From assembly GCA_030704615.1 (NCBI GenBank), contig CM060731.1:22196001-22260000 (forward strand): a stretch of 64,000 nucleotides of DNA, read 5' to 3'. Positions 1 through 64,000 of the stretch are shown in pieces. The translations under genes were made by a program, and so were the position numbers. This DNA is from Takakia lepidozioides. Taxonomy: Eukaryota; Plantae; Bryophyta. The notes beneath the pieces were generated by a model that ran no database searches, had not been told where the DNA came from, and saw nothing but the letters and a program-made list of their open reading frames with translations. The first letter of the stretch is position 1. Each line of letters starts with the position of its first letter.

Positions 1-1097
1 AATCCACACTATGGAATATCTGCATACGCACTCGGGACCTTGCTACCCTGCCTGCCTTTCCTTTTGGTGTCCTCATGCATTGTGTACTTCCTCGTGGAGC
101 TACATGCAGGATTTGGGCACTTCATGTATTTCGTTTGTGTTCTCTTCTTCAGTCTGCTGGTAGTTGAGAGCTTAATGATGGCGATGCAGCTATAGTTCGA
201 AACTATTTTGTGGCCATGGTTGTCGGAACTGGATCTCAGGTATGCATCCTGCCAGTGTCTTCGCCATAGAACAAGCATTGAATTTCAATTACCAGATCTC
301 AAGTGTTGCTTGCACATCTGTAGTAGGGGACATCATCGCTACAACATAAGCCACATGTTGAAAATTTTTGGCAGATCATTTTGTGCTCAGAACATGATCT
401 GAACAAAAAGCTCACCACAAATAATATGTAAATTTGTGTGCGGTAGTCTTCAAGTTTTGGCATAACCTTTACAAATACCAACACAATTTCTAAATGGACA
501 TTGCAGAGCATATTTCTGCTAGTTGGGGGCTAGTTCCGACTTGCTCACGACATTCCAAGGCCTATTTGGACATATCCAGTGTCATACATCTCCTTCACAC
601 ATATTCTATTCGGGTAACTATCAGCCCCATCTTATGCTCTGCTTTTCTAGATATATTATGAAGGGCTTAGCTCTATTCTGGTGGTCTGGGTTGTGTTTCA
701 TCCTTCATCATGCAATGCTTTTTGTAATTAGGAGTATGTTCATTGACTCCATCCCCAGTTTGGTTTGGGCAAAAAGAGGAAAAGAGGTGTGAGAATAGAA
801 AGAACTGAATTTCAGGCATACCCCTATTGCAGAGAGAAACCCACAAACTTTTCACTATCCACATGGATGCCATTTTGGATTTGACAGGGCATGTTTGAGA
901 CCGAATTCAGGGGCTTAACGGATCTTGACAACAGTCTCCAACTTCCAGGCGCAATGTACAAATTGGAGCATCCTGGAAAGTGGAAAGACGTGGTTATTCT
1001 CTTATGCATGGTTGTATTCTACCATGTTGTGTTATATGCATTCATTTCTCTATACTGGTACACCCAACCCCTGCTGGATTCCTTCAAGCTTCAATGA
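1..1097 (+). pseudogene. ABCG (WBC/ABCG11-like) half-transporter, 3' exons of the ABC2 membrane domain, disrupted
   Basis: Translations HYGISAYALGTLLPCLPFL...HFMYFVCVLFFSLLVVESLMMA (1-~240, donor cag|gt ~240), FRLAHDIPRPIWTYPVSYISF (~535-600) and GMFETEFRGL...KWKDVVILLCMVVFYH (888-1097) match ABCG11-type C-termini. In-frame stops and frameshifts are present. Confidence 0.8.
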
Positions 1098-2379
1098 CAG
1101 CAAAGATGGAGACCCTGAAGCATGGTGATCTTTCCTGGCTCAAACGACTGTTGCTTTCTGGTGAGACTAGACCATTGGCAGTCAAGAATCTGTATGTTAC
1201 TAAGAGTGTAGTCTCAGGTGCAAGAATATCTATAAGAACAAGTTGATCGTTTGAAAAAACACTCCAAGAACATTTCGAAGATCTTCACTTTGGTGATCAC
1301 ACAATCCATTTTGAGAAATAGTTGGGCTATGAAAGCTATGAAAGCTCCTTTAAAAGTATCAACCTTTGGGAATGTCTTCCATGCTGAGCTTGGCAGAGAG
1401 GCAACATTGTTATCCCTTCTCAAACCTCAAAAAAAGATAAAAAAAACACGTAGTAGAGAGAAATCATTGCACCGGATACAACATGTGGTCATTGTGGTCA
1501 TTGTGGGCAATCCACATGGTCAATGTGTCAATGGATTGACCATGCACATTAACCTTTCAATGTGCATATTTTATTTTCTTGCCTCGTGAAAGTTTAGGCT
1601 TCCTCTGTCAACATAGAAGATGACTCTATTATGTAGCTGAGGGAGGGGAAAGATGTGACTACAACCAGGCCAAGCCCAATCTCAGTTTTCTTAATTGATT
1701 TTTATTCTTAAAAGGGAGCAATCCCTTGGAGAGAGCCTGGGTGAGATGATGCCAATGGGAGTTGATATAAATAAGAGCCCCTTCCCCTTGCACTGTTAAA
1801 GAGGAGGTTGTGTAAATTGAAGTCTAGTCTGATCTGTTCCAACTGGACACAAGACCTATGCCACAAGAATGTAAGCATGACCTAACCCACGCTCACACAC
1901 AAAAAGGCATACATGAGGATGCATTAACATAGAATTCTAACCATACTTGATGTACACAACCTCTTCCCAAATTCATGTGCAGAATAGCAGCTATTAACTC
2001 TAAATACAGCTCTATTGTGTCAAGCGAAAACAAACTATGGACATGTATCTTTCTTGTGATTTGAGAGCTTAGGAAGTAAACAACATAGGCAGCAGACTGA
2101 GAAAAAAATACGGAAGACAAATATGGACCTAGACATGTATATGGTCAAGTGGTATTGTACGGGTAAAGAATATGGCAACACCTCACATAGAGATTGGGAG
2201 GGAAAATAGGGGATAGTCAACAAATGATACAAAACTGTCTTTACCTACAGGGTGGTGTAAATGATGGTAGAATCAGAAGCAAACAGAAGCCAGCTGCCAA
2301 CTAGGACACATGTAATACATTGTTGTCATTTGACTGCACAGTTGTAGAGTAGGCAAAGGTCACCCTTCACAAAACACAA

Positions 2380-5300
2380 CTCATCTAGCACTATGTTGGT
2401 ATAGGCAATGTAAAATCCCTCTGAAGAGCTCAGTTCACCAACTTTCAAAATCTCGAGGCAGGCCTTCCTCAAGGCTGAGCCCTGGGTTTAATTGTTGGGT
2501 AGCTCTGGATGCAGTTTGTCATGTACCACAAAATTGTGGACCCGGTTGCCGATCTCCATGTAGCAGGAACCTGGTTGCTTTCGGACACCTCTGATTTTCA
2601 TCATTGTCCTTACCTTTGCAGTATCATCCCACTGCCAGCTGCGGCATAGATATTTGATAGCAGCACATTAGTCGTAGCATCATGTCGACCCCATCTAAGA
2701 ATAGATTTTGCCGCTCGTTCTGCCACCTCCACATTGCCATGAATTCTGCAGGTACCAAGCAAGGCTTTCCACACCACCACATTTGGTTGGACTGGCATTT
2801 CGTTAATGAAGTCCTCAGCCTCAGATTTAGGGGTTTTCATTGATTTCCAAACTTCGTGTTCATACTTTTGCCCACTATATCGGTGTAACTATAACTTGAT
2901 TGTTACCAGAATGCTCTTATGTTCCATAGAATGTAGCCAGTGATGAACAATCTGACTACTAAGTAATACCAATGCCTTTAGCAACATGGGCCGCAAGGCT
3001 ACAACAAACAATGTCTTCGAGTACGTTGCTTTCTCCTTTAGCAACATTAGCACCTCTACTTGAAGAGGAGTTTGATATCTCATTCTTGCTATTTTTGGGG
3101 GGCAACATTAGACCATCGTCTGCACTGCTGAGTATTAATTATAAAATTATGCCTAGATTATTCTTCACTATTCCACCCACAACAGGATCGTGCTCTAGGG
3201 AGAAATGAAGGCATGTTGTCTCAAAGCCTTACACCAACTCGGCCTGAGTACACCACAATCAATCCTCGTCCAACAATGGTTGTTTGCAGATGTTTGTAAA
3301 AATAAGGACCTGAAGATTCATAGAACATCAATACAGCTCCACAGGTATATCGACGTACAAAACCTCTATTTCTCTTGTTGCAACATGCATCTCATAGCTC
3401 ACTTGAACCCTAATAGGCAAACCATACATTTACTATTGTACCTCATGTGGCACGAACATGAGGGTGTCCTCAAGTTTGAGTAGTGTATCAAGCTCATCTT
3501 TGACAGGTCCAATCAGTACTCGGTATAACTTCTCTCTTCCTGTCAGTTGGAAACAATTAGGGTAGAATATATAGCATTGTTTGACTCTGACCATCAGGCC
3601 AAGAATATCTCTGACAATACAGAACAGTTCAGAAACAATGAGGAAGAACTAGCCATCTCTGACATCAAGCTCTTGATTAACTTCAAATAAAAGTTACATC
3701 ATCAATAATCTGGTGTCTTTTTTGCCTCTCCTGGGCTTCGACAACCAGTATTTTAATCTTTGCAACCAGACCAGGGATCCAAGGATTGTAGTAGTCCATC
3801 CTGGTTCCATAGGGATTTATTGCAGAAAGAAGCTTGTGCACTGCTGCCGCTTCCAATGTTTCAGCCCTGCACGGCCAAGAAGGTCCACCATGCAGCCGAA
3901 GTGCTCCACTATAAGATTGAGGCCATGATCTCGACTCAAAGAATCGAAGTAGTGTCTGCCTTCATCCACTAGGCCCCCATGGCTACATGCTTGTAGAACA
4001 CTTAAAAAGGTGATACCATTTGGCTTGAAGCCTTCCTTTTGCATACCTTCAAATAGTTGTAGGGCTTCCCTACGACAACCATGTTGGGCATATCCTGCAA
4101 TCATTGCACTCCATGAAACCACATTTCGTTCAGCCATTTTGTCAAACACTCCCTTTGCATCCTTGACACTCCTGCATTTAACATACATGTCCATAAGGAC
4201 AGTGTCCAGAATGACACCTAGTACAATTCCAGCTTTCATGATGTCAGCATGGATTTCTTTGCCCTTTCTGAGAGCTGCCAGGCAGGCACAAGCATTGCAA
4301 GCAAAAACAAATGTGACCTGGTCAGGCTTCGCCTCTTCCCAAATCATTTGCTCATAGGTCCCCAAAGTCTCCATCCAGCACGCATGTTGGGCATATCATA
4401 TGATCATCGCATTCCAGGACACCAAATTTTGTTCAGCCATAGTGTCATTTGAACACTCCCTTTGCATCTTCGATGCTCCCACATTTCACATACATAGCCA
4501 CAAGGGTACGTATCTGATACAATTCCAATTCTCAAGATGTCAGCGTGGACCTCTTTGCCTTTTTCCAAGGCTACCAAGCTCGCACACACATTGCAAACGC
4601 AGACAAACGTGACATGGTTGGGCTTCACCCCTTTCCATATCATTCGGTCATAGGTCCCCAAAGCCTCCATCCCACACCCATGCTGGGCGTATCCTGTAAT
4701 CATTGCACTCCATGATACCACATTTCGTTCAGCCATGTTGTCAAACACTCCCTTTGCATCCTAATGCTACCGCATTTGGCATACATGTCCACAAGGGCTG
4801 TGTCCAGAATGACACCTGGTAGAATTCCAGCTTTCATGATGTCAGCATGGACCTGTTTGCCTTTTTCTAGGGCTCCCAGGTTTGCACATGATTTGCAAAT
4901 GCAACCAAACGTGACCTGGTTGGGCTTCACCCCTTCCTGCATCATCTGCTCATAGGTCTCCAAAGCCTCCATCCCAAACCCAGGTTGGACATATCCTGCG
5001 ATCATCGCACTAAATGACACCACATTTTGTTCAGCCATTTTGTCAAAGACTCCCTTTGCATCTTTGATGGCAGCTCCCGCATTTGGCATACATGTCTACT
5101 AGAGTAGTATCCAGAATGACACCTGGTAGAAATCCAGCTTTCCTGATGTCAGCATGGACCTGTTTGCCTTTTTCCAAGGCTGCCAGGCTCGCACATGCAT
5201 TGTAAACGCAATGAACGTGACCTGGTTGGGCTTCACCCCTTCCCACATAATTTGCTCATAGGTCTCCAAAGCCTCCATCCCACACCCATGCCGCGCATAT

Positions 5301-5990
5301 CCTGCAATCCTAGCACTCCAGGACACACATTTTGTTCACTGTTGAACACTCCCTTTGCATCCTGGATGCTCCATTTAGCATACATGTTCATCAGGGCAGT
5401 GTTCAGAACGACATCTGGTACATTCCAGCTTTGATGATGTCACCATGGACCTCTTTGCCTTTTTCGAGGGCTGCAAGGCTTGCACATGCATTGCAAATGC
5501 AAACGAACGTGATATGGTTGGGCTTCACCCCTTCCTGCATCATTTGCTCATAAGTCTCCAACGCATTCCTACCACACCCATGCTTGGTAAATCCTGCAAT
5601 CATTATGCTTGGTGTGCATCCATGATGCTCCCACACTTAACATACATGTTGCCCACGGTGTTGTGTATAATAACATTGGATAATGTGAGCGTGCACCTGC
5701 TTTCCAGCTTCCAGGCCTTTCATCTTGGTGCACTTATACAAGAGACAGACGTAATTACTGAATCTGCTGGAATTTGTCCTTGATATAAAGTCTGTAGAGC
5801 CTCTTTCAGTCGCCCAGCCTCACATAGCATCCTCACATGCCCAGAAGTGCCAGAAGAGGCCTCTTGGCCGTCTACCAGAAGCTATGGTCATAGTGGAGGT
5901 GCCTGGATTGATCAACTGTGCCGCTGCTTCTGCCTCCACTTGACCATCTATCCATGCAGGTTTCTTGTAGCTATCGATCCAAAGGGAATC
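2380..5990 (-). pseudogene. PLS-class pentatricopeptide repeat (RNA-editing type) gene with E/E+ domain, fragmented
   Basis: Repeated P-L-S motifs (VFDKMAERNVVSWSAMIAGYAQHG, KPNQVTF, LEKGKQVHADI, DTALVDMYAKCG) across ORFs 3817-5636. E domain EAEDFINEMPVQPNVVVWKALLGTCRIHG at 2610-2840 and PG-box-like GVRKQPGSCYMEIGNRVHNFVV at ~2525-2600. Many frameshifts, no intact DYW domain, and a ~1 kb insertion after MVDLLGRAG. Confidence 0.9.
2830..3862 (-). pseudogene. Foreign intron-containing gene fragment inserted in the PPR pseudogene, including a CHAT-domain-like exon
   Basis: The segment separates the PPR 'DLLGRAG' from 'EAEDFI'. Exon 3442-3539 is bounded by ag/gt and reads REKLYRVLIGPVKDELDTLLKLEDTLMFVPHE, resembling the LYxxLIxP...LxxVPxG start of CHAT domains. 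Confidence 0.4.
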
Positions 5991-6562
5991 ATGAGTAATC
6001 TTGTGCTTGAAATCCTGCCCTCTTGGATGAATCTGGACCCACGCTCCATCCCTACTCCTTCAGCTATCCCTGCTTCTGCACCAGTAATTTATAGATCCTC
6101 GCCTTACTACTAGCAGCTGACAATGACATCCTGGTTTGTTCTAGCCAACACCCCAACCTTACTTATCACACATTAGTCCCTAGGCTGAATTGCTCCAAGA
6201 CTTATAAAATGTGATGGGGAGAGATAGGGGATGGCAATTTCCAATAAAGCTTTGTGATACATCTTGTTGTCTGTTTCTCTCTGTAGTCTAACAGGTACTC
6301 ACATTTTGCCGCGATTGTCCCACCATTGACTGGGGTCCAACAAATATTCATTCCAACACTTCTCTTCACCTCTGTTATCTGTTTTTGGATACTTTCATGT
6401 TGCCACATTTGCAGTACCTTGTCAAAATCACACCAAACCACCATAGATCCACCCAACAAACCATAACTCCCAGAATTCAACATAAAATATTAGGGATGTC
6501 TCTGATACCAGGGCACAACAAACTGAAATGTGTTTGAAGAGTTGCTCTCACGACATTGTTCT

Positions 6563-6841
6563 TGTCAAGTAAAGTTTACTAGTAGTGTGAAACTAGCCAA
6601 TAAATAACTAGTTTTTATATATGACACTTGGGCTTGATCCAAGTGTCAACCCAGGGGTCAAGATATTTGTTGGCCCCTGGGCGTGGCTTATCTTCACGGC
6701 GAACATGCGGCGAGGCTCATCTCTCTCGAGTGAAAAGATGCACAAAACCAAACCAACATTTCACTCATAAAATAAGAATCAAGCCCACTGCACCCCCAAG
6801 GCTTAGGGGAATCAACAGTACACGCGCTATAGCCGACGCGG
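6563..6841 (+). repeat. 5' terminal repeat B of copy 1 (6563-6730 direct; 6731-6841 inverted distal half)
   Basis: 6565-6730 matches 12276-12441; 6731-6841 is the reverse complement of ~12451-12561. Confidence 0.92.
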
Positions 6842-7844
6842 TAGCATCGCTGAGCCATCTATATGATGATCCGGATGTAGTCTAATGGCCAACTCACGCC
6901 GTGTCATGCCCCGAGCCTGCTTTGATCCTCCCAGAGATGTTTGTATCTGGAAATGACAAGGCTCCATATCCGCCTCCATGAGGCCCAAACCTGCAATAGC
7001 AGCTCTGCCCAACATCAGTGGCTGAGCTCCTGAGTCCAACAAGACCCGTAGTGGCCGGTACCTCTTGCCTGCCGGTCTACTCAAAGAGAAAATGCCATCC
7101 TGGTTGTCTAACAAGACAACTCCAGGTGTCACCATGGCGCGCTCAAAGGCTGGCCTAGCTGGCAGCTCCGTCAACCTGGCAATTGCAGCTTGCCATGGCA
7201 GTCTTGACCCTCAAATCCGAGGATCCCTCTGCCACTACACCTTCCACTAATTCCGCAGAAGATGAAGTGATCTCCCCACTCTCGCAGAGTGTTGCTGCTA
7301 GTCTGAACACTACAGCTGGTCTTACCCCCGGCGTCGCAATCATGGTTGCCAAGAACAGTGGGGCCTGACACACAGAGGTGGCCGCCCCCAACAACACACT
7401 GGCTGCACTAGCCTTGGTAGCAGGTGTCAGTGCTGCACGTGTAGCTCTCCCCAATGGCACAATAACATCCGCCTCGGTATCCATTGGGCGAGAACTAGGT
7501 GCCATGGATGGCGTCGACACTGTCTCCGCCAAGATGAATGATTGAGGCAACCTAGCCTGACGGCTTGCCTCCCCACGCTGTGGATCCAATTCCACCTCTG
7601 CACCTCGTGGCTCAGGAACTCGTGCTGCTCCTCAAGTGACGGCTGCAGCAGAATCCACCTGTATAAGTAGCCATTCAAGTGCTGCCCCGCACATAAATCC
7701 CATGCCTCCCATGTCTCCTTTGTCAAGATGACACTGCTGAGGAGGAACAGGAGGTGGACCCTCAGGTCTTGGAGCTGGTACCACCTGAGCTGTGGCCATG
7801 GCAGCAAGCCGTTGCTCTAGCTGCTGAAGCCGGCTGGCCATGCC
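6842..7844 (-). pseudogene. Inverted Gag C-terminus and aspartic protease segment of copy 1
   Basis: ORFs 7155-7595 and 6827-7174 (VLLDSGAQPLMLG, D-S-G protease motif) are collinear with copy 2 at ~32280-33260. Confidence 0.85.
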
Positions 7845-8796
7845 TTGGGCTTTCATCAGCTGGGTATGGCAATGGGTTACAAAACTCAAGGTCACGCCTG
7901 TTTTGGGAGATGTTGAGGGTCCTGCGTTATTTACAGCTTCAGCAGACAGACTCTCCGACATATATCTTGGAGAATGTGCCATTGATGGGTGATTCTCATG
8001 CCAAGGTGATGGCCAGTGTACATCAAGTGCGGTCTTGGCTTGGGTCAGCAGTGTTGCTGGATGCAGCTGCAGTAGGGTCACGGGCTCATCGCCCACGACT
8101 ATGGTGGACCAACTTGATGCCACATGCAATGCTCAAGTGTGCATTTGATGGGGTGCAGCGGCCACCAAACCTCACGGTTGATAGTATTTTGGACATAGGG
8201 AGGCAGTCTCAGCGTGTGAGACACGATGACCGATCACCTTTGGCAGTGGTCAATAAGGTGGGTCACCCATGAGCAGCATTGCCTACACTGCTCAGCTTTC
8301 CAGGATCTCATGCTTTCCGGGATGGTGGACCTGGCCTCTTGTGGGATAGCCAGTTGTAGCAATTAGTGGAGCCTAATGCTGACGAGCGCGAGTGGGCGAT
8401 GGGTTTTACCACTGGTACCACGACGGTGCCATATTTTTCTGAGGGATCACGTCGTCAGGTGTTGGGGCAAACAATGGATCTCAATTCCTTGACCTGGATT
8501 ATCAGCTTGGCTATGGCTGAGCAGCGCAGAGTATGGAGTACACTTCCCTTGATGGTCTTTCTGCCTACCGAGACGGTACAAGCAGCAAGTGGGGGCGAAC
8601 AGGTGAGGACCACGAGGTGTAGGCTGCATCCATGGCATACGTGGGAGGTGCTCGAGGTTCAGAGGGAGTTGGCAGCCAAGGCGGCGGTGATGGATGAGGT
8701 TAGGGATTTTTCTCGGGTTGAGGGATGATGAGGCAGGATGAGACATTGTCACTGACAGAGCAGGTAGTGGTTACTACTCAAGAGATTGCAGCATAA
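7832..8796 (+). pseudogene. DNMT3-type C5 cytosine methyltransferase, motifs IV-X (copy 1)
   Basis: GWPC (7832-7843), LFWEMLRVL, YILENV, VLLDAAAVGSRAHRPRLWWTNL, EPNADEREWAMGF, RRQVLGQTMD. Motifs I-III were lost at the inversion junction and there are internal stops. Confidence 0.88.
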
Positions 8797-11700
8797 CAAC
8801 CACGGGACGCGTCTTCTACCTCTAAGTCTGCTGGACTCAAAGTTGCAGTCACGGAGGACAACTAGGAGCCTGATGTTGGACCCATAGTCACCGGAGGAGA
8901 GAGACGACGTATATGGCAGTTCTTGAGGGCTTACAGGAACTGCTTTGCCTTCAGTTTGAAGGACTTGGGAGCACTGAAGGGTCAAGAGATTCGCATTGAA
9001 TTAGCTACTGACACGCCAATCTTTCGGAGACCTTATAGATACAGTGACATGGAAAGGTCCTTGATTCAGATGAGGACTCAGGACCTCTGGGAGGCTGGTT
9101 TGGTGGAGCTATCTGGTGGAGATTATGCTTCAGCCACAGTGATGCCAACCAAGAAGGATGTCTATGGCAATTGGACGGAGAGACGTATGTGCGGTGATTA
9201 CCGGCCTGTAAATCGTCAGACCAAGTCCGATAGGTATGCCATGCCAACACCAGAGGAGATCTTTGATGCCATTGGGCATGCCAAGGTCTTTAGCACTTTG
9301 GATTTACGATCCGGATATCACCAGTTGCCGATCAAGGAGGCGGATAAGCACAAGACGACATTCTGGGGGATCAATGAGCACGGGAATGATTGCCTATACC
9401 AGTGGCGGTTCTTACCATTTGGGCTTAAGAACGCTCCTGCAGAGTTTCAGAGAGTCATGGATAAGATTCTAGCAGGGGTGGAGTTTGCTCGGTGCTACAT
9501 AGATGACATCATCATCTTTAGTGCTACGGTGGAGGAGCATGAGAGACACCTTCAGGTGGTATTTGAGCGCTTGAGGGTGCACGGATTGAAGTTACATCCG
9601 AGGAAGTGCAAGTTTTTCCACAACCAGATTGAGTATCTGGGTCACATGATATATCCTGGAGGATTGGGGGTACAACAGACTAAGGTAGAGGCCATTGCAC
9701 AGATTCCACGCCCCACGGATGTGAGTCGAGTTCGAGCTTTTATGGGGTTGGCAAACTATTATAGACGGTTTGTCAAGGGATTTAGTGACATTGCAAAGGC
9801 TCTAACCAAGCTGACCAAGGTGGACCAGGAGTGGCAGTGGGAAGATGAGCAAGAACGAGCTTTCCAAGAGCTCAAGGCGAGGTTGACCTCGGCGCCCATC
9901 TTGAGACGACCTATTAGGGGGCGTCCTTTTCATCTGCATATAGATTGGAGCATGCTGGGGCTTGGAGCGGTGCTCACACAGGTGGATGATGAGGGAAGAG
10001 AGTTCGTAGTGGCTTATGCTAGCCACTCGAACAACGCTGCAGAGGCTAAGTATAGCTCATATGAGGGAGAGTGCTTAGCTGCAGTGTGGGCCGTGGCACA
10101 CTTCAGGTGTTATCTATACAACAATCTCTTCACCCTTGTCACGGATCACCAGCCACTCAAGTGGTTGATGGAGTCAGACAAGCTTACGGGGAAGCTTGCA
10201 TGGTGGGCACTCATACTTCAAGAGTATGACTTTCAGGTTGTGCATCGACCGGGTTTGGTCAATCGGGATGCGGATAGGTTGAGTCGCAATCCATGCACGA
10301 GCCAGCAGGATGCCACTAGAGCTTGGTGGCATGGTGAGACGGACGAGGAGATAGTGCCCGGATGGCATGCATCTGCATTTCTATGCATCTTGGCAGCGGA
10401 AGGCCAGGTTGGACCTACAACAGGGATGATTGTAGACCGAGTGTCTGAGGACCCTGAGGCCAGAAATGAGCAAGGTGGCGCCAAAGATATACATGAGGAT
10501 TCAGCTGTGTTGGACTATTTCCGCACTAGGGGCACGACAACCACTGTGACTGCCAAGGAGAGGGATCGGATCCTACAACGAGCCAAGAGGTTCAAGTGGG
10601 AGGGGACACACCTGCTCCGAGTGTGGGAAGATGGTCGAGTGAGGATTGTGCCTCACCCAACCCAGCGGGCACGGTTAGTGCGGCATGCCCATGATGAGTT
10701 GGGGCATTTTGGGATGCGACGCACTCATAGTCTACTGCAGGGGCAGTATTGATGGCGTGGTATGCACACAGAGGTATAACAATTTGTGGCTAGGTGCATG
10801 GTGTGTGACAGGGTGCGTGCTTCATTCAACGCCCCTACGCCACAATTGCACCTCTTCCGATCATGGGATTGGGCTACAGGTGGAGTCTTGACTTCGCAGG
10901 GCCGTTGCCATTGACCATGTGCCACAACAAGTACGTGTTGGTGATGGTGGAACACTTTTCCAAGTGGATCGAGTTGGTTCCATTGTCTGATAAGGCTAGT
11001 GAGGGAGTTGCGTATGCATTCTTGGATTGTGTACTTAGCCGATTCGATGCTCCAGCTGAGGTACTCACGGACCAAGGGAGAGAGTTATTGGGGGGAGTTT
11101 CAGGCGTTGTGTGACAAGGCCTTGGTAGACCACCGCACCACTTCTCGGGATCATCCTGAGGCCGATGGCTTGGCAAAGAGGGTTGTTCAGATAGTGAAGA
11201 GGGGTTTGCGCAAGTATGGCTTGCAGAAGGGACACCTAGGAGATTGGGACCTTCAGTTACCCTGGTTAGCCATGGGCTACAGGTTCAGGAAGCAAGCATC
11301 ACTTGCCTCCTTCTCACCATACTTTCTTCTCTTTGGCCGAGAGCCAGATTTGCCTTCATCCATTCGTAGAGAAGCTGCTACAGTTCTCAACCTTGACGAT
11401 CCGGATGTGTGGGCATGTGCATGTGGTCAGCGCGCGGAGTTGTTCAAGAAAGTCATGCCCATGGCTTTCGAGAACCTTGCCATTGCACAACATCGTGCTA
11501 CGTTGAGGTATGCTATCATACGTGGTGGGGGCTATCGTCCTGGGGTTCGGAGATTTCACCCTGGTGACTATGTTTATTTGCAGTAGACTGCTCCAATGAC
11601 CCTGGATGTGACTGCATGACGTGTTATTTTGAGGGTTCGAGAGGTATTGCCCTCAGGCATCTTGATCTTGGAGGGTCGGGATGGCATGACTTGGAAGGAC

Positions 11701-11931
11701 CATGTGCGTAATTGCGCGCCATGTCACCTTCCGAATATCGATGGCATGATTGACCCAAACTTGGCAGTGGTACCTACAAGTTTGAGGTGCATGTTGTGTG
11801 GGTCTGCTAGAGGGGCAGCCACCATGCTGGTGTGTGATCGATGCTCTAGAGGTTGGCATATAGGATGCTTGACTCCACCTCTTGAGATGGTTCCTGATGG
11901 GGATTGGTTATGTCCGCATTGCATTGGATAG
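8797..11931 (+). pseudogene. RT-RNaseH-integrase-PHD polyprotein of copy 1
   Basis: LPFGLKNAPAEFQR, YIDD, RNase H (DWSMLGLGAVL, EGECLA, TDHQPL), HHCC, SLDFAGP, TDQGRE, and a PHD C4HC3 finger CMLC...CDRC...HIGC...WLCPHC. Stops at 10750 and ~11584 plus frameshifts. Confidence 0.93.
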
Positions 11932-12188
11932 TGGGAATGGATACAACCATGGAAGGCTAACAAGAAATGCAAGGTCAAGCTACTAGGAGACCAACACACT
12001 AGATCCTGGCTCAAGTTCACAGATTGCAAGACGGCGACTAACGATGGGGCTACTCTTGTACCCGGCCTCTTGGTCTATAGAGTTTGAGTACAATAGGGAC
12101 AGTGATAAAGGACTTAGTACGGCTGTGGCTATTACATCTTGTAGCTATTTGGAGTTAGAGGGACCTAACCACCAGCTAGGGGGGCGAT

Positions 12189-12645
12189 TGTGGCAGACTA
12201 CTTTATTGTGCGTATATGTTGTGTGGTTTGGACAGCGATGTAGTTATGTAGCGAGGTGTATGCGCACGACAACTATCAAGTAAAGTTTACTAGTAGTGTG
12301 AAACTAGCCAATAAATAACTAGTTTTTATATATGACACTTGGGCTTGATCCAAGTGTCAACCCAGGGGTCAAGATATTTGTTGGCCCCTGGGCGTGGCTT
12401 ATCTTCACGGCGAACGCGCGGCGAGGTTCATCTCTCTCGAGTTGAGCCTCCCGCGTCGGCTATGGCGCGTGTACTGTTGATTCCCCTAAGCCTTGGGGGT
12501 GCAGTGGGCTTGATTCTTATTTTATGAGTGAAATGTTGGTTTGGTTTTGTGCATCTTTTCATTGTGGCAGACTACTTTATTGTGCGTATATGTTGTGTGG
12601 TTTGGACAACGATGTAGTTGTGTAGCGAGGTATATGCGCACGACA
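12189..12645 (+). repeat. 3' terminal A-B-A split direct repeat of copy 1
   Basis: A (83 bp, 12189-12271) and A' (12563-12645) differ at 3 positions. B (12274-12561) matches the 5' end. The block is preceded by the polypurine tract AGGGGGGCGA-T. Confidence 0.93.
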
Positions 12646-14824
12646 TCCTTGACCTTGTATCATGAAAGTAGCTAGCTTTTATTGAGGATTCAACCGACCA
12701 TCAACCAAAATGACCTCTTGTGTGTGTTGCTCATGTCTGTAGTCAGGTTATCTCAGATTGGTCTATGAGACCATTATCTCAGATTGGTCTATGAGACCAC
12801 CACGGTGCAGTTGGGTAGCCATAGTCTTAAACATGGCCTCCTAAGACCAAGCCGACCCTCACAAGTACCTCGTAAACACTAGGGAAACTACCTAATCATG
12901 ACAATGACAGTAAGAGCCAACACTTGCAACACGGATAAAATTTAGAAAGCCACACCTTGCAATTGCGGTTGACCCACCGTAGTGAAGGCTCTCTAAAAAC
13001 CTCATGCCAGCGATGCTCCATGCTCCGCAGTAAACCTTCATGCCCAAAACTTCCCAACATCAACATTTTCCCAAGTTCTTTATGGAGGAGTGCTAGTAAG
13101 CTTTCAGTAACATTCATACAAGTTCATTGGACTTTGCGGATCAAAGCGACATTCTAACCTCACTCAATAGAATTCAAACCACAAAAATATGAGCAGACCA
13201 AGTTCAATCAGACTCCTTCACATCCTACATGAAGAAAGCGCATCTTGTCGACGTCCCACCATTGTGAAGGATCTTGTGAACAGGCGAGGGGCCGCATTCG
13301 AATCGTCAGCTCCGCCATGTGCGTGCGGACAGGACGCGAAAAGCACGCAAGCATGATGATTGCAATCACCCTATGGCCATACATGACTATGTGTCACATC
13401 CTGGTATGTGAGGCCGGCCGTCACCATGGGATGATTGCAACACATGAATAAACGGATTTATGTGATACACGGCTGGGGGCCGGGCGGGCCCGAGGGGCGC
13501 TGGGGGTGGAGGGGGCGGGACGGGGTGGCGCGGGGAGGGGGGTGATGGGGGGAGGACCAGGGCCGCGGGGACCGCGCAGGAGCTGCGAAGTGGGCGCGTC
13601 TGGGGCGTGGGGGGGTGCCACGCAGGCAGGACCCTTGGGCTCGCATTAAACTCCCGGGCCTTTTCTAATGTGCGCCGAAGAAGAGGAACATGAAGACAGC
13701 CGGGGGGGGGGGGGGTGTTCCATCCTAGATGCAGGTCTCCCGTCCCCCTGGGATGATGCGATAGTGTCACTAACTGCAAATTGCCAGATTTTTTCATTTT
13801 TGCCATTTGGACTGAACTGCATATGATTGACGTGGGGAGTTCGATCCCTCGGCAGCAGGAGCAGCTCAGACACGGCATGTGACCGTATACCATTCACAAT
13901 AAGAACTGACCAAAGTAAAATGCCACTGGCATTCAAGTGAAGTAGGCCCTTTCCCTAATGCTATTCCCTGCTAGTATGACAGTCGGTGATTGTCTGTTTG
14001 CCACATCAATTTAATTCAAATGTTTTGGTAGGACTTCCTGTCTAAGGAGAACGTAGCTGCCATTTGAAAGGAAGGAGATGCTTCCATGGTGGAACAGAAA
14101 TCTGCTTTAGCGCCCACGGTTATGTCAAGTGCAGGGTCGTGTTCTTCAAGACAGGGCCAAGAACCTGAAACAACATTTTTAGAGGCCGATTCCTAAATAA
14201 CCCGTGGCGAAAGGAGGCTTGAAAGCCTTGGATATTGGAAGCTCAATTGGCTCTACAATATGACCGAGTTCCTATTCTAGGAACATCTGCAAACAGTTGA
14301 GCAAAGGGTCGAGGCTTGCTTGGAATTAGGCTAGAAGCACTAGGCTTGGTGGGTTGATGGAGAGATGCTACACACCACACCCAGGGTTAATGCACAAGCA
14401 TAAATTAGTGTTGACATAGTGTTGAGTACCACTTGTGATTCAGTGGCAGCACATCAAGGTACACCCAGTCACAGTATCGTTCTATGTACAACTTCTACAG
14501 ATAAGTGTCTGACAGGTAACGCGGAGCAAGAATATATGATATGTTTTCAGGGACTCAATTTCTCGTGAACTCTCGAAGCAATCAGTTGCACATGACTCAT
14601 AAAACAGCCGACACAGAGGAGCACGATATGAGGATGAAATCGTTCGAACTCAGATTCTATTGTTCATGAAGCCGTGCACATGGGAGGCATTACTCCTCCT
14701 TGGTGTTTCCCAACGATCCTAGCCCAAAAGCTTCTCGAAACTACTGTACAGACCTAACTCTTCTAAGGATCTTGACATTCTCTGAAACTCTGTACAGGTG
14801 GGGAGGAGGTGAGGGGTAGCACGA

Positions 14825-17207
14825 TCAAACCCAGTCGTCATTTGCATTGTTAGAAGGGATATCCTCCGGCTTCTCTCTGTCTGGTTGAACCCAGCGCCCA
14901 TCGATAGCCCTCATCAGGCCCTTGTTTTCTGCCTGCCACCAGGAAGTAGGTACAGATAAGCTTGCTTTCAAGAACCCAGAAGACTTGTTCACCAAAGAAT
15001 GGTCCCTCCCCGTCGCAGAGGCGAAGGCCAATTTTTTCCCATGATAACCATCCACCAAGTGCAGATAGCCCTCCAAATCATGAAAGTCACTGTAGTCTAC
15101 ATCATTGGTGGCCTTCAAAAAAGGAGAAGCTTTATTGTCCACCTTCAGCTCCACACCAACATGACTGTACGTCCACGGGAGGCGATCAAGTAACGGGCTC
15201 ACAAAGTTTCTCAAAGCGCCCAGCTTGTAGAACTTCTCGTTGACAAAAACACCAGGGACTTTTGGGACAATGTCGTGTACATTCACAACTCGAAGAACGC
15301 TCACTCCGAGCTCTTCCACTCTGTCCCTGAACGCGTTATTCCCTACTCGGGGACCCGCAAATGAGAATACTGACACAGGAATTGATCCCAATGACGAAGG
15401 ATTCGTCATCTCGGAATCTACTTCTTGAAGTGGCTCCGATATTGTTGCTGACGGCGAAGAGAGTTTTCCTACGGAGGGTGTTTTGTTGAGTTGATCGTGA
15501 CCTTGCCGTGGTTTGTGATTCTCAGGTCGCTCATTTAGCTTGGATTTAGCAATATCGTAGGCACTGAGAACGGCAAGAGCTGCCCCAAGGCTATGGCCAG
15601 TGACGGTAATACTGAGCTCTTCATCAGCATATAGACTGACAAGCCTGCGAATTTCCTCTTTCACCTACAGAACATGCGATTACCATATTGAGATGACCGG
15701 TCAGGCTTTGAATTCTACTTGTTGAAAAGTGAGCTGAAAATGTACTCAATCAATATCGACAACATCCTGCCTTGAACATAGCAATAGCGTATAAATGTAG
15801 GTCATGGGGAAGGGAGCTGTCTAAGGCACCTGAATTAAAGACTTGGAATGATCGAGAACAACTTGGGCCTCCCAGGGTATCCGTGATCTCAAACAAATTC
15901 CAACATGGTTCAAATGGTTCTCAAGACACAAGACAGCCATTCAACATACCTGTTCAGCTGCACTGTTCTTGTTATATCTCGTGGTACCATCTTTGCAGGT
16001 ATATAGACTGAAGAATCCTTTCTCCACTTTCACGTTACTGCTCGCCTCCTCAGCGTTAAATTTGTCCGTGGATCTCGTGGGTATCAGATAATCCGTGAAA
16101 TCATCCACCCACTCTAGAGGCATTCCAGTGCCTCTCCAGGAGATGATAATGTCTCGTCTGCCTAGCCTCGTGATCTCATCTTCGTTGGTTGCAACAGCAA
16201 CGAACCCCATCCAATTGGAATCTAGGCTCCATGCATCAGGCTCTTTTGACCTGTGGAGAACCTTGGTTATGCGCAGGATATCGGACATGGCATATATGTA
16301 TCTAGTCACCTCGTAGCCACTGTCGCCCAACCCTACTTTCCCAAGAAGTTTCTTCTTGCAAAACCTGCAGCAAGACATGTACATAATATTTAGTCAGCTG
16401 AAGTTACATTAATACACTAACACAGTCTGTCAAACCTCAGCGCTGATAGGAAATGTAATTCATCTGCACATGTGCTTGGCATGCTCACAACCTGTTCAGG
16501 AGTAGCGATGTGGTCGATCTAGATGATCTAAAAACAATATCCATACTCTCGATCTCTCGTAGTAAAGAGAAACTTGTACGACAGATGACTTGATAATGTT
16601 CACTGTTGCCCCCTGTATATTTGGATCATTGGAAGCTTGAGAAAAGAGAGGCTGTGGAGAATACAAAATATTATCAGGGTTCAGACGATTAGGGTCACGA
16701 TTGAGATTATAGTACTGACCTACTGCTGCCGCAATACTTGGAAGTATTTTCATAATCAAATGCATCGTAGTTCGCTTGTGCGAATTCTCCGTACTTGATA
16801 ATCTCCTCTTGCAGCACCGGATCCATGGGGTCAAGCAAACCCTGCCAGTCGCCGGCACCTTGGATATCCCTCCACCTTTTAGCTACAGCTCCCCGGGGCT
16901 TACGACCCCCCTTGGCGTTGAGCTCTTCACGTTGAGCTGTTCGCTGCTCCATATTCAATCTTGCTTGAACGTTTTCCAGGTTTCTCTTTTCATCTTCATC
17001 CTTGTTATGCAGAGCTGGATCATCTACCCTCTTTGAACACAATATAGAGTCTTCAGAGGTGGCAATAGACTGCGCAGATGTTGGGTCGGCCGTCCTTAAC
17101 TGAATGTTAACGCTGTCTACTACTTCGTGCCACCTCAACACAATTTGCGAGCTAGGTTGCTTACGATGAGAGCTCATATAGTCTCCTGGAACTAGGCGGC
17201 TGACCAT
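14825..17207 (-). CDS. Phospholipase A1 / class-3 lipase (DAD1-like, PLA1-I type); exons 16720-17207, 15950-16364, 14825-15664; ~580 aa
   Basis: WRDIQGAGDWQGLLDPMD, YGEFAQANYDAF, SNWMGFVAV, WRGT, GHSLG catalytic motif, FAGPRVGN, RVVNVHDIVPKVP, HDLEGYLH. GT-AG junctions keep the frame (1743 nt in total). Confidence 0.93.
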
Positions 17208-17874
17208 TATGCTATTTCGATCTGTACCCGTTCGGATGGTTCCCTCTTATAACTACTGGAGAGAGGCAGTGATCTGTACCGAAGTTTTGTGTCCACGTAT
17301 GAGCTAGCAGAGCATTAAAAACTTACTTCTAAAGGGAGATGTATGTTTCTACGTTCGTGTCGGGCCCAAGTACAGCGACTGCAGAACCACAACAGCCAAA
17401 GTAGCACCAGTACGCAAAGAGAGTGAGAGTGAGAAAGAGTTTATAACGGTCAACGTAGGTCCAACAAGAGAGCTCTCATACTATCGGGAAAGATCCACGC
17501 AGAGCTCGGGTTGTCGTCGGTGTGAGAAGAGAAAGCTTGAGAGCGGCGTTGCAGACAGTGCAGTGATGGAACGAGGTTGCAGGAAACCAAGATGAGTCCA
17601 AATGTGTGCGATGATCAGAATATATATATATGCCGTCCACTTCTTAAGAACGCGTGCAAGAATATGTAGTCAACATTCCCGGCCGCTCTATCGTGGACTT
17701 GGTGTGCCTCAGTGAGGTAGGGCCAGTTTCCATGTACAGTCGACCCTGGATAAATGTTACCTGTTATGTCACCCTTGATGTTATGAAATTTCAGCTGATG
17801 TCACGTGCTTTTATTTTGTAAGGGGCCTGCTTGCAGAGCCCACCAAAAAGAGGCGTAATAAAATGGTACCCTTA

Positions 17875-18394
17875 GAGCATCTCCAAGGGGGGGGTCCCTA
17901 AATGCCCCTGCAACGGCAAGGAGCACCCGGCCCTGGTATCCGCGCCCCGGGGCCGTACTTTCGTGCAGGATAGCGGCCCGCCAGACTCGGCCGGTACCTG
18001 CTGGAGCGACTGAAAACACGACTGCCTGCATTTATGGCGCGAGGGTAAGGTGGCGTTCGTCCCTCCGGAGCAAGGCACGTCAGCCGAAAAGACATGTGGA
18101 GGGTAGTTTGATGGGGTTGCTGCTGGGGGAGGGGAGTGTTGGAGGCCGGATGAGGGTACCTGCACATGTAATTTTTTGATGACGTGCCTTGCTGCAGAGG
18201 GACCACTTGGCAGACACCGCCTTACCACCATGCCATAAATGCAGGCTGGTGTGATTTTTAGTCGATCCAGCAGGTACAGGCCAGGCTGACGAGGACCCCT
18301 ATCCTGCACCAAAGTACGGCCCGGGGGTGTGGATACCAGGGCCGGGGACTGAGTACCATTACCTTGGCATTTAGGGACACCGGTGCGGATGCTC
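17875..18394. mobile_element. Tourist / PIF-Harbinger MITE
   Basis: Terminal GAGCATC...GATGCTC, TTA on both sides (17872-74 and 18395-97), and long imperfect subterminal inverted arms (~17928-17973 vs ~18298-18343). Confidence 0.85.
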
Positions 18395-18478
18395 TTACCC
18401 TCCTTATTAGTATTTTCAGGCGGTGGTGGATGCTTATCGAAGGTGGCCCCATCCTCTATATAAAAAAGCCGTGTCTAC

Positions 18479-19467
18479 CAATGTTGTGCGGTTCTTGCCA
18501 TATTGAAGGAACCTCCGGTTCCGGTTCCTTGGTATATTTAAAGAGACGGATCCGGTTCTTTTTTATGAAGCAGTTCTGGTTCCAAAATTCATGAGCAGAT
18601 TCCGGTATTTTTTGGGAAGGAACCGCCGGTTCCAGTTTCCGGTTCCGGTTCTCTATTTTCTGAATTTAAAATATATATGAAAGTTTTTATCGTTCTTTAT
18701 AAATCTGAAAATGATTTGTGAATCCCCATTAGTTATATCAAATCTTTTGACCATGTTGAAAAGAAACAACACAACATTTATATACAAATTTATGAAATAA
18801 TAATAATGCAATGTAAGCGATTATAAATTAATGTGTATAGAGTACACAAAGAAATCATTTTATCTCAAACAACTCGGCCTTTGCAATCAACTCCTCGTTG
18901 TCATCTAAGTGGACTTCCTCACTATTCAAAAACAGACGTGAGAGACGATACAAGGTGGAAAAATAAAATAAATAAATAAATTGCTGCCTACGATGCTACC
19001 TCCCTGCGCTGCTCCCTCCCTGTGTTGATGCTCGCGCTTCTGCACACCGCGCAGGTGGGAGGTGCGAGACTACAAAAACCAAGAAAACCAAAAAGAAAAC
19101 GAACGCAGCTCCCTCCCTCACGCGCTGAGGTGCATTGCTCCTTCCTTCCCGTGCTGATATGCGCTGCTCCCTCCCCCGCACTGAAGTCGCGCTACTACAG
19201 CAGATCGCGCAGATTGGAGGTGAGAGACGACAGATCACGGAAAAAAAAACAAAAAAAAAACAAAAAAAAAAACCCTAGTGCGGAACCGGATCCGGAACCG
19301 CCACTGACCCCGGTTCCAGTTTCCAGCCGATTCTTGGAAAAACCTATACCCGCCGGGTCCGGTTCTGGAACCGGCCCGTCCCTGCTCCCCCGGTTCCGAT
19401 TCCGGTTCCGGTTCCTGGGCACCGGTTTCGGTTTCAACCCGCCTAAGCGGGTACACGCACAACACTG
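18479..19467. mobile_element. Non-autonomous hAT element
   Basis: TIR CA(A/G)TGTTGTGCG, 8-bp TSD GTGTCTAC (18471-78 and 19468-75), and subterminal CCGGTT/GGTTCC arrays. Confidence 0.9.
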
Positions 19468-19754
19468 GTGTCTACCTCCCATCGACCCATCGACCCGTGC
19501 TTCTACGCATACCCCCCTACTTCTATGCGTACAGGTGTGTGCAGCATGTGGAGCCATTTCCCTTCTCTCCAAGCCTCCCGTCGGCTGATTGGCTCTTCCC
19601 ATAGTGTCGGGTTGCCTGACCTTCAACTCTCCCCCCAATTAATCGTGGGTACTATATAGATATTCAGCCCAGTTATAAAAGGCAGTCATCGTCGTCCGGT
19701 CAATTCGCCACTAATGTGTATGAGGACTTGAGAATTTGCTTTTGGACATCCATA

Positions 19755-20700
19755 TTGCCTTGGTTACAAGTTACAACTAATAATACCCTACCCCAATAGT
19801 CGGTTAGATAATTATTAATTCAAATTCAAAGTGCCCAAAAACAAATGCCTAACACGTTTTGGGAATTTTTCAGATATTGTCCTAATTGGTTGGAAAGTAT
19901 GGGACAAAAATACCGACAACCATGTTGCATTGGTTACAAGTAACAACTAATATCGGATCCATATATTCGGTTAGGCAATAACCAATTCAAATTCAAAGTC
20001 CAACGCCGCGTTTGGGGAATAAGTTTTCAAATTTATCCTAATTGCTTGGAAACTATGGGACAAAAATACCAATAACCATGTTGCATTGGTTACAAGTAAC
20101 AACTAAACCAACAGTCAGTAGCTCAGTCGGTAAGTGCACTGAGCGTCACCCAGATGATTCTATGTCAAAACCTGTTACGGGTGTGGTGCATTCTTCTCCC
20201 CCTTCCCTGCTCCCCCTTCCCTGGGCAGTGTCCCATCGGAAAGCCTTCAGGGCGACGTTACTGTGAAAGAGGTTATTTTCTATTCTCATTATCAAGGGGC
20301 CTGATTTGTGAGCTGTCGCTCCAAGGTTTCCCTTTGCAAAACAAAAACAACTAATATCGTATCCAATATATAACCGGTTAGGCAATATTAATTCAAATTC
20401 AAAGTGTCTAACGCATTTGGGGACTTTTTCAAAGTTTGTCCTAATTGCTTAGAAACTATGTACCCCAATTCATTCTGGGAGTTTCAGAAGGTCAGAAAAA
20501 CCGGACACTGTGGGAACAGCCAATCGCGTGCGAAATGCCGACAACCATGTTGCATTGGTTACGAGTTACAACTAATATCATATTTGGATAACCGGTTAGG
20601 CAATAATTAATTCCAATTCAAAGTGTCTAACGCGTTTTGGGAATTTTTCAAATTTTGTCCTAATTGCTTGGAAACTATTGGACAAAAGTGCCTATCTTCG
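19755..20700. repeat. Degenerate tandem repeat, about 4 units of roughly 160-220 bp
   Basis: Recurrent TTGCATTGGTTACAAGTAACAACTAA...ATTCAAATTCAAAGT...TCCTAATTGCTTGGAAACTATGGGACAAAA starting near 19755, 19925, 20081 and 20550. Confidence 0.8.
20107..20345 (+). mobile_element. tRNA-derived SINE inserted in the tandem repeat
   Basis: A-box TAGCTCAGTCGG (~20119), degenerate B-box GTCAAAACC, A-rich tail, and TSD AACAACTAA (20098-20106 and 20346-20354). Confidence 0.75.
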
Positions 20701-20715
20701 AATTCGAGTTCAAAC

Positions 20716-21730
20716 CAGTGTTGGATTGGTATCACAAAAACCCATATTTCCCAAAATTGGTATGGTTATGGTATTGGGGTAAGAGGCCGGGTAGGGTATA
20801 GGAGGGGTATCAATAACCTAAATTTGTGGATGTATAGCAGTAGGGTATCAATATTTGTTTTTTTCCACTCATATGGGGAATATTTGCCCGAGCAGGTATA
20901 TGAAATATTCAATATATTCAGCAAAATATTCAATAACCTAAGAAAACATTGACCTTCACAGGATCACAATTACAACACAATGCACTCTTTTATCTTCTAC
21001 TTTCACTCTTTCTCTTTTAGATGCATACCCCATAGTTCATAGATCACTCTTCAGTAGCCTCCTTGGCTGTTCACTGTTCGCCTCTTCCCTGGACTCACTC
21101 AGTGTCCAGGGTCATGTGTTGGGCAGATGCCCGTTTCTAGATTGTTCGCATTCTTGGTTCTTGTTCATCATTATGTTATAGTTTTCCGGGTTATCCGTCA
21201 CCATCTGTCGTGAGTTTGGGCCTTATGGCGGTCTTTAGGCCTACAAGGGTTTTCATTTTTCCCCCTTCAATAATCTTAATAAAATTTCGCATGGGCTACC
21301 TCACCTTTTCGCAAAAAAGAAATAAAATGCACACACACTATACCAGAGTGGAGCTCACACACATTGCACATTAAGTATCAAAAATATACGTACAGGTCTA
21401 CACTAGCTTCAGCTGGCATCATATATATATATATATATATAAGATGCCATAAATGTCATAAATGCCCATGATTTCCCTTGCCCTAACTCCACACATACGC
21501 CTACTATGCCGTTTAGAGGCTCACATACTAGTATCAATAGCGATCTTGTGCATCGCAATACCCGACAGGCATGGTATACACCGTAGTATGGAACGTTGAG
21601 GTATGTATTGCCCCTAGTATGGTATTGCCGGGGTATTGGCCACCCTACCTACCAGCCGGGTATAGTCTTACCTACCCGGTTGATATCAGTATTGATACCC
21701 GGGTTGGACCTATATACCGGTCCAACATTG
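20716..21730. mobile_element. Non-autonomous hAT element
   Basis: TIR CAGTGTTGGA.TGGTAT / ATACCGGTCCAACATTG, 8-bp TSD GTTCAAAC (20708-15 and 21731-38), and GGGTAT/ATACC subterminal motifs. Confidence 0.9.
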
Positions 21731-22864
21731 GTTCAAACCTTTCCAATGTTGTTTGTAATAAGACGAAAATTTCATTGACATATGCAAGTGGAACAATCGT
21801 TCTACAAATCCCAATTTATCTACAAGAGTTTGATGTAACTTCCAAAAGGCCTTGCATGGACTCAATCCTCATCCCTAATCATCATGATCTCTCCATCTAC
21901 CTCATCCATCATATTGAGATCAAGGATTTTCTCATCTTCTATGTGCATATTTCCAAGATGAGAGGAGAATCAGGCTGGTGTCATTTTTCGTTTTGGAGAA
22001 GTCCGCACCCTAACATTTTATCATTACAAATAGAGTGGCAAAGCTCAAGCTCAAAATATATTTAAACTAAGGATTGTGGGTAACTTGGATGCATCATTTA
22101 GATGGAGTGAGATCGGGCAATCACCGTCAAAGGGCTGTCCTCCTTTTCACCTGAAGAACCTTCACGTGTCTTGCTGCTCGAAGTCTTTTTCTTCCTACAA
22201 TAATGTAAAACTGATTTCGCAACCACATATATATCTTTAGGCTGTCACCTATAGGTGATACTACCAAAGCTAAATGTCGCAAGGGTATCATGATTCAAGG
22301 AGACGTCGTGCACCTAAGCATCGTGCCACAACATACATCGTTGTCCATCACATATTCTAAGCATACAATCCTAGAAAGCTATGCCACAATGATAAGAGAT
22401 GAGAAATGAGAGACACTTGAACTAAATCCAAGTGTTAAATACAAATAACTAGTTTTATTCTAGTTAGTTTCACACTATGTTTATTTAGCTTGACAGCTGT
22501 CGTGCGCATACATATCGCTACACAACTACATCGCTGTCCAAACCACACCATACATATATGCACAATAAAGTAGTCTGCCACAATCGCCCCCCTAGCTGGT
22601 GGATAGGTCCCTCTAACTCCAGATAGCTACAAGATGTAATAGCCACAGCCGTACTAAGTCCTCTATCACTGTCCCTGTTGTACTCAAACTCTGTAGACCA
22701 AGAGGCCGGGTACAAGAGTAGCCCCATCGTTAGTCGTCGTCTTGCAATCTGTGAACTTGAGCCAGAATCTCGTGTGTTCAAGGTCTCCTAGTAGCTTGGC
22801 CTTGCATTTATTGTTAGTCTCCCATGGTTGTATCCACTCCCACTATCCAATGCAATGTGGACAT

Positions 22865-25800
22865 TGTTAGAAGTCAGCTCAGATTTAGTTAGCTAGGGTT
22901 CTGTTAGGGTTTTTTGACGGCTAGGGATAGTTCTACCAGAAGGTTCCAGCCACCAGAAGTTTCTAGAGAACTCATGTAGGATTTAAGAGAAAGGCTGAGG
23001 CAATGCCCAACACTTCTTCTAGCATTTTGGATGTGCTATCCTAGTAGATTGCAGAGAGAGGAGGAGGAGAAGTCCAGCATCTACTTTTGTAAGTTCTTTT
23101 CTTTTGCAGTAAGGAGCATTCTTGTTAGGACTGACACTTCTTGTTAGTACTAACTCTTTGGTTGGTTTAGGCTGTCAGTTTTTGTACTGCTGCTTGTGCT
23201 AGAAGCTATCTGTCAATATCACTAGGAGGTAGAGGACAGGTCTAGTTTCCAACAGGTTATGGGCCCACAAGACGTTACAACTACTTGGACAGTTGAGCCA
23301 CTGGATGGCAACAACTATAAGAGTTGGATCTACACGATGCAGCTCCTACTCTCTTCAAAGAGCCTATGGTCAATAGTGGCTAAAAAGCCTTCAGAGGATA
23401 ACCTGAAGGAGGAGAGATGGATCCAAAAGAATGAGCTTGCAATGGCAGCTCTAGTCACAAACATGAGATCAAAGCTGGTAGTTTTGGTAAGGAATCTTAC
23501 AACTGCTCATGAGGTCTGGCAGACCTTAAGTGAGGTGTATGAGGCAGATGCGATGGGGAAAGCATATGTCCTATGGAAACAGCTCATGGACTTGAGAATG
23601 AGAGAAGGTGAGAGTGTAGCCATTCACATTGCCACTGTTAAAGCCATGTGTCTGGAGATAATTGATGCGGGAGAACCCATGACTGAATCACTTCAGATCA
23701 TGACCTTGTTTGGCACCTTGCCAAAGAGTTATGACATGGTGGAAACCGCATTGGCTACTCATGGTAAGAGTAGACTGAGTTGGAAGTATGTCACTTCACA
23801 ACTCATCATGGAAGAAAGCAAGCTGACTAGGGGTAGCTCAAGTATGGACAATGCCCTGACGGCTACTTCCATCAAGAAAGATGGAGCATGTTTCCGATGC
23901 GGCAAATTTGGGCATTTCCAGAAGGACTGCAAGGTGAAGATTGACAAGCCCAAGAAGGACAAGTGGAGACCAAGGAAAGGGAAGTCTGTACATGCACATG
24001 TCGCTGACATGGGCAACGACAGTGAAGTTCACCTGTTTATGGCAGATGCAGCTTACAGTCGTGATGAAGACTACCTGCTGACTACTGAAGGAGAACACTG
24101 TGGAGATGAGTGGTATTTGGACTCTGGAGCTACTAACCACATGTGTGGGAGGAAGGAGTTGTTTCACAACTTGAAACCCATTCAGCCTAGGAGCGTAAAG
24201 ATGGGCAACAAGACGTTTTCTGTAAGTACGATGATGGGAGAAATCCCTGTCAACTTTATCAGAAAAGAGAGTAAGGTTACCCGTTGTACCCTTCAGAATG
24301 TCCTATATGTGCCAGACTTGGCAAAGAATCTGATCTCTGTTAGTACCTTGGATGAGCTTGGGTATGATGTCATTTTCAAAAACAATGCTTGCAGCATCCA
24401 GAAGGGCAACGAGGAACTCTGCTATGGAGTGAAGGAGCAGAGACTCTACAAGCTTTTGAGTACATCTGGAACTCAGGAGGAGGCCAATGTTGGGGACACA
24501 ATGGACACTGCACCATTGTGGCATAGAAGGTTGGGTCACTTGGGGACACAAGCGATCAAGGATCTTCAAAAGTTGGCGTTGGGATTGAATGTGGACTGGT
24601 CACATGAGCTACAGTTCTGTGAAGGATGTGCTAAAGGGAAACAGCACAAGTCATCAATGCCCAAGGAATCTGCCACAAGAGCCAAGGAGAGGCTGGAGTT
24701 GATACACACAGATGTGTGTGGCCCATGAAGACAACATCACTGGGAGGATCTAGGTACTTTGTCACCTTCACTGATGACATGAGTAGAAAGACTTTCTTAT
24801 ATCCCTTGAGAGAGAAAGGTCAAGTGCTGCAGGTCTTTAAGCAATTTGTGCATGAAGTAGAAAACCAGCTGGACCTCAAAGTCAAGGTTCTGAGGAGCGA
24901 TGGTGGGGGAGAATTCCTAAATCAGGAATTCAAAAACTATCTTGCTGAGAAAGGCATAAAGAGCCAAGTAACAGCGAGGGACAGTCCAGCCCAGAATGGA
25001 GTGGCAGAGAGATTAAACAGAACACTGGTTGAGAAGGCTAGATGTATGCTACAGACCTCAGGCCTTGGACCAGAGTTTTGGGGAGAGGCGATCAGCACTG
25101 CCACCTATCTGAAAAATTTGAGTCCCACGCGAGCTTTGAAAGACATGATTCCAGAGGAGGCGTGGAGTGGGAAGAAGCCAAACCTGAAGCATCTAAGAGT
25201 TTTTGGTTGTGCTGCTTATGCATTGATACCTGACGGGCAAAGGAGCAAGTTGGATGCCAAGTCAGAAAGATGTATCTTCATTGGGTATGATCTGGGATGC
25301 AAGGGGTACAAGGTCTACAATCCTAGAACCAAGAGGTCAATCAGGAGTAGAGATGTCCTGTTTGATGAGGATAATTTTGGGAAGGAGACAAAGCCCAAGG
25401 ACCTGTCCGTTCCTGTGATAATCCCTGATGTGGGAGAAAAAAAAGAGGAACAACCAGTAGTAAAGGTTTACACTCGAAGGGAGAAGGTGGCGAAGAAACC
25501 AGAAGAGGATGAAGATTCTGAAGATCGGGATCCTATTGACAAGGATGGGGGGCCTAGAAGGTCAGGAAGGATCAGCAACCCCCCAGAAAGGTTTGGAGCT
25601 AATGTGGCAGAAGGACTGACTGGTCTGACTATGGATAACATAGGGCAGATGGAAAGTTGTTTCCATGCCCTTGATGATGCAGAGGAGCCAGCCACCCTCA
25701 ATGACGCTTTGGCAAGGGATGATGCCAATGAGTGGGAGGGAGCTGTACTAGAGGAGATGAAATCTCTAAAAGAAAACCAGACTTGGGAGCTGGTAACACT

Positions 25801-27395
25801 GCCTGGTGGTAGAAAGGCGGTAGATTGCAAGTGGGTTTTCAAAGTGAAAAGAGGACCCAACAATGAGATAGTGAAGTACAAGGCCAGACTTGTGGCCAGA
25901 GGCTTCACACAGACTGCAGGGCTTGACTACAATGAAACTTTTGCCCCAGTGGCAAAGTTCACCTCCATCCGATGTTTACTGGCATTGGCAGCGAAGCATG
26001 ACTGGGAGATAGAACACATGGACGTGAAGACTGCATTCTTGAATGGGGATCTCCAGGAGGAGATCTACATGAAACAACCAGAAGGCTTCCAAGAAGGTGA
26101 TAAGGTGTGTCGGCTCAAGAAATCGTTATATGGACTCAAACAGGCATCGAGGACATGGTATGAGAAGATCAATAGCTACTTGACAGGCCAAGGTTTTGTA
26201 AGGAGTACAGCTGATCAGAGCATTTACTACATGACATCAGGTGTCATGATAATAGCACTCTATGTGGATGACCTGCTACTGATCAGCGACAACAAGGATA
26301 CCATGCGCAGGCAGAAGCATGATTTGAGTGAAACCTTTGAGATGGTTGATCTTGGAGCCGTTAACTACCTACTTGGAATTCAGATTCTGAGGGACAGGAA
26401 GGCGAGAACTATAAAGTTGAGCCAAGAGAGGTATGTCAGGAATGTTGTTGCGAAGTTTGGTATGCAGGACTGCAAACCAGCACCAACACCATTGGAAACC
26501 GGCTGCAAGCTGAGTAAGGAAATGGAGCCAAAATCTCCAAGTGAGATTGAGGAAATGGCTAAGGTTCCATATCAGCAAGCCATATCTGCCTACTGCTTGG
26601 TAATGAGTGGAGGTGCTGTGAGCTGGAGCAGCAAAAGACAGCAGACCACTGCTCTATCCTCGACTGAGTCAGAGTATATGGCTCTGACTCATGCAGCTAA
26701 AGAAGCCATTTGGATTCGAAGGCTTCTTGGTGAACTTGGCTTCAGTCAAGAACAGCCAACGAAAGTGCATGCTGATAACAGGAGCAGCATTGAGCTGAGC
26801 AAGAATCCTGTTCATCACGCCCGGACCAAGCACATAGATATCAAACATCATTTCATTAGAGAAATGATTGGTTTGGAGATTGAGTTGGTTTACTGTAGGA
26901 CTGAGGACATGGCAGCTGATGCACTCACAAAGGCTCTATCCAAAGAAAAGCATTCTAGATGCATGGAACTGATTGGGTTAAGCCTCAATCCTCGCTGAGT
27001 GGGAGTGTTAGAAGTCAGCTCAGATTTAGTTAGCTAGGGTTCTGTTAGGGTTTTTTGACGGCTAGGGATAGTTCTACCAGAAGGTTCCAGCCACCAGAAG
27101 TTTCTAGAGAACTCATGTAGGATTTAAGAGAAAGGCTGAGGCAATGCCCAGCACTTCTTCTAGCATTTTGGATGTGCTATCCTAGTAGATTGCAGAGAGA
27201 GGAGGAGGAGAAGTCCAGCATCTACTTTTGTAAGTTCTTTTCTTTTGCAGTAAGGAGCATTCTTGTTAGGACTGACACTTCTTGTTAGTACTAACTCTTT
27301 GGTTGGTTTAGGCTGTCAGTTTTTGTACTGCTGCTTGTGCTAGAAGCTATCTGTCAATATCACTAGGAGGTAGAGGACAGGTCTAGTTTCCAACA
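22865..27395 (+). mobile_element. Ty1/copia LTR retrotransposon (half-tRNA-Met-primed type), very recent but defective
   Basis: 390-bp LTRs at 22865-23254 and 27006-27395 (TG...CA, one mismatch seen), TSD GACAT, PBS GGTTATGGGCCCA at 23255, PPT GAGTGGGAG. Inserted into the PHD finger of copy 2. Confidence 0.97.
23259..26998 (+). pseudogene. Copia Gag-PR-IN-RT-RH polyprotein with a frameshift and an internal deletion
   Basis: CFRCGKFGHFQKDC knuckle, WYLDSGATNH, WHRRLGH, HTDVCGP (frameshift at ~24725), RSDGGGEF, YKARLVARGF, LYVDD. PYQQAI is joined directly to SAYCLVMSGGAVSW, removing the RT end and the DADWA RNase H start. Confidence 0.93.
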
Positions 27396-27400
27396 GACAT

Positions 27401-30400
27401 AACCAATCATCCGGAACCATCTCAAGAAGTGGAGTCAAGCATCCCATATGCCAACCTCTAGAGCATCGATCACACACCAGCATGGTGGCTGCCCCTCTAG
27501 CAGACCCACACAACATGCACCTCAAACTTGCAGATACCACTGCCAGGTTTGGGTCAATCGTGCCATCGACATTCGGAAGGTGACATGGCGCACAATTACG
27601 CACATGGTCCTTCCAAGTTATGCCATCCCGACCCTCCAAGACCAAGACGCCTGAGGGTAAGACCTCTCGAACCCTCAAAATAACACGTCCTGCAGTCACA
27701 TCCAAGGTCGTAGGAGCAGTTTGCTGCAGATAGACGTAGTCACTAGGGTTGAATCTCCGAGCCCCAGGACGATAGCCCCCACCACGTATGGTAGCATACC
27801 TCAACGTATCACGGTGTTGTGCAATGGCAAGGTTCTTGAAAGCCATGGGCATGACTTTCTTGAACAACTCTGCACGCTGCTCACATGCACGTCCCCACAC
27901 GTCCGGATCGTCAAGATTAAGAACTGTAGCAGCTTCTCTGCGAATGGATGTAGGCAAATCCGGCTCTCGGCCAAAGAGAAGAAAGTATGGTGAGAAGGAG
28001 GCAAGTGATGCTTGCTTGCTGAACCTGTAGCCCATGGCTAACCAGGGTAACTGAAGGTCCCAATCTCCTAGGTGTCCATTCTGCAAGCCATACTTGCGCA
28101 AACCCCTCTTTACTGTCTGAACCACTCTCTCTGCGGAGCCATCGGCCTCAGGATGATCCCGAGAAGTGGTGCGGTGGTCTATCAAGGCCTTATCACACAA
28201 AGCCTGAAACTCCCCCAAGAACTCTCTCCCTTGGTCCGTGAGTACCTCAGCTGGAGCACCGAATTGGCTAAGCACACAATCCAAGAATGCATACGCAACT
28301 CCCTCACTAGCCTTATCAGGCAATGGAACCAACTCAATCCACTTGGAGAAGTGCTCGACCATCACCAACACGTACTTGTTGTGGCGCATGGTCAGTGGCA
28401 ACGGCCCTGCGAAGTCAAGACTCCACCTGTAGCCCAATCCCATGATCGGAAGAGGGTGCAATTGTGGAGTAGGGGCATTGAATGAAGCACGCACCCTGTC
28501 ACACACCATGCACCTAGCTACAAATTGTTGCACCTCTGTGTGCATACCACGCCACCAATACTGCCCCTGCAGTAGGCTATGAGTGCGTCGCACTCCAAAA
28601 TGCCCCAACTCCTCGTGGGCATGCCGCACTAACCGTGCCCGCTGTGTTGGGTGAGGCACAATCCTCACTCGACCATCCTCCCACACTCGGAGTAGGTGTG
28701 TCCCCTCCCACTTGAACCTCTTGGCTCGTTGTAGGATCCGATCCCTCTCCTTGGCAGTCACAGTGGCTGCAGTGTCTCCAGTGCGGAGGTAGTCCAACAC
28801 AACTGAATCCTCATGTATATCTTTGGCGCCACCTTGCTCATTGCTGGCCTCAGGGTCCTCAGACACTTGACCTACAGTCATCCCTGTTGCAGGTCCAACT
28901 TGGCCTTCCGCTGCCAAGATACACAGAAATGCAGATGCATGCCATCCGGGCACCATCTCCTCGTCCGTCTCACCATGCCACCGAGCTCCAGTGTCATCCT
29001 GTTGGCTCGTGCATGGATTGCGACTCAACCCATCTGCATTGCGATTGACCACACTCGGTCGATGCACAACATGAAAGTCATATTCTTGAAGGATGAGTGC
29101 CCACCGTGCAAGCTTCCCCGTAAGCTTGTCTGACTCCATCAACCACTTGAGTGGTTCGTGATCCGTGACAAGGGTGAAGAGATTGCCGTATAGATAGCAC
29201 CTGAAGTGTGCCACGGCCCACACTGCAGCTAAGCATTCTCCCTCATATGAGCTATACTTAGACTCTGCAACGTTGTTTGAACGGCTAGCATAAGCCACTA
29301 CAAACTCTCTTCCCTCATCATCCACCTGTGTGAGCACCGCTCCAAGCCCCAGCATGCTCCAATCTGTATGCAGCTGAAAAAGACGCCCCATAATAGGCCG
29401 TCTCAAGATGGGCGCCGAGGTCAACCTCGCCTTGAGCTCTTGAAAAGCTTGTTCTTGCTCATCTTCCCACTGCCACTCCTGGTCCACCTTGGTCAGCTTG
29501 GTTAGAGCCTTTGCAATGGCACTAAATCCCTTAACAAACCGTCTATAATAGTTTGCTAACCCCATGAAAGCTCGAACTCGGCTCACATCCGTGGGGCGTG
29601 GAACCTGTGCAATGGACTCTACCTTAGTCTGCTGTACCCCCAATCCTCCAGGATATATCATGTGACCCAGATACTCAATCTGGTTGTGGAAAAACTTGCA
29701 CTTTCCCGGATGTAACTTCAATCCGTGCGCCCTCAAGCGCTCAAATACCCCCTGAAGGTGTCTCTCATGCTCCTCCACCGTAGCACTAAAGATGATGATG
29801 TCATCTATGTAGCACCGAGCAAACTCCACCCCTGCTAGAATCATGTCCATGACTCTTTGAAACTCAGCAGGAGCGTTTTTAAGCCCAAATGGTAAGAACC
29901 GCCACTGGTATAGGAAATCCTTCCCGTGCTCATTGATCCCCACAATGCCGTCTTTTGCTTATCCGCCTCCTTGATCGGCAACTGGTGATATCCGGATCGT
30001 AAATCCAACGTGCTAAAGACCTTGGCATGCCCAATGGCATTAAAGATCTCCTCTGGTGTCGGCATAGCATACCTATCGGACTTGGTCTGACGATTTACAG
30101 GCCGGTAATCACCGCACATACGTCTCTCCGTCCAATTGGCAAAGACATCCTTCTTGGCTGGCATCAATGTGGCTGAAGCATACTCTCCCCCAGATAGCTC
30201 CACCAAACCAGCCTCCCAAAGGTCATGAGTTCTCATCTGAATCAAGGACCTCTCCATGTCACTGTATCTATAGGGTCTCCGAAAGATTGGCGTGTCAGTA
30301 GCCAATTCAATGCGAATCTCTTGACCCTTCAGTGCTCCTAAGTCCTTCAAACTGAAGGCAAAGCAGTTCCTGTAAGCCCTCAAGAACCGCCGTATACGTC

Positions 30401-30509
30401 GTCTCTCTCCTCCGGTGACTATAGGTCCAACATCAGGCTCCCAGTTGTCCTCCGTGACTGCAACCTTGAGTCCAGCAGGCTTAGAGGTAGAAGACGCGTC
30501 TCGTGGTTG
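27401..30509 (-). pseudogene. RT-RNaseH-integrase-PHD of copy 2 (PHD tail resumes at 22843-22864)
   Basis: ORFs 29841-30383 and 27340-29943 (one frameshift at ~29940): YIDD, TDWS, HAHEELGH/CMVC, SLDFAGP, TDQGREF, AERVVQ, and the PHD split by the copia insertion. Confidence 0.95.
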
Positions 30510-30842
30510 CTATGCTGCAACCTCTTGAGTAGTGACCACTGCCTCCTCTGTCTGTGACAATGTCTCACCCTGCCCCATCATCCCATCTTTGAGGACCTCC
30601 TCAACCCGAGAAAAATCCCCAACCTGATCCATCACCGCCGTCTTGGCTGCCAACTCCTTATGAACCTCGAGCACCTCCCACGTGTGCCATGGATGCGGCC
30701 TGCACCTCGTGGTCCCCACTTGCTCGCCCCCACTCGCTGCCTGTACCGTCTCGGTAGGCAGGGAGACCATGAAGGGAAGTGTACTTCGCACTCTGCGCTG
30801 CTCAGCCATAGCCAAGCTGATAATCCAGGTCAAGCAATTGAG

Positions 30843-31750
30843 ATCCATTGCTTGCCCCAACACCTGACGACGTGATGCCTCAGAAAGAGATGGCACCGCC
30901 GTGGTACCAGTGGTAAAACCCATTGCCCGCTCGCGCTCGTTAGCATTGGGCTCCACTAATTGTTGCAACTGGCTATCCCACAAGAGGCCAGGTCCACCAT
31001 CCCGAAAAGCATGGGATCCTGGGAAGCTGAGCAGTGTAGGTAATGTTGCTCGTGGTTGACCCACCCTGTTGACCACTGCCAAAGGCGAACGGTCATCGTG
31101 TCTCACACGTTGAGACTGCCTCCCTGTGTCCAAAATGCTATCCACTGTGAGGTGTGCTGGCCGCTGCACCCATCAAATGCACGCTTGAGCAGTGCGGGTG
31201 GCATCAAGTTAGTCCACCATAGCCGTGGACGATGAGCCCGTGACCCCACTGCAGCTGCATCCAGCAACACTGCTGACCCAAGCCACGACCGGACTTGATA
31301 CACACAGGCCATCACCCTGGCCCGAGAATCGCCCATCAGTGGCACATTCTCCAAGATGTATGCTGGAGATACAGCTTGATGAAGCTGCAAGTGGCGCAAA
31401 ACCCGCACCATCTCCCAAAACAGACCCGACCTTGAGTCTCGCAATCCATTGCCATGCCCGGCTGATGAATGCCCTTGGCAGGGCCAACCTGCCACTACCA
31501 GATCAATGGAGCCAACTTGCTCCAAATCCTGCGCCCCTAGCAACGAAATGTCTGCTGGCAAGGCTTGTTGGTATCCACAAACTGCAGACACTAGCAATAA
31601 ATCAGGGTATTGCTGTACCAACTGAGCAACATGGCGCAGTGAGACGCATCGTGCAGTCTCATCCCTCTCCACATACAGGTAACGTCGAACTCGTATACCT
31701 GCTTGCAGCACTGCAACCAATCCAGTGCTGACAAGTCCAGAAGGCATATG
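30843..31750 (-). pseudogene. DNMT3-type C5 cytosine methyltransferase domain within the polyprotein of copy 2
   Basis: Linear motif order: I ICLLDL[deletion]STGLVAV; II YLYVERD; III ADIS; IV IDLVVAGWPCQGHS (GWPC at 31478-31489); V GLRDSRSGLFWE; VI YILENV; VIII AHRPRLWWTNL; IX ERERAMGF; X RRQVLGQAMD. Frameshifts at ~31732 and ~31170. Confidence 0.93.
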
Positions 31751-31879
31751 CCTTCATCCGGGCACTGCCACACAAGAGGTGTAGTGTCCAATGGCGACAA
31801 CTGAGGTGGTCCTGGTGCAATCACTGCACTCTCCTCCTCTCTTGATGGTACGAAAGCGTCCACCCAGGCTTGTTGCACC

Positions 31880-34705
31880 CGTCCATCAGCAGCCTGCTAC
31901 AAATCTTTGCCCGTACCCCACAATGGAGTGTGAGCAACCATGGCAAGCAACTCCACCGTACCATGCATGTCATCCTGCTCTGCTGGAGGTGGCACATCCT
32001 TTGCATGGGCATTGCCTGCCAGCAACTCTCCAGGCCAACTAACTGCAGCCGTAAAGGCGGCTAGTGTTGGCATCTTGCCCCGCCGGGCAGCCGCAATACC
32101 CCCAATGAATGTCACAGGGAGCTGTGCACGACGACCATCCCTTGACTGCCAACCAGGCCTGTAGGATGCTGACTCCTCCCAAAAGTCCAGGGTGAAGCCC
32201 ATGGGGTATAACACTGCCCCACCAATGAGGACATCGTAAGAGACCGCGTCTGTCACAATGGCCTTGGCTCGCATCACTGAGCCATCTGTAGGGTGATTCG
32301 GCTGTAGTCCAATGGCCAACTCACGCCGTGTCATGCCCCAAGCCTGCTCTGATCCTCCCAGAGATGTCTGTATCTGGAAAGGACAAGGCTCCATATCCGC
32401 CTCCATGAGGCCCAAACCTGCAATAGCAGCTCTGCCCAACATCAGTGGCTAAGCTCCCGAGTCCAACAAGACCCGCAGTGGCCGGTACTTCTTGCCTGCC
32501 GGTCCACTCAAAGTGAAAATGTCATCCTGGTTGTCTAACAAGACAACTCCAGGTGTCACCATGGCGCGCTCAAAGGCTGGCCTAGCTGGCAGCTCCGTCA
32601 ACCTGGCAGCTGCAGCTTGCCATGGCGCAGCCGTGGCAGTCTTGACCCTCAAATCCGAGGATCCCCCTGACACTACACCTTCCACTAACTCTGCAGAAGA
32701 TGAAGTGACCTCCCCACTCTCACAGAGTGTTGCTGCTAGTCTGAACACTGCAACTGGTCTTACCCCCGGCGTCGCAATCATGGTTGCCGAGAACAGTGGG
32801 GCTTGACACACAGAGGTGGCTGCCCCCAATAACACACCGGCTGCACTAGCCTTGGTAGCAGGTGTCAGTGCTGCACGTGTAGCTCTCCCCAATGGCATAG
32901 TAACCTCCACCTCGGTAACAGTCGGCGCGAGAACTAGGTGCCATGGATGGCGTCGACTCAGTCTCCGCCAATGTGAATGACTGAGGAAGCCTCGCCTGAC
33001 GGCTTGCCTCCCCACGCTGTGGATCCAATTCCACCTCTGCACCTCGTGGCTCAGGAACTCGTGCTGCTCCTCGAGTCACGGCTGCATCAGACTCCACCTG
33101 CACTAGTGGTAGTGCTGCTCCGCACATGAATCCCATGCCTCCCATATCTCCTCCCTTAGGCGCAGGAGGTGGACCATCTCGTCTGGGAGCCGGTACCGCC
33201 TGAGCTGTAGCCATGGCAGCGAGCTTCTGCTCTAGCTGCTGAAGCCGGTTGGCCATGCCTTGGTCAACACCCTGACCTCCGCGTCCTTGGCCATGTTGCG
33301 CTTGCCCTTGGCCTGCGCCTCGTGCCCGGCCACCTCGTCCTCTTTGGGCTGGTCCACCTCGCCCCCGGCCACCATTGTTCCCTTGGAACTGGCCTGGGCG
33401 CAACTCAGGATGCAAGTCATAACACTGGGCATCTCCATGCCCATACTTGCCACAATGCCCACACTGCAACTGTGTAGGCTGTGCTTGTGCCAGCCTTTTG
33501 CCACTCTCTAGGCAATCTCTCTTGACATGGGGTCCTCCACATGTCCAACATATCACCCCTGGTTGCTGTTGGCCTGCAAAAGATGCCACGGGCCTCTGCA
33601 CCTGAGGTCCCCTGTAAGCTCCATGGAACTTGGGTTGGGAAACCTTGCCCCCCTGACCACGCTGTTGGGTAGTCCCTTGTGCCTGTGGGCTGGCAGCTGC
33701 GCCTCGTGCAGGCATGTCTTTGCCAAATCCAATGGTAACAACTCGCTCCTCCACCATGTTGAGCTCAATCCGCTCAGCCAACAGAAACACATCTGCTAAT
33801 GTGGGTTGGGCTACTTGTAACAGGGTTGCATCCCGCACCCTTCTCCTGAGCTCCTTGTACAAAATTCCATACCAGAACTGGATTGCCTGAGCTTCAGTAA
33901 CCCCTTGGGTCACACTTATCAAGCGCCTCATACGAGTGTAGGCCTCTCGCAAGCTCTCACTGGGTTTGCGCTGGAAGTCTTGCAAACTTCGCAGCTTCTC
34001 TGTCCGTACACCTTGGTAGTTCCTCCGCTACTCCTGAAAAAACTCCACCACCGGGTTGAATCTAGGCACATGTGTTGCAGTCGTGGAAGGAGGAGTAGTA
34101 GCAGCTTTTGAACTGGTACCACCTGCAGAAGTACCGGCACTACTTGTTCCACTACTAGTGCTGGCAGTGGGAGATATTGGTACTGATGCAGCTACTGGTC
34201 GCGTCGTGCCTCGAGTAATGGAGACGTAGTCAGGTGACCAATACATCCTCCACTCCTCAATCTCTGCTTCATGTCCTCGCCTGAACTCGTGGTAATCGTC
34301 CATAGGCGGGCCTTCCAAATGCTGGAACAGTCCCTTCTACGCCATGAATGGGGTGAATAGCTGTGGATTACGCATCTGCTGCAAATCACACCAGCTGTCA
34401 AACTCCTGGATAAAGTCATCCAACTCGATTGTGCCCACAGCTCCAGAGTACCTACGAGGCCCCTTGGTAGCTCCATACATCTCCTCCATGTCGTCCCACA
34501 ACAATGGCGAATGAAACTGCACACCTGTTGATGAAGCCTCCGAGTCTGTGTCTGACTCTGCACTAGTTGAGGGTGGAGGTGAAGGTGGTCTGAAACGAAC
34601 ACCTCGTCTGGTGAACCCACTCTCATTGCTACTGCCTGTAGTCATACTCCCCTCAGAACCCCTGGGTAACTCCGTGATGACACTCACAATGTGCACCTCC
34701 CCCAC
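31880..34705 (-). pseudogene. Gag (two CCHC knuckles) and aspartic protease of copy 2
   Basis: PRRYSGAVGTIELDDFI, FQRKPSESLREAYTR, CWTCGGPHVKRDC, CGHCGKYGHGDAQC, VLLDSGA, YDVLIG. Interrupted by single TAG stops and one frameshift at ~32925. Confidence 0.88.
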
Positions 34706-35225
34706 GTGACACTATAAGGCTCTAGTACTAATTCTAATAGTGACACGGGTGGGCACCTGTTGCAGTTTAAGAGTCATATCCCAATGACTCAGGGCACCTG
34801 CACCTGCATCCACCGCAAGAACTCCTATGGTTGGCTGGTCATCAACCCAGTCTCACCATAGAAGAAACACTGGTGGTCTTGCTAGTCATCACTCCAGCCT
34901 CACCACCGACAGCATACTCTAGGATTGACCGGTGATCAAATCCGGCCTAATCCCTATGAAAGCAAGCGCCCACACAAAACCAACATGGCGCACAGTCAAG
35001 CATGCAGGTGTTGGGGGGGATCCAAACACAAGAAATCAAAACATCAACACCCCCACACCAAAATCCATCTGCAATGCAGATCCTGTAGAATATCCCAGCC
35101 CAAAACCCCGGACTGACTGGCCTCCACCAAGAGAGGCTTTGGCAACTACAAGTACAAAGTAATGAAAATAGTAAAGAGATGGAGGGGAAGAATAGAAGCC
35201 CGACCAAGCAAGATCTAATCCTGAT

Positions 35226-36058
35226 CTATGCTATCAACTGCCAGACTTCTCTCAAAGTGCCTCGCTCTGCATGATGGTAAGGTGTAGGCGGTATATCTAT
35301 GTCCAGAAACCTGCCACTAACCTTGTCCCAAGCTACAGTAGCTCGCTCTAACCAACCCTCCTCCTCTTTCTGCCATGTAGAGACAAAGCAATACTCCCCT
35401 ATCTCCCGCTCACTGAACACTAAAGAAAATAAAGATAGGGTGTGACAGTCTCTCAACTCGAAAGCTTTGAGACGGTTGCGGGTGTCCTCATTGCGAATGA
35501 CTGCATCTCCTTCAAGCAAAACAAACTTGTCATTGCCAATGAACCCCCGCTCGTGGTTGCCTTGTGCAGAGCGTGTCCCGCTGCAACCATGTCTGATTGC
35601 ACAAACTTGTGTAGCTCCTGCTCCTCTGCTCCAGTACACCACGGCCTTGTGGCTGAACACCTTGGTCCCCGGGGCTGTCTTTGGCTGTGTTCCAAGCCTA
35701 GCTTTCACCCACTTTGGTATTTCACCTACAGCTGTAGAACTGTTGGATCCAGCAGAGTTCTGACTATCCAAAGCGATATTGAGGCCCTCAACGCCAACTA
35801 CAGCAGTTTGTTGTCTACTGCTAATGCCTGACTCCCAGTATGCAATCAACTCGTCCAACTGTTCTCCACTCAAATCAGTCTGAGTTCCTTGGGAAACATA
35901 AATCTTGTCCCCTTATGTGCACAGGCTAAGAGAAGAGACCTGCCCTTCAATGACGTCCTCATTTCCCCCAGCCATACAAGGAGTACATCCCCAGATTTAT
36001 CTCTCATGTAGACCAGAACAGGTTCTAAAAATAGAATTGTGGATCTTTCATCACTCAC
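35226..36058 (-). CDS. Extra ORF of unknown function upstream of gag in copy 2 (62 aa + 215 aa, probably one frameshifted ORF)
   Basis: Two abutting ORFs in element sense, preceded by a TTTTTAG acceptor-like site at ~36062. No recognisable motif. Confidence 0.45.
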
Positions 36059-36447
36059 ACTCTAAAAATTCCATAGATTTTTAGCAGAGTCCCAAAAACA
36101 AAAACCAGATAGGTAGATTTCCCCTTTCTGTAGGTCCTTGCGCAAGTTTTGGGTCAAACGGCCTTGGTAGGCCAAAGTTATGGCCAAACAGGCTCTATCT
36201 AATTTAAATTAGATCAAAGAACGAATTTCTTTTAATTTTTCACACCCAAAACGTTCTCTCCATTAAAAACTGTTCCCACGTTTTTTTTTTTTTTTCACTG
36301 CAAGTTCCCTAAGAATTCCTTGGACTCATAAACCGCAAGAACAATTGGTCCTGAAAGAAATGGCCTCACATTAATCACAAACTCAGTATGCTCAGGAGAG
36401 AGAGGAAGGAGGCCACAGAGCGCACAGACAGGAAGAAGAAGGGAGAG

Positions 36448-37051
36448 ATGGCGACCGTAGCTGCCAGGGCCTTGGTGACTCTCGCTGCAAGAGTGGATGT
36501 TGTGCGGCAGCAGAGGTTGCTGAGTGGTCGGGCCTTGCGAGTGTCGTCCGTGCCCTCCGTCTCTTACCGGGGTCCTTCTCTGGCAGTGCGAGCATCTTCT
36601 GACAAGGATGTGAAGAGCGAGCAGTCTGTAGCAGAAACAGCTGGAAAGATGGCAGCGGCTTTGGCCCTGGCCGCCATTGTTGGCACCGCCCTTTTTTGCT
36701 GATAACGCACCGACACTTGCTATCAATGCCACTATTGAGAAGACCAAGAGACGGTTTGCCTTCTACGGCAACGAGGGATTGTTGTGTGGAATTGACGGTC
36801 TTCCTCACTTGATTGTCGATGGCGACCAAAAGCATTTGGGAGAGTTTGTATACCCAGGAATCGTGTTCTTGTACATCGCAGGATGGATTGGATGGGTTGG
36901 CAGGAGCTACCTGATTGCAGTCAGGAGCGGCAAGAAGCCCACCGCGAAGGAGATCATCATCGATGTCCCCCTTGCTGTGAGTCTTCTGTGGACGGGATTC
37001 ACATGGCCCCTGGCTGCAGTGAGTTCCAAGGGCAATATAGAGAACAGATGA
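36448..37051 (+). pseudogene. psaF: Photosystem I subunit III (PsaF) copy, internally deleted and 3'-truncated, inside the retrotransposon leader
   Basis: Transit peptide MATVAARAL...[11 protein letters not shown], then [17 protein letters not shown]...[17 protein letters not shown]...[16 protein letters not shown]...EIIIDVPLA. The mature N-terminus (DxAGLTPCKES) is missing, with a frameshift at ~36691, and the native C-terminus is absent. Confidence 0.92.
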
Positions 37052-37209
37052 CGGAGGATGGCTGTTTAACCATTCTAAGCACCTTGCCAGCTACAAGGGA
37101 AAAAACCCCAAATTTCCTCCTTGCACAAGTGCCGCCTGACCAGATCAGCTGTCACGGCGGCGCTCCATCACCACCCCCAGCCTGTATTAAATCACTATAT
37201 GGCGTTCCC

Positions 37210-37720
37210 CTGCAATGGAGTCCCCCACAAAGGCCACAGTTTTTCCTCTCATTGACTCCAGGAAGGCTCTGCCATCAAGCCGAGGCAGTTCACAATCATT
37301 TGGCTTCCATTTCCAGTGCAAATACCCACTGTCAGGCCGTCCATTCTTCATGCAGTTTTGATCATCTCCAATTTACCGGCACGTTTCATTCGTGTACAGA
37401 GGGGGTTGGGGATCAGGCACCCAGGTCCCTATGGACAGGTCACATGCTCCTGTGCCAGCCAGAACAGTGATATTCGATCCCTTCATCTTCAGGGACAAGC
37501 TGGTGGCTTCCTTGATGTCGTCAGGTTCTGTGGTGCTTGGACCTTGAACTGCAACCGCCAAATCGGTGAGATTGGATACATTAGAATATGGACACAAGCT
37601 GCCAGCTTCCTTCGTGTCATGACGGACAAATGGCCTCGTATGGAACACGAACGCACGGATCACTGCAACCGGAAGTAGGGCAGCAAGCACACGCGCGTAA
37701 ACCAAGCTTTTAAATCGGAT
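37210..37720 (-). pseudogene. Trichome birefringence-like (TBL / PC-esterase) O-acetyltransferase N-terminal fragment
   Basis: CDLSIGTWVPDPQPPLYTNETCR*IGDDQNCMKNGRPDSGYLHWKWKPNDCELPRLDGRAFLESMRGKTVAFVGDSIA, i.e. the PMR5N domain plus GDS motif. Stop at 37373; truncated after GDS. Confidence 0.9.
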
Positions 37721-38238
37721 TACACTTCGTGGCTCGAAAACGGGCTGGACCCGTTGTTGGGAAGAGAGGGTGCTAAAGTCTTGCGAATCGCCTGCCTCTC
37801 CTTGTTGGGTTTCGAATTGCAGCTCTGCGAGGGGGCCATGGCACCCAGCCGATTGCACCTGCCTTGTCTTTGTCAGAAAATGAGCAAGCCAAAGAATTCG
37901 CTCAAGGAGACCAAAAAGTCCAGCATTGTTGACAGTCCAGGCGTACTGACTCGACACCACACCTGAGCTGCAAATACAACGGACCACACAAGTTGGGCAC
38001 GACTGGCCTACTGGGTGCTCAGCCTGTCCCAGCGCTTAGGCAGCAGGGCTGCCAGGGCCCCCTGCGCGCACCCGCCACCACAAACAGGGATCACTACACC
38101 CTGATCACCACTAACGCCAATGTGTAAACAACAAGCGCATACCCATGGCAACAGCAAGGCCAGATGGACTCCTGCCCCAAGATATATATTATAATAGTGC
38201 TAAAACAAACTCACCTCTGGCACTCACAGATGCAAGCA

Positions 38239-38252
38239 TCATCTCTCTCGAG
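38239..38252 (-). promoter_or_regulatory. Putative self-priming primer-binding site of copy 2
   Basis: CTCGAGAGAGATGA directly after the repeat end (...TTATCA) is the exact reverse complement of TCATCTCTCTCGAG inside the same repeat (38441-38454). It lacks the TGG start of a tRNA PBS. Confidence 0.75.
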
Positions 38253-38607
38253 TGATAAGAAAGCTAAGAACACACTGTTCACACAAGAAACAACATGAAT
38301 CCAGCAGCATCACTCTTTAAGATAATAGTCGAGCCAGGGGCACCCCAAGCTATGGGGACTCCACCCCACAACAACCTATACTCCCTACATAAGCACACTC
38401 AGATTCTAAAGTGTGAAGGAGCTCGGTCGCGCAGGCTCAACTCGAGAGAGATGAGCTGCGCGACTGAGGCTCTCGTGAAGATAAGATGGTTCAGGTGTCA
38501 AGCTCAAACTTGACACCTGACTTAACACTTGAACTAAATCCAAGTGTTAAATACAAATAACTAGTTTTATTCTAGTTAGTTTCACACTATGTTTATTTAA
38601 CTTGACA
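38253..38607 (-). repeat. 5' terminal repeat B of copy 2 (355 bp, TGTCA...TCA)
   Basis: The first ~83 bp are near-identical to 22413-22495, and it shares the TTATCTTCACG and CTCATCTCTCTCGAGTTGAGCC blocks with copy 1 B. Confidence 0.88.
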
Positions 38608-40935
38608 AAGCCCTCAACACACTCTCTTTCAATAACTAGTGTTATGGAGGTGAGAGAGGCTTATGGAGGCTCAACTACAAGAAGATGAGCCCTCCTCAAC
38701 CCTCACAAGGGGAAAACCCATCCCCATGTCCCAAGTGAGGTTTGATACCTCACTTGGCATATGAGACCAAATGAAGTCCCAACACACAAAATATAAATAT
38801 AAATATCTAAAATGTCCTAGTTAACTAGAAGTAGGTAATTCTAGTTAACCATGACTAAAATCATGACAGCTGTCGTGCACCTAAGTATCGTGCCACAACA
38901 TACATCGTTGTCCATCACACATTCTAAGCATACAGTCCTAGAAAGTTATGCCACAATCGCCCCCCTAGCTGGTGATTAGGTCCCTCTAACACTGGATAGC
39001 CGACAAGTATCTATCCCAATAAGATCATCGCTTAGTCTTCAATCGCACAAGTCCCAGCATCTAAAGTCGATAGATCAAGAGGCCGGGTGCAAAAGTAGCC
39101 CCATCATTAGTCGCCTTGGACTGCAATCCATGATCTTCAGTTGAGTATCCATGGCATTGAAGCCCCACTAGCTAGACCTTGGATCACTTGTTAGCCTCAC
39201 CATTGCCATGCCCACTACCTCTGTCCAAGGCATCGTGAACACAACCACTCTCCGCTAGGAACCTCCTCAAGTGGCGGTGTCAAACATCCCATTTGCCACC
39301 CCCTTGAGCATTTATCACACACCAACATGGTTGCGGCACCACCAGCATGCCCACATAGCATGCAACGCAACCCTGCAGATACCACTGCAAGGTTGGGATC
39401 TATCCTCCCATCCACATGTAGGATGTGACATGGCTCACAATTGCGCACATGATCATTCCATATCATCCATCTTGACCTTCTAGAATCAACATTCCTGAAA
39501 GCAACACCTCCCTGACCCTTAGAATCACATGTCTTGTTGTGACATCCAAGGTCGTAGATACTGTCTGCTGCAGGTATACATAGTCCCCAGGGTTGAATCT
39601 CCGAACACCCGGTCGATATCCGCCTCCACGTATGGTGGCATACCTCAATGTGTCTCGGTGTTGGGCAATAGCAAGGTTCTCAAAAGCCATAGGCATGACT
39701 CTCTTCAACAACTTTGCCCGCTAGTCATATGCTCGTGTCCACACATCCGGATCATCAAGGTCAAGGACTACTGCAGCCTCCCTACAAATAGATGCAGGCA
39801 AATCTGGTTCTCGGCCGAAGAGAAGAAGGTAAGGTGAGAATGAGGCAAGTGATGTTTGCTTGCTAAACTTGTAGCCCATAGCCAACCAAGGTAGCTGAAG
39901 GTCCCAATCCCCTAAGTGTCCCTTCTACAAGCCATATTTGCGCAAGCCTCTCTTGACTATCTGAACAACTCTCTCTCCGCCAAGCCATCAGCCTCGGGAT
40001 GATCCCAAGAAGTAGTGCGGTGGTCTATCAAGGCTTGCTCACACAAAGCCTGAAACTCCCCCAAGAACTCTCTCCCCTGGTCCGTGAGTACCTCGGGTGG
40101 AGCACCGAATCGGCTAAGAACTCGATCTAAGAATGCATACGCAGCCCCCTTACTTGCCTTGTCAGGCAATGCCACCAGTTCAATCCATTTGGAGAAGTGT
40201 TCAACCATCACCAGCACATACTTATTATGGCAAATCGTTAGTGGCAATGGGCCTGCAAAGTCAAGGCTCCAATGATAGCCCAAACCCATAATGGGTAAAG
40301 GCTGCAATTGTGGAGTAGGGGCGTCGAAAGAAGCCCACACTCTATCACACACCATGCATCTTGTCACTAACTGTTGCATATCCGTGTGCATGCCCCGTCA
40401 CCAGTACTGCCCTTGCAACAAACTATGAGTGCGCCGCACCCCAAAATGTCCCAACTCCTCATGGGCATGGTGTACCAATCGCGTTCGTTGTGTTGGATGA
40501 GGCACAATCCTCACTCGTCCATCCGCCCATACACGGAGTAGGTGAGTCCCCTTCCACTTGAACCTCTTGGCTCGTTGTAGGATCCGATCTCTCTTCTTCG
40601 CAGTCACACTGGCCAGCTAAGAAGGATATTTATGGCAATTGGACAGAAAGAAGGATGTGTGGGGACTATCGTCGTGTGAACCATCAGACTAAGTCCGATA
40701 GATATGTCATGTCAACTTCAGAGGAAATCTTTGATGCCATTGGGCATGCGAAGGTGTTTAGCATATTGGACTTACGATTGGGTTTGATCACCAGTTGCCA
40801 ATCAAAGAGGCTGACAAGCAAAACACGACATTCCGGGGGATTGACCAGCATAGGAATAATTGTTTGTACCAATGGCGGTTCCTTCCGTTTGGGTTGAAGA
40901 ATGCTCCTACAGAGTTTCAGAGGGTCATGGATAGG

Positions 40936-43900
40936 TGTCGCGCACCTCACTTCGGTAAACTCCCCTTCAAGTCATAGTTACTCGCTTTGATGCGCGCGCC
41001 TGACTCCCAACCTGGCCGCCGGGCCAACTTGGAGCTTCGGCTGCTCACCGGGACATAACGGTCCCCCTTCGCTCCCCCACTAAACCCTCCACCTATTTGG
41101 GCCTAGTGGAATTCCTTTTGGTAGATGGCAGTCCGGAACAGCTCCCCACTCTTTGGTCGCTTTCCGGCTCGCTCGCTCACTCACTAGTTTTTGGTCACCA
41201 ACGGGCTTGCACCGTTCTCGGGGTTACTACTCCCTATATATACTTCTGTAGCTGTCCGCGGGGGTTTCACAACCAGCCATGCCATTTTATGGCGAACCAC
41301 CACGAAAACCCTCGACTCCCGGTGATGAGTCGCGGTGAGTCTTGGCCCACTCATCACGGCCCCTATGGACCGTGATGAGTCCCAAGACTCCCCCCGACTC
41401 CCACCGCGAGGTCCCCGCCCCCAGGGTGAGTCCTATGCCACCCCCACTAAGTCCCGCTAAGCTACCACCACCCCTTGTGGAGCCACCCCCACCGCAACCC
41501 GGTGTGCGGGGCTCCACCTAGTGAGCGCCTCCGCCTCCTTGAGTGCCTTGGGCACTCAAGGGTGCTTCAGCCCCCCCATCCTATCGCTGCCGCTGCCCCC
41601 ACCACAGGGGCAGCCCCTCACGTGTCCCGACCCCCCCCCTCAAGGCAAAGGGCCCGACACACACCCCTACCAACAGGGAGTCGATGTCCTCATCGACTTG
41701 TCCATTTTGTAGAAACGAACATCCAAGTTGTGGCGTCCCACATCAAGGAGTTTGTTTCCGTACCATGGCGTCCCATGGCAAAGAACCAAACCCCACACTT
41801 GACTCTACTCTCCACTAGCTAGTTCGGCCGACTTCCTCCAAGTCCCGGCCAAGGGTGGAGCCTCTCAAGCTCCTCCCAGTGCACTCTTCTTGGCCTACTT
41901 CAAGGCCAAGGAACGATCCTCCCCGAGGATCGAATCGCCTTACTGCAACAACATTGCTTGCGACCGCTCATGATGCCGCTTTTGGCATCACCTTGAGCAA
42001 GGGTTCACCTGGAACCCTCTTTGACTAGGAAGATAACCTTGAACCAACCGTGCGCCCCAATCACTACAATTAGGTCCGCCTTGGAATGTTGGCCTGAGGT
42101 ACGGGAACACGCCGAAGCCGCACTACGACTTCGTGGCTACACGATTATAGTACGTGAACGGAAGCACGTAGCTTCCGCGTTAGCCCGCACTACAAGGCAA
42201 CCCTCTCGGTAGCGCAGTTATAGTACGCGCACGCGCCAGGTGCGCACTAGCACGTGAACTCCCAAAGAAGGCACAAGTTTCCTTGCCCCTTGGATGGGGG
42301 TCACCCGATTTTGGCACTACGCAAACACACGGTTAACCCAATTTACCTCTCCCACTTTTATAAGCTAGCATGCATTCTACACACTAGCCAACCATACCAT
42401 GCATCACCATTCCAAACAAAATAGGACGCACAACATTTGGAAGCCATTTCATTTATAGCACGTTTTGTACAATACAAGTTTTTGCAATCGGATTCCTAAG
42501 CTAGCTAAGCCGGGCTAAGCATGCATTTCCTCCCCCACGCTCCAAGGTTGATGTCCCCATCAACGCTTCTTCCGCTTTTGAGGTCGCCCTTCGAAAACTG
42601 CAACCGCCTCGGATGCGTTTCCCATTTCTGAGGCACGCACCCAAGATGCCTCCACCTGATGATAGCCCTTCCATTTGACGAGATACTCCGTTTCTCGGTT
42701 CTTGAACCTCCTCGACTTAAGTATTGCCTCCATCTCGTACTCAGGTTCATTTTCATGATCCAACAGCATAGGTGGCGGACGCAACACTTGATGCCGATTC
42801 GGACGCGCTTCATCTTTGAAGTAAGGCTTCAAAAGGGAGACATGGAATACTGGGTGCACCTTGCTGTTTGCCGGCAGTTCCAATTCATACACATCCTCAT
42901 TCATGACCTTTCGAATGCGAAAGGGTCCCGCATACGGAGGTACGAACTTCGAACTGACTTCCGGAGGTAGTCGGAAATTCTTGATGTTCAACCAGACCTC
43001 TGTGCCTGCCTCAAACTTCACTTCCCTCCGCTTCCGATTCGTCTGCCTTTCATACCGTTTCCTAGCTTTGGCAATGTTGTACTTTGCGAGCTTCAACAAA
43101 CGCTCGCGTTCTTCCAGTACTGCCGCTACTGCCGGTTCCTCAACGTCCTGGGCGGCCCAACTTGTCGGCACCAGAGGTTCCATAGACCAATACAAAAGGG
43201 GAAACTCCCGTTGCGGAGTGTTCTGTGTTATTATAACAGAACTCTGCTGCGTCTAAGTGTTCCACTCAGTCTGTTAGGTCTGCCGACACGTAATTCCGCA
43301 AGATTTGCTTCACTATGGAATTCACTCTTTCTGTTTGGCCGTCGGTCGTAGGTCGGAAGGCGGTGCTCATCTTCAGCCTCGTCCCCATCTTCTTCCAAAG
43401 TGCCCTCCAAAATTTACTCGTAAACTTTGGATCGCGGTCCGAGACAATATCCTTCGAGACTCCATGATGCTTTAAGACGTGGGCGAAGTAAAGTCGCCCT
43501 GTCTCCTGCGCCGTTGCCGTCTCCTTGGTGGGGATGAAATGACCCATTTTACTGAACCTATCCACCACCACCATGATTGCATCGAATCCTTTTGACAGCG
43601 GCATAGCAGTCATGAAATCCATCGAGACGCTTTCCCAAGTCCCCTCTGGAATCGGCAAAGGTTGTAACAGCCCCGCTTGCTTTTTGTACTCGCTCCGGTT
43701 TTGTTGGCATGTGGTGCATGTCTTGACATACTCCTCTGCCTCCTCCCTCAGTTTGGGCCAAAAACACTCTTTCTTCAAGAGTGCTGCAGTGCGCTTGGCT
43801 CCGCCGTGGCCCGCAAGCGGGCTATCATGGCATTATCTCAAGAGGCTATCTCTGATCCCTCCCTTCGGCACGTAGAGACGCTTTTGCTTATACTGGAGCA

Positions 43901-46900
43901 GTCCATTTTGCAAGTGGAACTGCGATTTAATCCCCATCCTCAAGTCCTGCATCACGGACTTCGCCAGCTCATCCTTCCGACAAGCCTTCCGGATCTTCCT
44001 TTGGAGCGCCGTCTCGCTCTTGTACACCAACAAGAGCTGATGCTTTCTACTTAAAGCATCGGCCACCACGTTGTCTCGCCCCGGTTTGTACTGGATATCC
44101 ACGTCGAACACCGCCAAAGTATCTTGCCACCTAAGTTGTTTTGGGGACAACTTGGGCTGTGTGGTAAAATACTTCACCGTGACATTATCCGTGAACACCT
44201 TCATTGGGTTGGAACCAACATAGTGGCGCCAAAGCTCAAGACAGTGCACCACCGCCTTCATCTCTTTCTCGTGCGTCGGCCACCGTTGCTCCACTTCATT
44301 CAGTTTCTTACTTTCGTAAGCCACTGGACGTCCATCTTGCATCAGTACACCCCCAATCGCGAAGTCCGACGCATCTGTATGTATCTCGAACGGACGATCG
44401 AACTCCGGGATTTTCAAGACTGGAGCTTCCGCCATCCGCTGCTTCAATTCAGCAAAAGCTTGGCCACAAAAGGTGTTCCATGCCCAGACTTTAGATTTAC
44501 ACAGAAGGTCTGACAACAGCCCCGCGATCTTGGCGAAATTTCTCACATACTTCCGGTAATAGGAGGCGAGTCCAAGGAAGGATCGCACTCCCGGGACCGA
44601 AGTCGGAGGCTCCCAGTCCAAGATCGCCCTCACCTTTCTGTCATCCATTTTGATCCCATCCTGTGTAATCACATGCCCCAGGAACTCCACTTTTGTGACC
44701 CCGAATTCGCACTTTGAAGCTTTGGCATACAGCTTCTCTTCCCGCAATTTCTGGAACACCCTTTTGAGGTGCTCCAGGTGCTCCTCCTTTGTTTTCGAAT
44801 ACACCAAGATGTCGTCGATGTACACGATCACAAAGTCATCCAACCACTCCTGGAAAAGGCTGTTCATCAGCGTGCTAAATGTCCTACCTTGCTAACTCAT
44901 ACCTTGTCCTGCACGCGGTCTTCTCCTCATCTCCTTTTGCCACTTGAATTTGATGATAGCCGGAGCGCAGATCGATCCGGCTGAAATACTTTGCTCCTGC
45001 CAACCGATCGAAAAGGTCGTTGATCCTTGGCAAAGGGTACCGGTTTTTGATAGTCACCTTATTCAGAGCCCTGTAATCGACACACATCCGCAGCGTCCCA
45101 TCCTTTTTATCTGCAAATAGCACCGGGGCTCCGTAAGGTGATTTACTCGGCCGGATGTACCTCTTTGACATTAGATCTTTGAGCTGAGTCTTCAGCTCGA
45201 CCAACTCTCTGTGGCTCAACCGGTAGGGCGCCTTGGCAGGCGGTTCCGATCCCGGTATCACCTCAATCTTGTGGTCAACTCCTCTTCGCGGTGGCAAGCC
45301 GCTTGGCAAATCCTCCGGCATCACATCATGGTATTTCTCCAAAATCCCCTTGATCCAATCTGGGATCGGCTCTCCATCGCCTTCTTCCTTCACTTCTCTA
45401 ATGTAGAGCAAAAACTGGGGCTCGTGTGCCTCCTCCACGGCCCACTCCCTTGCTGATAGAAGGTTTATTCGCCCTCCCACGGGATTGGGCGTTTCCGAAA
45501 CTCGTAAGATCTCGCCACCATTCCAACATGGCAGCGTGACTACCCTCTTGCGGCCATCTATGACCGCTCCGGATTTGCTCAAAAAGGTCATCCCCAAAAT
45601 GAGATCCACTCCATCGATCTCGCAGACGGTGAAGTTCTCACATCCCTCCCAACTCCCCAGTTGAAGAGGAACATCGAACGCCAACCTCGTCGCCAATTGC
45701 GGTTCTCCTTTGGCAGAACGCACCTCAATAGAGGCCCCTACGTTAGTTGTCGGGAGTCCCAGCTTTTGTGCCGTTGCCGGTGTCATGAAGGAGTGCGACG
45801 CTCCTGTGTCCACCAACAATGACACGTTAGTTCCGGATATTATCCCATCCACGAATAATAAGTGACTCCCTTTACGCAATGCGCCAGTTTCCTGATACAA
45901 CTCACAAGAATATTTGCCTACCTTGCAAGTCCTGGCGACCACCGCTTCTACCAAGCGACTGATGGTATCTTCCGACAGTTCTGTGGTCGCGCGAGTCATG
46001 TTCAATTGCCGGGGCTTCGTGCACTTCTTGGCCATGTGCCCGGGCTCCCCACAATTGAAACACACTCCATCAAAGGTTGCCTTCTATCCGCCATAGGCCG
46101 CTCCACCCGCTTTTCCTTTCGAAGCACCGGGTGCCGCCTTGACTTGTGATGGCCCTCCCTTCGATTTCCACATGCTGTTGTCGCCGCGTGGCCTATCCCA
46201 CTTCTTTTCCGGTCGGACGGAGTCACCTTCCCGCCGGGTCTTCTTGTGGTTCAGCTCCGTACGGCCTTGTCTTTCACCCCTAGGGACATCTAAAAAACAT
46301 TCAGCCCTCTCAATTGCCTCGTTCAAAGTCTTAGGTGGCTTCTCCTCCAACTTCCGCCTGGCCCATGGGGCCAACCCCGCCACAAAGTTGAAGACCATTT
46401 CTGGTTCCGCCATATCCGCGACTTCGAGCAACAGCACATTGAAAGCCTGGACATATCCCCGAATGTCATCTGTTTGCTTCAAATTCCTCATCCTGTCTCG
46501 GGCAAGCCAGGACGCATTGAGGGGCACAAACTGTCTCTTCATCAATTCCTTGAACCCACTCCAGTTCAAGGTTTCCGGACTTGGACCTCGGTCGTGAAGG
46601 CGTTTCTGCCACCATTGTTGAGCATAGCCCCTCAAATAGGTGGGAGCCACTTCCACCCGATCCTCGTCACTCAACTTGGCCGCCCGGAAGTACTGCTCTA
46701 GCTCCAGGAGCCAGGTGTTGAGTGCCTTCCGATTTCGGACGCCCTCAAAGGTGCCGGGTTCCTTAGGCTTCACCTTAAACTTTGCCTTAGTGGAAGTGGC
46801 ATTAGCCGCCTTCAACACGTCTTTCAACGTCCCGCCAAACTGCGCCAACAACCCTTCCCAAAAAGCTGTCGGCATGGGAGGCATCTCTTGGTTTGTCGGA

Positions 46901-47866
46901 GCTCTCAAGGATTCCTTGGGCTCCGACTCCTCGGATTCCTCCCACTCTTGAGCGGCCTCGTTTTCGGAAACATGCATCGCTTCCTCAAACGGCCGCCTCG
47001 GTGACACGTCGCCCCCATCGGGCTCACCAGGATCATCATCTTTTGGGCCGTTCCACTTTCGCTTTGGCTTGCCCGACCCCATGATGAGGCCAATCCCAAG
47101 GACGATCGCGTACTGAACTCTAAGCTCTGATACCAAGTGTCGCGCACCTCACTTCGGTAAACTCCCCTTCAAGTCATAGTTACTCGCTTTGATGCGCGCG
47201 CCTAACTCCCAACTTGGCCGCCGGGCCAACTTGGAGCTTCGGCTGCTCACCGGGACATAACGGTCCCCCTTCGCTCCCCCACTAAACCCTCCACCTATTT
47301 GGGCCTAGTGGAATTCCCTTTGGTAGATGGCAGTCCGGAACAGCTCCCCACTCTTTGGTCGCTTTCCGGCTCGCTCGCTCACTCACTAGTTTTTGGTCAC
47401 CAACGGGCTTGCACCATTCTCGGGGTTACTACTCCCTATATATACTTCTGTAGCTGTCCACGGGGGTTTCACAACCAGCCATGCCATTTTATGGCGAACC
47501 ACCACGAAAACCCTCGACTCCCGGTGATGAGTCGCGGTGAGTCTTGGCCCACTCATCACGGCCCCTATGGACCGTGATGAGTCCCAAGACTCCCCCCGAC
47601 TCCCACCACGAGGTCTCCGCCCCCATGGTGAGTCCTATGCCACCCCCACTAAGTCCCGCTAAGCTACCACCACCCCTTGTGGAGCCACCCCCACCGCAAC
47701 CCGGTGTGCGGGGCTCCACCTAGTGAGCGCCTCCGCCTCCTTGAGTGCCTTGGGCACTCAAGGGTGCTTCAGCCCCCCATCCTATCGCTGCCGCTGCCCC
47801 CACCACAGGGGCAGCCCCTCACGTGTCCCGACCCCCCCCCTGTCCTCAAGGCAAAGGTCCGCGACA
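40936..47866 (-). mobile_element. Ty3/Gypsy chromovirus (group I chromodomain, tRNA-iMet PBS), defective, nested in the RT of copy 3
   Basis: LTRs 47138-47866 and 40936-~41659, TSD ATAGG, PBS TGGTATCAGAGC (47124-47135). Gag 46084-47136, LVDTGAS protease, YIDD RT, RNase H, integrase with GPF, chromodomain EYEMEAIL...YLVKWKGY...SW. The RT lacks the MPFGL segment and the integrase has stops. Confidence 0.96.
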
Positions 47867-48490
47867 ATAGGATTCTTGAGGGGCTAGACTTCGCCCGGTG
47901 CTACATTGATGACATCATCATCTTTAGTGCTATGATTGAGTAGCACGAGAGACACCTTCGGATGGTGTTTGAGCGCTTGAGGGCGCATGGGTTGAAATTG
48001 CACCCTGAGAAGTGCAAGTTCTTTCACAGCCAGATTGAATATCTGGGCCACATGATATACCCTAGAGGATTGGGTGTTCAAAAAACGAAGGTGGAGGCCA
48101 TTGCACGCATTCCATGCCCCATAAATGTTAGCAGAGTTCGTGCTTTCATGGGGTTGACAAACTACTATCGACGGTTTGTCAAGGGATTTAGCAGCATTGC
48201 AAAGGCTCTTACCAAGTTGACCAAAGTGGGTCAGGAGTGGCAGTAGGAGGACGAGCAGGAGGAAGCCTTTGAGAAACTCAAGGCTCGATTGATTTCAGCA
48301 CATATTTTGAGGCGGCCTTTCCAGCTACATACGGATTGAAGTATGTTGGGGATTGGAGCAGTGCTCACACATGTGGATGATGAGGGAAGAGAGTTCATAG
48401 TTCTTTTACTGCCCTCTTTACTATGAGATCCAGGGGAGATTCCACGGTCTGTTCCGTGCGATCTCTCATCGAGGTCTTCAATTATGAGGA

Positions 48491-48800
48491 TCAGAAATGT
48501 TTGCAGCTTATAATTTTCCCACCAAACTCAGCCTCATCATCCGAAGCTTCAAGGATAGTCTGGCGCACACTTACAAGGTCTGTTGGTTGAAGCTTCACAG
48601 GTTTCCAGGGATTGACATGTGAGGCATTCTGACATTTCAGGAAATGTCCATCCAAACATGAAGCGCAAAAGCAAGACAAGTCTCTTGTCTTTATGTTAGT
48701 AGGATTGATGAGATCACTTGCATAAACACTATGCATGCTCTGACTTCCCTTGACAGTGCTGCAGTCCCACCGCTTTTCCCGCTCAACAGTTGAACAACAA
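48491..48800 (-). mobile_element. Fragment of a probable DNA-transposon transposase C-terminus
   Basis: WDCSTVKGSQSMHSV...RDLSCFCASCLDG...CQN is a Cys-rich tail like those of some DDE (possibly Sola-type) transposases. No termini identified. Confidence 0.3.
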
Positions 48801-50452
48801 CCCACAAGGGAGCGAAGTTGGATTTTCATGGTGGTCTTGTTGCTCAAGCTGTGCCATAGAATAGGTATCTCGGTGAATGTTTTCATGTGAACATGCTAGA
48901 TTTGTGGTTGTGAATGAGATGAGTTACATAGATGGCAAAAAGGAGCACAAGCAAAGCAGTCCCTCAACCATTGGGTGGTCAAGATGTTTTTGGAGGGAGT
49001 ATTGGACCAAAGCGCCAGACTAAGGTAGTTTGGTGTATGTTGCATGTTGATCATTTTAATGTAGGGCATTGTATTTATTGAGAGGTCATCAAAATTCTGA
49101 TTTCATCCTCATGTTTTGATATCCATGTGTTTGGGCTGTTTGGGCAGAAATTTAAACTCGTTCATAATTTGAAGGCTGAGCCTTTGGACAAAGCAGTTGC
49201 ACGGGAAGGGTGTGTGGTGATGGGTTCCCCAACTTCAGCATGTGCATAGCGATTTGTCTTGAAGGAATCGGGGTTGTCATGTATGGAAATCTGAAAGAGT
49301 ACATGAGGGCTGAAAACAAAGTCAATACGAATATCCCATTTCGCAAAATCAACAATTTGTCTCAGCCGGATGAGCAGATTACTCTTGTGGCAGAGTACAT
49401 TTTGTCAAAGAAAAATATGATATAAGAAATTTGGAGACTTGTAGGAGGTTAAATACCATGTGAGTCCAAGAGCAATATAAGTGTGTGCTTGAGCATTGCA
49501 ACGGAGGGGAAAGAACAAGTCACTTTTTGACATTTAACAACATGGTTTTTTGTCAAATTATCAAAACAATCTCCTTTTTGAATAATAGTAAAAATAACCC
49601 ATTTTTCCAAGTGATAAAGGAAAATGTAAACAAAAATTTGTATAGTTTTTTTTTTTTTTTTTTTTTTTTCAAACTTACTCTTTTTTCTAGTTGAATCATG
49701 AACCTAAAATTCTTCCTAATGAAACAAAATTTGATAAACACTAGGTAAAATGCTTTCATTTTGCTTAATGTGTGATCATATTCTGGTTGCTGCTTTGTTT
49801 GATGTATCGTATTTCTTGATTAGTACAAAGCATCTAGTAAAGTGCATAGAAATTTAGAGCTAATTGCCGCGTAGTAAGCCAAAATAATCTCATTGTGATT
49901 TTTCTTCACTAATCATTTATTTGTGTTACATGTGCTTCAATTTTGGTGTCTTGTGCATTTTTTCCCCCTGGCTCTTTTGTGTGGCTTGTTTAGATTTTCA
50001 AATCAATTAACGCTTGCTATTTGCACTGAATACAAACGTGTACTTAATTTAGATTAGAACCAGTGCTGGGTGGGTAAGATTTTGAATGAATGGGGACATA
50101 AGAGTGTTTCCAATGTGGTGCCATAAATAGGACAGACAAGGTATGAATCAGTGTTGGTCTGGTATCATGTTTTGGAGATACCAGGAGGGTCCCGGTAGTA
50201 TAAAAATTTAGAGATTCCCAAACAAGGGTATGCAATATTAAAGAAAAACCCAGATTTTGGTACGTGTAGGGTATCAATAATGTCAGCATTTCACATTTGC
50301 AGACCAAGCGTGTTGGTATGAAAACCTTGATACCTGCTGATATCAACTTCAGGTAAAGTATTAAAAAATTTCATTCCAGAAAGAAGCATACACTCATTGT
50401 AGCATGCAAATTCACATGCTTACTATATAATGACGTACAACATTATGTACTA

Positions 50453-50578
50453 GGTAGCGCCCCGCAAGGGCGCTGCTACTGGATGTAGCCGAGTTTCTAC
50501 CTACGGGTCGAGGGTAGGGGTCGAGGGTAGGTAGAAACTCGGCTACATCTAGTACAACGCCCTTGTGGGGTAGCTACC
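50453..50578. repeat. Long hairpin (~50-bp arms) with a duplicated GGGTCGAGGGTAGG loop
   Basis: 50453-50503 is the imperfect reverse complement of 50528-50578; the core GATGTAGCCGAGTTTCTACCTA is perfect. Confidence 0.9.
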
Positions 50579-50946
50579 GTGCATAGCGAATTGGTTCAGT
50601 CTTAAGCCAGGAGGTACTTGCTACCCGGGCACTCAGTTTTTGATTTTGAGATTTTAGTTTTAGGCGCTGGCGCTATTGCACAACGAGCTCCAAGCTCGAA
50701 CTGTGAACTGGGAGCTGCGTGCATGCTACTTCAATAACGTACGATATTTATACACTGGAATGCCTAGTTTTCAAATCCTCTCGTGTGTTTTGCAAAATCC
50801 ATTCTGCTGTGCGATTCATCATTTCTTGATTTCAGAATTGTAGTTGTGGTTGGTGGCGATGGATACTTTGAAAGCGACCAGGACTCTGCTAGGAAGAGGG
50901 ACATAGTAGCTTCTTTGAATAAGATTTATGAGCTTCTTCTGCTGTT

Positions 50947-52779
50947 GTGGTTCATGATGGTGGTGGCATACCTACTTTTGATTTCGGTATCGATTTCAGT
51001 TCTTGCAGGAAGCGACACTTGTGCCGTGGTCGGCCACCAGTTCCTGTAATTCTAACAACAGCAGATACACCTATGCTTCTCGTCGAGCAATTTGGGGCTT
51101 CCAATTCTGTAGACAGACGAGATCTATGTTTAACGATAATGAATATGCATTGTGAGGTTGCAGACAAAATCAGTTCGTATGTGTCAGTGGAACCTGTCGT
51201 TGATTTTTGTATTGCAGCTCTTGTTGCAATGGAAATGGATTCAGATTCAGTGCCTACTAATGTATCTGTGCCTCTAATCCCATCTGAGATGGTAGAGGCT
51301 ACAATGCAGGTTCTTGATTGTGAAGGAATTGTAGATGAGTCTATAGGGAGTACACCGAATGAATTACCTTTTCCCCATGCAACTCCAGCAGTCAATGCAG
51401 CTACTGCTGTCGACGCAACTCCAACAGTCCAGTCAGCTCCTGCTTGCAACGCAATAGTTGCTGTAGTTGCACATAGAGCAAAGAATGTCAAGAAAGTGAG
51501 GAAACCAAGTCTGTTTGTCGTTCGTGAGCCATCTGCAGGGTTTATAGGGTTTGACCAAGAAACTTTCAAAAAGTTGATGGCGGACACAAGCGTTGCTAGC
51601 ATTCGTAATGAGCAGTGGTGTCGTAATCGCTTCAATGAATGGAGGGCGATGATGAAGATCGATAACAACATTCTTCTGGAGGACATTCCTCATAAGGAAC
51701 TGGGGCCAATGTTATGCAAATTTTTCCTAATGGTTGTGAAGAAAGACGGGTCAAGGTATCCTGCCGATAGTCTAATGAACTTATACTCATCAATCAATCG
51801 CATGCTCATCAGGAGTAAAGAGAGGCACATCTTGGAGACTGGACAAATAGATGAGCGATTTAGTATTAGGACGAATCCATATTTCATCGGGACTAACAAA
51901 TCCATAGTCGAGACACAGTCCCGGAACTGTGGGGCAAGCAGAGATCGTCGAAATGTCGATGGCATTTTAGCTGATGAAGAACGCCACATTCTGGCGCATT
52001 TTGACACATCCTTTGCACCATATTACATCAGCGCATGGCTTGCAAAAGCGGTTTGTTTGATACTGTTTGTCAGTGTTCCTCATACGTGGAGGGAACAAGC
52101 TTTATAAGCTCCGTCTATCTGATTTTGTTCTTGGCCGCGATCAGGGGCAGATTTATCTCAAGTAATTTTCTCTCACTATAGTACTACTATGATTCTATGC
52201 TATTATGATGCTATGACAGATCTTTCTATATATCAAGATTCTTATCCATTTTTTGGATTGTTGCAGGTACGATGAACGCCTGTCGAAGACATACAAGCTT
52301 TCGACCAAAAAATTCCAGCAAGAATACTTTCGGCCTACTGTGTTCTCCTTCGATATGGACGTGATCGAAACTTACATGACCCTAATGCTATATATGCCTC
52401 ATCATCTTGAAGATGGAGCTCATATTTTCTTGTCCCCGATTGCTCACCCTACAGATACTATGTGGTACAAGCGTAGTATCAACATTGGGAAGAATGTAAT
52501 TCAGATATGTCGGCAGTTTCTGGTGTGGAGGGAGATATCACAAATAAGAGTGCTAGAGTGACAACGATTTCTCGCATGGCCGCTGCTCGTGTGCCACACG
52601 ATGTTATGATGAGTGTGACTGGACACCGCAACTCCAAAACGCTTAACCGATATGACAAGTCTCAGCTCATGAAGCAGAAAGCTGCTCAGAACCTCAACAG
52701 AAATCCTTATGATCCTCTTACGGGCTCCTCTGTCGTTCGATTACTACTACCAGATCGAGCTAGAGGCCTATCATGCTAG
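50947..52779 (+). pseudogene. Crypton-type (DUF3504-like) tyrosine recombinase, intron-containing and frameshifted
   Basis: FNEWR...LCKFFLMVVKKDGSRYPADSLMNLYSSINR, then FLIRGG (R), ERLSKT (K), ITNKSAR (HxxR box with K), VTGHRN (H), NRYD (Y). GT-AG intron at 52162-52266; Pro-rich ORFs follow to 53789. Confidence 0.78.
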
Positions 52780-55189
52780 TGAGATTGTCAAAAACTATCC
52801 ACTGATCCAATTATAGATTCGGATATTGTGCATTGCATTGCGGAGCTATTTGAGGAAGAAGAGTCTCATGCTCCGTTCACTCATGTGCAGTGTTGGATGA
52901 AGTGACAAATGTTGTTCCTCTTGATAGTCGTCATCTACCTAATCTTGCGGCCACGCATATTCTACCTCCATTGCTAAGGACTGCTGCTAGTATTCCTACG
53001 AGAACGAACTATCCTGTTCCAATTACTCTACTACGTTCTACTCCAACAAACACTTATCCACCATACAGATCTTGGAATTTGAACCAAGGTAATGTTCCAT
53101 GCACTCCAGGCGCTGCAATTGACACTACCAGATTTAATCCTCTAGGGAAGCGTGTAGATTCCTCTCCTTCTTCTAGTTTCACTTATGGTGCAGGTAGCAG
53201 TTCAAACCAACCAGTTCATGCAGCTAGTGTCAAAGATGACAATTTCTGGGATACATTTGATTGGGAGAACTTTTTCCTAGAGGGCATCTTTCCAGCTTCT
53301 GCTAAGCCATTGCCAACACCACTTCTTGCATCTGAAGTGCCAGTGTCAGCTACTGTGCCAACTGCTGTTAGACTGCCAGTTCCTATGTCAGTTCCAGCTC
53401 CTGTTCCGATTACAGTTTCACTGCCAGTTCCCATTGTGAGTGAGGTGCTTACATCTGGTTAGATTTCAAAAGTGGATGTGCCCCAGGCCCCTATCAATAA
53501 CGTGGCTGCTTCTCCTATAGTGCCAGAGGAGGGCAAATCTATTGTGGATGTTCCTTGTTCTGCAATAGTTGCTTCTGGAGTTGATCCTGAGTTGGTTGCC
53601 CGCGATGCACCTGAGGTTCTGGCTACAAGTCAGAGTCCTGTAGCTACAAATGCTCGATTGCACCATTCTTCCATGCAAGGCAACGTGATGTCGCCCTCGA
53701 CATTTAATTTCACCTTCGTTATGGACCCTGCAACAATGTCATCTTTGGTTGGAGGTAGTCCGGACAGTATAAACTGTGCATACATGTAGTAGCAGAAGCA
53801 TGAGCTTTCTTTGAGCTCGATATTATAGTATAAAAAGAAAAAATGCTATATAGAATGAGCATTGCTCTATAGTACACAGGCTGCAGGCTAGTTAAGCCAT
53901 TAGAAGATTGGAGAATCATTCCACGTACAGACTTTTGGTTTTGTAAACAACAATTCATTTGCAACAAAATTGTTGTTGAAGTCCATTTTTCTCAATGTAC
54001 AACCTCAAAAATATGATAGATCAATGCTGCAGCTCATCAATTTTCAACATACAATTTTGTCTACAATGTCACGTTTGTGTTATTGCATTGGCGTTCAAGT
54101 TTTTGAAAAGAGATCCTTTAAAGCGAAAAAAATCAAGAAAGTGTTTTCGGTAGTAGAAATAGCGACTCACTTAGTCGTCCGCTATGGCCAATAGCCGGCT
54201 GACCTCTGCATGAATGGGAAACTGCCACGTGGTCAAGAGACGAGGAACACCAAATACCTTCAGTACTTTAGAAAAGACCACTCTACCGTGATCTCTCGTT
54301 GTCGGCTGCAATCCAAGGAATATAGGCATCTCTACGCTACGACGCATTGATACCTGAACGGCGATTTCCAGCAACAAAACAAGTAACAACGTCAACAACT
54401 GAGAGCCGAGACCAGTAGGCTAGGGTATCGCCGTCCCCAAAACCCTGATCATACCCCCGGGTGCATAACCGGGTTGATACCTGGGTTTTTGTACATACCA
54501 GACCAACACTGGTATGAATATGCCGGGTATCAAATCAGGTGTGTATAAGAACCCGCATCTGTAGAGAGCTGCTGGATACATCAGGAGAGTAGAGATCTGG
54601 GCTGCAGGTTCTTAGACATTCAATACCCATTTGAAACAGGTATTCCATGTTGGGGGCATTTGAAGGTTGGGGTCGTTCTGATATCTACTGCCACATTTAC
54701 AATATTAACAGTCAACTCAATGTACTCCTATGTACTGCAGAGTTAGAAAGTCCAAAGTGATATGTTTTGGCCTTGATAATCATTATGAGACAGCAGCTTT
54801 ATCATTGTTCGGAACCCGGAGTTTGCGATGCTGCTTCAGTTGCGTTTCTTCATGCTAGAGAATTATGCTGGTTTAACTTACTAATTATATGCTAGGATTG
54901 TTCTGCTGCACAGAAACTCGGCGTTGGTATTGCACATTAGCTGACTGGAGACAGTGCTGCAGCAGCTGCCTCTGCACACAAAATGGTATCTTCACAGTCC
55001 GGCATCGTTGATGTTTCTCTGTCCCAGACACTGTAGTTGGCTGCTATCCCCTGTAGAGATACATGATTCACAGATGTGCATAGAATTTGCTACTTTTTTT
55101 TTGTCGACAAGAATTATTTTCTGGTAAGAAATGACTGTATTGACATTCATGCCATGATATCACATGCTTCCAGAACATAAGCTCAGAAT

Positions 55190-55600
55190 AGTCCAAGAAT
55201 TGAGGGGAATGGACACACACCAGTGTTATCAATGACGCACCTGCATTGGCTGCTGCAGATGGTATTGCAATCGGGGTGGCTGGGTCAGCTGTTGCAATGG
55301 AAACAGCTGATGTAGCTTTAATGACAAACGGTCTTCGGAAGTTGGCATTAGGAATATTGCAGCTGGGCAGAAGCTGCCGCTGGAAAATTGGGCAGAATTG
55401 GACCCTTTCCTTGGTCACGAAGGTTGTACTTATTGTTCTTGCAGCAGTAGGATATGCATCTCTTTGGGCAGCCGTGCACTGGCAGATGTTGGGACTTGTG
55501 TGGTGGTCATCTCAACAGCATGCTGTTGCTCAAGAAGTGTACTCACAAGTGTTGCTCAATGCAGAAGACTCTTTCCAATTTTGCAGTCAGACATGAGCAG
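55190..55600 (+). pseudogene. Heavy-metal P1B-ATPase (HMA2/4-like) C-terminal fragment
   Basis: INDAPALAAADGIAIGVAGSAVAMETADVALMTN...KIGQN...VGYASLWAAV. The GDG hinge is lost, there is a frameshift, and the upstream domains are absent. Confidence 0.82.
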
Positions 55601-57205
55601 CTAAAACCGAAGGATAATCTGGAGTGAATATGAAATGTTCACATAGTGAGTTGGTTGATTTGTGTGAAGATGACCTCTCTGCGGGTGGATGTAAAGTAAG
55701 CACTGAAGATGAAAAGCAGCCAAGTTAACTAGTCCATAGACACCATCGCCAAACCGGTTTCTGTTCGTCCGATGAAAAGCAAGTCGACAGATTCAAGTAT
55801 ACGAGATTTCCTCCTTGCTTGCCCTCTTTCCATCTTGGGTTTGGATTTCTGTGTGCTTGTTCAGTAGTGGTTCTGATTTCGAGGAGCACGGCAGGTTAGC
55901 AAAGGCTTTTTGCTGTGACCACCATGCCCATCTCCAATCTGGTAAGCCCCTCACTGTTTTTCATGTCGATTATGAGCGAGTGGAAGTAATTTGAGAAACA
56001 AAACGATGTCAACAGTCATCTCCTTAATTGGAATTATTTAGTTATAGAAATCGTGTAAAGTGGCCCGAATCCATTCTACTGCGTATGGACTGCAGCTTTC
56101 AAACTGAAGGATAAACGTTAGCGAATTATCTGTTGAATACGGCATACGGAAGTTCTCTCCAGTGGCCTCATGTGGTCCAGTCCAGATTATGTCGACATAG
56201 AATCTGGAACTTCCTATCAGCGATGCACCAATTTGTTTTGCAGAGTTTCCTATGAAAGCCTATTCGTCGCAGAATTCTGGCTATAGGTTAAATCAATGGA
56301 AGCTCAAACCACCACATTCGCCAAATCGCACCAGGTTACAATGCTACCTTTAGACCTAAATGTGGTTTCAGCCAGCTCGAATTCTCGAGTGGAAAATTTC
56401 CTCAATTGTGAGAAGTAGCAGATGCGACCACATTCTCCTGGAATTGATGCGATTTTTGGCTCTGCTGTGCTCCTGGCTGTGGACATTGAGCAATTCATGC
56501 AACTTCTTGTGTGCAATGGTCCCCATCCAGGGGGACTCACAAAAATCTCAGCGCCAAATCTGATCCTTTTTGAACGGCAGTCACACAAACATTTCGTAGG
56601 TCAGGGTGCTAATGCAAGCAGCACTCCCTCTGAAAAGCTTTGTTTCCTGTATCCTGTTGCTTTGTATTTTTTAATTTGGTGAACCACCATCAGGATTCTC
56701 TATTAATATGTAATGTGATCTCAGTGGACGGGGTTTCTAAGGGTTGCTGCATCCAACGTTTGCTCACATGGCTGAAACCAATGGACGCTTTGGCATGCTA
56801 GATTAAAGTGGGGAACTGGCTACGTGGCCCTGGGGTCTTAAGCACCAATGCCCGCAACATGTGGAGGGGCCTCTCAGGTGAGTGTTGAATTGAGTTTGTG
56901 TCCGCTTATCTTAGTATAGTCACATGCAATGTCTGTGAATAAGCACTCACCACATTTCCTTTCCTCCGAGAGCTCTGAGAGGTGCACTTACCATGCGCAG
57001 CAGGATCTGTGACAGCATTTGAACAACTGAGAAAGATTGGGGGCATTCTGGAAGGATACAGGAACAAGCAAGCAAACTATGCATCCATGGTGGCCAAACA
57101 GTTTGGTTGGGTGGCACTCCAGCAGGACAGGCTTGGCCTGTCAAGTCATCTCTCTCCCGATTGCAGGAAATGGAGTGCATGCACACTCAAGTTGGAGATC
57201 TGCAG

Positions 57206-60200
57206 GTTCTATGAGTGGAAAAGAAAAAGTATTGCCACACCAAAATATACAAGTTCCCGAGGCCCCACCTCCATCTCCACATGATCTCTGTCTCCTTCAG
57301 GAGTTTGTGGAAGACAGGTGCTCTCTCTCGCCCTCTGAAGTAGATGGAACCCATTTAGGTCTTCAACCCCTCTTCAGAATTGACATCAGAACTCTTGAAC
57401 TCTCCATTTATCAACTCACCTTTGGTGGCTTGTATTGATTGGAGGGTGGTGGAAAGGCAGCCAAAGACTGGTGGTACTGACTGGAGCAGGTGCAAGCACA
57501 GAGTGTGGTATCCCAGACTATAGAAGGTGTCCTCTGTCTTTCCTCCCCATGTCTTTCATTTTGCACATGTGTCTGTGTGCGTGTATTAGTGTGGAAATAT
57601 GAGGTACTGTGGCCATAGAGTCTTGAGAGTTCAGATTTAGTCTGAAAGTCCAAAGGAGAGCAATGGGAAATGTGGTTTAAGTATTTGGAAAGATGTGGAT
57701 TGGCCTAAAGTGGGATGTGCATTTCGGGTGCAAGGGGACAACCAGTCCACAAGGAGCTTACAGCAGTGGCTTCAAGCCAATGACCCACCAGGTGCAAAAA
57801 AATTGCCTTCCATCCCTGGATCCTGAAACAGTTAGGTGCCTTACCTGTCATTCTAAAGTCAAAGTTTCGCGTCAAGGCAACAGGATGCCTTGTATAATTT
57901 AGTGAGAGCCAGCTGTTTGCTACAATCTTAACTTCAAAATAATTAATGGTCAGCCTCAATGCCAAGTTCCCCAAGGAGAGACAAGACCACTAGAATATAA
58001 TTAAAGAGTCCACCGTTGGTGAAGTGACATGTTACAAGTGGTGGTCAGAGTCATCTTTGATAATCCCTATACAGGAATTTGTTGATTCAGAGGGAAGCCG
58101 GTGCCGATACTGGGCTCGCAGTTATGCTGGTTGGCGCCGGTTCATTTCTGCACAGCCTGGGCCAACATACATATCTCTTGCACAGCTTGAGGCTAGGGGG
58201 CGTGTGGGAGGCATGATCACTCAAAATGTGGACAGGTATGTTTCTCTGTTTACTATGAGTCACAGCAGTGTCCACAATCCATGAAGTGCCGACTTTCAAG
58301 CTTTGACATCAACCATTCACATGGAAAGTCCTACCTGAGTGGACACTGCAGTTTGCCGATCCTTTGCACAATGTCATGGTTTTCCTCCGTAACAAGGAAT
58401 CTATACTACTTTGGACCACACATAAGGCATCACAATTATTAGTTGTTGGTTAGTTGTGTGCCATGCCTTTGGGCCAGCTATTGACACTGTCAGTGATCAA
58501 GCAAGGGTGACTCTGAATCACATGCAAATGATCCAACATCTTAAACAGGTCCAAGCTTAACTAATGAGATGTCTTGTTCATTGGATGACCAGGCCAAGCC
58601 TGTGCCGAGGGACTTACGTTAATGAGGAACAATATTGTGCAGGCTACATCATAAAGCTGGTAGTGATCCTGTTGAACTTCATGGGACTACCCATCAAGTT
58701 ATTTGCTTGAGCTGTGGGTACATGGTTGACCGCCACCTCTTCCAACAGAGAGTGAAAGACCTCAACCCCGAGGTGCTAGTCCCTGCCCTTGCCATTGGTG
58801 TTTGAGCTGGTCAGGGTATGACTGCTTCTGAACAAATAACTGCTCTACAAGTCTGTAGTTTCTTTCCTTTACTTTCTCCATTTCTTCCCTTCAGTTGTAA
58901 CTTTACATCCATTTGCCACTCTACCTCGAACATGTCTTAGTTGTTCCTACGTTGCTCTTGGCTTGCACTCATATGGCAACTTTCCTGAAGTGCCCACAAG
59001 ACTTCCAAGAGCTCTGGTCAAGCACCTTAAGCCCACAACATTGGATTTTGTAGAATTTGTCAGTAAACATGGAGTTCACCCAATGTGAGAAGGGGCCTCC
59101 CTTGGCAGCCATTGGGCTGAGTAGGATTGTCACAGTCTGGAGGAACCTTTGATGTGGGGGTGAGAGGTATTTGGCTGGCAACCACAGGGGTTACTTCAAG
59201 GACTGCAAGTTCCATATTATGTCAATCAACTTTCAGTTTAAAAGACGGTCATGGGTGCGTCAAAATCAAGCTCTTCACGCTTCTATCGTCTTTGTGTAGT
59301 TCTTCAGCTCAAATCTCTCTTGTTGGGTGTGCCAGTGGGCATGTGCTGTTGAATCTATAGAGAGGGGAGAAGCGGGCTCCGATGCAAGCTTTGGCATGCA
59401 GCAACGACCGGATGGTGACTTGGAAATCAATGACAAGTTTTTACAGAAAGAAAATTTCCATATCCCTGTTTGTGAGAAATGCGGTGGCATCTTGAAGCCG
59501 AATGTAATCTCTGCTCACTGGATGATTTTTATTTTCTCTGTAAATATGGCTAAGATGTTAGGTTGCAACACCACAAAGTCAGATATCTTTGCTATGGATG
59601 CAAAACCCAGTCTCGACTGATTGCTCTATATCTGTTTGGTGTGGCATACTTTGAGCACCTTCTCTGCATGTCGAAAGGCTATGTGAAATTTGTGAGAGAT
59701 GTCATATGACTGGAAAGACTATCTTTGAGGACATTGCAAAAGTTGTAGGAGTAAGTTGTGAAAGGATTTCGTGTAAGGCGAAAAAGATTCCCCCATGTTT
59801 TCTTCCTCCCCAAGTAATTTGTTTGGTTCGTTGGTGTACCCCTGAAATTCCTGGAGTGGTTCAGCTCTATCGTATTTGTTGTGGTGCTGGGTCCCATGTG
59901 GCAGGTTGTCTTTTTTGGGGATAATGTACCAAAAGCAAGAGTGGAGACATCGATGGCAATGATGCGGAGTGCTGATGCTTTGTTGGTTGTTGGTTCATCG
60001 CTCATGGTTTGGTCAGCTTTTCGGCTTGTCAGGTATCGACTGCAATCTCCTTTCTGGTAACTTTGTGTTTGTAACTTTGTATGGCTAACATTAACTGCAG
60101 TAGTGCACAATCCCTTCACTTATACTCACTGTAGGTAACTTTGTGCCTATGTAACGTCGAGCACTCTCTACTAGTTTGAATGAAGGCTGTGTAGTTTGCA

Positions 60201-60780
60201 TGAAGTGATTCTAAAAAGAAGGTCACTTGTTAAGGCTGTATATGCAGGCAATGCCCCTCTATTCGACCCTCAAATTTGCAGAGCTCCAATGGATGTGCAT
60301 CTCTTTAACCAGCTGAACTGTCATGCACATGCCAGGGCTGCACTGGAGGAGGGAGCACCAGTTGCCATAGTAAACATAGGACCTACCCGGGCCGATGACA
60401 TTGCGTCATTAAAAATCGAAGCGCGGTCTGGAGAGGTATGTTTGGACCCAGACATACCAATCCCCAGGAGAGCTGATTTCATACTATTTTGCATGTTGCA
60501 CCTTAAGTGCCACTAGCTCCTCCTGTGCTGTTCAGATGAAATTAGGGGTTTCCTGGTTTAGCATTATATTTCATTTTACTTTAGTCATCTGTAAAGGTCT
60601 ACTGTTGGCAGTCGGGAAAGTATAAGGCATATGGGGATGGCAACACTTCTTTGGTCCTCTGGTCCTCTGGTCAGTTCTCCTTATAGTCTATCTCAGTGAC
60701 ATCAGAACTGTGCGGGGGGATTTTTGCAGGTATTGCCACGGCTACTTGCCATGGGTTCCTTGAGTGTTCCCTCCTTGTAG
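57206..60780 (+). CDS. SRT2: NAD-dependent deacylase SRT2 (SIRT4-type sirtuin); exons ~57206-57317, 57461-57526, 57746-57791, 58075-58235, 58643-58772, 59336-59503, 59905-60032, 60336-60435, 60730-60780; first exon uncertain (candidate 56859-56877)
   Basis: LTGAGASTECGIPDYRSP, GAYSSGFKPMTHQEF, RYWARSYAGW, ITQNVDRLHHKAGS, ELHGT, QRPDGD, CEKCGGILKPNVVFFGDNVP, VVGSSL, VNIGPTRAD, VLPRLL. All junctions are GT-AG and in frame. Confidence 0.93.
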
Positions 60781-60997
60781 CGTGGCGCTTTCTCTCTCTT
60801 GCAATGAATGTGTGGTGTAGATTAAGAATGGTGAATGTAACATGGAGGCAAAATGCTGTTCTCAATCTGGGCTGGCACTTGCTCCGAAAACATTCCAACT
60901 AAAGGAAAAAAAATGGAGACCCTTGTCCCTGACAAGAATTTCCCAAAACACTCTGGTGCTTGTTAGATCAAATCACGTCATCCTTGCTCTTTCTTTT

Positions 60998-61431
60998 GAT
61001 AGCAGGCTAGGTTGTGAATGCAAAACTTGCTCCACCCGCACTTCAAGGGACAGACAAACACCCTCAAACACACTATCTAGTACAAAAGCCATTTCTCCCT
61101 CCACCTTCCCACCCTCTGTTTCCCATTCCTTGGAGACTCACCCTGATTTTGTCAACACAAGCTGGGAAATCTTTGTAGAAAACCGACCTGATGATGTGCC
61201 CAATGCAACATCAGTGCTATAAAGTGCCATACATAGTACCCACTCTGAGGCTAGAGCCTGATGTAGCCAGGCGAGCATATCCCCAACATAGCGCAGTGGA
61301 TCGTGTGCATGCACTTAAATAGGCCTTGGCATTCCTCTAGGTCAACCCCGTGTACTTATAAATCTCCTGAACAAGGTATTCTGCCTTAGGTTCGCTACCT
61401 CTTCAGTGCAGTATCTGAAGAGCACAGGTCT
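60998..61431 (-). pseudogene. COG6: COG6 (conserved oligomeric Golgi complex subunit 6) fragment
   Basis: RPVLFRYCTEEVANLRQNTLFRRFI...[30 protein letters not shown]...VFEGVC...VRVEQVL.SQP, with stops and deletions. Confidence 0.85.
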
Positions 61432-61449
61432 ATCTTTCCTGCATACCTG

Positions 61450-61935
61450 TAATCTTGTGCTTAAAATCGGCCCCTCTCAGATGATTCCAGATCCACACTC
61501 CCCCCTTGCATCATCCGCAATCCCTCCATTGGCACCAACAATGCATACATCCTCCCCTTGCTGCTAGCAGCTCATAATGGCATCTTAATTATTTTTTCCT
61601 CCAACCCTACCGAGCTAACTTGGAGAACTCCACATGCAAAATCAGGGACTAGTCTGATAAGAGGATGACATGTGCTGAAGAAGGAAGTGCCTAAGTTTAC
61701 CAAGTCTGCTGCTGCTGGTTCTTCCAGTTGCCCATCCACCCATGCAGATCTTGCAGGTATCACACCGGGATTCATAGGCAATTTTGTTCTTGAAATCTGG
61801 CCCTTTTGGATGATTCTGGACCCACACTCCACCCTTGCAGCATCAGCTATCCCTCTGTCTGCACCAACAATGCAAGTACATCCTCCCCTTGCAGCACCTC
61901 ATAATGGCAACCTAGTTTTCTTTTCCTCCAACACT
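61450..61935. repeat. Two diverged copies of a sequence also found at ~5950-6085, next to the PPR 5' end
   Basis: GATGA.TC.GGACCCAC.CTCC...CAGCTATCCCT...GCACCA occurs at ~61480, ~61810 and ~6026; probably relics of PPR-family 5' regions. Confidence 0.55.
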
Positions 61936-63216
61936 AAGTCTTGGAGAGGGTGCAGGTTTAGCTACAATTGTGAAGGTCGGGGAGGAGACATTCTTACTCA
62001 TGGCAGACTAGAGTGCGGAGGTTTTCCATCACTGCAGCCTTCTCTGCAAGCTGTGGCTGCAGCTACACAAACTTCACGAATAGAGAGGCAATGGCTAAAA
62101 AAAAAGATTCAGCCTGAAACCCTCCAGGCCCCCATGGCACGGGCGGGGATTGAACCCAAAATTTTTGCCCACCGCAGCCGCAAACAAACCACCCCCCTCC
62201 CCACCCACCCCCCCGGGCACCCCCCACCTCCATCCTGCCCCATCCCTGTCAGTACCTCGTCTTTCTCTCTCTCTCTAAACTGTTCTCATGCACCAAGTAC
62301 ACCCGTCCCTTCCTGCACATGCACAATGCAATTGCCGAATGCCATGTGTGGCTAGAAGACTGATACTGGCTGCAAATGTATTGCAGCCCACTATTCTGTG
62401 ACTTCTCCACCTCCAATTTCTACACTTTCAGGCGCAATAACAATCCTGCGAGACCGCGGGTCTTTTGGCAAGACAACCTTCCATCCCGGCAGGTTATTGT
62501 CATCAAGGAAAAACACCTGCTCTACCTGTGAGGGACAAATGAATGGCTGATCACTATGAACTATGATGGTAGCAATGTGAACAGGGTAAGTCTAATGTCC
62601 ATTGATAGGTGTTAAGAGAGTTATATTGTCAAGTACTTAAGTATCGTCCAATGGTGGAGGTGACTAGTCCAAGACAGTGCCTGAAAGGCCTCCATCATCA
62701 ACATCACTAACGAGAAAGCGGTTACCTAAACAATTCAACTACCGATTGCTGCAAAAATTCAACTTTCCAGGCACAACTTTCCAGGCATACCTAGCAATGT
62801 ACACAATCTGGCCTAGTGGCCCTTTATGTTAAAAGTCTGGACCAACAAAAGGTAGCAATCAATCATCTACTTTTGAATGGTATAAAAATGACAGTCAGTG
62901 ATAGTTACATCATGTGTAGCATAAACCCTATCAGAACACCAACACATTCCTATTACCCTCATCATCAATGAGGGACAGATATTGAATGACTAAAGGACCT
63001 ACTGCACATGTAAAACCAAATGTACTGGTGACAGAGATAGGCAAAGCTACCTTACTCTCTCTGTATTTCCCGCTCAAACTGGGCACGGGGTCAATGGCCA
63101 CAAGGCTACGGCAAACAACGTCTTATGAGTACAATCTGTATTCCTGTGAAATATGCAGATATGGCCATTGCCATTGCCATTGCCTAGGGAAGCACCAGCT
63201 TTCGCCTCTGCAAACG

Positions 63217-64000
63217 TCATGAACTGTCTTGGTTCTGCGCTGTTGTGGCCGTGGCCGTTGGAGGTACCACCTTCCACTGCTGCAGACTTGATGGACATCT
63301 CAGTTCAGCAGATGGTTTTGGCCAACTGGCTTCATATTTTTGCACCAGTTGGTCAATGCGACGAAATTGCCATGGCCACCGTGACCGGTACAAAAATTGT
63401 CTGAGGTCAAAGCGGTTGTCCTCAGTTGAATAATTCTGGTGGTTCAAAGTATCCAAAGTCAGTACGAGGGTTACCGCAAAAATCAAATCACTCCCTAGCG
63501 GGCCTGGGAAGCGCACAAGGTTTCAGCCTACTAAAACTCAGGAGAAGATGCTTTATTAGGTGAACATACCTCAGCATGGTACGAAGGTGTTAGAGTGGTC
63601 ATTTTGTGTCGATTAATGGAGTAATACTTGAAAAAGTCTTTCACTTTCATCGCCACTTCTCCCGGTCTAAGACATCCATGCCAGCTTGCGCAAAGTTTCT
63701 GTTGAAATCCTCACCCAGAGAGTTGCCCGCAGGAGAGGTTACATTACAAAATGGCACTGACAGGACAACATGAAAACAACTGGATGCTAACAAGTATAGC
63801 AGCTATATTACCTTCAAACTCTTAAGAGAAACCTACAGCACTGAATATATCTACTTCAGTATTACATTGCTCCACATGCACAAAGCAACAGAGATAAGGG
63901 GGCTATTCAAGAACCTCGAACATAGAGACGGGACCACACATTTTCATCTTCCTCAATCGCCCATAGATGCCAAGCTCCTCGTATGTCATGCCCATGTCAA
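63217..64000 (-). CDS. QNS1: Glutamine-dependent NAD+ synthetase, 3' exons (63915->64000, 63570-63698, 63217-63435); partial
   Basis: [72 protein letters not shown], with GT-AG junctions. Confidence 0.93.

Follow-up and report, generated by a model that had tools for sequence, protein, structure and literature searches.

The window analysed here, a 64,000-nt stretch of the Takakia lepidozioides genome (GCA_030704615.1, CM060731.1:22,196,001-22,260,000), contains three copies, numbered 1-3, of a Gypsy retrotransposon family carrying a DNMT3-like cytosine methyltransferase (DNMT). Copy 2, on the minus strand, has the layout Gag-protease-DNMT-reverse transcriptase (RT)-RNase H-integrase-PHD. We consider it probable that this disabled copy represents an element whose first ORF (ORF1) encodes Gag, protease and the methyltransferase and is closed by a conserved stop, that infrequent readthrough of this stop likely yields RT, RNase H, integrase and PHD, and that production and packaging of the methyltransferase would match the capsid protein in level, with new cDNA as its likely substrate. 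DNMT-carrying retrotransposons are thereby extended from one charophyte alga to land plants, including the model Marchantia, where genetics and existing methylation mutants make it possible to test why a transposon should retain a silencing enzyme. New relative to the earlier note are the stop, which is not damage, and the split terminal repeats, which are accompanied by 4-bp duplications and no visible tRNA primer site. The features of copy 2 are as follows.

34490..36130, minus strand: long 5′ leader and N-terminal Gag extension, delimited by contig depth
32936..34489, minus strand: Gag, 53-56% identical to the Marchantia ORF1 proteins P0005 and P0237
33550 and 33463, minus strand: two zinc-knuckle-like motifs of Gag, CWTCGG and CGHCGK, respectively
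32104..32574, minus strand: aspartic protease, with LLDSGA at 32469-32452 and a premature stop at 32451
30783..31760, minus strand: DNMT3-like C5 cytosine methyltransferase domain (PF00145), motifs I-X in linear order
31746-31732, 31729-31712, 31489-31472 and 31354-31343, minus strand: DNMT motifs CLLDL, STGLVA, GWPCQG and LENV, respectively
31234-31208, 30938-30915 and 30860-30846, minus strand: DNMT motifs HRPRLWWTN, ERERAMGF and LGQAM, respectively
30504..30512, minus strand: conserved in-frame stop TAG CAA CCA closing ORF1 (Gag-protease-DNMT), position and context kept in relatives
29632..30260, minus strand: RT (PF00078), with YIDD at 29811-29800 and a frameshift near 29940
29059..29478, minus strand: RNase H (PF17917, E 2e-34)
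27919..28668, minus strand: DDE integrase with H2C2 zinc finger (PF17921, PF00665)
27401..27525, minus strand: PHD finger at the integrase C-terminus (PF00628, E 2.7e-7), interrupted near its end by a Copia element
22865..27395, plus strand: young Copia element within copy 2, foreign to the DNMT family (LTRs 99.7% identical; 5-bp target duplication GACAT)
22305..22864, minus strand: 3′ end of copy 2, comprising the remaining PHD, 3′ UTR, purine tract and then repeats
22584-22498, 22495-22391 and 22390-22305, minus strand: 3′ repeats B1, shortened A and B2, respectively

The earlier note had placed the element at 27401-34705, which is too small: with the leader traced by depth and the 3′ end lying past the Copia element, copy 2 spans approximately 22305-36100. 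In run X1 of the host, summed contig depth is 0.3-0.8 million up to 36128, approximately 5,700 beyond it and then approximately 900. A candidate element start, TGTCACG at 34711, was rejected because depth continues upstream, and comparison with the A repeats found no 5′ A repeat at the leader end of copy 2. Besides the lesions listed, Gag contains stops at 34339 and 34030 and a frame change near 32930, and the DNMT contains frameshifts at approximately 31735 (within motif I) and 31170. Copy 2 is a disabled copy; the earlier note had described both copies 1 and 2 as disabled. The PHD finger following the integrase is a domain that the first reading had not listed. The features of copies 1 and 3 are as follows.

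6563..12645, plus strand: copy 1, flanked by TTCT/TCCT
6563-6731 and 6844-7848: 5′ part of copy 1, namely repeat A and an inverted Gag-protease piece, respectively
7829-8533, plus strand: DNMT of copy 1, motifs IV-X
8794, plus strand: junction TAA CAA CCA of copy 1, followed by RT, RNase H, integrase and PHD
12187-12271, 12276-12561 and 12561-12645: 3′ repeats B, A and B of copy 1, respectively
38433..40933, minus strand: copy 3 fragments (integrase-PHD, B, an A-like repeat and an RT piece in inverted orientation), sharing 78-82% identity with copies 1 and 2
47867-48401: further RT piece of copy 3, beyond an inserted chromodomain Gypsy element

Motifs IV-X, which copy 1 had been said to retain, are indeed kept at 7832-8476, but motif IV lies on a rearrangement breakpoint adjoining the inverted Gag-protease piece. 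No part of the DNMT is present in the copy 3 fragments.

A search with PF00145 detected the DNMT in copy 2 (E 2.2e-13; 50.8 bits against a cut-off of 22) and in copy 1 (E 1.9e-7), and the motifs of copy 2, all located by position, follow a linear order between protease and RT, in agreement with the first reading. The proposed likeness to DNMT3 was upheld by both profile and fold, which place the domain nearer to DNMT3 than to DRM or bacterial enzymes. The best PDB match of the copy 2 domain is DNMT3A, and a family profile (73 members) scores DNMT3A, DRM2 and HhaI at 99.9, 50 and 39.5 bits, respectively. In an alignment-based model of an unbroken relative (pLDDT 97), the predicted fold ranks DNMT3A/B at the top (Foldseek E 3e-19; Z 29.9, rmsd 2.5, 271 aligned), compared with 25.8 for the best non-DNMT3 row, and model residues 1-324 are colinear with DNMT3A 632-909, that is, in non-permuted order. 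Host DNMT3 enzymes (animal DNMT3A/B and Physcomitrium DNMT3b; PMC6453930) thus share the linear motif order and offer the closest solved fold, whereas the DNMT of the window family is 20-26% identical to animal DNMT3A/B, contains no PWWP or ADD domain, is intronless and resides inside a retroelement ORF. The ESM Atlas returned generic PF00145 clusters only, and no close viral source was seen in the 4 of 64 parts of IMG/VR scanned, where the best matches are partial (E at least 2e-16).

Relatives that are approximately 66-72% identical were found in Marchantia, Calypogeia and Sphagnum, the copy 2 DNMT being 72% identical to Marchantia P0005, and more distant ones in Klebsormidium, Closterium and chlorophytes (Haematococcus and Scenedesmus). 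Marchantia encodes several full-length Gag-protease-DNMT ORFs of 1278-1281 aa, for which the only annotation is "hypothetical" or "CCHC-domain" protein. Within the chlorophyte-side clade, a single ORF holds the DNMT between RNase H and integrase. In quick trees without bootstrap, the clades that include the Klebsormidium nitens elements comprise 24 rows for RT (SH-aLRT 96) and 54 rows for DNMT (SH-aLRT 99); the outgroups of the DNMT tree are phage or metagenome sequences, and host DNMT3, DRM and MET1 are absent from it. KFL_013780020 of K. nitens, a protease-DNMT with 38% identity to the DNMT of the window, falls into this DNMT clade and KFL_013780010 (RT) into the RT clade; the two probably represent the KnitGypsy-Dnmt3 element of de Mendoza et al. 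2018 (PMC5890265). As described there, that element resembles the window family in its Gypsy domains, in a Dnmt3-like domain that lacks introns, is not permuted and evolves under purifying selection, and in its DIRS-like split repeats (A-coding-B-A-B). It differs in that its DNMT is placed in the Pol ORF with RT, whereas a conserved stop separates the two in the window family; in that PHD, readthrough and target duplications are not mentioned in the text of PMC5890265 consulted; and in that the window lineage extends to land plants and also to chlorophytes, where the DNMT follows RNase H. A K. nitens record, P0474, ends directly after the DNMT, so KnitGypsy-Dnmt3 may share the stop. Whereas the earlier note had drawn a parallel with the Klebsormidium element, the trees and repeat structure suggest that the window family is most likely the KnitGypsy-Dnmt3 lineage, i.e. 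its land-plant extension and not a new kind of element. Because the DNMT occurs in both land plants and chlorophytes, it is not a Klebsormidium-specific capture. In line with the earlier note, a literature search, outside which most subscription papers lay, found no paper on a characterised land-plant family.

The proposal that the DNMT is a family trait is supported among 80 metagenome loci, themselves ascertained by their DNMT: where both domains are on the contig, the protease leads directly into RT in none of them. In one run of the host, DNMT, RT and integrase have similar summed contig depths. DNMT and RT have descended together (Mantel r 0.74, p 0.001; 59 elements), and the tree of the DNMT shares 20 of the 35 strong splits of RT. 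Among 82 loci obtained by a pol alignment search, most of which are distant Gypsy elements, only L161 carries the DNMT, and a single-sequence pol scan of genome and viral contigs gave no match. Loci L243-L303 were excluded from all analyses. The DNMT is under purifying selection, with dN/dS of 0.12-0.24 in informative pairs: 0.12 for both L056/L060 and L059/L060, and 0.24 (CI 0.15-0.39) between the window copies, whose RT-RNase H gives 0.34. Several decayed pairs of the peat-moss type give 0.55-0.82, at times above RT (0.29), and dS is saturated across hosts.

These values bear on the idea that the DNMT plays no part in methylation, being either a passenger picked up by the element or a module that binds nucleic acid without catalysis. 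One chlorophyte-side member (L171/L174) has lost the DNMT, which is therefore dispensable in the wider clade, and the Klebsormidium Gypsy domain produced no methylation in yeast, a result its authors judged inconclusive, while the related, DIRS-borne SymbioDIRS-Dnmt3 domains methylate CG there (PMC5890265). Against the idea stand the dN/dS values of the informative pairs and the retention of catalytic and SAM-binding residues among lineages down to approximately 35-50% identity, the catalytic Cys being present in 60 of 61 near-full-length domains and the motif VI Glu in 57 of 60; we regard it as very improbable.

The stop at 30512-30510 was considered as a lesion and rejected, as it is conserved across the family. 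A stop followed by CAR was found in 49 of 53 anchored rows (35 TAG and 14 TAA), the other four being mis-anchored or deleted, and TAG-CAR-YY is conserved across lineages of saturated divergence. TAGCA is the sole invariant run in 69 nt when five lineages are compared. L161, which was found via pol, has the DNMT followed by TAG CAA TCA, and the Marchantia ORF1 proteins terminate at the corresponding place. The readthrough consensus of TMV is UAG-CAR-YYA (PMC3159437); this context occurs in frame in window copy 2, L001, L056, L059, L060, L074 and L161, the full YYA being present in only 7 of 53 rows, and the peat-moss type has CAA CCC and then ATG. Judged by this context, the conserved stop is likely leaky and of the readthrough type. 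As described for TMV, MuLV and SIRE1 (PMC3159437, PMC2194720), an in-frame UAG in a CAR-YY context sets the ratio of two products, but in the window family it follows protease and DNMT and is not at a gag/pol or pol/env boundary. A leaky stop here would mean that methyltransferase greatly outnumbers RT, an unusual stoichiometry.

With the same architecture, the second ORF (ORF2) could instead be expressed by splicing or reinitiation, as has been suggested for Ogre elements. Reinitiation is made possible by a Met at codon 3-5 after the stop in the peat-moss type, L059 and L074 (codon 5 in the latter two), and RNA structure 3′ of the stop, which showed no consistent signal (z from +0.8 to -3.3), also leaves room for these routes. 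However, ORF2 continues the frame of ORF1 in all lineages checked, the CAR codon does not vary, and a nearby Met is missing from the window, L001 and L060, the first in-frame Met lying at codon 85 in the window and beyond the first 110 codons in L060. One 2173-nt contig, from a run only guessed to be RNA and hence a weak witness, spans the stop without a joint. Splicing or reinitiation therefore appears quite unlikely as the route to ORF2.

Under the favoured readthrough model, the DNMT, being in the frame of Gag, would be made in bulk at the level of Gag, and low-frequency readthrough would supply RT-RNase H-integrase-PHD at a lower level. The shared reading frame strengthens the case for packaging with Gag. 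The element protease would release the DNMT from the polyprotein, and the enzyme, if catalytically active in the particle, would methylate the element's new cDNA, probably giving the new copy the mark of protected, host-like DNA. The PHD finger might direct the integrase towards nucleosomes whose H3 tail is unmodified; the best PDB matches of the copy 1 PHD are CHD4, PHF12, KDM5A/B, ATXR5 and PHF21A.

The enzyme might instead act chiefly on chromatin, its excess, made with Gag, methylating the insertion site, sister copies or host DNA in trans and thereby tempering the element or shaping the host methylome. The resemblance of the integrase PHD to H3-tail readers fits such a role; in animal DNMT3, H3-tail reading is performed by the ADD domain. 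The DNMT is also not fused in frame to RT, which weakens the argument of the Klebsormidium authors for action in cis, based on the ORF shared with RT (PMC5890265, peer-review file). On the other side, the chlorophyte-side arrangement, with the DNMT flanked by RNase H and integrase in the same ORF, points to a role in the particle or integration complex, and C-to-T decay in host context gives no hint of an extra activity. We consider action chiefly on chromatin unlikely. No self-methylation footprint of the element was found either: C-to-T rates do not differ between CG and CHG, and CpG depletion proved unspecific, since its CpG observed/expected ratio (0.46-0.57) lies between those of the neighbouring Copia (0.25) and Gypsy (0.88) elements.

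Copy 1 and several relatives are bounded by split repeats and not by ordinary LTRs, in the arrangement A-coding-B-A-B (window copy 1, L036, L037 and L039/L049) or A-coding-B only (four loci). The left end is A and the right end is B, and the identical LTRs that define Ty3/Gypsy elements are thus absent. The family is Gypsy by its domains and RT (order protease-RT-RNase H-integrase, with a DDE integrase) and not by a canonical LTR layout. SymbioDIRS-Dnmt3, as described in PMC5890265, likewise carries a Dnmt3-like domain between A-coding-B-A-B repeats, but DIRS elements use a tyrosine recombinase, whereas the window element encodes a DDE integrase and is accompanied by 4-bp target duplications. 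Repeat B is abundant among host contigs, but the A type of copy 1 is rare. By eye, neither TGG nor a primer-like sequence follows A in any of seven loci. The non-identical ends suggest a replication route outside the standard LTR model and may explain the absence of this lineage from LTR-based surveys. Tentatively, one may picture an unrecognised Gypsy lineage as old as the green plants, with DNMT3 and PHD acquired before land plants arose and with non-identical ends lacking a tRNA primer, in which, in land plants, a leaky stop would load particles with methyltransferase at capsid level and which, where very abundant, could supply its own cDNA and host chromatin with de novo methylation from a second, mobile source.

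The 4-bp target duplication is exact at seven of nine two-ended loci (six of eight independent sites), with one mismatch in each of the other two; window copy 1 also shows one mismatch (TTCT/TCCT). The non-chromovirus Gypsy lineages Phygy and Selgy (Neumann et al. 2019, PMC6317226), compared by description only in the case of Phygy, also have non-seed-plant hosts and 4-bp duplications. Phygy is described there with an NCGN target and a primer site for tRNA-Trp, and no additional domain is given for it, whereas the window family has NCGN at none of eight independent sites and no tRNA primer site after A. Full relatives of the window family measure 8.6-9.9 kb, compared with the average of 8.6 kb given for Phygy.

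The domains encoded by copy 2 of the Gypsy element (27401–34705, minus strand) follow one another as Gag, a protease with the motif LLDSGA, a C5 cytosine methyltransferase (DNMT), RT, RNase H, an integrase, and a PHD finger. All DNMT motifs named in the earlier note were located in this copy, in the linear order claimed, and copy 1 (6563–12645, plus strand) likewise retains motifs IV–X. The element of copy 2 is larger than proposed, with a leader reaching ~36100 (from contig depth) and a 3′ tail that runs on past a Copia insertion to 22305. This copy is dead, as had been claimed, with frameshifts near 32930, 31735, 31170, and 29940; in addition, stop codons lie at 34339, 34030, 32451, and 31899. 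The 5′ part of copy 1 is gone through rearrangement; an inverted Gag-protease piece and an inverted part of terminal repeat A lie at 6731–7848, and at the junction between the inverted piece and DNMT motif IV the two alignments overlap by ~20 bp. Copy 3 (~38433–48401) is scrambled and contains no part of the DNMT. The following elements interrupt the copies:

22865–27395, young Copia, splitting the PHD end of copy 2
40935–47866, chromodomain-type Gypsy inserted in the copy 3 RT, its 731-bp LTRs being 97.8% identical

The Copia is near-intact, with 99.7% identical LTRs and a 5-bp duplication (GACAT), and the CpG observed/expected ratio of the chromodomain-type Gypsy is 0.88.

The proposal that the DNMT is a family trait was borne out by the order Gag-PR-DNMT-RT-RH-INT-PHD (PR, protease; RH, RNase H; INT, integrase) in 80 metagenome loci where the contig suffices, the exceptions being copies carrying deletions and a few distant matches; all 80 were ascertained via the DNMT and are neither independent nor unbiased, and ~65, to judge from the protein clusters that they share with records from Sphagnum, represent one peat-moss-type (Sphagnum-like) family. 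Two lines of evidence with less bias point the same way: in X1, one sequencing run of the host, summed contig depth (which is not copy number) was 0.5–1.2 million for the DNMT, 0.8–1.1 million for RT, and 1.2–1.3 million for the integrase, the next host gene having ~900, and metagenome locus L161, retrieved by pol alone, has the DNMT. The 1848-aa polyprotein of L171/L174 (chlorophyte side) lacks the DNMT, which counts against its universality. The window's breaks are absent from many X1 contigs. Of the 45 longer proteins matched by the DNMT, those from Marchantia, Calypogeia, and Sphagnum rank first (up to 73% identity), and one Marchantia cluster includes several full-length ORFs of 1278–1281 aa. 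L161 (1–9285) is a complete family element on a circularly overlapping contig in a public cyanobacterial MAG, most likely as eukaryotic contamination; Gypsy contigs are present in many other prokaryote MAGs.

A DNMT3-type rather than DRM-type enzyme had been claimed, and the family profile agrees, scoring 99.9 bits for DNMT3A, 50–61 for DRM-type enzymes, and 39.5 for HhaI. With the predicted structure of an unbroken relative (pLDDT 97), DNMT3A/B ranked first in Foldseek and in VIA-align (Z 29.9, rmsd 2.5, 271 aligned; best other row, 25.8). Catalytic residues are retained in most decayed copies and in all four unbroken domains checked. Membership in the DNMT3 clade is putative and rests on similarity in sequence and modelled fold.

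Just after the DNMT, both copy 2 (TAG CAA CCA, 30512) and copy 1 (TAA CAA CCA, 8794) have a stop codon in frame, and the same junction reads TAG CAA CCA in L001, TAG CAA TCA in L056, L074, and L161, TAG CAG TTA in L059 and L060, and TAG CAA CCC in the peat-moss type. A stop plus CAR was found in 49 of 53 anchored rows, the exceptions being two window rows and L068, which are mis-anchored, and L028, which lacks the region; across these loci, CARYY follows TAG at 115 of 8366 places. UAG-CAR-YYA is the TMV readthrough consensus (PMC3159437, PMC2194720). The conserved stop makes Gag-PR-DNMT the content of ORF1, and ORF2 most likely arises by readthrough. Since a Met lies close to the stop in some lineages, production of ORF2 by reinitiation is a possible alternative. 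Through ORF1, the DNMT would be produced at the Gag level. In the Klebsormidium nitens Gypsy element, according to the 2018 paper (PMC5890265), DNMT and RT are in one frame, whereas a stop separates them in the window family; some algal-side records also have both in one frame.

The DNMT is under purifying selection, with a dN/dS between window copies of 0.24 (CI 0.15–0.39) against 0.34 for RT-RH. Two pairs of unbroken relatives gave a DNMT value of 0.12, and decayed peat-moss-type pairs gave 0.55–0.82 (RT below DNMT in two of these), a rise expected after insertion; dS across hosts is saturated. Quick trees of RT and DNMT agreed (59 elements; Mantel r 0.74), and the RT tree grouped the window copies with Calypogeia, Marchantia, and the peat-moss type, then Coleochaete, within a clade including Closterium and Klebsormidium. 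In a large sister clade (protein records P0035, P0043, P0445, and relatives; named members Haematococcus and Scenedesmus), the DNMT comes after RNase H and ahead of the integrase; among the 150 best representative matches, it follows RT or RH in 59. The window pol is 70% identical to P0047, a transcriptome protein from Coleochaete scutata that is sister to the land-plant copies, indicating transcription of this family in a charophyte. The K. nitens genes KFL_013780020 (protease-DNMT) and KFL_013780010 (RT) have consecutive locus tags and contigs of equal length. The simplest reading of these sequences would be that green plants captured the DNMT once, long ago, and that the elements have since inherited it, rather than a Klebsormidium-only event; because the branching order is not exactly that of the host tree, paralogy or transfer is possible.

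Copy 1 has the layout A-coding-B-A-B (A and B, split terminal repeats), which PMC5890265 gives for the Klebsormidium element; it also occurs in L036, L037, and L039/L049, with A-coding-B in four other loci. The repeat units begin with TG and finish with CA, and a purine tract lies upstream of B1; the sequence following A shows no tRNA primer site. Duplications of 4 bp flank all nine loci with both ends (exact in seven). Given these duplications and the split ends, the integrase seems to insert a molecule whose two ends appear to differ. One possible intermediate would be a circle with two repeats that opens where B meets A, and A-coding-B might form by B-B recombination. At 22305–22584 in copy 2, the first B resembles that of copy 1 (91%), and the A start (99%) and second B (95%) resemble those of copy 3, a sequence mosaic suggesting that subfamilies have exchanged sequence at the B/A junction.

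The particle would most likely hold many DNMT copies, which the protease would free and which may methylate the cDNA before or during integration, and the PHD on the integrase may read nucleosomes; its closest solved relatives are fingers that read unmodified H3 tails. The main rival is that the DNMT acts in trans. Base composition of the element bears no self-methylation footprint, and the Klebsormidium DNMT had no activity in yeast, a result termed inconclusive by its authors (PMC5890265). The DNMT-bearing Gypsy element in the window is real, and such elements were already known from that paper, the only one on them found in the literature searched, whose available text mentions neither Marchantia nor PHD.

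Among neighbouring genes, a PsaF-like photosystem I gene (36392–37050) lies directly upstream of the copy 2 leader; its reading frame is broken near 36700, where contigs from other runs skip 2 bases, and its top scores are to four PDB sequences, some of them from moss. A phospholipase A1 gene (14825–17246) has its best matches in Sphagnum (53–54%), with seed plants at 45–52%. The host indicated by these genes is a land plant outside the seed plants, most likely a bryophyte and less probably a lycophyte or fern. A PPR-repeat gene or pseudogene with ~300-bp repeats occupies 3800–5800.
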